Below are positions 1-32,000 of a DNA stretch of 32,000 nucleotides, piece after piece. The stretch lies in the NCBI GenBank assembly GCA_964640155.1, contig CAZXEQ010000001.1, positions 576,403 through 608,402 on the forward strand. Direction: 5' to 3'. This stretch comes from an uncultured bacterium. Lineage in GTDB: Bacteria; Auribacterota; JACPWU01. The notes under the pieces were generated by a model, which was not told the DNA's origin, made no database searches, and saw only the letters and a list, made by a program, of their open reading frames with translations. Each line of letters begins with the position of its first letter. Position 1 is the first letter of the stretch. The position numbers and the translations under genes are program-made.

Positions 1-267
1 GAAAACTATATTTCTTTTTCTGTCTTTTTAATTCTTTCCTTCGGTCTAGCATTTGAAATACCTCTTATCATCCTAGCGCTTGTAAAATTTGGAGTTTTAT
101 CGCATACCACCCTTCGTACGAAAAGGCGTTTGGCAATTGTATTTATTTTCATTACAGCTGCCCTGCTTACTCCCTCGCCTGATGCTTTTAGTCAAATTTT
201 GCTCGCTATTCCAATGATACTTCTTTATGAAATGTGTGTTTGGCTCAGTGCCAAAATAAAAAGATGA
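1..267 (+). CDS. tatC: Tat translocase subunit TatC, C-terminal fragment (5' end lies outside the window)
   Basis: Frame 1 is open from base 1 to TGA at 265-267. It reads ...FGLAFEIPLIILALVKFGVLSHTTLRTKRRLAIVFIFITAALLTPSPDAFSQILLAIPMILLYEMCVWLSAKIKR, matching the conserved C-terminal TM region of TatC (TPxPD..SQ...A.P...LYE). It is absent from the ORF track because no start codon lies in the window. The antisense ORF 97..336 is a shadow. Confidence 0.85.
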   Translation, partial: ENYISFSVFLILSFGLAFEIPLIILALVKFGVLSHTTLRTKRRLAIVFIFITAALLTPSPDAFSQILLAIPMILLYEMCVWLSAKIKR

Positions 268-422
268 TCCCACCACCTCCTGCTGACCCAAAGGGCCATG
301 CTTTGTGAAATCGGAGACAAGATAAAAATAATGCAAAATATTAGAACGTCAAAAACATATGGATCATTGCAGATAAGAGACCAAAGCATGTCATGCTTAC
401 GCATGATGCAGGAGGTAGTGGG

Positions 423-1673
423 ATGAGACTCTCCTCTCTTCGCATAGGGGCTTGGTGTTTTTATGATTTTGCTAATTCTTCCTTTTCAACGATTATACTT
501 ACTGTTGCCTATGGTATTTATTTTAAGAGTATCCTTTGTGAAGGAAAGTATGGAGATTTCCTATGGGGATTAAGCCTTGCCATTGCCTATTTTTTGTCCG
601 CTTTTATGGCCCCTATTCTCGGGGCTTTCTCTGATCAAACAGGCCACAAAAAACCTTTTCTGATTATCCTGACTCTTGTTTCAGTTGTAACCACTCTGGG
701 GCTTGGTTTTCTGAGTCAAGGCATGGTTCTGACAGGGATGATTCTTTTTATTATGGGATTCTTCGGATTTGCCACAGCTAATATCTTTTACAATGCATTT
801 CTTTTAGAAATTTCCACTCCTAAAAATATCGGACGCATCTCTGGATTTGGATGGGGGTTAGGTTATCTGGGAGGACTTGGTACACTTGCTCTTTGTTATC
901 CATGGCTTGTTCAAGAAAAATTTCCTATCACTTTTATGATCACCTCTCTTTTCTTTTTTATTTTCTCTCTACCTGCTTCTTTATTTCTCAAATCAAGCCT
1001 AAGAACTTTGCCCAAACAAAGTTTAAAATTAACACTCTTACAAACATTTTCAAGATTAAATGAAACAAGAAAAAATATTCGTCAATATCGAACCCTAACT
1101 CAATTTCTCATCGCCTATTTTTTCTACAATGACGGCCTAAGTACCATCATCACCTTTTCAAGCATTTATGCGCATGACACCTTCTCCATGACGATGAAAG
1201 AAGTCACACTTCTTTTTGCCATGCTTCAAATCACCGCTTTTTTAGGAGCATTTATTTCTGGATTCATCGTGGACAAAATAGGAGCCAAAAGAACTATTTT
1301 GATCACTCTTTTTTTATGGATGGGAACTACTTTAGGAGCTTATTTTGCTCAAAGCAAAATGACTTTTTGGATTGTATCCCTACTTGCAGGGTTAGGACTT
1401 GGATCTTGCCAGTCTGCATCTAGATGTTTCATTGGACTTTTGACTCCTAAAGAAAAATCAGGAGAATTCTTTGGCTTTTTTGCTGTTTTCACCAAATGTT
1501 CCTCCATGTTAGGACCTTTACTTTTCGGCCTAACCTCTCAACTATTTGCAAGTCAGAGAAAAGCAATACTAACCGTTCTTGTCTTCTTTATTCTAGGAAC
1601 TTTCTTCCTTTTGAGAATAAAGACGGAAAAAGTTGAAAATGGAAATCAATCGTGGGATAATAAATTGATTTGA
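423..1673 (+). CDS. MFS transporter, UMF1/Atg22-like family
   Basis: The ORF is highly hydrophobic with many TM segments and an N-terminal FYDFANSSFSTII motif typical of UMF1-type MFS permeases. The start was moved to ATG 423 (MRLSSL...), which lies 7 nt after AGGAGG at 410-415. The track start at 393 has no SD. Confidence 0.7.
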   Translation: MRLSSLRIGAWCFYDFANSSFSTIILTVAYGIYFKSILCEGKYGDFLWGLSLAIAYFLSAFMAPILGAFSDQTGHKKPFLIILTLVSVVTTLGLGFLSQGMVLTGMILFIMGFFGFATANIFYNAFLLEISTPKNIGRISGFGWGLGYLGGLGTLALCYPWLVQEKFPITFMITSLFFFIFSLPASLFLKSSLRTLPKQSLKLTLLQTFSRLNETRKNIRQYRTLTQFLIAYFFYNDGLSTIITFSSIYAHDTFSMTMKEVTLLFAMLQITAFLGAFISGFIVDKIGAKRTILITLFLWMGTTLGAYFAQSKMTFWIVSLLAGLGLGSCQSASRCFIGLLTPKEKSGEFFGFFAVFTKCSSMLGPLLFGLTSQLFASQRKAILTVLVFFILGTFFLLRIKTEKVENGNQSWDNKLI

Positions 1674-1696
1674 TCCCTAATGGATAGGAGTCTTGT

Positions 1697-1876
1697 GTGA
1701 AAAAAATCTTCCTTTTGCTCTTCTTAATCATCCCTTCTTTCATTTTTGTGTCAGGCTGTGGATCTCGCGATATTATCAAAGAACATGAACCTTGCGGATG
1801 CATCAGCACCTGTGCTTGCATGCACTGTGTTCTGGCCTCACGAATTTGCACTTGTGAGAAAAAGGGAGAATCTTAA
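1697..1876 (+). CDS. Small Cys-rich lipoprotein (59 aa), metallothionein-like CxC repeats
   Basis: GTG start at 1697 lies 6 nt after AGGAG (1686-1690). Translation: VKKIFLLLFLIIPSFIFVSGCGSRDIIKEHEPCGCISTCACMHCVLASRICTCEKKGES, ending at TAA 1874-1876. It has a canonical lipoprotein signal (KK n-region, hydrophobic core, lipobox V-S-G-C). It is below the 60-aa cutoff of the ORF track. The antisense ORF 1588..1851 is a shadow. Confidence 0.6.
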   Translation: MKKIFLLLFLIIPSFIFVSGCGSRDIIKEHEPCGCISTCACMHCVLASRICTCEKKGES

Positions 1877-2080
1877 GAACCTCGGTTAATCATGATTTGA
1901 GATTGAAGATTTTGATTCTCTGGATTACAATCCAACCAGATTCGGCATTCCAGTGTCACACACTTTTTTAAATACTTTAAATAACTTGTCCCCTATCGAG
2001 GACTATGCTAAAGCACTATAAAGGCTTGAGAAGCATGGCTGCTCGGTATAGTAGCTAAATTAAATTTTTTAGTCTAAATC

Positions 2081-2156
2081 GGGGCTGTAGCTCAGTTGGT
2101 AGAGCGTGTCGTTCGCAATGACAAGGTCGTCGGTTCGATCCCGATCAGCTCCACCA
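2081..2156 (+). tRNA. tRNA-Ala (anticodon CGC), CCA encoded
   Basis: Cloverleaf: GGGGCTG/CAGCTCC acceptor stem with the G3:U70 alanine identity pair, D arm GCTC-AGTTGGT-AGAGC, anticodon loop TT-CGC-AA, T arm GTCGG-TTCGATC-CCGAT, then discriminator A and CCA. Confidence 0.95.
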
Positions 2157-2312
2157 TTTCGCATTAAGAAGGTTTTTTCGGGTTGGTTTTTTGACGGCTG
2201 TCGCCGTTTCAGCGAGGGAAGACCAAGGTTTGTGGAATGTAATGCTGAGGGCCCCGCCGTAGGCAGTGTAGTAAAGTCATTAGCTCGGATCGTAATTACG
2301 CGGATTAAATTA

Positions 2313-2897
2313 TTAAATCTCAAATAACTTCAAATTTGATAAGTGTGATTTTTTATTGATATTTCCAAAAATCCTTTTATCAAACTTCTGTGTAATCCTT
2401 CTCACTCGCCGCGAAGGTAGCATTTTAATCAAACGATTTACGGATAACGCATCACTTTGAATAAGTTCTAAAATGCTCTCGGCAAGATGAGCCTTATAGA
2501 TTCCGGGAAATGGATAAAACTCTTCAAACGGACAAGAATCAAAAAGTGTAATATGAACTTCTGAATCCCATGACTGAATTAGAAACGCCAGAGCTTCCAC
2601 ACTCATCATTGGCATATCGCATGTCAAGACTACCAATGAATCATCAGGAAACAGCCTGCAAGCCGTATAAAGCCCTCCCATCGGCCCTTTGCAGGGAAGG
2701 ATATCCCTCTCAATCCTGCATTTCAAAAAAGAGTAATCGCGAGATGCATTCGTAATAACACAAGGGTTGAGTTTGAATCGAGAGAGAAGATCAATAGATC
2801 GCTCCAGAAAAGTCTCCGAACCAAATTTGGCGAGAGCCTTGTCTTCACCAAATCTTAAGCTCCTCCCGCCCGCCAAGACAATGCCTTGCAGTTTCAC
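2313..2897 (-). CDS. mobA: Molybdenum cofactor guanylyltransferase MobA
   Basis: The N-terminal GIVLAGGRSLRFGEDKAL nucleotide-binding signature is typical of MobA. The GTG start overlaps the moaE stop (GTGA). It is the last gene of the Moco operon. Confidence 0.85.
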   Translation of the reverse strand: MKLQGIVLAGGRSLRFGEDKALAKFGSETFLERSIDLLSRFKLNPCVITNASRDYSFLKCRIERDILPCKGPMGGLYTACRLFPDDSLVVLTCDMPMMSVEALAFLIQSWDSEVHITLFDSCPFEEFYPFPGIYKAHLAESILELIQSDALSVNRLIKMLPSRRVRRITQKFDKRIFGNINKKSHLSNLKLFEI

Positions 2898-3322
2898 AAT
2901 GACGACTCATTGAAATGACAGTTCAAGACCCATTTCTCTGATCCATCGGCATAAATTTCTTTTTTCCATATGGGAACTTTTTGTTTGATAGTCTCTATCA
3001 CTTTTCGACAAGCGGAAAAAGCCTCCCCGCGATGAGATGCATTTACAATGATGACAACAGCGATTTCTCCTACTTCCAGCCATCCTGTCCGATGAAGAAC
3101 CCGTATATCATCAATGCCAAAATCCTTCTTAGCTTCATCAATGGCTTGTTTGATCTCTTTTTCCGCCATGGAGGTATAACAATCATAAAAGAGTCTGGCC
3201 ACCTTCTTCCCCTCATGATGGTTTCTAACAATTCCTGCAAAAGACACCACTGCCCCACAAGTTTGATCAGGCTTCTCGATCAACATCTTTTCGAAGGAAA
3301 TAGGCTCGGTTGTAATGTACAC
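2894..3322 (-). CDS. moaE: Molybdopterin synthase catalytic subunit MoaE
   Basis: MoaE-like sequence (GAVVSFAGIVRNHHEGKKV...VLHRTGWLEVGEIAVVIIVNASHRGEAF...VPIWKKE), with the size and operon context next to moaD. Confidence 0.88.
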   Translation of the reverse strand: MYITTEPISFEKMLIEKPDQTCGAVVSFAGIVRNHHEGKKVARLFYDCYTSMAEKEIKQAIDEAKKDFGIDDIRVLHRTGWLEVGEIAVVIIVNASHRGEAFSACRKVIETIKQKVPIWKKEIYADGSEKWVLNCHFNESSL

Positions 3323-3327
3323 TTTTC

Positions 3328-3573
3328 TTACCCTCCGGCAACCGGTGGAAGCAAGGCTACCACATCGTCATCCTGCAAAACCCGATTCTCCTTCGCAATG
3401 TCTTCGTTCACGGCATAAAGAATCGGAAGCGATCGCAGAGACTCCAGCGCCTCATTCTGAAAAAGAGAGTGAACCAGTTTTCCAACAGTCACTCCTTTTT
3501 CAATTTCAATGTAGCATTCGCCTTTTCGAAAGGCATCACGCAGCTGAGCAAAAAAAAGCACGCGCACTTTCAT
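3328..3573 (-). CDS. moaD: Molybdopterin synthase sulfur-carrier subunit MoaD
   Basis: An 81-aa ubiquitin-fold-size protein ending in the diagnostic C-terminal GG (LLPPVAGG). Its start overlaps the moeA stop (ATGA). Confidence 0.88.
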   Translation of the reverse strand: MKVRVLFFAQLRDAFRKGECYIEIEKGVTVGKLVHSLFQNEALESLRSLPILYAVNEDIAKENRVLQDDDVVALLPPVAGG

Positions 3574-4799
3574 ACAACTCTCTCCTCTCCATAGGGCAGA
3601 ATATCCACATGAACGCTCTCTCCCTTCTTGACCTGTCCTCGGCCAGGAGGGATCAGAACAATCGCATTCATCGCATGCAGGGAAGAAATCATATGCGAAC
3701 CCTGGTGAGATAAAATTTCCACTCTGGTGTGATTTCTAAAACGTTTTCGTTTTCCCTTCAAAAAAAGAAATTTTGAGGAATCGCTTGACTGGGATTCTTC
3801 AAGACTCGCAACCTCTTGAGCTAGAGAAGGGCACAACAGCCCGCAAATACGTCGCAAGAGCGGATAAACATATTCGTAGAAACAAATAAAAACACTGGCG
3901 GGATTGCCAGGCAAGCCAAAGACAAATTTATGATTTTTCTTTCCAAAGAAAATAGGTTTGCCAGGCTTTTGACTAATTTTCCAAAAGATCTGACGTACGC
4001 CCTGTTCTTGCAAAACCTCCTTCACATAATCATAGTCCCCGACGGAAACTCCCCCTGTTAAAATTACAACATCGCTTACACTCAGTGCTTGACGAATCCC
4101 GTTTGCTAATACTTTAGGCTTATCTTTAAGCGTTCTCACCAGACAAGGCGCAATGCCCATCTGGTCTAGACTCGCCCTCAACATCCAAGAATTGCTTTCG
4201 TAGACCTGAGCGCGTTTCAAAACACTTCCAGGGCGAATCAATTCATTCCCTGTTGTCATCAGTGATACCTTGGGTTTCGAAAACACTTTGACTCGAGTCT
4301 TCCCCAATGATGCCAAAAGGCCCACTGTCCCAGGATTAATGATCGCGTATTTCTTAAGCACGAGGTCACCTTTTTTAATTTCTTCACCTGACAATCGAAC
4401 ATGATTTCCCTGGGATAAAGCCTGAGAGACCGCCAAATATCCATCCTTGATCCTTGCATCTTCTTTTCGAAGAACGGTATCTGCCCCCTTGGGCACAAGG
4501 GCCCCGGTCATGATGCGAAGACATTCCCTGGCGTCCAACGGCTCATTTCCTCCATCTCCAGCCCTGATAGCACCTTTTATCTTTAGAAAAACAGGATTTT
4601 TAAATGATGCTCCTCGCGTATCCGCCGCCTTTAGAACAAAACCATCCATTGCAGAATTGTCTGCTATAGGCAGTGAAAGGGGAGCACGGATATCTTCTGC
4701 AAGAACATAACCCAGAGCCTCGCCTAAAGACCTGATCTCCTTCCTTAAAGGAGTCATCTCCTGGCTTATTATTTTCTTCGCTTGAGCTACAGAAATCAT
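3570..4799 (-). CDS. moeA: Molybdopterin molybdenumtransferase MoeA
   Basis: MoeA-like throughout (ISVAQA...PLSLPIADNSAMDGF...LTGGVSVGDYDYVKE...GLPGNPAS). The start was moved to ATG 4799 (MISVAQAKK...), preceded by AGGTGGTGGG. The 55-aa extension in the track is low-complexity (P/G-rich) and overlaps the upstream gene. Confidence 0.88.
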   Translation of the reverse strand: MISVAQAKKIISQEMTPLRKEIRSLGEALGYVLAEDIRAPLSLPIADNSAMDGFVLKAADTRGASFKNPVFLKIKGAIRAGDGGNEPLDARECLRIMTGALVPKGADTVLRKEDARIKDGYLAVSQALSQGNHVRLSGEEIKKGDLVLKKYAIINPGTVGLLASLGKTRVKVFSKPKVSLMTTGNELIRPGSVLKRAQVYESNSWMLRASLDQMGIAPCLVRTLKDKPKVLANGIRQALSVSDVVILTGGVSVGDYDYVKEVLQEQGVRQIFWKISQKPGKPIFFGKKNHKFVFGLPGNPASVFICFYEYVYPLLRRICGLLCPSLAQEVASLEESQSSDSSKFLFLKGKRKRFRNHTRVEILSHQGSHMISSLHAMNAIVLIPPGRGQVKKGESVHVDILPYGEERVV

Positions 4800-4877
4800 C
4801 CCACCACCTGTTGTTGGCCCTACGGGCCTGCCCGATGAAGTCGGACCCAACCTTGTCGGAACAACAGGTGGTGGGAT
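4798..4877 (-). promoter_or_regulatory. Structured intercistronic spacer: an 18-bp perfect helix pairs the last base of the TSUP stop codon and following bases with the moeA SD and first two bases of the AUG
   Basis: Plus 4798-4815 (atcccaccacctgttgtt) is the exact reverse complement of 4860-4877 (aacaacaggtggtgggat). Inner hairpins are GGCCC-tac-GGGCC (4816-4828) and CCGA-tgaag-TCGG (4832-4844). Confidence 0.6.
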
Positions 4878-5623
4878 CATAAAACCTCCCAAATCATCTT
4901 GAGGGAGGCACAAAATACCAGAATCGCAAGAATCCTGCCCAATTGAACCGCCGGCACCTTGCATGCGCCAAATCTAGATCCAACAAGGCCTCCCAACAGC
5001 ACTGCACACCCCAACGGCACCACGAAAGAGAGATCTAGAGACCCTTTTTGAAGATGCCCCAAAAGCCCCGCAAGAGAATTAACAAAAATAAAAAAACTCG
5101 CACAAGCGGCTGCGCCCTTGACGGTTGTCCAACGCATTAATAACAGGAGAGGACTCAAGAATATGCCTCCCCCAATCCCAAGAAGACCTGATAAAAACCC
5201 AAGACCCGCTCCCACTGGAAGTCCAATCATCCAAACTCTTTTCTGAGTTATCCTTTTTGTTTTTTCAAATGAGGCGTCCGAAATAAAGAATCTTAAGGCA
5301 ACCATTAATAAGGCGAGACCTAAAAGCAGACAAAACAAATCCTTGCTAAGTGAAAGGGTTCCACCCCAGAAGGCCAATGGAACAGAAAAAATGACAAACG
5401 GGAAGGCCCGGTTGATTTCAAAATGTCCTGCGCAGTAAAATTGCCACATTCCACAACCTGCAACAATCAAATTGCAGGCAAGTGCAATGGGGGGCACACT
5501 CTGGTATGGGAAACCCGCCAGCACTAGAATCGCAAGATAACTCGATCCTCCGCCAAACCCAACCATTGAATAGGCAAAAGCAATTGCGGCAAAAGCCATT
5601 GATACACAAATCATGGTCTGCAT
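4877..5623 (-). CDS. TSUP (TauE/SafE, DUF81) family membrane permease
   Basis: A 248-aa polytopic membrane protein with the N-terminal MVGFGGGSSYL and internal LLGIGGGIFLSPLL motifs typical of the TauE/SafE family. It abuts the moaC-mogA stop directly (TAG-ATG). Confidence 0.8.
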   Translation of the reverse strand: MQTMICVSMAFAAIAFAYSMVGFGGGSSYLAILVLAGFPYQSVPPIALACNLIVAGCGMWQFYCAGHFEINRAFPFVIFSVPLAFWGGTLSLSKDLFCLLLGLALLMVALRFFISDASFEKTKRITQKRVWMIGLPVGAGLGFLSGLLGIGGGIFLSPLLLLMRWTTVKGAAACASFFIFVNSLAGLLGHLQKGSLDLSFVVPLGCAVLLGGLVGSRFGACKVPAVQLGRILAILVFCASLKMIWEVL

Positions 5624-6526
5624 CTAATGTCCCAATCCTCTCATCATTTTGTAACTATGTAAAACAGCTGGGAAGATCGCATTTAACGTCTCGCGAACTC
5701 CGTTTGAAGAACCTGGAAGATTTAGAATAATCGTACTCCCCTTCTGCCCTGCAAGACCCCTAGATAACATGGCATAAGGCGTTCTTCGCTGGCCATAAGA
5801 ACGAGCTGCTTCCATGATGCCGGGTATCTCCCGATCCATCACCTCTCTAGTTGCTTCTACCGTCACATCTCTTGGCCCGAGGCCCGTGCCACCTGTTGAA
5901 ATGATCAAGGGCACTCCCTGATGACATAGTTCTTCGAGTTTGGCCTGAATCAAATCCTTTTCATCGGGAAGGACAATATATTCGGAGATGATCCCGAGCG
6001 CCTCAAGACGCTCTTTTATGATTTTTCCGGATTTGTCCTGTCTCGTCCCCTTAAAAGTTCCATCGGACGTAACGATCACTGCCGCGGAAAAACCCTTCGG
6101 GATCGTCTCCTCGAAATCTGATTTTCCTCCTGTTTTTGAGATAAGCTTAGTCGACACTATCTCTAGTTCCTTGTCGATAGGCTTTAGCATGTCATAAATC
6201 GTGAGCGCCGAAATCGAGGCAGCCGTCAAGGCTTCCATTTCTACCCCAGTTTTCCAAATAGCCCAAACGGTTGAAGTGATTAAGATTTTATCGGACTGAA
6301 CATCAAACTGAATATCAACTGAGTCAATGGAGAGAGGATGACAATATGGAATTAACTCCGATGTCTTCTTGGCTGCCATAATACCTGCAACACGAGCGAC
6401 GACCAAAACATCTTTCTTAGGAAGGTCATTTTCGAGCAATTTGCAAATCGTATCAGGTTTTGCGACCACCGTGCTTGTGGCCGAAGCCTCTCTGAGTGTT
6501 TCGATTTTGTCAGTAATTGATTTCAT
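5624..6526 (-). CDS. moaC: Bifunctional cyclic pyranopterin monophosphate synthase MoaC fused to a MogA/MoaB-type molybdopterin adenylyltransferase domain
   Basis: The N-terminal half has MoaC motifs (IPYCHPLSIDSVDIQF, TGVEMEALTAASISALTIYDMLK). The C-terminal half has the MoCF_biosynth signature (ISTGGTGLGPRDVT, LNLPGSS). Confidence 0.85.
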   Translation of the reverse strand: MKSITDKIETLREASATSTVVAKPDTICKLLENDLPKKDVLVVARVAGIMAAKKTSELIPYCHPLSIDSVDIQFDVQSDKILITSTVWAIWKTGVEMEALTAASISALTIYDMLKPIDKELEIVSTKLISKTGGKSDFEETIPKGFSAAVIVTSDGTFKGTRQDKSGKIIKERLEALGIISEYIVLPDEKDLIQAKLEELCHQGVPLIISTGGTGLGPRDVTVEATREVMDREIPGIMEAARSYGQRRTPYAMLSRGLAGQKGSTIILNLPGSSNGVRETLNAIFPAVLHSYKMMRGLGH

Positions 6527-6585
6527 CTCTAGATCTCCCTAGTCCACCACTCGTCACTCAACACTTTTTAGTATTCACTTTTTTC

Positions 6586-7605
6586 TCATCCTCCAATGCT
6601 TCGAATGTAAGGCGTTTCGTCTAAAGCAAGGGGAACGCCGCTTCCATCCTGAAAGGGCTGATCATAGAAGAATGGATTTCCCCTGGGTTTTATTTTCACA
6701 GCATACAAGACCGCCTTAATAATCTCTTCATCGGACTGATTTGCTTTCAATAATTCTCTCACAGAGACTTCCTCATGAGAAAAAAGGCAAGGACGAATTT
6801 TTCCATCGCTCGTCAGTCTTAGGCGAGAACAGTTATCACAAAAAGGTTCTGTCAATGATGCAATAAATCCTATCTTCCCTTTACCACCTTCAAGCCTAAA
6901 AGATTGGGCAACACTGTCTGCCCGTTCAAAATCTTGAATCAAAAAATATTTCTTAGCCACAAGCTGTCGGATTCTAGACATCGGGACAAAGAGGTCTGGC
7001 TTCCAGCGGGAACCGCAAAGCGGCATAAATTCCAAAAAACGAATCTCCAAAGGGTAATCAAAGGCCAGACTCGCAAATGGAAGGATTTCATGGTCATTAA
7101 AACCCTTCAACACCACCATATTGATTTTCAAGGGGAACCCTTCTTCAAAAGATGCAACAATGGACTGAAGAACTTTTTCATAACAATTCGTACGTGTGAC
7201 TTTGCGAAAACTGCCCACCTCTAAGCTGTCAAGGCTAATATTAATTCGATCGAGTCCAGACGCCTTGAGGGGTTTGACATACTCCAACAATCGGCTTGCG
7301 TTGGTCGTTAGAGAAAGATCACGGATCCCTTCAATTTTTTTGATATCCCTGACAATATCTAATAAATCATCTCTTAAAAGTGGTTCTCCTCCCGTAAGCC
7401 TGATCCGCTCAATACCAAGACGGCTCATGATTTCAACAAAGCGAACAATTTCATCTCGTGTGAGTGTTTCATGAGCTGGCAAAACGGGCAACCCCTCTTC
7501 AGGCATACAATAGACGCAGCGGAAATTACAGCGGTCTGTGAGGGAAATTCTGAGATAGTTGATGCGTCGACCAAAGGAGTCGACCAGTATATGAGTATAG
7601 ACCAT
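6586..7605 (-). CDS. moaA: GTP 3',8-cyclase MoaA (radical SAM)
   Basis: Radical-SAM CNFRCVYC motif near the N-terminus, a C-terminal second cluster region (CDNCSRLRLTSDGKIRPCLF), and a terminal GG. Confidence 0.92.
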   Translation of the reverse strand: MVYTHILVDSFGRRINYLRISLTDRCNFRCVYCMPEEGLPVLPAHETLTRDEIVRFVEIMSRLGIERIRLTGGEPLLRDDLLDIVRDIKKIEGIRDLSLTTNASRLLEYVKPLKASGLDRINISLDSLEVGSFRKVTRTNCYEKVLQSIVASFEEGFPLKINMVVLKGFNDHEILPFASLAFDYPLEIRFLEFMPLCGSRWKPDLFVPMSRIRQLVAKKYFLIQDFERADSVAQSFRLEGGKGKIGFIASLTEPFCDNCSRLRLTSDGKIRPCLFSHEEVSVRELLKANQSDEEIIKAVLYAVKIKPRGNPFFYDQPFQDGSGVPLALDETPYIRSIGG

Positions 7606-7611
7606 CTTTCC

Positions 7612-7738
7612 TTCTCCTTTTCAATTCACCCCCATGTTATGCCGGGGATCGGGAGGCGCTCGCGTTTCCGCTCAGGCACCTTCGGTCTGACTCCCATATC
7701 CTTATCTTCAAAAGAGACTTAGGAAATCAGACTCGGAG
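7612..7738 (-). ncRNA. Candidate Moco (molybdenum cofactor) riboswitch in the moaA leader
   Basis: The minus-strand RNA reads CUCCGAGUCUGA...(44 nt)...UCAGACCGAAGGUGCCUGAGCGGAAACGCGAGCGCCUCCCGAUCC...AAAAGGAGAAGGAAAG-AUG. It contains the CUCCGAG and GCCUCCC blocks I recall as hallmarks of the Moco RNA motif. It also has a GUCUGA/UCAGAC helix, a GCG-GAAA-CGC tetraloop hairpin, and a 5' CUCC able to pair with the GGAG of the moaA SD. It has not been verified by a covariance model. Confidence 0.55.
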
Positions 7739-7746
7739 AACATGCA

Positions 7747-7926
7747 CTATTTTTCTTTTTTTTCTTCGGACTTTACGTCCTTCTCAACGTCTCGAAGCCC
7801 TTTCTTAAGGGATCGAATTCCTTCGCCAATGGCACGAGCGAGTTCTGGAATTCTCTTTGGCCCAAACAAAATAAGCACAATCGCCAAAACAATGAGAATT
7901 TCTGTCCAACCCATCTTTCCGAACAT
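7747..7926 (-). CDS. tatA: Tat translocase subunit TatA/E (59 aa)
   Basis: ATG 7926 lies after AGGAGAGG. Translation: MFGKMGWTEILIVLAIVLILFGPKRIPELARAIGEGIRSLKKGLRDVEKDVKSEEKKEK, stop at 7747-7749. It shows the classic TatA architecture: one TM helix, an FGPKR(L/I)PEL hinge and an amphipathic helix. It is below the ORF-track cutoff. The listed plus-strand ORF 7742..7942 is its antisense shadow. Confidence 0.85.
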   Translation of the reverse strand: MFGKMGWTEILIVLAIVLILFGPKRIPELARAIGEGIRSLKKGLRDVEKDVKSEEKKEK

Positions 7927-7982
7927 AAGGGACCTCTCCTAGATTCAAATTAAGATGCTAAAACACTTGCAAATAAAGTTAT

Positions 7983-7996
7983 ATGATCTATATCAT
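7983..7996. promoter_or_regulatory. FNR/CRP-family-like palindrome ATGAT-CTAT-ATCAT upstream of tatA
   Basis: A perfect 5-4-5 palindrome with a TGAT-N4-ATCA core (FNR consensus TTGAT-N4-ATCAA). Its centre lies 63.5 nt upstream of the tatA ATG. It matches the site at 16921-16934 at 13 of 14 positions. A -10-like TAGCAT follows 22 nt downstream on the minus strand. Confidence 0.45.
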
Positions 7997-8358
7997 AAAA
8001 ATTTATTTTCTGCTGCCTTGCGATCCACCATCCTAACAGCAGGAGTATCGTTCACTGTCCGGCAGGCGATTTCACACATCCCGCAACCGTCACAGATAGA
8101 GGGGACAATCATCGGTTTTAGGTCCTTCATTTCAATGGCTTCGTCACGACGCGGACAGGCAACATAACAAAGCTGACAATTCGATCCTGCCCAGGCCAGA
8201 CAACGGCTGACATCAATTCTGGCAATTTTGGGCATAAATTCTTCCGATTTTGCACTTTGAGAAAATTCATTTGTAACAGATCTCAATTCATTCAAGAAAA
8301 ACCGAGGGAAAGATTTAAAAAATTCCCTGCGACTCGTCAAAGAATCAGGCGATCTCAT
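7993..8358 (-). CDS. NapF-like 2x[4Fe-4S] ferredoxin with a vestigial twin-arginine motif
   Basis: It carries the Cys motifs C-x7-C-x2-C-x3-CP and C-x2-C-x2-C-x3-C. The N-terminus has SRREFFK, but the following segment is not hydrophobic (SFPRFFLNELRSVTNEF), so it is probably not exported. Its start overlaps the stop of the upstream 307-aa gene by 14 nt. Confidence 0.7.
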   Translation of the reverse strand: MRSPDSLTSRREFFKSFPRFFLNELRSVTNEFSQSAKSEEFMPKIARIDVSRCLAWAGSNCQLCYVACPRRDEAIEMKDLKPMIVPSICDGCGMCEIACRTVNDTPAVRMVDRKAAENKFL

Positions 8359-9268
8359 TTAAAAACCTCAGCCGGGATAAATATAGTTCAAAACATTGCC
8401 GGCAAATGCTGGAAGACGAAAGCCACTCAGGGTAGTCTTTTCTGATTTCATCCATGACCAAGGTCTTTTCTTCTAATGAATCCCAATTAAACTTGTCAAC
8501 ATAAGGAAATCCACACAACGAGCAGTGAAAACTCTCCCGTCGCCCCCCTTCCCCAGATTCAGCCTCTTTCGCAATCTGTATCAATTTACCTTGAGTTAAC
8601 AACCGACTGCTGAAAAGATCTTGAAATACGGTTTCTTGTTTTTCATCAATCCAGGAAGAAAAGGCTTTGCTAAAACTTAAAAAAAGTTCATCCTGAGTCA
8701 TATGAGAAAAGTGACCCGCCTTTATGATGCGCTTTGTAATATAGATATTCCACAAAAGGCGGAAACGATCGCGCGCAAGGTCATTTTCTACTTCACAAAA
8801 TCCTCCCAGATCAGCATCCGGAGAATATTGAAAAGAGGGATCCAGCATATCGGAGATATGATACAGTTCATAGCGCAAGAAGGACTCGAAAAGAAGAAGA
8901 TTTCCAAGCCCGTCAATCTGCAGGCCCAAAAGAACAGTCTTTAAATGCCCATCGACATAAAGTTGCGCCCCCTCTTCTTTTCGATTCCACACCCTCTTGA
9001 CAAATAGAAGAATGCCAGAATCATTCAAAAGATGGAATTCTGAAAGTACATTCTCAAAAATAAAACGCAATCCCAGCTTTGAGAAGAATTCTTCAAAGAA
9101 ACTCTGAAATCTCCGTTCTCTCTGGGGGCCTTGGAAATGTTCGTAGATTTGGATTCTTTGAAGGTGGAAAGAGTCCACAAAGGGCTGATCTCTTCTTTTC
9201 TCAAGAGAACGAATCCCAAAAAATACCGCTTCTTCAATGAAAGAAGGCTCAAACTTTAAATTCATCAT
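8345..9268 (-). CDS. Hypothetical protein (307 aa) with C-terminal CxxC-x36-CxxC zinc-ribbon-like motif
   Basis: A long ORF with no antisense competitor of comparable quality, translationally overlapped with the ferredoxin gene. I recognise no family. C-terminal region: HCSLCGFP...ICRQCFELY. Confidence 0.6.
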   Translation of the reverse strand: MMNLKFEPSFIEEAVFFGIRSLEKRRDQPFVDSFHLQRIQIYEHFQGPQRERRFQSFFEEFFSKLGLRFIFENVLSEFHLLNDSGILLFVKRVWNRKEEGAQLYVDGHLKTVLLGLQIDGLGNLLLFESFLRYELYHISDMLDPSFQYSPDADLGGFCEVENDLARDRFRLLWNIYITKRIIKAGHFSHMTQDELFLSFSKAFSSWIDEKQETVFQDLFSSRLLTQGKLIQIAKEAESGEGGRRESFHCSLCGFPYVDKFNWDSLEEKTLVMDEIRKDYPEWLSSSSICRQCFELYLSRLRFLNEIA

Positions 9269-9324
9269 TTTTATGTTCCAGAACTAGAATAGATTATAGT
9301 CTGTCAAAAACTCTCATTTGTACA

Positions 9325-9444
9325 GGCTGCTCAAAAAGAGCCAGATTCAAGGCGCGTGCAAACGACCGCGGAGGCGTACGTTTGATGGTACGCCTCACAA
9401 GGAAGCGCAGCGCGAAACGCAGAAGATGGCCTTTTTCAGCGGCC
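9325..9444. repeat. GC-rich ~120-nt palindromic intergenic element
   Basis: The outer imperfect arms are ggctgctcaaaaagagcc (9325-9342) and ggcctttttcagcggcc (9428-9444). The inner perfect 9-bp stem-loop is GAGGCGTAC-gtttgatg-GTACGCCTC (9371-9396). The right arm overlaps the last codons and stop of the chaperone gene. Confidence 0.55.
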
Positions 9445-10191
9445 TGTCAAACAAGAAACACAGCCCGTCTCCAGCTTCTCTTGTATTTTGCGAATGGGTA
9501 AATCTCTTGGACCAGGCTTCACGCCTGATTTTTCACAATCACTCAACGTAAAACAAAAAGCAAACTCAGCAATGGAATGCATCAATCCAATACCCGCAAA
9601 GTTGGAAAGACGAAGCGTAAGAGCGGGAAGCCACTGTCCCAGATGATTTTCTAGGAAGCTCTTTGCGGCCTCTCGACAAACAAAAGCCTTCTCTTCACCA
9701 TGATTCTCCAGCGTATACGCAGTCTTATAAAGAAGGTAATACATAAATTCGCACTCGCAAGAAACGTGATCTACTCTTTCGTGTGCAGCCTCAGCCACTT
9801 TCAAGCCAAAGGCTTGATAAAAAGCTGAAATATCGGAGAGTTCCTGAGGTTGACGATGACTATGTTCCTCCCCATATTCCAATTCATAGGCAGGGATTGT
9901 CCCACATACGGTATGACCAAAAGCTCTTTCGTAATGGTTAATCCATTCTTCGTCACTCGACCGATGAAGTTGTTCCAGCAGAGACTTCAGAATATTTCTT
10001 AACTCATCGGCCCGTGGAATACGCATAACGTCTAACCAGTGTTCCCAGGTCAAACCCGTTTCATTTACAAAATTCCGACCGAGGCCTGCCTTGGGATGTC
10101 TAAATAAAGAGGCTAGAAGCTGATAGAAAAAGCTCCTGCCTAAAAGCTCTTGAATATCAGATGGAGTTTTGGTGTCTGTCGGGCCGAACAT
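9436..10191 (-). CDS. TorD/NarJ-family redox-enzyme maturation chaperone (delta subunit)
   Basis: A soluble, helix-rich protein placed directly after the beta subunit, as in narGHJ/serABD. It has TorD-like FYQLLASLFRHP and AFYQAFGL segments. The start is placed at ATG 10191 (MFGPTDTK), overlapping the beta-subunit 3' end by 35 nt. The start position is uncertain. Confidence 0.7.
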   Translation of the reverse strand: MFGPTDTKTPSDIQELLGRSFFYQLLASLFRHPKAGLGRNFVNETGLTWEHWLDVMRIPRADELRNILKSLLEQLHRSSDEEWINHYERAFGHTVCGTIPAYELEYGEEHSHRQPQELSDISAFYQAFGLKVAEAAHERVDHVSCECEFMYYLLYKTAYTLENHGEEKAFVCREAAKSFLENHLGQWLPALTLRLSNFAGIGLMHSIAEFAFCFTLSDCEKSGVKPGPRDLPIRKIQEKLETGCVSCLTGR

Positions 10192-11395
10192 AGAATGGCT
10201 CCTCCACTTGAGTTCGAATGATTTCTTTTCCCTCTTGGTTAAAACCAATCACCGTGTCGTTATACATCGTGAACGGCTTCCCATGAATTTCAGTTTCATA
10301 AACCTTCGGGCCTTCTTCTATTTCATAGCTAAAAATAATCTTGTTCGTTTTTCTGAAGAGTTGAAGGACCGCCAAAAGTTCACGGTTAGGGACTTTGTAA
10401 GACTCTATCGCATGATCCACGCCCGGACCGAACATTTGGGTGAGATAGCTCCTAGGGACCCAACGCGGCGGGATATAGTAACCATTAGGCTGAGTCCCAA
10501 ATTGAGGATAAAGAGGAAGCGCCACCTTGGCAACCTTCACCAAATAATAAATCGGATTATAACGGTCTTCAACCCACTGGCCGTTTTCTCCCATTTTCAC
10601 AAGCCCTTGAAGCCTTATTTGACCAATGCAGGCCGCCATACAACGGGTTTCCATCGGCTGCCCTTCTGCTTCCGGATCCTTCCCTTCCAAGCGAGGAAAG
10701 CAGGCGATACATTTTTCTGTGACACGAGTGGTCGCTCGATACATAGCCTTTTTATAGGGACAGGCCTCTACGCACTTGCGATAACCCCGGCAGCGCTCTT
10801 GATCCACCAAGACGACACCGTCTTCTGGCCGCTTGTAAATGGCATTGCGCGGGCAGGCCGCCAGACACCCAGGATAGGTGCAATGGTTGCAGAGCCGGGC
10901 CAAATAAAAAAACCAAGTCTTGTGAACAGGTAGAGTTGCCCCTTCCGTATCGTAGGTGTCAGGCTTTCCTGGCTTTGAGACCGCTGTGTCTTCATACATG
11001 TTTGGAAATCGCCACTCCTCGTCTGTCGGTAGATAGCCCAGAACCCTCTGGGGCTCAGCTCCGATATTCTTTTGAGCGGCTTCAAAAATTGTTTTCCCGT
11101 CAAAAGTATCGCCTTTCCATTTCTGAGCGCCTGGGTTGGCCTGCTCCAATAAATTCAACAATTTGATATCCCAGAATTGGGGATAACCACCATAAGGTTT
11201 TGTCTCTACATTGGCCCACCACATGTATTCCTGCCCTTTGGAAAAGGTCCAGGTCGTCTTGCAAGCGAACGAGCAAGTTTGACAAGCAATGCAGCGGTTT
11301 AAATTAAATACGAAGGCAAACTGTCGCTGGGGATAGTGTCCCGCATGAGGATACTCCATCTTTCTATTTAATTGCCAGTTGAACACCTGACTCAT
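10157..11395 (-). CDS. nxrB: Type II DMSO-reductase-family Fe-S beta subunit (NarH/NxrB-like)
   Basis: Four ferredoxin-type Cys groups are present (CIACQTCSFACK, CNHCTYPGCLAACP, CRGYRKCVEACP, CIACFPR). It has no signal peptide, consistent with Tat hitch-hiking on the alpha subunit. The ATG overlaps the orf103 stop (ATGA). Confidence 0.9.
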   Translation of the reverse strand: MSQVFNWQLNRKMEYPHAGHYPQRQFAFVFNLNRCIACQTCSFACKTTWTFSKGQEYMWWANVETKPYGGYPQFWDIKLLNLLEQANPGAQKWKGDTFDGKTIFEAAQKNIGAEPQRVLGYLPTDEEWRFPNMYEDTAVSKPGKPDTYDTEGATLPVHKTWFFYLARLCNHCTYPGCLAACPRNAIYKRPEDGVVLVDQERCRGYRKCVEACPYKKAMYRATTRVTEKCIACFPRLEGKDPEAEGQPMETRCMAACIGQIRLQGLVKMGENGQWVEDRYNPIYYLVKVAKVALPLYPQFGTQPNGYYIPPRWVPRSYLTQMFGPGVDHAIESYKVPNRELLAVLQLFRKTNKIIFSYEIEEGPKVYETEIHGKPFTMYNDTVIGFNQEGKEIIRTQVEEPFYVRPDRHQNSI

Positions 11396-11703
11396 ACATT
11401 ATCTCCTTTTTCTCCGAAGAACGAATCAGCCGACGCTTTATGGCGAATAGGCTGCCAGATCCCTATTGCTTCTTTGATCACAGATAGCACAAATGAATCT
11501 CCCTTTTGACGCCACACAAGATGCGGCCCCAGATAAAAGGGATTTCTAAACATCGCCAGAAGCTTTTCCTCGTTCCAACCATCACGAGCAAATTCCTCCG
11601 CGTAACAAAGCACCATATCTCGAACTTCAGCTTCACTCTGGCCAGGCAACTCCACTCCAATCATTTCCATGGGATCTTCAGGATCAAATTCTTTTTTCAC
11701 CAT
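11392..11703 (-). CDS. Hypothetical 103-aa cytoplasmic-type protein inserted between the alpha and beta subunit genes
   Basis: The ATG sits inside the last alpha-subunit codons (AAATGGTGA), preceded by GGAGGAG. The stop overlaps the beta-subunit ATG. It has no signal peptide or TM segment and is acidic at the N-terminus. I recognise no family. Confidence 0.6.
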   Translation of the reverse strand: MVKKEFDPEDPMEMIGVELPGQSEAEVRDMVLCYAEEFARDGWNEEKLLAMFRNPFYLGPHLVWRQKGDSFVLSVIKEAIGIWQPIRHKASADSFFGEKGDNV

Positions 11704-14700
11704 TTCTCATTCTCCTCCCCGCCCATCGTTATAAACCCGCCGTCCAAGTACTTTTTCATAAATTCGTTTTCACTCGAGGGAGTAAAGCCCGTTGTCGCGG
11801 GCTTCCAAATTCCTTTCCCACCCATTCCACCGTCCTCGGCTTTCGTAATTCGAACCAGGGCCTCCTTGGGAACCGTGTTCACCGCGTGATTATCGGCTTC
11901 TCCTCCAAAAATAAATGAGAGGTTAACCTTGGCCTTGTGAAATAAGGTATCCGTCTGATGCATCGGCATATGCCAATTTCGTGTCACACTCTGCTGGGAT
12001 CCATAGCGAAAATTGGCTTGATAAGCACCCCCTTCAGAGAGCGCTCTTTTGTCGGCACGAGTCTCATGAGCCTTCACTGTTTTCTCCGTCGCAATATAAG
12101 TCCCATGTTTCATCATCACCGTGTGATAGGGAAAAGCCGGATTATACTTCACTCGCAGCATGAGCCGCGCCACTTTATAAAACGGGTCGCTGGGCTTTGC
12201 TCCGACATAGGGCCGATCGGCTGGATTAGCATCCACATAAACGTAATCCCCGTCATTGACACCAAGGTCCCTGGCCGCTTCAGGATTCAAATGAATTTGC
12301 TGTTCGCCGACACCAGGCGTACGCTTGTCCATACGATAAGGATCCCCAAAATTCGAATCCCAAATTTCATGCCAGTCCACATTGCTCCATAGGGAATGTA
12401 CCCTGTGACGGCTTTTGGGTGTAAGGCAATAAAACTTAAAGCCCCTCTCCCAAAGAAAATTCTTCGTTTCCTTTACATCTTCCCATGGAAGCTTGACGTT
12501 TCGTACCGTCCGGTTGTCCCAATGTTCTGCCGTTTCAGAAATGCCGTAGTCATTGGGACGAACATAGGGGTTTGAACTGACAATAACGTTTGGAAGAAAG
12601 GGCGTTGCTTCCGGCCCCTCTCGATGAACAATAAAGTTCTCCCCATATTCGATGGCCTCTGGAACATCCGTATAGGCATTCAAACGGCCTGTGTCGGTGA
12701 AGAAGGGCTGGTCTTCATGAATCTGTTCCCAAAAAGGAACTCTGGGGTATGTTCTAAAGAGCATCAGGGCACCGCCAGGGGGCCCATATTTTCCAGCCAT
12801 AATATCTTCAAGCTTGTATCCGGCCGTCGTTGTAGAGGAATCAAGAAGTCGTTGAATGTAAACTTCCCGCTGTCCCTCCAGTGCGAATTTCCAATAATCG
12901 TAGAATCGATGATCCTGCGTGATTTGGCCCAGTTTCTCGGCAATCCCAGCCAAAATCATAATATCGTCTCGACTGTCAAAGATGGGCTTAATCCCGCCTT
13001 TCCAAATCTGCAGAAAAGGGTTGGAGCAGGAAGCCGTTACCTCAAGACCCTCGAACTCCATCCAGCTATTGGCTGGGAGGGCAATATCGGCATATTCTAT
13101 GGAGGCCGTCATTTGAATATCAACGGAAACAATCATCTCCACATTTGGATTCACATTTTTAATCATGTCGTAGGCGTGCTTCGCGTTATTGATGAGATTG
13201 ACATTGGTAAAGATCATGGCCTTGGTAGGTGAGGGCATATGCGTCTGGCCCGTAAAGACCTTCCTTCCCTCACTGGGTGTGTCCACGATAAGAGGCCGAT
13301 CGCCGTGATTCCAATACGCGGGCTCCTCATCCTTGCAATACCCTTTAACATGCACATCTTTCCCAGGGGCATTAGGATCTAAAAGCGGATGAAACGGATC
13401 TTCGGCGACCCATCCTTTAAATCCATAACCCGTCCAAGGGGATCCTTGGAACAAAGCGGCCTTATAGTTTCCGGCCCACGTGTGGCAGCCCGCACCGGGT
13501 TTACCAATATTTCCCGTGAGCATCAGAGGCAAATAGGCCGCGCGGTTCATTTCAGTCGCATGAAACCAGTGATTGATTCCCTCTCCTTGATGGATGGCCG
13601 CTGGTTTAATCGTCGCAAGATCTTTGGCCAACTGTTCGATCAGATGTTTTGGCGCTTTCGTTATATCAGCGACACTGTCCAAATCGTAATCCTTCAGATG
13701 AATCTCATAAAGAGAAAAGAGTGTCATCACCTCCACTTCTTTTCCGTCAATCATCTGAACTTTGAATTTTCCCTGAAGGGCAGGTCTGATCCCTTTCTTG
13801 GCAAATTGCTCGCCAACATCGTCTCGGGTTAACGCGGCAGGTGCATTTCTTAATTCATCCCATACTACAAAATCCCCGAGTTTCTGATACTGCTCATCTT
13901 TCAACCCCTGATACTTGAAACTCGGACCCTCTTTTGAAAGGCCCAGAGCATAATCTTTGAAGATTTCATGCGCCCTCAAGCGCTTTAAATTGTCCGTACG
14001 CACAAGCAATGGAAAATCCGTGAACTTCTCGATAAAATCCCGATCATACCAGCCTCGATCGATCATAAGACGAGCAACTCCGAGAAAAAACGCAGCATCC
14101 GTCGCCGGGCGAATGGGAATCCAAGTGTCTGATTTCGTTGAAGGCGGGCTATATTCGGGGGTAATCGTCACAAGCTTTGCCCCACGCTCCATACACTCAA
14201 TAAACCAATGGCTGTCTGTAATTTTGTTTTCGACAAGATTTTTTCCCTGCTGAATAATCAGTTTACTGTTTCGAAGATCGTTGAAATCGCAATCAGAGGC
14301 CTGAAGGCCATGAACCCAGGGATGTCCAGGCGCCTGATCCCCATGCCAGGTATAATTGGACCAGATCCGGCCGGCTTTTGCGTCCTCTTCCTTCACGCCG
14401 CGCACATGCGTGTCAAGGATGGCCATCGTATTTGCCAGGCGATACATTCCATATTTTCCAAAAACGCCGAGAAGTCCCATCCCGCCACGAAATTTCATGG
14501 TTCTCATCCCAGATCCTTCCATTGGAGCAAGCATCTCTTCCGGATACCCTTGCTCAAGTAACTTCTTTTTTCCCTCTTCACCGCTGTAACGCTTTGAGAT
14601 GGCCATGAGACCTTTCGCAATATAGGTATTCGCTTCATCCCATGAGACTTTATCTAAAGTATCTGTTCCTCTGGAATCAAATTTGTATTTGGACTTACAC

Positions 14701-15161
14701 TCGGGTGTTAAGTCTGGAAAGCCGGCATCCGCCCATTCCTTCCAGCCTCGGCGAATAATGGGGTACTTAAGCCGATAAGGTCCGTACATCAATCGATGAA
14801 ATGTGAAGCCCTTTTCGCATTGACGCGGATTCCAATTGGGGGTCGCCTTGTTCCCGTAGAGATCCCCATAAGTCTCATAGTCATATTGCGACCCCAGGCG
14901 CACCACGATGCCGTTTCTAACAAAAGCCTTAGCTCGACATGCGTGGGTATCATTGGGAGAACAAACCCAGGAGAAAGCGCTATCGTAACGATATTGATCT
15001 CGATAAATTTTCTCCCAATCTCTGTTGGGATAATACTCTAGAGGATTCGTGATTTCTGGAATAACCTCAAGAGCCGAAAGCGAAAGATTTTTCAGTCCCA
15101 GGCTTAAGCCAATCGCCGCAGCGCCAGTTCTTTTGATAAATTGCCTTCTCGTGATTTCCAT
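11697..15161 (-). CDS. nxrA: Tat-exported molybdopterin catalytic alpha subunit, type II DMSO reductase family, periplasmic NXR (NxrA)/NarG-like
   Basis: It has the twin-arginine signal MEITRRQFIKRTGAAAIGLSLG. The FS0 motif is C67-x3-D71-x3-C75...C115 (WVCSPNDTHACRAKAFVRNG...NPRQCEKG), aligning with NarG H-x3-C-x3-C...C. YTWHGDQAPG aligns with the NarG Mo-ligand Asp segment (SWYSDLPP). At 1154 aa it is close to the size I recall for NxrA of Nitrospira and Kuenenia (about 1,150 aa). Confidence 0.9.
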   Translation of the reverse strand: MEITRRQFIKRTGAAAIGLSLGLKNLSLSALEVIPEITNPLEYYPNRDWEKIYRDQYRYDSAFSWVCSPNDTHACRAKAFVRNGIVVRLGSQYDYETYGDLYGNKATPNWNPRQCEKGFTFHRLMYGPYRLKYPIIRRGWKEWADAGFPDLTPECKSKYKFDSRGTDTLDKVSWDEANTYIAKGLMAISKRYSGEEGKKKLLEQGYPEEMLAPMEGSGMRTMKFRGGMGLLGVFGKYGMYRLANTMAILDTHVRGVKEEDAKAGRIWSNYTWHGDQAPGHPWVHGLQASDCDFNDLRNSKLIIQQGKNLVENKITDSHWFIECMERGAKLVTITPEYSPPSTKSDTWIPIRPATDAAFFLGVARLMIDRGWYDRDFIEKFTDFPLLVRTDNLKRLRAHEIFKDYALGLSKEGPSFKYQGLKDEQYQKLGDFVVWDELRNAPAALTRDDVGEQFAKKGIRPALQGKFKVQMIDGKEVEVMTLFSLYEIHLKDYDLDSVADITKAPKHLIEQLAKDLATIKPAAIHQGEGINHWFHATEMNRAAYLPLMLTGNIGKPGAGCHTWAGNYKAALFQGSPWTGYGFKGWVAEDPFHPLLDPNAPGKDVHVKGYCKDEEPAYWNHGDRPLIVDTPSEGRKVFTGQTHMPSPTKAMIFTNVNLINNAKHAYDMIKNVNPNVEMIVSVDIQMTASIEYADIALPANSWMEFEGLEVTASCSNPFLQIWKGGIKPIFDSRDDIMILAGIAEKLGQITQDHRFYDYWKFALEGQREVYIQRLLDSSTTTAGYKLEDIMAGKYGPPGGALMLFRTYPRVPFWEQIHEDQPFFTDTGRLNAYTDVPEAIEYGENFIVHREGPEATPFLPNVIVSSNPYVRPNDYGISETAEHWDNRTVRNVKLPWEDVKETKNFLWERGFKFYCLTPKSRHRVHSLWSNVDWHEIWDSNFGDPYRMDKRTPGVGEQQIHLNPEAARDLGVNDGDYVYVDANPADRPYVGAKPSDPFYKVARLMLRVKYNPAFPYHTVMMKHGTYIATEKTVKAHETRADKRALSEGGAYQANFRYGSQQSVTRNWHMPMHQTDTLFHKAKVNLSFIFGGEADNHAVNTVPKEALVRITKAEDGGMGGKGIWKPATTGFTPSSENEFMKKYLDGGFITMGGEENEKW

Positions 15162-15170
15162 TGCAAACTC

Positions 15171-16850
15171 CTATTGTTGAAGTTCCAAATCGTTCCATAT
15201 AGAAATCATCTTTTGACCATTTCGATCCTTTTTGGAACCGTCCCAAATCGCAAATGCAACATTTAAAGGAGTTCCAAGTTCAAATTGCAATCTTTCTTTT
15301 TCCTTGGTCTTCAGCTTTCTTTTGAATACCACTTGCCATGTCCCATCCCTCCAAATTCCATGAGCCTCGATGTTTTCAAACTGGGGTTTCATCGTTGTCA
15401 GAGTTCCCAGCCCCTTGGCGCGGGCTTCTTCAGCTGAAGATTTACTCAGGGGATTTGAAAGAGGATTTCCAGCGCCCCACCCCGTAATAAATTTGGGGTC
15501 ATGAAATTGAGTCTTAGAATCCTTTGTTTCAAACGGACTGCCATACTCATAGTTCTTTTGGGCCTCGTACCAATCCGTCGCAGTATTTGGGTATTGCATT
15601 TCAACATCTTTCCATTCCTTCATGTCTTCCTGCCGAGATGCCTTCCAATGCCAGATGGATACTGCACTTTGAGCACTCCCCATTCCAAAAAAAGGCGGAT
15701 CTTCTTCCGTAGAAAATTGAATGGCGGCCCCATCTGAAAAAGACTGCGGATTTAATGTCGAGATATCCTTAGTCCGATCTTTCCAACTTAAGCGAATCTC
15801 GATTTCTTCTTCATTATACGAGACGCTCACATCAACACCCTCAATCCTGTCGTCTCTCCACCATAATGGGGTTAAAGCAACAAAGGAAGGCTTTGCCGTT
15901 TTCCAGTAAGCCGCTTGAGGATTGAGATCCAGTTTCTCCTTTGTTTTTACAGCAATGATCGTCATCCGACGTATGATAGAACGCTCCTCGGCCCCTGGTT
16001 GCGGAAGGGTTTGCACAAAATGAATTAAATCCCAGATCTGATCTTCTTTAAGAGCTTTGGCGTAACTTGGCATGGGAGAGCCCGGTAAACCTGCAACGAT
16101 CCGATCATAAAGAGCGCTCGAATTTGATTCCCCTTTAAAAATGCCAGATGTAAGGTCTCTGGGTTTAGTGGGAAAGCCCAAACTGTCCTTCATCGTTTGC
16201 TGTCCATCTCCCTTACCTTCCTGGCCATGACAAGAAGCGCACGCCTTTACAAAAAGTTCTTTCCCCCGCTGAACACTCTGTGGATTGGCCGGAGATTCAT
16301 TCGGCACTTGAATCACAGTTTTGGGATCCACGGACGTCGTCAGCATTTTCTCGATTGTCTTCCAAGAAACCTCCTTCACATCCGGGGAAATCTCTCCCGT
16401 CTTCACGTGATTTTGATATTCTGCCAAATACCTCACGTAATAGACCAAGGCCCAGCGGTCTTGATCACTCAAGTGCTCCCAAGAAGGCATCGAAGAACCC
16501 GGCATTCCCCTCGTAATCGTCTTGAACAAGTCTTCGTTGGTTGCCTTCATTTGAGTTGTCGAGACCAAACGAAATTCATTTCGCGTAAAATCACGCGGTT
16601 TCGGATAAAGAAGATAAGAGGCTTGGCCCTCCCCCGCTCCTTTCTCCCCATGACAAACCGCGCATTGTTTTTCAAACAAGGCCTTACCCTTCATAAATGC
16701 TTCCCGTGTCGGAACGGGTTTTTCAACGAGAAATGTATCAGCGCTTCTTTCGGATTCTTGCGCAAAAACAAAAAGGGGGAAAGCCGTAAATAATAAGAAA
16801 ACGCAAAGGCAGGTCACTTGCACAAAAATTCTTTTGCGGCCTTGAATCAC
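15171..16850 (-). CDS. nxrC: Fused gamma subunit: Sec signal, two class-I c-type cytochrome domains, and a C-terminal EbdC/NxrC-like haem-b domain
   Basis: The signal peptide ends ...FPLFVFA-QE. Two CxxCH motifs (CAVCH, CASCH) each have a downstream Met-Pro motif (GSSMPSW, GSPMPSY). The C-terminal ~260 aa resemble the type II DMSOR haem-b gamma subunit (AAIQFS...FFGMGS...VSIWHWKA...NVAFAIWDGS). There is no C-terminal TM anchor. GTG start is preceded by AGAGGG. Confidence 0.8.
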   Translation of the reverse strand: MIQGRKRIFVQVTCLCVFLLFTAFPLFVFAQESERSADTFLVEKPVPTREAFMKGKALFEKQCAVCHGEKGAGEGQASYLLYPKPRDFTRNEFRLVSTTQMKATNEDLFKTITRGMPGSSMPSWEHLSDQDRWALVYYVRYLAEYQNHVKTGEISPDVKEVSWKTIEKMLTTSVDPKTVIQVPNESPANPQSVQRGKELFVKACASCHGQEGKGDGQQTMKDSLGFPTKPRDLTSGIFKGESNSSALYDRIVAGLPGSPMPSYAKALKEDQIWDLIHFVQTLPQPGAEERSIIRRMTIIAVKTKEKLDLNPQAAYWKTAKPSFVALTPLWWRDDRIEGVDVSVSYNEEEIEIRLSWKDRTKDISTLNPQSFSDGAAIQFSTEEDPPFFGMGSAQSAVSIWHWKASRQEDMKEWKDVEMQYPNTATDWYEAQKNYEYGSPFETKDSKTQFHDPKFITGWGAGNPLSNPLSKSSAEEARAKGLGTLTTMKPQFENIEAHGIWRDGTWQVVFKRKLKTKEKERLQFELGTPLNVAFAIWDGSKKDRNGQKMISIWNDLELQQ

Positions 16851-16920
16851 TGGAAAGCCCTCTTTAAAGTTGTATAAATATTTCAGAGTTTAATTTTCCA
16901 TGATTTACAATGAGATAGAC

Positions 16921-16934
16921 ATGATCTAAATCAT
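16921..16934. promoter_or_regulatory. FNR/CRP-family-like palindrome ATGAT-CTAA-ATCAT upstream of the nxr-like operon
   Basis: A perfect 5-4-5 palindrome with a TGAT-N4-ATCA core. Its centre lies 77.5 nt upstream of the gamma-subunit GTG. -10-like hexamers GAAAAT and TAAACT follow 22 and 28 nt downstream on the minus strand. It is a near-identical twin of the site at 7983-7996. Confidence 0.45.
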
Positions 16935-16953
16935 ATTTATAATTTTTAATAAT

Positions 16954-17158
16954 TTAATCCTTATGGAAATGATACAAAATTCTCTCTCGATTCTCATTTT
17001 CCTCATCACCCTTAAAATAAATTTCTGTCAATGTGATAATATCTTGCACTTCATCATATCCGTAAATAACTCGAAACCTGAGTCCATTCCTCTTCCTTTT
17101 CCTTTAAGAGACCTGCAGGCGAATTTCTGAGATGATTGCTAGGAAGGCGAAAAGTCAT
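16954..17158 (-). pseudogene. Possible frameshifted RelE/ParE- or HigB(Gp49)-like toxin remnant
   Basis: One frame reads MTFRLPSNHLRNSPAGLLKEKEEEW... A frame shifted by one base continues NGLRFRVIYGYDEVQDIITLTEIYFKGDEENENRERILYHFHKD, stop at 16954-16956. The RFRVIY...I.L..IY.K pattern is reminiscent of RelE-superfamily toxins. This is a weak call made by eye. Confidence 0.3.
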
Positions 17159-17423
17159 TTTAACTTTTATGTACCAGTAGGATAAAATGGTTAGGTGAGT
17201 GTGCCTAGTCTCCTTTTCAAAAACGAGAGCGTCACGTTCTCCATCTTTATCTGGGGCTTCTTTGCGATGACAATAAAGTAGTACCGGTCTTGTTATAAAA
17301 TAATAAAAGGGGACAAACACACCTTTTGCAGAGGTTTTAATTTATGATATTCTAATTAGATATTTCCTTGAGACCTAAAGGAGATTTTCCCTTTTAGAAT
17401 ATAAAAAACAAATAGGATTAAAA

Positions 17424-18392
17424 ATGATCGTTGTTACAGGTGGCGCAGGGTTTATTGGAAGTGCTATGGTGGCCAAGCTCAATGAGAAGGCTATCACAGA
17501 TATTCTCATTGTGGATGATTTAGGCTCTTCATCTAAATGGAAAAATCTGATTGGGAAAAATTTTAAAGATTATCTGCATAAAGATCATTTCATAGATTCT
17601 GCTATCAATGACAGACTACCGAAAATTGAAGCTATTTTCCATATGGGGGCAAACTCTTCTACCACAGAAGCTGATGTTGACCATTTGATGGAAAATAATT
17701 ATCGCTATACCAAAATATTGTCCGAATGGTGCATTAGAAAGAAAACACGCTTCATTTATGCCAGCAGTGGTGCTACCTATGGAGACGGATCCCATGGCTT
17801 CAGCGATGAAGATGAAACTACTTTCAAACTTTCTCCCCTGAATGCTTATGGTTATTCAAAACAGATTCTTGATCTTTGGCTCTTGCGAAATCATCTCGAC
17901 AACAAAGTTGTTGGTATAAAATTTTTTAATGTATTTGGACCCAATGAATATCATAAAGGAGAGATGCGCAGCCTGGTATGCAAAGCCTATGAGCAAATCC
18001 AAGAAACGGGCAAAGTTCGACTTTTTAAATCCTATAAACCTGAATATCTGCATGGAGAACAACTTCGTGATTTTGTGTATATCAAAGATTGTACGGAAGT
18101 TTTATGGTGGTTTTTAAACGCTCCTAAAATCAATGGAATTTTTAATTTAGGAACGGGACATGCGAGGTCATGGAATGACTTAGCAAAAGCAATCTTCTCG
18201 GCGCTTTCTCTCCCCCAAAAAATTGAATACATAGATATGCCTGAAATTTTAATGCCGATGTATCAGTATCGAACCGAAGCAGAAATTAAAAAATTGAAAA
18301 ATGTGGGATGTCCTGTACAATTTCAAACCTTAGAAGATTCGGTAAAAGACTATGTGCAGAATTTCTTGCATCCGAAAAAGAGATATTTATAA
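17424..18392 (+). CDS. hldD: ADP-L-glycero-D-manno-heptose 6-epimerase
   Basis: Close full-length resemblance to E. coli HldD/RfaD (MIVVTGGAGFIGS...ITDILIVDDL...EAIFHMGANSSTTE...YGYSK...FFNVFGPNEYHKG...GIFNLGTG). Confidence 0.9.
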   Translation: MIVVTGGAGFIGSAMVAKLNEKAITDILIVDDLGSSSKWKNLIGKNFKDYLHKDHFIDSAINDRLPKIEAIFHMGANSSTTEADVDHLMENNYRYTKILSEWCIRKKTRFIYASSGATYGDGSHGFSDEDETTFKLSPLNAYGYSKQILDLWLLRNHLDNKVVGIKFFNVFGPNEYHKGEMRSLVCKAYEQIQETGKVRLFKSYKPEYLHGEQLRDFVYIKDCTEVLWWFLNAPKINGIFNLGTGHARSWNDLAKAIFSALSLPQKIEYIDMPEILMPMYQYRTEAEIKKLKNVGCPVQFQTLEDSVKDYVQNFLHPKKRYL

Positions 18393-18447
18393 TGGTTTTC
18401 AACTTTAGATTTAGTTCCAACAATTTTCTTATATAAAAGGAAAGAAA

Positions 18448-19479
18448 ATGAAAAAGAAAGTTCTTTTAAAAGAAGTAATTCAACAAGTGGATGCCACAAA
18501 ATTTGATGCAACAGCAATCATTGATGCCATGCGCGAAATGTCTTTTAGCTCACGAGATACGGCACGTGCAGCCGATATTTTTTCTAGGATGATTGCCCAT
18601 AAAGATTGCACCATCTTTTTATCTCTTGCAGGTAGTACCAGTGCAGGGGGTTGTATGAATGTATATTCAGATATGATCAAATACAACATGATTGACGCTG
18701 TCGTTGCAACCGGGGCTTCCATTGTCGATATGGATTTCTTTGAAGCACTAGGCTTCAAACATTATAAAGGAACTCCTTTTATAGATGACTCTATGCTTCG
18801 CAACAACTATGTCGATCGTATTTATGACACTTTTATTGATGAAGAAGAATTACAGGCTTGTGATGCTACAATTAAAAAGATCACAGATACTCTTGAACCT
18901 CGTCCCTACTCTTCTAGAGAGTTCATACGAGAAATGGGGAAATATTTACAGAAATTTTCAAAGAAGAAAAATTCTTTGGTCCAACTTGCTTATGAAAACA
19001 ATATCCCCATTTTTTGTCCTGCTTTTACAGATTCAAGTGCTGGTTTTGGTTTGGTCATGCATCAACATGAGAGAATCAAACAGGGAAAACCCTATGTTTC
19101 CATTGATTCTGTAAAAGATTTTTATGAGCTGACACAAATCAAAATGAAGGCAAAAACTTCGGGTTTATTTATGATTGGTGGAGGCGTTCCCAAAAATTTT
19201 ATTCAGGATACCGTCGTTTGCGCGGAATGTTTAGGCGTGGAAGTCCCCATGCATCAATATGCCATACAGATTACGGTTGCAGATGTCCGTGATGGCGCCT
19301 GTTCTAGTTCTACATTGAAAGAAGCCAGTTCATGGGGGAAAGTGGATACCATCTATGAACAAATGGTTTATGCAGAAGCTACAACAGTTGTCCCCTTGAT
19401 TTTCAGTTATCTGTATCACAATGCGGATTGGAAAAAACGTAAGAAATTCCAATGGACTCAGATGTTTGAAGGAAAGTAA
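18448..19479 (+). CDS. Deoxyhypusine synthase-like protein (bacterial DHS family)
   Basis: The size (343 aa) and motifs are typical of the DHS family (FLSLAGSTSAGGC, DAVVATGASIVDMD, MIGGGVPKNF, SWGK). Confidence 0.7.
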   Translation: MKKKVLLKEVIQQVDATKFDATAIIDAMREMSFSSRDTARAADIFSRMIAHKDCTIFLSLAGSTSAGGCMNVYSDMIKYNMIDAVVATGASIVDMDFFEALGFKHYKGTPFIDDSMLRNNYVDRIYDTFIDEEELQACDATIKKITDTLEPRPYSSREFIREMGKYLQKFSKKKNSLVQLAYENNIPIFCPAFTDSSAGFGLVMHQHERIKQGKPYVSIDSVKDFYELTQIKMKAKTSGLFMIGGGVPKNFIQDTVVCAECLGVEVPMHQYAIQITVADVRDGACSSSTLKEASSWGKVDTIYEQMVYAEATTVVPLIFSYLYHNADWKKRKKFQWTQMFEGK

Positions 19480-19486
19480 AAGTATG

Positions 19487-19620
19487 TATAAAAGCGTGTA
19501 CTTTATATATGCGGGTGACACTCGGCGGGGAGCCCCGCCGCGCGCAATTTTTTATGAGCACGGTGGGGCTGACGAGTGGCAGGCCCTGCTACTTTTTTAA
19601 AAGTACACCCTTTTAATTAC
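19487..19620. repeat. Structured intergenic repeat, copy A (~134 nt, long imperfect hairpin with terminal inverted repeats)
   Basis: It aligns without gaps to 24482-24615; I counted 109/134 identities. The closing helix is aagcgtgtact (19492-19502) with agtacaccctt (19602-19612). An inner helix pairs cactcg (19519-19524) with cgagtg (19573-19578). Another pairs AGCCCC (19531-19536) with GGGGCT (19565-19570). It starts 8 nt after the DHS-like stop codon. Confidence 0.75.
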
Positions 19621-19675
19621 AATATCAAGAAAGTAAAAGAACTCTTATCTCCTTTAAAAATCAATTCCGCTCTGC

Positions 19676-19681
19676 TATAAT
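19676..19681 (+). promoter_or_regulatory. Candidate -10 box (TATAAT) placed for a leaderless pilT transcript
   Basis: A perfect TATAAT ends 6 nt before the pilT ATG (19688). There is no SD between them and no in-frame alternative ATG before the conserved ASDLHL region. Confidence 0.35.
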
Positions 19682-19687
19682 GATGTC

Positions 19688-20809
19688 ATGAGCGATTTTC
19701 TCAAGAGTGAGACGTCGATTCAGCATTTTGAAGATTTGTGTCGTCTTGTAAAAAAACTCAAGGCTTCTGATCTTCATCTTCAAGTAGGTTCTCCTCCTAT
19801 CTTGCGCATTGCAGGAGCCCCTAAAAGACTAGATTGTCCCCCTGTCACCCCAGAAATGATTGAAGGATGGGTTCGTGAATTTTTATCTCCAGAACAATTT
19901 GATCTCCTTAAGAAGAAAAGAGATTTTGATCATGGATATTCTGTTCCTGGTGAAGGGAGAATGAGAATCAATCTCTTTTTCCAAAGAGGATATTTAAGTT
20001 TAGCAGGTCGTTTTGTGCAAACTTACATTCCTACCATGGAGGAGCTATATCTTCCAAAAGTTCTTGAAAATATCGCCAATCTCCATGATGGCATGGTGAT
20101 TTTATCGGGGGTTACTGGAAGCGGAAAATCTACAAGCCTTGCCTCTATGATCGAATACATTAATCAAAATAAAGCCTGTCATATTTTGACCATTGAAGAC
20201 CCTATTGAATATCTCTATACAAACAAAAAGGCCTTTATCAATCAAAGAGAAGTGGGTATTGATACTCTTTCTTTTCATGATGGGCTTAAATATGCTCTTC
20301 GTGAAGATCCGGATATTATGCTCATTGGAGAAATGAGAGATTCTGAAACCGTAGAGTTTGGTTTGAATGCAGCAGAAACAGGACATTTGGTTTTTGCTAC
20401 TCTCCACAGTGGAAATGCAGCACAAACCATTGGAAGAATCATTGATCTTTTCCCACCCGAACAACATTTTCAGATTCGGCAAAGCCTTCAATTCAATTTA
20501 AGAGCTGTTATCAATCAAAAACTTTTACCTTCTATCAAAGAAGGAGTTCCCCGTGTTCCTGCTGTTGAAGTCATGATTGTAGACCCCACAGTTCGCGAAC
20601 TCATTCGAAAAGGAGAAGATATTAAAATACACAATGCGATTCGTGCAGGGGCAGGCCTAGGAATGCAAGATTTCAATCGTTCTTTACTTGAACTCATGCA
20701 AAAAGAAATGATCTCTGAAGAAGTTGCTTTACGAGTATCTCCTAATCCAGAAACTCTTAGAATGAATTTACGAGGGATATTTCTGGATGATGACAAGGCG
20801 ATTTTTTAA
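19688..20809 (+). CDS. pilT: Type IV pilus retraction ATPase PilT family
   Basis: Contains the ASDLHLQVGSPPILRI motif, Walker A GVTGSGKST, LTIEDPIEY, the Walker B/Asp box DPDIMLIGEMRD, and the His box ETGHLVFATLH. Confidence 0.9.
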   Translation: MSDFLKSETSIQHFEDLCRLVKKLKASDLHLQVGSPPILRIAGAPKRLDCPPVTPEMIEGWVREFLSPEQFDLLKKKRDFDHGYSVPGEGRMRINLFFQRGYLSLAGRFVQTYIPTMEELYLPKVLENIANLHDGMVILSGVTGSGKSTSLASMIEYINQNKACHILTIEDPIEYLYTNKKAFINQREVGIDTLSFHDGLKYALREDPDIMLIGEMRDSETVEFGLNAAETGHLVFATLHSGNAAQTIGRIIDLFPPEQHFQIRQSLQFNLRAVINQKLLPSIKEGVPRVPAVEVMIVDPTVRELIRKGEDIKIHNAIRAGAGLGMQDFNRSLLELMQKEMISEEVALRVSPNPETLRMNLRGIFLDDDKAIF

Positions 20810-20848
20810 ACTGGAAATACTCTACCGTACTGGCAAACATGAATTTAT

Positions 20849-21937
20849 TCATATTGATGTACTGCCTAGGAGTTTCTGGATTTTTTCTTGAATCAAAATA
20901 GAAAATTGTTCCAAAGACTTTTTTTTTTCGTCTACAGCTTTTTCGGGGCCTGTTAATTCCAAATCACAAATAAAAATCCCTTGTGTAAAAATAAGTTTTT
21001 GAGTCATCGACCCTTCCTTAGAAATCCAAAATCCTTTTTTGTCTGGAGTATCTATCAAAACATCTCTTAATTTTTTACGATAAAGATGCAAGGCCCTTTC
21101 AGCTTGCCCCACAGAGGGATATGCATATAAAACAACTTGAACAGACGAACCCTTTTCTAACTTCACAGGCTCTTTTTGATAAGTCCTTCCATCTACCAAA
21201 AGCTCTCCTCTCGATTCCTTAGGAAAAGTCTCTGTTATTTTCCACTCGGAAACATTCTCAGAGAGCTCTACGGGCAAAGGGAAAATATCAGAAATAGAAA
21301 CCTCCTTCGCAAATTTTTCAAAAGGGGCTTTAACAGGAGGTTCTTCAGGAATATGTTGGGGTAAAGAACGAATAAATGCCTCTTTAGAAAAAACCTGAAA
21401 CACTTCTTCAAAAATAGCCCAAGCATCCGCGTCCAGTTTTAATCTTTCATCTTTAAGAGTCAACATTTCAGGGCCAAAGAGGATTTCAATGGCATCTTGT
21501 GAATGCGTTAAAACTAACTTACCTTCTTTCACAATATAGGAAGCCAAATAGGCCCGATACATTTTGTTCCCTATCCCGTCCACCGTAACAATTTTAAATC
21601 CTTGTCTTCGATAGGTTTTAAGATGCTTTTGAAGAACTTTTTCCAAGGGACGAGGATGAAGCGCCAAAAGCCATTGGACATAACCTTTTTCCGTCCCCTC
21701 GTTTAATTCATAAAAAGCTCTATCTGCAACGCCAAAAATTTGATAATCCTCTCCCGGAGCTTTAACACTCGCAAACACTTCTTGAGACCAACCTAAGCGA
21801 GCAGCCAAATCACGCAAATAAGAAACAATATCTCCACTTTGATGCTCTGCCCACAGCTTTCCTCCCATAAAAAGAAGCAGAGTAAAAATACTGCTTATGA
21901 ATCTTAGTCTATGAAACAAGCTTGTCATATTCATCAT
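20849..21937 (-). CDS. Hypothetical secreted protein
   Basis: A long ORF with an N-terminal signal-like segment (MMNMTSLFHRLRFISSIFTLLLFMGGKLWAEH). The start is placed at ATG 21937 after GGGGAG, where the track uses an upstream TTG. I recognise no domain. Confidence 0.55.
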   Translation of the reverse strand: MMNMTSLFHRLRFISSIFTLLLFMGGKLWAEHQSGDIVSYLRDLAARLGWSQEVFASVKAPGEDYQIFGVADRAFYELNEGTEKGYVQWLLALHPRPLEKVLQKHLKTYRRQGFKIVTVDGIGNKMYRAYLASYIVKEGKLVLTHSQDAIEILFGPEMLTLKDERLKLDADAWAIFEEVFQVFSKEAFIRSLPQHIPEEPPVKAPFEKFAKEVSISDIFPLPVELSENVSEWKITETFPKESRGELLVDGRTYQKEPVKLEKGSSVQVVLYAYPSVGQAERALHLYRKKLRDVLIDTPDKKGFWISKEGSMTQKLIFTQGIFICDLELTGPEKAVDEKKKSLEQFSILIQEKIQKLLGSTSI

Positions 21938-22895
21938 CAATCTCCCCAACAATTTCCTCAACAATATCCTCCATGGTTACAACACCCATGATCTTTCCAG
22001 AAATATCTGTCACAATTCCCATATAGCGCCCATTTTTCTTCATCGCTTTTAAAACCTCCCCAATGGGACTGGTCGATGCAACACGAAAAGGAATCTTCAT
22101 TACATCTGCGATAGGAGTTTTGTCTTCTTGTCCTATCAAATCCATAGCATGAACTGTCCCTACAATTTGTGAAGGATGTCGATTATAAATGGGAATTCTC
22201 GAAAAGGCTGTGTCAAAAATTTTTCGTTTTACGTCTGCTACCGTTACTTCGATAGGACAAGAGACAACCTCTTTGAGTGGAACCATAATATCTCGAATAC
22301 GTGTGCGATGAAAATCAAAAACCCCGACAACCATATTTTCTTGAGTTTGGTCTAAAACTTTCTTGCCGGCACCACGAAAAATAAGTTTTAATTCATCACG
22401 GGTAAAATAAGGTTTTTCCAAATCACTTCTTCCTCCTAGAATTCGATTCACAGTATGAGACAAGAACTCAATCAATTTAATAAAAGGATAAAAAATAAAA
22501 TAAGTTATTTTAAGAGCAGGTACACCCCAAAGCGCCATTTTCATAGGATAGGTTAGCGCTAAACTCATAGGAACAAATTCTCCGAACAAGAGAATGAGAG
22601 GCCACAGCGCCAAAGTTGAAATCAAAGGAGCTATGGCAGGACTAAAAAATTGCCCCATTAAACTAGCCGTTAAAGAAGCACTTACCACCACAGCTACATT
22701 GACCCCAATCATCGTTGCAGCAAGATAATTTACAGGTTTTGCTAAAAAATGATTGACCCATCGGGCTTTTAAATTTTTTTGATCTGCCAAATGGCGAATG
22801 CGAACTCGATCACAAGATAAAAGAGCGATTTCTAGTCCCGCGAAAAAAGCCTGAAACATCACACAAAGAAGAATGGCTAAAACATAGAAGATCAT
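21909..22895 (-). CDS. DUF21/CNNM transmembrane domain plus CBS-pair protein (HlyC/CorC-type transporter family, no CorC C-terminal domain)
   Basis: Four N-terminal TM helices with the GLEIALLS motif, followed by a CBS pair (IMVPLKEV...IPIY...GIVTMEDIVEEIVGEI). Confidence 0.75.
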   Translation of the reverse strand: MIFYVLAILLCVMFQAFFAGLEIALLSCDRVRIRHLADQKNLKARWVNHFLAKPVNYLAATMIGVNVAVVVSASLTASLMGQFFSPAIAPLISTLALWPLILLFGEFVPMSLALTYPMKMALWGVPALKITYFIFYPFIKLIEFLSHTVNRILGGRSDLEKPYFTRDELKLIFRGAGKKVLDQTQENMVVGVFDFHRTRIRDIMVPLKEVVSCPIEVTVADVKRKIFDTAFSRIPIYNRHPSQIVGTVHAMDLIGQEDKTPIADVMKIPFRVASTSPIGEVLKAMKKNGRYMGIVTDISGKIMGVVTMEDIVEEIVGEIDDEYDKLVS

Positions 22896-23923
22896 TTTTT
22901 AATCTCCTTCACTGAAGAATCAGAACTCGAAAAATCTAGAGAATCAACCACAATGGATTCAATCAAATCATCCAAGGTCACAAGTCCAATTGTTTGACCG
23001 TTGTCATTGCGCACCAAAGCCAAATGGGAACGTTCAGTCTGTAACATATGAAACAATTGGCTTAAACTCATTTGATCATTAACAAGATAAGGCGGCCTCA
23101 AAAGATCATAAATTTGAATAACCGTAAACTCTGTAATTTCTTGCATAATGAGATCTTTTGCGTAAAGGATTCCTACAATATGATCTAAATTTCCTTTAAA
23201 AATAGGGATTCGTGAGAGTTTTTTCTTACGAATTTCCTTATATATTTGAGGAAGGGGTGTTCCCATTTCCAAAGCAAAAATTTTCTCTCGAGGAATCATG
23301 ACTTCTGAAATTCTTTTTGATTTCATGGCAAGAATCTCTTTAATCATTGAAGCTTCTTCAGAACTTAAAAGTCCCTCCTGCATTCCCATTCGAAGAGCTG
23401 TGTTAAATTGATCGGAATCTAAAATTTGTTTTTTTTCTGGTTGTTCTTTGAATGTTAGAGAGCGAATGATGCGATCTGCAATAATCATAAACAATGCCCT
23501 AAAAGGAGTGAGAACTTTCATAAAAAAATAGAGCCCTGGAGCAACACGAAGAGAAATCTTTTCAGATTTAGAAACAGAGAGTACTTTAGGAACAATTTCG
23601 CAAAAAATTAAAATAACAAAACTCATCACCAAAATGCATATTTGGAGACCCTGTTCACCAAACAAAGTGACACTAATTTCCTCTCCCAAAGAAGTTGAAA
23701 AAACATTAACGAAAAGATTGGCTAAGAGAATGGTTGCCAGAACATTTCTTGGCTCCTTCAACAAGACAGGAAGAAGATGTGCTCCTTTTCTTTTTTCCTC
23801 TAGCATTCGATGAACACGAACAGAACTTAAAGAGAAAAGAGCCGTTTCCGAGCCTGAAAAAAATGCGGAAAGGCAAAGAAGAAAAAATAAAAATAAGAGT
23901 TTTAATATGACTTCTAAATCCAT
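22892..23923 (-). CDS. DUF21/CNNM transmembrane domain plus CBS-pair protein (paralogue of the downstream gene)
   Basis: Same architecture (SGSETALFSLS, VMIPREKI, IPIF...GLVTLDDLIESIV). Its stop overlaps the start of the next gene (ATGA). Confidence 0.75.
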   Translation of the reverse strand: MDLEVILKLLFLFFLLCLSAFFSGSETALFSLSSVRVHRMLEEKRKGAHLLPVLLKEPRNVLATILLANLFVNVFSTSLGEEISVTLFGEQGLQICILVMSFVILIFCEIVPKVLSVSKSEKISLRVAPGLYFFMKVLTPFRALFMIIADRIIRSLTFKEQPEKKQILDSDQFNTALRMGMQEGLLSSEEASMIKEILAMKSKRISEVMIPREKIFALEMGTPLPQIYKEIRKKKLSRIPIFKGNLDHIVGILYAKDLIMQEITEFTVIQIYDLLRPPYLVNDQMSLSQLFHMLQTERSHLALVRNDNGQTIGLVTLDDLIESIVVDSLDFSSSDSSVKEIKK

Positions 23924-24071
23924 ACCTCATCCGTTGTAAGTGTCAAAAGATGCGACAGAAAGAAGAAGATGAAAAGGATTTACTCAAGGATTTCCGCCTT
24001 CTGCTTTCTATATTTCAAACGGATTTAGAGTTCGTCGCCAACACCCTCATCTTACTTATACAAGAAAATCA

Positions 24072-24395
24072 TCAAACCGTAAAAGAAGCTCCGCAACCAC
24101 AGCTTCCCTTAGCATTTGGATTCTGAAAATTAAAACCACCACCCATCATACCCTTGGTATAATCAAGTGTACTTCCATTCAAGAGAAAATAACTTTTCCC
24201 ATCAACATAAACTTTAATCCCACTTGCTTCAAAAATCTTATCTCCTTCCTTAGCTTGAGCTTCTAAGTCAATGGCATAGGAGTACCCAGAACAACCTCCT
24301 CCTTTGACAGAAAGCCTCAAACCTGACCCAGGCTTATTCTCTCTTTCAATCATCCGTTGAACTTCTTGAATCGCATTTTCTGTAAGCTGAATCAT
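24072..24395 (-). CDS. erpA: Iron-sulfur cluster insertion protein, IscA/ErpA/HesB family
   Basis: Contains GLRLSVKGGGCSGYSY and the C-terminal GSCGCGASF signature. The start was moved to ATG 24395 (MIQLTENA), 8 nt after GGAGG, where the track uses an upstream TTG. Confidence 0.88.
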   Translation of the reverse strand: MIQLTENAIQEVQRMIERENKPGSGLRLSVKGGGCSGYSYAIDLEAQAKEGDKIFEASGIKVYVDGKSYFLLNGSTLDYTKGMMGGGFNFQNPNAKGSCGCGASFTV

Positions 24396-24481
24396 ATACT
24401 TATCCTCCAATATCCGTATTATATCAAACTTTTACCCCTTGTGGAAGAACGACATGAAAGGAGCTTAACTATAATACTATA

Positions 24482-24615
24482 TATAGAAGTGTGTATTTTA
24501 TATATGCGGGTGATGCTCGGCGGGGAGCCCCATCGAGCACAACTTTTGATGAGCACGCTGGGGCTGACGAGCAGCAGGACCCGGTTCTTATCAAAAAGGA
24601 CACACTTTTATATAC
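24482..24615. repeat. Structured intergenic repeat, copy B
   Basis: Same plus-strand orientation as copy A. The closing helix is tatatagaagtgtgt (24480-24494) with acacacttttatata (24600-24614). The inner helix pairs tgctcg (24514-24519) with cgagca (24568-24573), a double compensatory change relative to copy A. It lies between the cysteine desulfurase stop (24622) and the iscA-like start. Confidence 0.75.
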
Positions 24616-24621
24616 AACATC

Positions 24622-25812
24622 TCAACTATGAGTCTGCCGCTTCATTTCATAGATAGGCGACATCGCCCTTAATCGTTTCACGGCCTCAACCACCTTTTGA
24701 AGGGTATATTCGATTTCTTCCTCCGTCGTAAAGCGACTTAAGCCAAAACGTAAAGAAGAGTGCAGTAAATTTTCAGGAACACCTAAAGCAGGCAGCACAT
24801 GAGAAGGTTCCAAATTAGCAGACATACAAGCAGATCCACTGGAAACTGCAACATCATCACGAATGGCCATCAATAAAGATTCTGCTTCTACATAAGCAAA
24901 ACTTATATTTAAATTATGCGAAAGTCTCTTTTCCAAATCTCCATGAACATATACTTCTTCTAATTGATCCATAAAACCTTTTCGCAATTTTTCTCTTAAG
25001 GCAAGAAGTCGCTTAGATTCTTCCATCATTAAGTTTTGTGACAATTCACAAGCCTTTCCAAATCCAACGATTCCAGGGACATTTAATGTACCTGATCTCA
25101 AACCTCGCTCATGGCCTCCGCCATCGATCAAAGTTGTTAATCTCACCCGTGGATTTTTCTCTCGAACGAAAAGAGCTCCTATCCCTTTAGGACCATACAT
25201 TTTATGAGCTGAAAAACTCATCAGATCAATGTTCATCTCTTCCACATTCATCAAAATTTTTCCAACAGCCTGAGCTGCATCGGTATGGAAAAGGATCCCT
25301 CTATTCTTAGCAATCCTGCCAATTTCTTTTATGGGATGTAGAACCCCGATCTCATTATTAGCAGCCATCAAACTGATCAAAATGGTCTTGGAGGTTATTG
25401 CCTTTTCAAGTCTTTCAAAATCAATAATTCCAGAATTCAATACAGGCAGATAAGTGATTTCAAATCCGGCTTGTTCAAGAGACTTACAAGAGTCTAAAAC
25501 AGCTTTATGTTCGGTTATACAAGTGATGATGTGATTTCCCTTTTCACAATACATCGCAGCGACACCCTTTAAGGCCAAATTATTTGATTCAGTAGCTCCA
25601 CTTGTAAAAATGATTTCTTTTTCCGAAGCCCCAATTAAAGAAGCAATTTGAATACGTGCTTTTTCTACCGCTTCTTCTGCTTGCCATCCGAAAGAATGAT
25701 TACGGCTTGCTGGATTTCCAAAACGCTCGCTAAAAAAAGGCAGCATGGCTTCCAACACCTGAGGGTCTACAGGTGTTGTTGCATGACTATCTAGATAAAT
25801 AGGAAGTTTCAT
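24622..25812 (-). CDS. Cysteine desulfurase, class I (NifS/IscS type)
   Basis: Contains the PLP-lysine motif [17 protein letters not shown] and the active-site loop SSGSACMS. At 396 aa it has the typical length. Confidence 0.9.
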
Positions 25813-25917
25813 AGATGCTTGATTTCCCTTAACTTGACCAATGAGGGCGGTATTATAGCGAACTCAAGAAGGTGAAGAAATAAGAAAAAAATGTTATCAA
25901 ATTCACTATGAGCTGGT

Positions 25918-26334
25918 TCAAAATCCTACAAGAGCTACTTCTTTGAATTTAGAATGAATTAAGTCTCGGACTTTCCGGAATTCATTTAGAACCTCTTCGC
26001 TCTCTTCCTTCTCATGAGGCGGATCTGGAAAAGGCCAGTAAAATCGTATTGCAGAGCCTGGAAAGATAGGGCAAGATTCATTAGCTTTATCACAAACAGT
26101 AATTACATACTCAAAGGGCTTGTCCAAAAACTCTTTGACGTGTTTGGATCGCTGATGAGAGATATTAATTCCTATTTCTTTCATCACACGAATGGCTGTT
26201 TTATTTACAGATGAAGGTTTAGTCCCTGCACTTTCAACCTCAAATTTACCCTCGCCATAGTACCTTAGAACCCCTTCCGCCATTTGAGATCTGCAAGAAT
26301 TGCCCGTGCAAAGAATTAAGACTCTGGTTTTCAT
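25918..26334 (-). CDS. arsC: Arsenate reductase, thioredoxin-coupled LMW-PTP type (ArsC)
   Basis: Contains the P-loop CTGNSCRSQMAEG plus the downstream Cys pair VCDKANESCP, as in S. aureus/B. subtilis ArsC. The start was moved to ATG 26334 (MKTRVLIL). The track extension runs into tRNA-Glu. Confidence 0.8.
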   Translation of the reverse strand: MKTRVLILCTGNSCRSQMAEGVLRYYGEGKFEVESAGTKPSSVNKTAIRVMKEIGINISHQRSKHVKEFLDKPFEYVITVCDKANESCPIFPGSAIRFYWPFPDPPHEKEESEEVLNEFRKVRDLIHSKFKEVALVGF

Positions 26335-26388
26335 ATTCAGGGAAGTTTTAACTATAAAATAATAACAAAAACAGTATGGAGAGAAAAT

Positions 26389-26461
26389 CGACCCCAGCGG
26401 GATTCGAACCCGCGTCATCACCGTGAAAGGGTGATGTCCTAGGCCTCTAGACGATGGGGTC
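26389..26461 (-). tRNA. tRNA-Glu (anticodon UUC), CCA not encoded
   Basis: Minus-strand sequence: GACCCCATCGTCTAGAGGCCTAGGACATCACCCTTTCACGGTGATGACGCGGGTTCGAATCCCGCTGGGGTCG. It has a 7-bp acceptor stem, anticodon loop CT-TTC-AC, and close similarity to E. coli tRNA-Glu. Confidence 0.93.
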
Positions 26462-26493
26462 TCTTAACAAAAACCTATATCAATCTATAATTT

Positions 26494-26566
26494 TGAGCCG
26501 CGTGGGACTCGAACCCACCACCCACAGCTTAAAAGGCTGTTGCTCTACCTGATGAGCTAGCGGCTC
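26494..26566 (-). tRNA. tRNA-Lys (anticodon UUU), CCA not encoded
   Basis: Minus-strand sequence: GAGCCGCTAGCTCATCAGGTAGAGCAACAGCCTTTTAAGCTGTGGGTGGTGGGTTCGAGTCCCACGCGGCTCA. It forms a cloverleaf with anticodon loop CT-TTT-AA. Confidence 0.93.
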
Positions 26567-26672
26567 ATAAAAAAGTGGTAAGTTACAAGTCTCAAATTGT
26601 AATCTCTAAAAAAACTGTTTAAAAATATTATTTTTTGCTTATAACTTATGACCTACCACTTATTACTTCTTT

Positions 26673-27236
26673 TTACACAACCATAATTTCTTTTTCTTTA
26701 TGCTCTAAAAGACCATCTAATTTTTTAATATATTCATCTGTCTTATGCTGTATTTCTTTCTCAATACGATGAAGATCATCTTCTGTAATTTGGCCATCCT
26801 TTTTACTCTTTTTTACAACTTCATTCAAGTCTCGACGGATATTTCTTAATGAGACTCTATTTTCTTCGGCCTTTACACGAAGCACTTTTTTAAGATCATT
26901 TCTGCGTTCTTCACTAAGTTCAGGAACAGACACACGAACTAATTTGCCCTCCAACTTTGGAGCCAAACCCATATCATTTTTGCTCAAAGCCTTAAAAACT
27001 TCTTCAACAGCTCCTTGATCCCAGGGTTGTACAACAATCAAACGAGGTTCTGGTGTTGAAATTCCAGCCAATTCTTTTAGCTTGGTAGGAGCACCATAAT
27101 AGCTCACCATGATATTTTCAACCAAAGCAGGTGAAGCCTTCCCTGTTCGAACAGAGCCTAACTCCTGATGAAAAAAATCTAAAACTTTATCCATTTTTTC
27201 TTTTACATCTTTATGAATTTTATTTTCAAATTCCAT
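26673..27236 (-). CDS. frr: Ribosome recycling factor
   Basis: Full-length Frr-like sequence (LDFFHQELGSVRTGKASPALVENIMVSYYGAPTKLKELA...VPELSEERRNDLKK...) in the conserved rpsB-tsf-pyrH-frr context. Confidence 0.93.
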   Translation of the reverse strand: MEFENKIHKDVKEKMDKVLDFFHQELGSVRTGKASPALVENIMVSYYGAPTKLKELAGISTPEPRLIVVQPWDQGAVEEVFKALSKNDMGLAPKLEGKLVRVSVPELSEERRNDLKKVLRVKAEENRVSLRNIRRDLNEVVKKSKKDGQITEDDLHRIEKEIQHKTDEYIKKLDGLLEHKEKEIMVV

Positions 27237-27237
27237 C

Positions 27238-27999
<762 letters not shown>

Positions 28000-28041
28000 T
28001 TAGAATTTGAGTGTTTTAAGCAAAACACTCCTTCACTATCG

Positions 28042-28593
28042 TTATTTCGTTTGGCCCAACTGATAACGAACAAAGCGCCTGAGCACAATGTTCTCACCCA
28101 ACTCTGCAATCTTAGACTGTATCAACTGCTGAACTGTATGGGATGGATCTTTAATAAACGGCTGATCCAACAAACATACTTCCGCATAATACTTATCAAG
28201 ATTTTGACCTTGTTGGGTGGCTTGAGCAATCGCTTCGGAAGGAACAGATTCTTTTGAAACATACAGAGGCGTCGGATGGGATCCAGCAATCTGTAAAGCA
28301 ATATTCTTTGCCAAAGCTTGAAAAACTTCATTACGCGCCACAAAATCTGTCTCGCAATTGAGTTCGAGAAGAACACCTATCTTTCCTCCTGAATGAATAT
28401 AAGAAAAGACAAGTCCTTGAGCAGTAACTCGTTCTGCTTTTTTTTGAGCAGCAGATGCTCCTTTGGCTTTTAATACTTGAAGGGCTTTATCAAAATTACC
28501 TTCTGCTTCGGATAATGCCTTTTTACATTCCATAACTCCCGCATTGGTCTTTTCTCGAAGCTCTTTGACCATATCCTTGCCAATCTGTATCAT
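28042..28593 (-). CDS. tsf: Translation elongation factor Ts (short form, 183 aa)
   Basis: The N-terminal UBA-like motif VKELREKTNAGVMECKKAL is present, followed by VLLELNCETDFVARN. The start overlaps the rpsB stop (ATGA). Confidence 0.88.
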   Translation of the reverse strand: MIQIGKDMVKELREKTNAGVMECKKALSEAEGNFDKALQVLKAKGASAAQKKAERVTAQGLVFSYIHSGGKIGVLLELNCETDFVARNEVFQALAKNIALQIAGSHPTPLYVSKESVPSEAIAQATQQGQNLDKYYAEVCLLDQPFIKDPSHTVQQLIQSKIAELGENIVLRRFVRYQLGQTK

Positions 28594-29324
28594 ACCTTCT
28601 CTCCTTCAGCCGAAACCACTTCTTCTAAAGCCACATCTTTGGTCATCCCTCTAGCTTCTATAATAGATTGTTCGATCTTATTCATAAAAAGCCCGATGGT
28701 TCTAATTGCATCATCATTACACGCAACAGGATATTCAATCTGATCTGGATCACAATTGGTGTCAATCATGGCCACAATTGGCACTCCTAATTTCTTGGCT
28801 TCTTGAATAGCAATCTTTTCACGATTGGGATCAATAACAAAAATAGCACCTGGCAAACGATCCATTTGACGAATGCCTTCCAAATTTTTCCTGAGTTTCA
28901 CTAACTCTCTGGAAACCATTGATAACTCTTTCTTAGAAATATGGGCGGCACTTCCTTCCTCCTGAATCTTTTCTAATTCGTTAAATCTACGAACACTCTT
29001 TCGAATGGTTTCTAAATTGGTCAGCGTTCCACCTAACCATCTCTCTGTCACCCAAAAAACACCACATTTTTGTGCGGCAGCTTTAACAAGCTCTTTAGCT
29101 TGTTTTTTAGTTCCTACCATTAATATGGATTGTCCCTTTTCAATGCAACTGGTAAGGAATTGAAAGGCTGTCTTGATTTGACCTACTGTTTTTTGTAAAT
29201 CAATGATATGGATACCGTTACGTTCTTCAAAAATAAATTTCTTCATTTTTGGATTCCAACGACTGGACTGATGTCCAAAATGTGCGCCTGCTTCTAAAAG
29301 TTCTCTTACACTGACTTGAATCAC
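28590..29324 (-). CDS. rpsB: 30S ribosomal protein S2
   Basis: Contains LLEAGAHFGHQSSRWNPKM, GGTLTN and VIDPNREKIAIQEAKKLGVPIVAMIDTNCDP. GTG start is preceded by AGGAGG. Confidence 0.95.
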   Translation of the reverse strand: MIQVSVRELLEAGAHFGHQSSRWNPKMKKFIFEERNGIHIIDLQKTVGQIKTAFQFLTSCIEKGQSILMVGTKKQAKELVKAAAQKCGVFWVTERWLGGTLTNLETIRKSVRRFNELEKIQEEGSAAHISKKELSMVSRELVKLRKNLEGIRQMDRLPGAIFVIDPNREKIAIQEAKKLGVPIVAMIDTNCDPDQIEYPVACNDDAIRTIGLFMNKIEQSIIEARGMTKDVALEEVVSAEGEKV

Positions 29325-29383
29325 CCAAAACCTCCTTTAAAATTTGCTTCAATATTCGAAATGGCTATATGTAAAACTCGACT

Positions 29384-29411
29384 ACTATAGCATAGACCGT
29401 TTCAATTGCAA
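29384..29411 (-). promoter_or_regulatory. Candidate sigma70-type promoter of rpsB (TTGCAA-16 nt-TATAGT)
   Basis: On the minus strand, the -35 TTGCAA lies at 29406-29411 and the -10 TATAGT at 29384-29389, with a 16-nt spacer. It sits about 60 nt upstream of the rpsB start. Confidence 0.45.
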
Positions 29412-29542
29412 GGTTAAAAAAACCGTATTTCGTCGCTTGTAGTCTGTATTTTGCTAAAGCTAAAATAAACAAAAAAGTACTGAATAAACGCCTATCCTAC
29501 CCATGAATGAAAGGGATGTTAGTATACTACAAAATAAAAAAC

Positions 29543-30232
29543 TTACACCTTACAACTTACAACTGATTTTTTTGCTCTTTCATTCACTTCATCTAATCCT
29601 TTTTGAACCTCTTCCATTTTTAATTTCAAATGTTCATCTTCAACATTTGGTTGAACATAAATGGCAGGCCCCACAACCAAAGACCCTCGATTATAGGGAA
29701 AAGGAACTTTAAAACCATCCCAGGTGTTAAGTTCTTTCTTTCTCTCCACTTCTACAGCCACAGGTAAAATAGGCGCTCCGGTAAGTGAGGCCAAAGCAAC
29801 CGCTCCTTCTTGAACTTTGCATCGAGGCCCTCGGGGCCCATCAGGAGTCATTGCTAAATCAATCCCCTGCTCTAGTCGTCTCGTCAACTGCAACACAGCC
29901 GCTGTTCCTCCACGACTTGAAGAACCTCGAATAGGAAACAAATCAAATTTTTTAATTAAATCGCTTAACAGGCCTCCATCACGACTTCGGCTAATCAAAA
30001 CAGAAGCTTGTAAACGACGAACAATGGACCGATAGAAAAAGGGCATCATCATCAACTGTTGATGCCAAAACACAAAAATGATGGGCTTGCCTTTGGCACG
30101 TTCCAAGAAGAAATATTCTTCCCCTTCTAGATGCCATTTTGTAGTCGTCCCCACCCATCGAACGTAGGAAAAACCCAGTGTCAAACCCAAACGATACAAA
30201 AACCTTCCTTCTTTAAAGAGAGAATTGAACAT
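29543..30232 (-). CDS. DUF374 (lysophospholipid acyltransferase-like) protein commonly linked to msbA/waaA
   Basis: Motifs FWHQQLMMMP, SRSRDGGLLS, IRGSSSRGG and MTPDGPRGP are typical of DUF374. The start is placed at ATG 30232 (MFNSLF), overlapping the msbA-like 3' end by 20 nt. The start position is uncertain. Confidence 0.7.
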   Translation of the reverse strand: MFNSLFKEGRFLYRLGLTLGFSYVRWVGTTTKWHLEGEEYFFLERAKGKPIIFVFWHQQLMMMPFFYRSIVRRLQASVLISRSRDGGLLSDLIKKFDLFPIRGSSSRGGTAAVLQLTRRLEQGIDLAMTPDGPRGPRCKVQEGAVALASLTGAPILPVAVEVERKKELNTWDGFKVPFPYNRGSLVVGPAIYVQPNVEDEHLKLKMEEVQKGLDEVNERAKKSVVSCKV

Positions 30233-31913
30233 TGTAAAGCCTCTGATAAATTCCACCCTCCTCAAGAAGTTTTTCATGGGTTCCGGTTTCCACAATTCTT
30301 CCCCCACTCACCACAAGAATTTTTGCAGCGTTGCGAACGGTCGAAAGACGATGCGCAATCACTAAAACTGTTCGCCCTTCCATCAAGCGAGTCAGAGCAT
30401 CTTGCACTAAAAGCTCTGATTCTGAATCTAAAGCTGAAGTTGCTTCATCCAAAATCAGAAGTTTTGGATTCTTCAAAATAGCACGTGCGATAGCTAATCT
30501 TTGTCTTTCCCCACCCGAAACTTTAAAACCTCTTTCACCGATGAGCGTATCGTATCCTTGTGGAAGCGCCATGACAAATTCATGCGCATTCGCTGCTTTT
30601 GCAGCTTCTACAATTTTGTGAAAATCCATGTCCTTTTGGCCGTAGGCAATATTTGACCTCACCGTATCATTGAAAAGGATCACATCCTGAGTCACCATTC
30701 CAATCCACTGTCGCAAAGAGGCTACAGAGAATTTTTTCATATCTATTCCATCAATTTCAATAACACCTTTTTGAGGGTCATAAAAACGCAAAAGCAGATT
30801 TGCTAAACTTGATTTACCTGATCCACTGTGGCCTACCAAAGCCGTCACTTCCCCTACCTTTATTTCAAAATCAACGTTTTGGAGAACCCATTCTTTGTCA
30901 TAGCAAAATGAAACATCGTTGAAGCGAATACTTTTTTCAATCCCCCTTAATTCTTTTGCATCCACTGGATCCACAACACTGGGGACTTCATCTAGAATTT
31001 CAAAAATACGGCTTCCAGCAGCTCTTGATTGTTGAAGAACGCTATTGAGTTTTCCTATTTTTTTCATGGGTTCATAAAGCAAATAAAGCGCTGTCATAAA
31101 AGAAAGGAAAGTATCGAGTGATAGATGTTTAGCTCCATACCAAAAACAAAAAGCAGTCGCGCAAGAACCCAAAATTTCAATCACAGGCCGCGTCGCTTCT
31201 GCAGAACGAACCGCATCCATCATCATCTTAAAAAATTTATTATTTTCAGAATTAAATCGTTCAATCTCATAATTTTCCATGGAAAAAGCCTTCACCACAC
31301 GAATACCCGTAATAGTCTCATGAAGAATCGTGGTTAAATCTCCGACTCTGGACTGCGCCTCTCGAGAAGCTTTTCGCACGCGTTTCCCAAATTTTACAAT
31401 CGGGAAAACGGCAATCGGGAAGATAACAAAAGACATAAGGGCCAGAACATGATCAAAACAAAAAAGGGTTATGACCAAACCCATTAAAGAAAGCGGTTCT
31501 TTTACAAGATCTGTAATCGCATTTGAAATAGAGGATTGAATGAGAGCGGTATCATGTGTCACTCGGGAAATAAGTTGTCCTGTTTTTCGATGAGAGAAAA
31601 AGTCCAGCGAAAGGCGATGCAAATGCACATAAATCGCGCTTCTAACATCCGTCACAACCCGCAAGCCCACCCAGTTCATATAATAAGCCTGACCAAAATC
31701 AGCAAGCCCTCTTAAAAGAAACACAGCAAAAATCATAGCCGGAGCAGAAAAGTAAATAACACTATCTTTAGACACAAACGCGATTCTCAAAACATGTTTT
31801 AAGGCCCAGACAATGCCTGTATTGAAAACAGCAAAAAGAACCATACATATAAAAGCCAGCACAAGACGCGTCCAATAAGGACGTACATATTGAAGCAAAC
31901 GTCGATAAATCAC
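30213..31913 (-). CDS. msbA: ABC transporter, fused permease and ATPase, MsbA-like lipid A flippase family
   Basis: Six N-terminal TM helices, then Walker A GHSGSGKSS, signature VSGGERQRLAIARA and Walker B LLILDEATSALD. The GTG start overlaps the stop of the upstream gene (GTGA). Confidence 0.8.
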   Translation of the reverse strand: MIYRRLLQYVRPYWTRLVLAFICMVLFAVFNTGIVWALKHVLRIAFVSKDSVIYFSAPAMIFAVFLLRGLADFGQAYYMNWVGLRVVTDVRSAIYVHLHRLSLDFFSHRKTGQLISRVTHDTALIQSSISNAITDLVKEPLSLMGLVITLFCFDHVLALMSFVIFPIAVFPIVKFGKRVRKASREAQSRVGDLTTILHETITGIRVVKAFSMENYEIERFNSENNKFFKMMMDAVRSAEATRPVIEILGSCATAFCFWYGAKHLSLDTFLSFMTALYLLYEPMKKIGKLNSVLQQSRAAGSRIFEILDEVPSVVDPVDAKELRGIEKSIRFNDVSFCYDKEWVLQNVDFEIKVGEVTALVGHSGSGKSSLANLLLRFYDPQKGVIEIDGIDMKKFSVASLRQWIGMVTQDVILFNDTVRSNIAYGQKDMDFHKIVEAAKAANAHEFVMALPQGYDTLIGERGFKVSGGERQRLAIARAILKNPKLLILDEATSALDSESELLVQDALTRLMEGRTVLVIAHRLSTVRNAAKILVVSGGRIVETGTHEKLLEEGGIYQRLYNVQFSL

Positions 31914-32000
31914 TTTATTTCCTCCAAAACGATTTCAGCGGCTCTAAGACTAGCCCCTGGCATTCCTAATTTTTTTCTAACTTCTGTCAAATCTTCACTC
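31910..32000 (-). CDS. 3' end of an upstream gene (5' end outside the window), possibly an LPS-pathway glycosyltransferase (WaaA/LpxB-like)
   Basis: An open frame runs to the window edge and reads ...SEDLTEVRKKLGMPGASLRAAEIVLEEIK, stop at 31910-31912. The functional guess rests only on the msbA/DUF374 neighbourhood. Confidence 0.35.
   Translation of the reverse strand, partial: SEDLTEVRKKLGMPGASLRAAEIVLEEIK

Follow-up and report, generated by a model that had tools for sequence, protein, structure and literature searches.

Here we describe a 14.5 kb island on the minus strand of the genome of an uncultured bacterium (about positions 2313-16850 of the 32,000-nucleotide stretch analysed, hereafter the window) that is predicted to encode a nitrite/nitrate oxidoreductase, soluble and periplasmic, which belongs to the pNXR lineage of Nitrospira, Nitrospina and anammox bacteria, along with everything needed to build it. 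The explanation we consider best, and in which our confidence is about even, is that this soluble periplasmic pNXR-lineage enzyme is most likely a cytochrome-c-linked nitrate reductase in an anaerobe, the reverse reaction being chemically possible. The kind of enzyme was already known, and similar NXR-like clusters have been reported in non-nitrifier phyla, including Planctomycetota, KSB1, Verrucomicrobiota, Armatimonadetes and Omnitrophica (PMC10732223; bioRxiv 10.1101/2020.05.19.103440; Speth, 2016, PMC4821891). Not described in those reports are the conserved six-gene module with its fused tri-haem gamma subunit, the accessory genes for x103 and p307, a linked molybdenum/tungsten cofactor (Moco) pathway with its riboswitch, and the FNR-type boxes.

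The enzyme and its assembly genes

The catalytic operon (16850-9436, minus strand) has the order gamma-alpha-x-beta-delta and specifies a type II DMSO-reductase-family enzyme exported via Tat. Start and stop codons overlap at the alpha/x, x/beta and beta/delta junctions, as is typical of a single operon. A preliminary description had delimited this operon at 9436-16850 and assigned its product to the periplasmic, Nitrospira/anammox-type NXRs. The operon is real and the assignment holds for all three structural subunits, but the functional unit extends a further 7 kb, to 2313.

The alpha subunit (11697-15161, 1154 amino acids) begins with MEITRRQFIKRTGAAAIGLSLGL, which carries a Tat motif and matches TIGR01409. 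It aligns with NxrA of Kuenenia stuttgartiensis (PDB 7B04_B) at 1842 bits and 64.4% identity over 956 residues, whereas NarG gives only a partial match at about 30% identity, and PcrA and EbdA likewise match in part. In a MAFFT alignment C67, N70, D71, C75, C115 and D275 of alpha share columns with the identically numbered Kuenenia residues and with H50, N53, C54, C58, C93 and D223 of E. coli NarG. Because Asp71 coincides in this way with Kuenenia D71 and NarG C54, it is equivalent to the second FS0 ligand of the motif C67-x3-D71-x3-C75...C115, the point on which the earlier assignment had been open to refutation. Crystallography has established a 3Cys/1Asp71 FS0 cluster in the Kuenenia enzyme, against 3Cys/1His in NAR and EBDH (Chicano et al., 2021, PMC8387239); the preliminary description had named an aspartate at this position as a mark of periplasmic NxrA. 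Also as first described, an aspartate (in TWHGD275Q) aligns with the NarG Mo ligand. Asn70 is a proposed substrate-coordinating residue that is replaced by isoleucine in ethylbenzene dehydrogenase (PMC8387239). Every one of these ligand columns is conserved in 80/80 relatives, and alpha is predicted to bind Mo-bisMGD through Asp275 and to carry a 3Cys/1Asp FS0 cluster.

The beta subunit (10157-11395, 412 amino acids) matches Kuenenia NxrB (7B04_A) over its full length at 608 bits, along with Fer4_11 and TIGR03478. Four Fe-S cluster motifs, seen as ferredoxin cysteine motifs in the translation, would provide four further clusters. No signal peptide or hydrophobic stretch was found in beta, as had been remarked. 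The gamma subunit (15171-16850, 559 amino acids) comprises a Sec signal peptide, a dihaem cytochrome c domain and an NxrC/EbdC-type haem-b domain, and matches Pfam Cytochrom_C twice and EB_dh once. Its haem c motifs are CAVCH63 and CASCH204; its haem-b ligands, Met390 and Lys547, lie opposite Met155 and Lys305 of Kuenenia NxrC in alignments with PDB 6H5L_B and 7B04_C. Gamma is thus a tri-haem fusion that holds two c-type haems and a single haem b with Met/Lys ligation, a type earlier described in Nitrospina as 'alternative NxrC' (Lucker et al., 2013, PMC3578206). The sole hydrophobic stretch in gamma spans residues 6-33, and no transmembrane-like segment was found in the operon proteins beyond this signal peptide; the complex is predicted to be soluble, with no membrane anchor on any subunit.

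Accessory genes accompany the structural ones. Delta (9436-10191, 251 amino acids from an ATG at 10191 in a reading frame extending to 10248) is the TorD/NarJ-like chaperone already recognised after beta (PF02613, TIGR03482). Between alpha and beta lies x103 (11392-11703), a small cytoplasmic-type helical protein of 103 amino acids with a homologue in the same place in nearly all related loci; Pfam and NCBIfam searches returned no match, nor did a fold search with its AF2 model, a helical bundle (pLDDT 75). The conserved accessory protein p307 (8345-9268, 307 amino acids) follows delta in most related loci and ends in a CxxC...CxxC zinc ribbon with invariant C249, C252, C289 and C292. Its AF2 model (pLDDT 90.9) gave only weak zincin-like matches, with no significant match in the PDB and no Pfam family, and it probably corresponds to the 'putative zinc finger' protein that is listed in the conserved NXR set (Lucker, 2013, PMC3578206). 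Next come a NapF/NapG-like di-cluster ferredoxin (7993-8358, 121 amino acids; Fer4 in Pfam, NapG/NapF in NCBIfam below cut-off) and TatA (7747-7926, 59 amino acids, PF02416). The ferredoxin has an RR motif, behind which a hydrophobic-window scan found no clear hydrophobic core, and in the related-locus comparison it is present only in Omnitrophota-type loci.

The remainder of the island supplies a full Moco biosynthesis set, all on the minus strand. A Moco riboswitch (7598-7750; Rfam RF01055, 50.2 bits where the gathering score is 36) precedes moaA (6586-7605; PF04055, PF06463), which is followed by a MoaC-MoaB/MogA fusion (5624-6526; PF01967, PF00994), a TauE/SafE-family anion permease (4877-5623; PF01925), MoeA (3570-4880; PF03453, PF00994, PF03454), MoaD of the ThiS family (3328-3573; PF02597), MoaE (2894-3322; PF02391) and MobA (2313-2897; PF12804). 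The permease gene is translationally coupled to moeA, and in the closest related locus, L083, the two proteins are fused. TauE-family permease genes have been noted before at loci for nitrate reductase; CHB1 has one at that very locus, and homologues occur in the OP3 genome (Speth, 2016, PMC4821891).

According to the model we propose, alpha and beta would fold in the cytoplasm with the aid of delta, x103, p307 and the NapF/G-like ferredoxin, would be supplied with Moco by the riboswitch-controlled pathway of the island itself, and would leave together through Tat to dock onto gamma in the periplasm. Electrons could then pass along a wire that joins Mo, FS0 and FS1-4 to haem b and then to both haems c, to or from soluble periplasmic carriers. 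The enzyme would act as a nitrate reductase, respiratory or serving as an electron sink; it would draw its electrons from the cytochrome c pool, and two Crp/FNR-type boxes would mediate its induction.

Direction of the reaction

The sequence cannot tell whether the enzyme makes or consumes nitrate, and we know of no feature in the sequence of an NXR/NAR by which its direction is set; the preliminary description was right to leave substrate and direction open. Nitrate reduction is favoured by regulation and by gene neighbourhood. Candidate Crp/FNR-type palindromes lie upstream of both transcription units, TGATCTAAATCA at 16922-16933, with its centre 77 nt before the start codon of gamma, and TGATCTATATCA at 7984-7995, upstream of tatA; the window holds three such sites against 0.96 expected. 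Boxes upstream of both units are kept in loci L083 and L004: L083 has its gamma box 83 nt upstream of that gene, and counterparts of the tatA palindrome occur in L083 (11270) and L004 (16895). The flanks of 21 clade members hold genes for Crp-family regulators, NnrS, Rrf2 regulators, hemerythrins, NrdD, PFOR and many radical-SAM proteins, with no haem-copper oxidase among their 25 most frequent families. Such neighbours suggest an anaerobic way of life with NO stress. An Omnitrophica genome has been read as that of a hydrogen-driven nitrate reducer (Speth, 2016, PMC4821891), and the NXR of Kuenenia has been termed bidirectional (PMC10732223). A point against nitrate reduction is that the Crp-family regulators in relatives have no N-terminal cysteine cluster of the kind found in oxygen-sensing FNR.

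A weaker case, which we regard as unlikely but deserving of serious attention, is that the enzyme oxidises nitrite in vivo. Electrons released in the periplasm would travel via haem b and both c haems, reach a soluble carrier, and end at a terminal oxidase or a different high-potential acceptor. For the host, such a reaction would serve as a source of energy, lithotrophic or supplementary, or would detoxify nitrite. The closest characterised enzymes, that of Kuenenia (structure and activity, PMC8387239) and, according to the literature, those of Nitrospira and Nitrospina, oxidise nitrite in vivo, and the FS0, Asn70 and Asp275 sites are identical to those of Kuenenia. A high-potential Met/Lys haem b with c-type haems, as proposed for Nitrospina alt_NxrC (PMC3578206), fits nitrite oxidation equally well. 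A gene for cytochrome c oxidase subunit II lies near the module in four related loci in Methylomirabilota and on one Omnitrophota-type contig, and nitrite oxidation has been suggested for similar clusters (Dalcin Martins, 2023; Poghosyan, 2020) and was preferred by the authors who described those of Planctomycetota. Against this, the window holds neither an oxidase nor a carbon-fixation gene, nor do such genes figure among the commonest neighbours of Omnitrophota-type loci; the NrdD, PFOR and radical-SAM neighbours indicate anaerobic life, FNR-type boxes are present, the module is spread over more than 12 mostly heterotrophic or anaerobic phyla, and an organism with such a cluster was judged an unlikely nitrite oxidiser (Speth, 2016, PMC4821891). 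The window also contains no NarK-type transporter, in agreement with what was first reported; the TauE permease and a generic MFS protein (393-1673) are encoded there.

Extent and origin of the island

The island was probably acquired horizontally, as a self-contained unit, from an Omnitrophota-like donor. The genome had been described as low in GC, which is true of the flanks (38-39%) but not of the operon itself (45-48%). GC3 ranges from 0.40 to 0.52 in island genes and from 0.24 to 0.35 in the flanks; mobA, the final gene of the GC3-rich stretch, stands at 0.395 against 0.309 in the next gene outside. A perfect 16-nt inverted repeat marks the edges, with GGATTAAATTATTAAA at 2302-2317 and its reverse complement, TTTAATAATTTAATCC, at 16945-16960, a length matched in 0/2000 shuffles, and a tRNA-Ala(CGC) gene (2081-2156, plus strand; ARAGORN, Rfam) abuts the left edge. 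Searches for an integrase, a transposase or a tRNA-derived direct repeat that would support a specific mobilisation mechanism found none.

It is improbable, in our judgement, that the operon was instead inherited vertically, its higher GC reflecting amino-acid constraints on large conserved redox proteins and its differing flanks reflecting ordinary rearrangement. It is true that alpha and beta, which are the most conserved genes, show the largest GC excess, that mobility genes are absent, and that L083 does not share the inverted repeat. However, GC3 is raised in 15/15 island genes, the poorly conserved p307 (0.41) and x103 (0.40) included, and is low in the highly expressed flanking genes rpsB (0.31), tsf (0.32) and frr (0.24). 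L083, the alpha of which falls in the same 90% cluster, is 84-87% identical in nucleotide sequence within entirely different flanks, and its DNA homology ends at 16861, coinciding with the island edge. Finally, the phylogeny of alpha crosses phylum labels, placing it inside an otherwise Omnitrophota-labelled clade (97% bootstrap).

Relatives and known systems

Relatives of the enzyme are encoded in at least 594 species genomes. The gamma-alpha-x-beta-delta order is found again, together with the 307-residue zinc-ribbon protein, in nearly all of the best 80 related loci, from over a dozen phyla, and all 79 clade sequences with upstream DNA available are gamma-first. The order is present as first described but, far from being peculiar to this genome, it is standard in a very large clade. 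The closest copies are from Omnitrophota MAGs and one MAG labelled Chlamydiae. A bootstrapped neighbour-joining tree of alpha, with Kuenenia but no canonical Nitrospira or Nitrospina sequences among its members, places the Kuenenia protein outside the clade of gamma-first loci (70% bootstrap).

Beyond the alpha and beta matches, the Kuenenia NXR (NxrABC, PDB 7B04; PMC8387239) shares the Met/Lys-ligated haem-b domain, the Tat-exported alpha, the soluble complex and a TorD-like chaperone. It differs in gene order (alpha...beta-gamma) and in lacking the N-terminal dihaem cytochrome c domain of gamma, and no NXR-T (tubule-forming) cytochrome, bd-like, cupredoxin or anammox genes lie near the window operon. 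By description, the NXR of Nitrospina gracilis and Nitrospira (PMC3578206) is likewise periplasmic, with hitch-hiker export of beta, a soluble Sec-exported gamma, a TorD-like chaperone and a putative zinc-finger protein, and Nitrospina alt_NxrC has 1-3 haem c sites with a haem-b domain. In Nitrospina, however, the NxrC of the nxrABC operon carries haem b only and alt_NxrC is encoded elsewhere, whereas here the alt-type gamma is the sole gamma and the first gene. The uncultured NXR-like clusters cited above are of the same lineage, with Tat-exported alpha and co-localised soluble gamma.

E. coli NarGHI (PDB 1Q16) belongs to the same superfamily and shares the chemistry, the Asp Mo ligand, the Asn beside FS0, the four-cluster beta and a NarJ/TorD-type chaperone, but NarG is cytoplasmic with no Tat signal and has a His-x3-Cys-x3-Cys FS0, and its gamma is the membrane dihaem-b NarI, which oxidises quinol. 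EbdABC, PcrAB, Clr and Ser resemble the window enzyme in their periplasmic, Tat-exported soluble alpha-beta-gamma complexes, EB_dh-type Met/Lys haem-b gamma, delta chaperone and electron exchange with soluble cytochromes c. Membership of alpha in the Ebd/Pcr/Ser or NarG groups, which would have overturned the original assignment, is contradicted by partial, low-scoring matches (PcrA 217 bits, EbdA 168 bits; NCBIfam EbdA 181 against a cut-off of 2000, TIGR03479 364 against 985) and by branching elsewhere; EBDH also has a His-type FS0.

It is very improbable that nitrate/nitrite turnover is a side activity of an enzyme for chlorate, perchlorate, selenate or some unknown compound that it hydroxylates or oxidises: type II DMSO reductases have diversified repeatedly in substrate (Ebd, Ser, Clr, Pcr and Ddh all occur as weaker matches), uncharacterised pNXR-like enzymes sit beside chlorite dismutase on soil contigs (Barnum and Coates, 2022) and the gamma-first clade is separate from Kuenenia, yet identity to a proven NXR is 64%, Asn70 and all other ligands are invariant across the clade, and the window holds no chlorite dismutase gene. 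Judging by isolate names, the Oslofjord tunnel study appears to be the source of several related loci from OFTM isolates (L051, L070 and L080).

Cofactor sites and electron path of the NXR-type enzyme

By every sequence test that we applied, the enzyme belongs to the periplasmic nitrite oxidoreductase (NXR) lineage, and the only features of canonical periplasmic NXR (pNXR) on which it fails are the gene order nxrA-nxrB(-nxrC) and a gamma subunit that carries haem b alone; its own genes run gamma-alpha-x-beta-delta, and its gamma includes a dihaem cytochrome c as a fusion partner. The alpha subunit (15161..11697, minus strand) begins with a Tat signal, MEITRRQFIK followed by a hydrophobic core (TIGR01409 match), and contains a molybdopterin oxidoreductase domain (PF00384, 1.4e-35). 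Its best match in the PDB, by far, is NxrA of Kuenenia stuttgartiensis (7B04_B; 1842 bits, residues 1-1145), those to PcrA (217 bits), EbdA (168) and NarG (~120) all being partial. When aligned with MAFFT, using residues 1-958 of Kuenenia NxrA as transcribed from the HMMER alignment, alpha shares 64.4% identity with the Kuenenia protein (956 residues) and 30% with E. coli NarG. As a yardstick, members of the lineage share ~60% identity or more with characterised pNXR, the Nitrotoga and Hydrogenobaculum types ~40% and the NarG and Nitrobacter types ~20% (Extended Data Fig. 1, PMC8387239).

Six alpha positions, C67, N70, D71, C75, C115 and D275, lie in columns that are identical in the Kuenenia protein and correspond to H50, N53, C54, C58, C93 and D223 (D222 in mature numbering) of NarG. 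The motif for FS0, the N-terminal [4Fe-4S] cluster, is thus C67-x3-D71-x3-C75-x39-C115, with Cys and Asp where NarG has His and Cys. Crystallography of the Kuenenia enzyme has revealed that FS0 is held by three cysteines and Asp71, that the ligand of Mo is Asp275 and that Asn70 points towards the substrate, FS0 of NAR and EBDH being ligated by three cysteines and one histidine, the latter at the position of Cys67 (Chicano et al. 2021, PMC8387239). The preliminary description had taken an aspartate at FS0 to be a hallmark of periplasmic NxrA, which this structure shows to be accurate (PMC8387239), and had read both this residue and the Mo-ligand aspartate from the sequence; the two fall in the same columns as Kuenenia D71 and D275, and the equivalence of Asp71 with the second FS0 ligand, on which that reading depended, is upheld by the alignment. 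The Tat signal (TRRQFIK) on alpha, the lack of a signal on beta and the TorD-like chaperone that it reported are likewise present.

The beta subunit (11395..10157, minus) aligns end to end with Kuenenia NxrB (608 bits) and also matches Fer4_11 and TIGR03478 (4e-74). It contains four Cys groups, one of them, CRGYRKC...C with three cysteines, being of [3Fe-4S] type, and has neither a signal peptide nor a hydrophobic N-terminus, while delta (10191..9436, minus) is a TorD/NarJ-type chaperone. An aspartate Mo ligand, the FS0 motif and a four-cluster ferredoxin beta subunit, all of them marks of the type II DMSO reductase family, are found together here. The subunits are related to the curated NCBIfam models for this subfamily, at scores below the trusted cut-offs for alpha (TIGR03479, 364.5 against 984.75), beta (TIGR03478, 249.4 against 480.7), gamma (TIGR03477, 129 against 169.85) and the chaperone (TIGR03482, 71.6 against 152.3).

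What the enzyme shares with the pNXR lineage is a Tat-targeted alpha, a signal-less beta, a 3Cys/1Asp FS0 together with Asn70, and a gamma with Met/Lys haem-b ligands. In contrast, NarGHI has a cytoplasmic alpha without a Tat signal, a His-x3-Cys-x3-Cys FS0 and a membrane-bound dihaem-b NarI, none of which is seen here, and with the NarG model TIGR01580 alpha reaches 146.6 bits, the cut-off being 1084. Nor is it close to the Ebd/Pcr/Clr/Ser/Ddh clade (180.8 against a cut-off of 2000 with the EbdA model NF042978); placement of alpha within the Ebd/Pcr/Ser or NarG clades, which would have contradicted the original interpretation, was not found.

The gamma subunit (16850..15171, minus; 559 aa) comprises, from N- to C-terminus, a Sec-type signal peptide, two class-I cytochrome c domains with haem c motifs CAVCH at 63 and CASCH at 204, and an EB_dh domain (PF09459, 1.7e-27). 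Chain B of PDB 6H5L, which bears only the annotation 'conserved hypothetical cytochrome protein' in the Kuenenia HAO entry, is similar to the cytochrome part. The C-terminal part aligns with Kuenenia NxrC such that Met390 (FFGMG) and Lys547 (NGQKM) lie opposite Met155 and Lys305, the two haem-b ligands of that protein (Chicano et al., PMC8387239). With these ligands and the two haem c sites in gamma, the complex would hold a complete electron wire, from Mo through FS0, FS1-4 and haem b to two haems c. A check for hydrophobic segments found the gamma signal peptide to be the sole hydrophobic stretch among the operon proteins and no membrane anchor or membrane subunit among them, and the complex should be soluble in the periplasm. 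The combination of haem c sites with an NxrC-type haem-b domain in one protein has a precedent in the 'alternative NxrC' of Nitrospina gracilis (PMC3578206).

The gamma-first module in other genomes

The structural genes are the first part of a tightly packed row on the minus strand. Gamma and alpha are followed by x103 (11703..11392; 103 aa), beta, delta, the 307-aa zinc-ribbon protein p307 (9268..8345), a 121-aa ferredoxin (8358..7993), TatA (7926..7747) and then, in this order down to 2313, MoaA, a MoaC-MoaB fusion, a TauE permease, MoeA, MoaD, MoaE and MobA. Start and stop codons overlap at alpha/x103, x103/beta, beta/delta and p307/ferredoxin, indicating co-translation. The interval originally delimited, 9436-16850, covers the structural genes and no more than half of the whole row.

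When alpha was searched against one genome per GTDB species, relatives appeared in at least 594 species-level genomes, among them Omnitrophota, Methylomirabilota, Binatia, Acidobacteriota, Planctomycetota and Verrucomicrobiota, and the best 80 of these were compared in detail. They form a group of 78-86% identity, labelled Omnitrophota with some Planctomycetales or PVC labels, and a group of 70-75% identity from Methylomirabilota/Rokubacteria, Binatia, Acidobacteriota, Planctomycetota/Phycisphaerae, Verrucomicrobiia, Latescibacterota, Hydrogenedentota, Sumerlaeota, Eiseniibacteriota, Gemmatimonadota, Syntrophobacter-like MAGs, Nitrospinota and Ca. Anammoxibacter. Each of the 80 alphas has the Tat motif together with CSPNDTH[AS]C and WHGDQ. 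Using the window proteins in tblastn, we found the order fused gamma, alpha, x103, beta, delta, p307 almost everywhere in this set; gamma is fused at 69 of 78 loci, the remainder being truncated at contig ends with the exception of L068, a second Omnitrophota type. Thus the unusual gene order noted in the preliminary description is real and is a character of the clade, not an oddity of the window.

In a neighbour-joining tree of alpha (100 bootstraps), the window protein lies within a 22-member Omnitrophota-type clade with 97% support, its neighbours being L002, L003 and L004 (92%). The 79 gamma-first sequences cluster together with 70% bootstrap; outside them are Kuenenia, the Nitrospinota MAG locus L065 and L068, all with gamma last. 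The deep branching is provisional, because the tree is distance-based and was built without Nitrospira and Nitrospina sequences. Thermogutta and Limisphaera, cultured nitrate reducers with 'distant Nar' enzymes, were considered as functional anchors. The enzyme of Thermogutta, compared by gene order alone, has the published arrangement alpha-beta-gamma-delta, which differs from the gamma-first order here.

Two Methylomirabilota loci carry additional genes beside the module. On one contig a second alpha-beta-gamma-delta set of a different type follows directly (L028, 16608-22865), its alpha being 44% identical to that of the window. At the other (L032, 4242-7298), upstream of the module, lies the gene for a long membrane protein that combines segments of cytochrome c and EB_dh-like type and may be a membrane-bound alternative gamma or a docking partner.

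Of the accessory proteins, x103 keeps its position across phyla and has no signal peptide; it matched no family, and the small helical bundle predicted for it had no structural match. The p307 protein is conserved as much as x103 and has four invariant C-terminal cysteines (CxxC...CxxC). Its AlphaFold model (pLDDT 90.9) had no significant PDB match, only weak zincin-like ones, and 24 homologues gave nothing consistent in Pfam at E <= 1. An HExxH protease motif was considered for it and rejected, as the first His is Tyr in the window protein and the second is Arg in many homologues. Lucker et al. (PMC3578206) name a 'putative zinc finger' protein in the gene set that is conserved alongside NXR in Kuenenia, Nitrospira and Nitrospina, and we infer that p307 probably corresponds to it. 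The 121-aa ferredoxin resembles NapG and NapF and has an RR motif without a hydrophobic core, making a role in assembly, by analogy with NapF, plausible; such a role is established for NapF in Nap systems. At five loci of the Syntrophobacter-like/Binatia group (L023, L026, L034, L038 and L041), p307 is directly followed by a 360-aa protein with an N-terminal HGHxCAG motif, suspected to be FmdE-like, which may be another accessory factor for Mo/W enzymes.

Outside nitrifiers, NXR-like clusters have been reported from an Armatimonadetes bin, together with an OP3 'nitrate reductase', in an anammox reactor (Speth 2016, PMC4821891), from Planctomycetota and Verrucomicrobiota in a drinking-water plant (bioRxiv 10.1101/2020.05.19.103440), from 19 Planctomycetota MAGs in a subsea tunnel (PMC10732223) and from soil contigs beside chlorite dismutase (Barnum and Coates 2022); Elusimicrobia and Rokubacteria are also on record. 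The enzyme is of a known and widespread kind to which the window adds another case, and the initial finding, real and correctly interpreted, is less unusual than was thought. In the literature searched we found no description of a six-gene module with a fused tri-haem gamma common to several phyla.

Regulation and direction of the reaction

The window contains three copies of the palindrome TGAT-N4-ATCA, where 0.96 would be expected, and two of the three are near-identical: TGATCTAAATCA (16922-16933), 77 nt upstream of gamma, and TGATCTATATCA (7984-7995), upstream of tatA. Crp/FNR-type boxes (ATGAT-N4-ATCAT) stand in front of both transcription units of the island, the 14.5-kb GC3-rich unit that runs from mobA to gamma. 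The closest copy of the island, L083, has boxes at both equivalent places (2203 and 11270), also where the DNA around them can no longer be aligned; in L004 a box precedes moaA (16895), and the Methylomirabilota locus L032 has a perfect TTGATCTAGATCAA ~150 nt upstream of gamma. Genes for Crp-family regulators adjoin the module at three Omnitrophota-type loci (L002, L013 and L017) and Rrf2 regulators do so at 16 loci overall. The 107 ORFs that flank Omnitrophota-type loci repeatedly include Crp regulators, hemerythrin, NnrS, Rrf2, anaerobic ribonucleotide reductase, TatC, cytochrome c maturation and radical-SAM proteins, and haem-copper oxidase is absent from the 25 most frequent families. No oxidase or carbon-fixation gene was found within the 32-kb window.

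These surroundings speak for nitrate reduction as part of an anaerobic life under NO stress, and on such grounds we would give nitrate reduction an even chance of being the reaction of the enzyme. The support is circumstantial, because NXR can run in either direction, the closest enzyme to have been characterised is a nitrite oxidiser, and some related loci lie beside cytochrome c oxidase genes. The last two observations speak for nitrite oxidation, with subunit II-like ORFs near the module at four loci, L021 (6177-6992), L029, L032 and L036, of which the one in L021, overlapping x103 at a contig end, may be an assembly artefact; against it stand the same flanking families that point to anaerobic life and NO stress, and we consider nitrite oxidation possible and appreciably less probable than nitrate reduction. 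Action on another substrate altogether seems improbable.

More tentatively, the gamma-first module might represent an enzyme class with a function of its own that has yet to be characterised, either a third respiratory nitrate reductase or the key enzyme of a hidden guild of nitrite oxidisers. Such a class is conceivable given the fused tri-haem gamma, x103 and the zinc-ribbon protein, the occurrence in hundreds of genomes from more than 12 phyla and a clade apart from Kuenenia. In its first form it would place a periplasmic, soluble, cytochrome c-fed nitrate reductase beside Nar and Nap; in its second there would be a large hidden guild of facultative nitrite oxidisers. No biological source of nitrate other than nitrite oxidoreductase is known, and nxrA serves as a marker gene for nitrite oxidisers. 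The window shows the spread of this marker beyond nitrifiers. If these enzymes reduce nitrate, metagenomic 'nxr' counts overstate nitrification and miss cytochrome-c-linked nitrate reduction; if their reaction is nitrite oxidation, nitrate producers form a far broader guild than has been supposed. The value of this single locus is modest, as a clean and complete example with identifiable regulatory elements that could guide expression studies or heterologous production.

Island and host

The island differs in composition from its surroundings, with GC3 values of 0.40-0.52 in all 15 genes from mobA to gamma and of 0.24-0.35 in every one of the 13 flanking genes, rpsB, tsf, pyrH and frr among them. 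The closest relative, L083 (contig JACOUC010000030, GCA_016178055.1, labelled 'Chlamydiae bacterium'), has an alpha in the same 90% cluster and an island copy of 84-87% nucleotide identity between unrelated flanks, DNA homology stopping at window position 16861. The gene for tRNA-Ala(CGC) (2081-2156, plus) abuts the left edge, tRNA genes being classic sites of island insertion; no tRNA-derived direct repeat was found at the far edge, nor any consistent tRNA association across 13 related loci. A perfect 16-nt inverted repeat marks both ends (2302-2317 and 16945-16960), a length reached in none of 2000 shuffles; it was not found in L083, and no integrase or transposase was seen at the island. 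The foreign composition, the differing flanks of L083, the tRNA-Ala gene and the inverted repeat together make horizontal transfer of the island well supported, which does not extend to its mechanism.

Between tatA and moaA lies a Moco (molybdenum/tungsten cofactor) riboswitch (7598-7750, minus; RF01055, 50.2 bits), which predicts feedback control of the cofactor genes behind it, moaA, moaC-moaB, moeA, moaD, moaE and mobA. With its own Moco pathway, this riboswitch, TatA and FNR-type control, the module would travel as a plug-and-play island; neither the link to a riboswitch-controlled Moco pathway nor FNR-type boxes at such loci were found described in the literature. The TauE permease gene (4877-5623, minus) is translationally coupled to moeA and in L083 is fused to it (13758-15530), which suggests a function connected with molybdate or tungstate and not with nitrite export. 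Nitrite export is not needed by a periplasmic enzyme. For TauE at such loci it has nonetheless been proposed (Speth et al., PMC4821891).

The recipient appears to be a deep-branching, low-GC genome of PVC type whose nearest relative is labelled Chlamydiota, the label being only the NCBI name of the nearest MAG. A literature search on NXR in Chlamydiae returned nothing relevant, and an NXR-like enzyme in a genome with a Chlamydiota-labelled nearest relative was not found described. Among 1.8 billion cluster representatives, none related to the ribosome recycling factor (26673-27236, minus) exceeds 52% identity to it, so that the host looks like a deep, poorly sampled lineage; named top matches are few and uninformative, one being Delongbacteria. 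An exact look-up with rpsB likewise gave no record. Elsewhere in the window, a deoxyhypusine synthase homologue (PF01916; 18448-19479, plus), a gene uncommon in bacteria, adjoins an ADP-heptose epimerase-like gene and pilT.

Follow-up and report, generated by a model that had tools for sequence, protein, structure and literature searches.

In the narGHJI operon, the helper protein NarJ is encoded between the structural genes. In Nitrobacter, the gene order is nxrA-nxrX-nxrB, and NxrX (NorX), described as a peptidyl-prolyl isomerase homologue, is considered to assist folding (PMC4786786). An earlier note on the DNA analysed here had stated that canonical operons have the A and B genes adjacent, which is broadly right, the Nitrobacter order being the departure from it. 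The anammox NXR cluster of Kuenenia stuttgartiensis (kustd1700-1704) is arranged C-B-D-U-A. The window, by which we mean the whole stretch of 32,000 nucleotides that was analysed, has D and U in common with that cluster, but its order is G-A-X-B-D-U, with gene X lying between the genes for the alpha and beta subunits. The cluster consists of the following genes.

15171..16850, minus strand: gamma (G), dihaem cytochrome c fused to an EB_dh (haem b) domain (PF00034 twice, PF09459)
11697..15161, minus strand: alpha (A), NxrA/NarG-like, 1154 aa (PF00384), with Tat signal MEITRRQFIK (TIGR01409)
11392..11703, minus strand: gene X, acidic protein of 103 aa, 11.8 kDa and pI 4.8, from the ORF and its translation
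10157..11395, minus strand: beta (B), NxrB/NarH-like, 412 aa, Fe-S clusters (Fer4_11, TIGR03478), no signal peptide
9436..10248, minus strand: delta (D), chaperone of the NarJ/TorD family (PF02613, TIGR03482)
8345..9268, minus strand: U, 307 aa, function unassigned, C-terminal CxxC...CxxC, homologue of kustd1701
7993..8358, minus strand: small ferredoxin-like protein (Fer4 families) with twin-arginine motif SRREFFK
7747..7926, minus strand: TatA/E-like protein of 59 aa at the cluster end, assigned from its sequence

When alpha and beta were searched against solved structures, Kuenenia NXR was the only close relative. Alpha matches Kuenenia NxrA (7B04_B) with 1842 bits and is about 65% identical to the protein of the Kuenenia locus; beta matches NxrB (7B04_A) over its full length with 608 bits and about 62% identity. 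Since alpha carries a Tat signal, the cluster is read as encoding a periplasmic NXR/Nar-type enzyme. The start codon of delta is uncertain, the listed TTG start overlapping beta. U had no match in Pfam or NCBIfam; it follows delta in most loci, Kuenenia included. A PF02416 gene was seen at the place matching that of the TatA/E-like gene in two related loci (L001 and L002).

Overlaps of X with alpha and beta

The frame at 11392-11703 is present and its translation is as the earlier note had quoted it; the minus strand had been left unstated. The ATG of X (11703-11701) lies inside the sequence ...GAG AAA TGG TGA that closes the alpha gene, whose stop codon is at 11699-11697. The following signals, including the two overlaps and the GGAGGAG described in that note, can be seen around the gene.

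11712..11718, minus strand: GGAGGAG, Shine-Dalgarno sequence for X, 8 nt 5' of its ATG and within the 3' end of alpha
11697..11703, minus strand: ATGGTGA, overlap of 7 nt between X and alpha, the ATG of X falling in the final codons and stop of alpha
11392..11395, minus strand: ATGA, overlap of the X stop (TGA, 11394-11392) with the beta start (ATG, 11395-11393)

The anti-Shine-Dalgarno duplex of X was calculated at -11.0 kcal/mol, the top value in the window's operon. AGGAG at 11407-11403 is the Shine-Dalgarno sequence of beta. In general, the Shine-Dalgarno strength of X is similar to that of alpha and beta and greater than that of U. Among relatives, the gap from alpha to X has a median of about 13 nt, with several overlaps, and X overlaps beta by 1-17 nt at 36 of 82 related loci. 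A terminator scan of the coding strand around X found no terminator-like site. Judged from these signals, X is translationally coupled to both of its neighbours, and the view of alpha, X and beta as one coupled unit holds both here, where the genes overlap, and in relatives, where small gaps or overlaps are found.

The stop/start overlaps, together with a Shine-Dalgarno strength matching that of alpha and beta, suggest that X may be made in subunit-like, stoichiometric amounts. This argues for a small fourth subunit, which would bind folded NxrA/NxrB, hitchhike through the Tat system and stay on the mature periplasmic enzyme, where a stabilising role, or one in tuning its partners, would be conceivable; by the same token, it argues against a factor acting only during assembly. 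We regard such a subunit as possible, though probably not the correct explanation.

Conservation and distribution of X

X could be a chance frame or a decaying remnant, the alpha-beta spacer being effectively non-coding. The window does hold many spurious ORFs of at least 60 aa, and a few related clusters (L070, L085 and L060) have alpha and beta adjacent without X. However, the dN/dS of X is 0.07-0.45 (unsaturated pairs), well below 1 and similar to that of gamma, so that X is under purifying selection. Homologues are numerous (18 close, more than 1,100 distant), and the family comprises 562 clusters at 50% identity and 1,103 at 90%. Ten columns are invariant across 103 sequences, the start codon and Shine-Dalgarno sequence are conserved across relatives, and the predicted fold is confident. 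Homologous clusters with a bare spacer or none in place of X made up just 5 of 77. A chance frame or remnant is thus refuted by the conservation data and can be set aside as practically impossible.

The distribution of X was followed with two queries. Relatives of beta occur in at least 593 species genomes, and more than 15 phylum-level groups are represented among the best 80. X lies directly after alpha in 72 of the 77 species genomes that could be evaluated, its start (M1) and position being conserved at these loci. With X itself as query, the order alpha-X-beta was found at 67 of 80 metagenome loci; the remaining loci were mostly cut by contig ends, and none had a different context. The gene is thus nearly confined to this setting. 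The earlier note had proposed to check whether small ORFs between nxrA and nxrB in anammox, Nitrospina or candidate-phylum genomes are homologous to X; in the uncultured relatives, this is the case at most of these loci. At one locus with the order B-D-A-X-G (L052), X still follows alpha though beta lies elsewhere. The same cluster, G-A-X-B-D-U, is carried by Limisphaera sp. VF-2, a cultured nitrate-respiring Verrucomicrobium, named L. sibirica VF2 in PMC13608581. An apparent alpha-X fusion in L061, a stop-free frame of 1,450 codons, is an artefact, since alpha is read in a different frame and overlaps X by 4 nt. The idea that DAMO_0777 of M. oxyfera is X was dropped, M. oxyfera Nar being of the Nitrobacter type (PMC6094997).

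For the ORFs between nxrA and nxrB of anammox bacteria, the outcome of this check was negative. No X homologue was found within 8 kb on either side of the Kuenenia locus, and kustd1701 and kustd1702, considered as candidates, are the U-type protein of 322 aa and the NarJ-like chaperone D. X is absent from Kuenenia and Brocadia, as well as from 4 or 5 further lineages scattered over the beta-subunit tree, and X is therefore dispensable in some lineages. Within the crown group, which is large, nearly all clusters have X, as might be expected of a fourth subunit. Against such a subunit, in several lineages that lack X neither alpha nor beta shows a change that would visibly compensate for it: no columns or indels of either protein that track the presence of X, as a docking site would, were found. 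The solved Kuenenia NXR (7B04), in which matches were obtained for subunits A and B only, likewise holds nothing X-like as far as the searches show.

In contrast, the degree of conservation favours a subunit. X is about as conserved as gamma and more so than D and U; at equal divergence, identity is 41-48% for X, 32-40% for D and 28-32% for U. Conservation and dN/dS like those of gamma, and better than those of the chaperone D, argue against an assembly factor.

The X protein and readings of its role

In the alignment of 103 sequences, X has a conserved core at about residues 1-87 and a variable tail (88-103) which tolerates extensions. The signature of the family is D10-P11, G16, A35-E-E-F-A-R, G42, F52, P55-x-Y57-x-G59, G68 and W83. 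The X of the window holds every invariant and near-invariant residue and matches the family profile with 130 bits (E = 2e-38). AlphaFold predicts a confident, compact, small helical domain (core pLDDT 89-97), with a helical core of about 60 residues, a result that would also suit a subunit. The most conserved stretch at the N-terminus is as follows.

11643..11703, minus strand: X codons 1-20, N-terminal motif M-x4-(D)P-x-DP-x2-(L/M)(V/I)G(V)-x-LP, from column conservation in 103 sequences

Within this motif D10, P11 and G16 are invariant, and residues 1-20 are predicted to be unstructured (pLDDT about 60, no secondary structure). A strongly conserved terminus with such predicted disorder is typical of a partner-binding peptide.

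The maximum 19-residue Kyte-Doolittle mean of X is 0.82 and its N-terminus is acidic, which, together with the pI of 4.8, points to a protein lacking both a transmembrane helix and a signal peptide, in agreement with the earlier note. No conserved Cys or His column was found in the family alignment (the core has 0-3 Cys of variable placement), and hence X has no cofactor site. The absence of conserved ligands is a further point against a fourth subunit. However, a missing signal peptide leaves export of X possible, because NxrB has none either and is thought to hitchhike (PMC3578206).

The statement that X has no recognisable motif also stood: searches of Pfam, NCBIfam and PDB sequences, whether made with X alone or with a profile of 53 sequences, gave no match. 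The profile search which had been proposed revealed a large unnamed family, unmatched to any known one, in which every named member is called "hypothetical". Foldseek against the PDB with two AlphaFold models (from the 18- and 103-sequence alignments) gave a best E of 2.5 and TM below 0.45. X did not arise from a neighbour by splitting or duplication, as hhalign against the A, B, D, G and U alignments gave probabilities of at most 0.2%. No mention of the ORF was found in that part of the literature which is searchable.

One related locus (L095) carries, precisely between its alpha and beta genes, a fusion of X to a hemerythrin domain. Hemerythrin ORFs also lie within about 6 kb at roughly 10 of the related loci. 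X might accordingly be an adaptor or regulatory module which docks sensing or repair proteins, e.g. hemerythrin-type O2/NO-binding or Fe-S-repair domains, on the enzyme or its precursor, assembly itself being independent of X; the variable, extensible tail would suit this. Yet there is a single fusion, on a contig of 1.26 kb, most loci (the window included) have no hemerythrin nearby, and X is strongly conserved across phyla independently of hemerythrin presence. We consider an adaptor of this kind quite improbable. The stand-alone hemerythrins in X-bearing operons have no signal peptide and thus point to the cytoplasm; like the fusion, they fit a cytoplasmic X more easily than a periplasmic subunit.

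A helper of the NXR-like enzyme, or else an additional subunit of it, is the most probable identity of X. The earlier note had proposed this pair (an assembly or proofreading factor, or a subunit), with which the data agree well without choosing between the two. We rank first the reading of X as a factor which, in the cytoplasm, assists the assembly of NxrA/NxrB or escorts them until Tat export, a tentative preference to which we give nearly an even chance; the fourth subunit is its main rival. The preference draws on the position of X after alpha (72 of 77 and 67 of 80 loci, and L052), the small gaps or overlaps on both sides without a terminator, the acidic protein devoid of export signal, transmembrane helix and cofactor ligands, and the N-terminus that is conserved yet predicted to be disordered. 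It draws also on the dispensability of X in Kuenenia, Brocadia and other lineages, on the hemerythrin fusion with the signal-less operon hemerythrins, and on the precedent of NarJ and Nitrobacter NxrX as helpers encoded between structural genes.

As an assembly factor, X would be a dedicated accessory protein of the Tat-exported NXR/Nar-type molybdoenzyme, presumably translated from one mRNA with NxrA and directly after it. In the cytoplasm, the unstructured N-terminal motif of X (DP...G-V-x-LP) and its compact acidic helical domain would together bind apo-NxrA just after synthesis, or else the NxrA-NxrB precursor. X may then hold or protect the precursor while the NarJ-like D and U load the Mo-bisPGD and Fe-S cofactors, and would leave it by the time of Tat export. 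The X module may, in some lineages, bring in a hemerythrin domain. Two further points weigh against this reading. With a NarJ-type chaperone and U already encoded in the cluster, the need for a third helper is not obvious. In addition, comparison of distance matrices points weakly to beta and D, and not to alpha: the mirror-tree partial correlations of X were 0.38 with B, 0.32 with D, 0.12 with G and -0.01 with A, too weak to name a partner. The highest value, weak as it is, being that with beta, would agree with a fourth subunit.

In metagenomes of many phyla, including Omnitrophota, Planctomycetota, Acidobacteriota, Verrucomicrobiota, Methylomirabilota and Chloroflexota, nitrite oxidation or nitrate reduction is inferred from NXR/Nar-type enzymes of the X-bearing clade. 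Since X is present in about 90% of environmental clusters and absent from the Kuenenia locus, the assembly or make-up of the environmental enzymes may differ from that of the model. In a broader version, which we think unlikely, the periplasmic NXR/nitrate reductases of this clade, which is very widespread but biochemically unstudied, would have X as a true fourth subunit, with the studied anammox and Nitrospina enzymes (the latter from the published nxrABC description) as exceptions that lack X. If X were a fourth subunit, it could affect stability, partner choice or O2/NO handling, and hence the direction of the enzyme in nature. The X gene is, in addition, a clean marker of this operon type.

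Comparison with known systems

Neither a sequence nor a fold match to X was found in the solved complexes 7B04, 2IVF, 4YDD and 1Q16, and Foldseek gave no counterpart in any solved complex of the DMSO-reductase family, which again argues against a fourth subunit. The subunits of type II DMSO reductases carry cofactor ligands (Cys clusters, haem, Mo), whereas X has no conserved ones.

NapD is a cytoplasmic chaperone of about 90 aa which binds the Tat signal of periplasmic nitrate reductase and has a ferredoxin-like alpha/beta fold. Like X, it is small, and it is dedicated to one Tat-exported molybdoenzyme. X is predicted to be all-helical, unlike NapD, and has no sequence or structure match to it. 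FdsD, a small subunit of NAD-dependent Mo-formate dehydrogenase, and the apo-enzyme binders McrD and NifY are likewise small proteins encoded among structural genes; their binding partner is the catalytic subunit, and they have been connected with stability or the insertion of cofactors. Their resemblance to X is an analogy of role only: the enzyme systems differ, and no similarity of sequence, profile or fold was detected. A full Pfam-A scan of X and 53 relatives gave no match to NapD (PF03927) or FdsD (PF11390).

The NarJ/TorD/DmsD proteins (PF02613) are also encoded in the operon of a DMSO-reductase-family molybdoenzyme. They are cytoplasmic, all-helical and without cofactor, and they act on the catalytic subunit before assembly or Tat export, as is proposed for X. 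However, X is about one-third of their size, the TorD-like fold taking about 200 residues, and a member of PF02613 is already present in the cluster of X, namely D. X and 53 family members did not match PF02613 or TIGR03482 at E up to 1, hhalign of X against the NarJ-like D alignment of the cluster gave a probability of 0.2%, and Foldseek of X against the PDB returned no TorD, DmsD or NarJ.

No peptidyl-prolyl isomerase or other Pfam domain was found in X. NxrX belongs to the cytoplasm-facing NXR of the Nitrobacter type and X to a Tat-exported type, but both are encoded between the alpha and beta genes. Taken together, the X family is new and deserves a name, while its kind is already known.

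Gene X and the cluster around it

A 103-aa gene, here X, had been proposed between the alpha and beta subunit genes of an operon. Sequence and translation confirm a real ORF at this position, on the minus strand. The main features are as follows.

15171-16850, minus: gamma subunit, two cytochrome c domains (dihaem) fused to an EB_dh haem-b domain, upstream of alpha
15161 to 11697, minus: alpha gene, 1154 aa, 3' end ...GAG AAA TGG TGA
11392-11703, minus: X
8345-9268, minus: U, 307 aa, no Pfam or NCBIfam match, C-terminal CxxC...CxxC
7993-8358, minus: ferredoxin-like protein, 121 aa, twin-arginine motif SRREFFK
7747-7926, minus: TatA/E-like gene, 59 aa
7598-7750, minus: Moco riboswitch RF01055, 50.2 bits, directly 5' of moaA (6586-7605)

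It can be seen that X starts, as the earlier note described, inside the last codons of alpha: its ATG lies within AAATGG (11703-11701), giving a 7-nt overlap, and is preceded by GGAGGAG (11718-11712) 8 nt 5'. The 3' end reads GTA TGA (11394-11392), so that the stop does overlap the beta ATG (11395-11393) as ATGA; beta is served by AGGAG at 11407-11403. In a scan for terminators, no terminator-like site turned up near X on the coding strand. Among related loci, the gap between alpha and X has a median of about 13 nt, and in 36 of 82 X runs 1-17 nt into beta.

Alpha carries PF00384 and a twin-arginine signal (MEITRRQFIK), and matches Kuenenia stuttgartiensis NxrA (PDB 7B04) over its full length with 1842 bits; beta matches Kuenenia NxrB with 608 bits. 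Compared with the Kuenenia locus, alpha shows 65% and beta 62% identity. The Kuenenia cluster contains a plain EB_dh NxrC plus a separate fused (cytochrome c/EB_dh) paralogue. Downstream of beta follow a NarJ/TorD-type chaperone (D), U, the small ferredoxin and TatA, the last two closing the cluster; the operon appears to carry its own Tat component. In most relatives, and in Kuenenia as well (kustd1701, "unknown protein", undetected in a proteome), U is conserved behind the NarJ-like gene; it joins X as a second part of the clusters that is uncharacterised. After moaA come a moaC-moaB fusion, a TauE-family gene, moeA, moaE and mobA, so that a complete molybdenum-cofactor biosynthesis set adjoins the enzyme cluster. 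Two further genes (IscA/HesB-type Fe-S assembly, PF01521, and cysteine desulfurase-like, PF00266; 24072-25812, minus), some 8 kb away from the cluster, are possibly unrelated housekeeping genes. By its Tat signal, its Kuenenia NXR matches and its cluster content, the enzyme is of the NXR type known from Nitrospira, Nitrospina and anammox bacteria and is exported through Tat; it may oxidise nitrite or reduce nitrate.

Conservation and predicted structure of X

X has 103 aa, 11.8 kDa and a pI of 4.8. Hydropathy averaged over 19 residues peaks at 0.82, and the N-terminus is acidic; X therefore has neither TM helix nor signal peptide, which bears out the earlier reading. A word-seeded search gave 18 homologues with 37-84% identity. 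An exhaustive profile search of 50%-identity clusters gave 562 at E <= 1e-3, including 300 at E <= 1e-10, and the 90%-identity database gave 1,103 clusters; every source-given name among these is "hypothetical protein" and none has a Pfam domain. A dN/dS of about 1, named beforehand as evidence against the gene, was not what we obtained: pairwise values were 0.07-0.45 for pairs with unsaturated dS, approximately those of gamma and mostly below those of D and U. The start codon is kept, with a family consensus of MP..(D)P.DP from residue 1, and ten columns are invariant in 103 sequences (D10, P11, G16, A35, E37, G42, F52, Y57, G59, G68). X is therefore a gene, and a chance ORF is excluded.

The AlphaFold model from the 103-sequence alignment has pLDDT 89-97 across residues 21-80, with predicted helices at 24-39, 45-53 and 58-83. 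Residues 1-20 have pLDDT of about 60 and no predicted secondary structure, yet three of them are invariant; the tail, residues 88-103, is disordered and varies in sequence. A conserved N-terminal segment, unstructured in the model and leading into a small acidic domain, is a layout typical of partner binding. The family has no conserved Cys or His. Foldseek against PDB with either of two models gave no match (best E = 2.5, TM below 0.45), nor did the family profile against PDB sequences or a Pfam scan of 53 members; the first reading, too, had recognised no motif. When profiles were compared with those of the neighbours A, B, D, G and U (alpha, beta, chaperone, gamma and U), no probability exceeded 0.2%.

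Association of X with alpha and beta

The first seven contexts examined (Omnitrophota, a "Chlamydiae"-labelled MAG, Planctomycetota, Methylomirabilota and unbinned metagenomes) were all gamma-alpha-X-beta-delta-U. A forward test, free of bias towards X, took beta as query against one genome per species. Beta relatives occur in at least 593 genomes, and the best 80 loci cover more than 15 phylum-level groups; three are cut at a contig edge. X was found in 72 of the 77 evaluable loci (profile search, E <= 1e-20), so the ORF is indeed conserved in related clusters. In the five others, alpha and beta adjoin (L070, L085, L060) or the order is B-D-U-A (L072, L086). In L052, a Dehalococcoidia locus (6001-12727), the order is B-D-A-X-G; X therefore remains with alpha though beta is elsewhere. 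Its closest relatives, L072 and L086, are B-D-U-A-G without X, and X and U replace one another around alpha in this small group.

In the reverse test, with X as query against JGI metagenomes, 67 of 80 loci were A-X-B and 11 were cut by contig ends. One had just 225 nt 5' of X, and in another (L179, 40-1266, minus) a 408-aa ORF on the opposite strand, apparently transposase-like judging by eye from its translation, lies directly upstream where alpha was expected. No other gene context was seen among these 80. On a beta neighbour-joining tree, loci without X are interspersed with loci that carry it towards the base, and a large crown group always has X, which implies several losses or gains. On a Methylomirabilota contig (L007, 11461-16324), a second alpha-beta-gamma set without X stands immediately behind the first cluster. 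The alpha of this set shares 42% identity with the window's alpha, and a Rieske protein gene lies between gamma and alpha.

In Kuenenia and Brocadia (C-B-D-U-A), X is absent within 8 kb either side, filters off, at E <= 10, and also from L098, a third locus of this order. Small ORFs between anammox nxrA and nxrB had been suggested as possible homologues; kustd1701/1702 of Kuenenia, transcribed and undetected in the proteome (PMC6423088), are U and the NarJ-like D, and were rejected. Nitrospina gracilis has been described as nxrABC (PMC3578206). A full G-A-X-B-D-U cluster is present in the cultured, thermophilic Verrucomicrobium Limisphaera sp. VF-2 (L055, NZ_JBMVQY010000004.1), which respires nitrate; the describing paper (PMC13608581) treats the cluster as distantly homologous to NarGHI and restricted to the nitrate-respiring strains.

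Possible roles of X and comparison with known systems

That X always follows alpha, tightly coupled, suggests that it encounters alpha, or alpha together with beta, soon after synthesis. The earlier alternatives, an assembly or proofreading factor and an unnoticed subunit, both fit, with the factor favoured. In the most likely reading, itself tentative, X may be a cytoplasmic accessory factor that would bind the precursor of NxrA or of NxrA-NxrB during cofactor loading and before Tat export; we infer its binding partner, compartment and stoichiometry. X is dispensable, several lineages lacking it, including Kuenenia with its solved NXR structure, and no alpha or beta columns or indels track its presence.

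There are signs pointing away from a cytoplasmic helper. X is conserved as much as gamma and more than D and U, and its SD strength resembles that of structural subunits (median duplex energies: X -6.9, alpha -7.7, beta -9.1, U -5.6 kcal/mol), being the strongest of the window's operon. Both favour the main rival, a small fourth subunit hitchhiking through Tat with alpha and beta, which is possible but somewhat doubtful. Distance-matrix partial correlations with X, a weak test, were 0.38 for beta, 0.32 for D and -0.01 for alpha. In L095, a 1260-nt Logan contig (ERR10503172), a 310-aa fusion of X and a hemerythrin domain (PF01814; 196-1128) is flanked by the alpha C-terminus and beta N-terminus, and about ten related loci have hemerythrin-like ORFs. 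That X is a module for docking sensors or repair proteins of the hemerythrin type is an unlikely, minor variant. Stand-alone hemerythrin genes upstream of gamma in two loci (L002, L005) encode no signal peptide, which points to the cytoplasm.

No description of X was found in the searchable part of the literature. Tested by profile and by fold, X matches none of NarJ/TorD/DmsD, NapD, FdsD and PPIase-type NxrX, and solved NXR, Nar, Ebd and Pcr complexes have no counterpart; it is outside every known family, a new, widespread family that changes the annotation of many environmental "NXR-like" clusters. It is testable in a cultured host and overturns nothing. NarJ is a helper encoded within narGHJI, and the Nitrobacter NxrX gene lies between nxrA and nxrB (PMC4786786); the accessory-factor reading parallels these helpers embedded among structural genes of the same enzyme family. 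X is likened in its way of working to redox-enzyme maturation proteins or small accessory subunits, and its category, the accessory proteins of molybdoenzyme operons, is already familiar.
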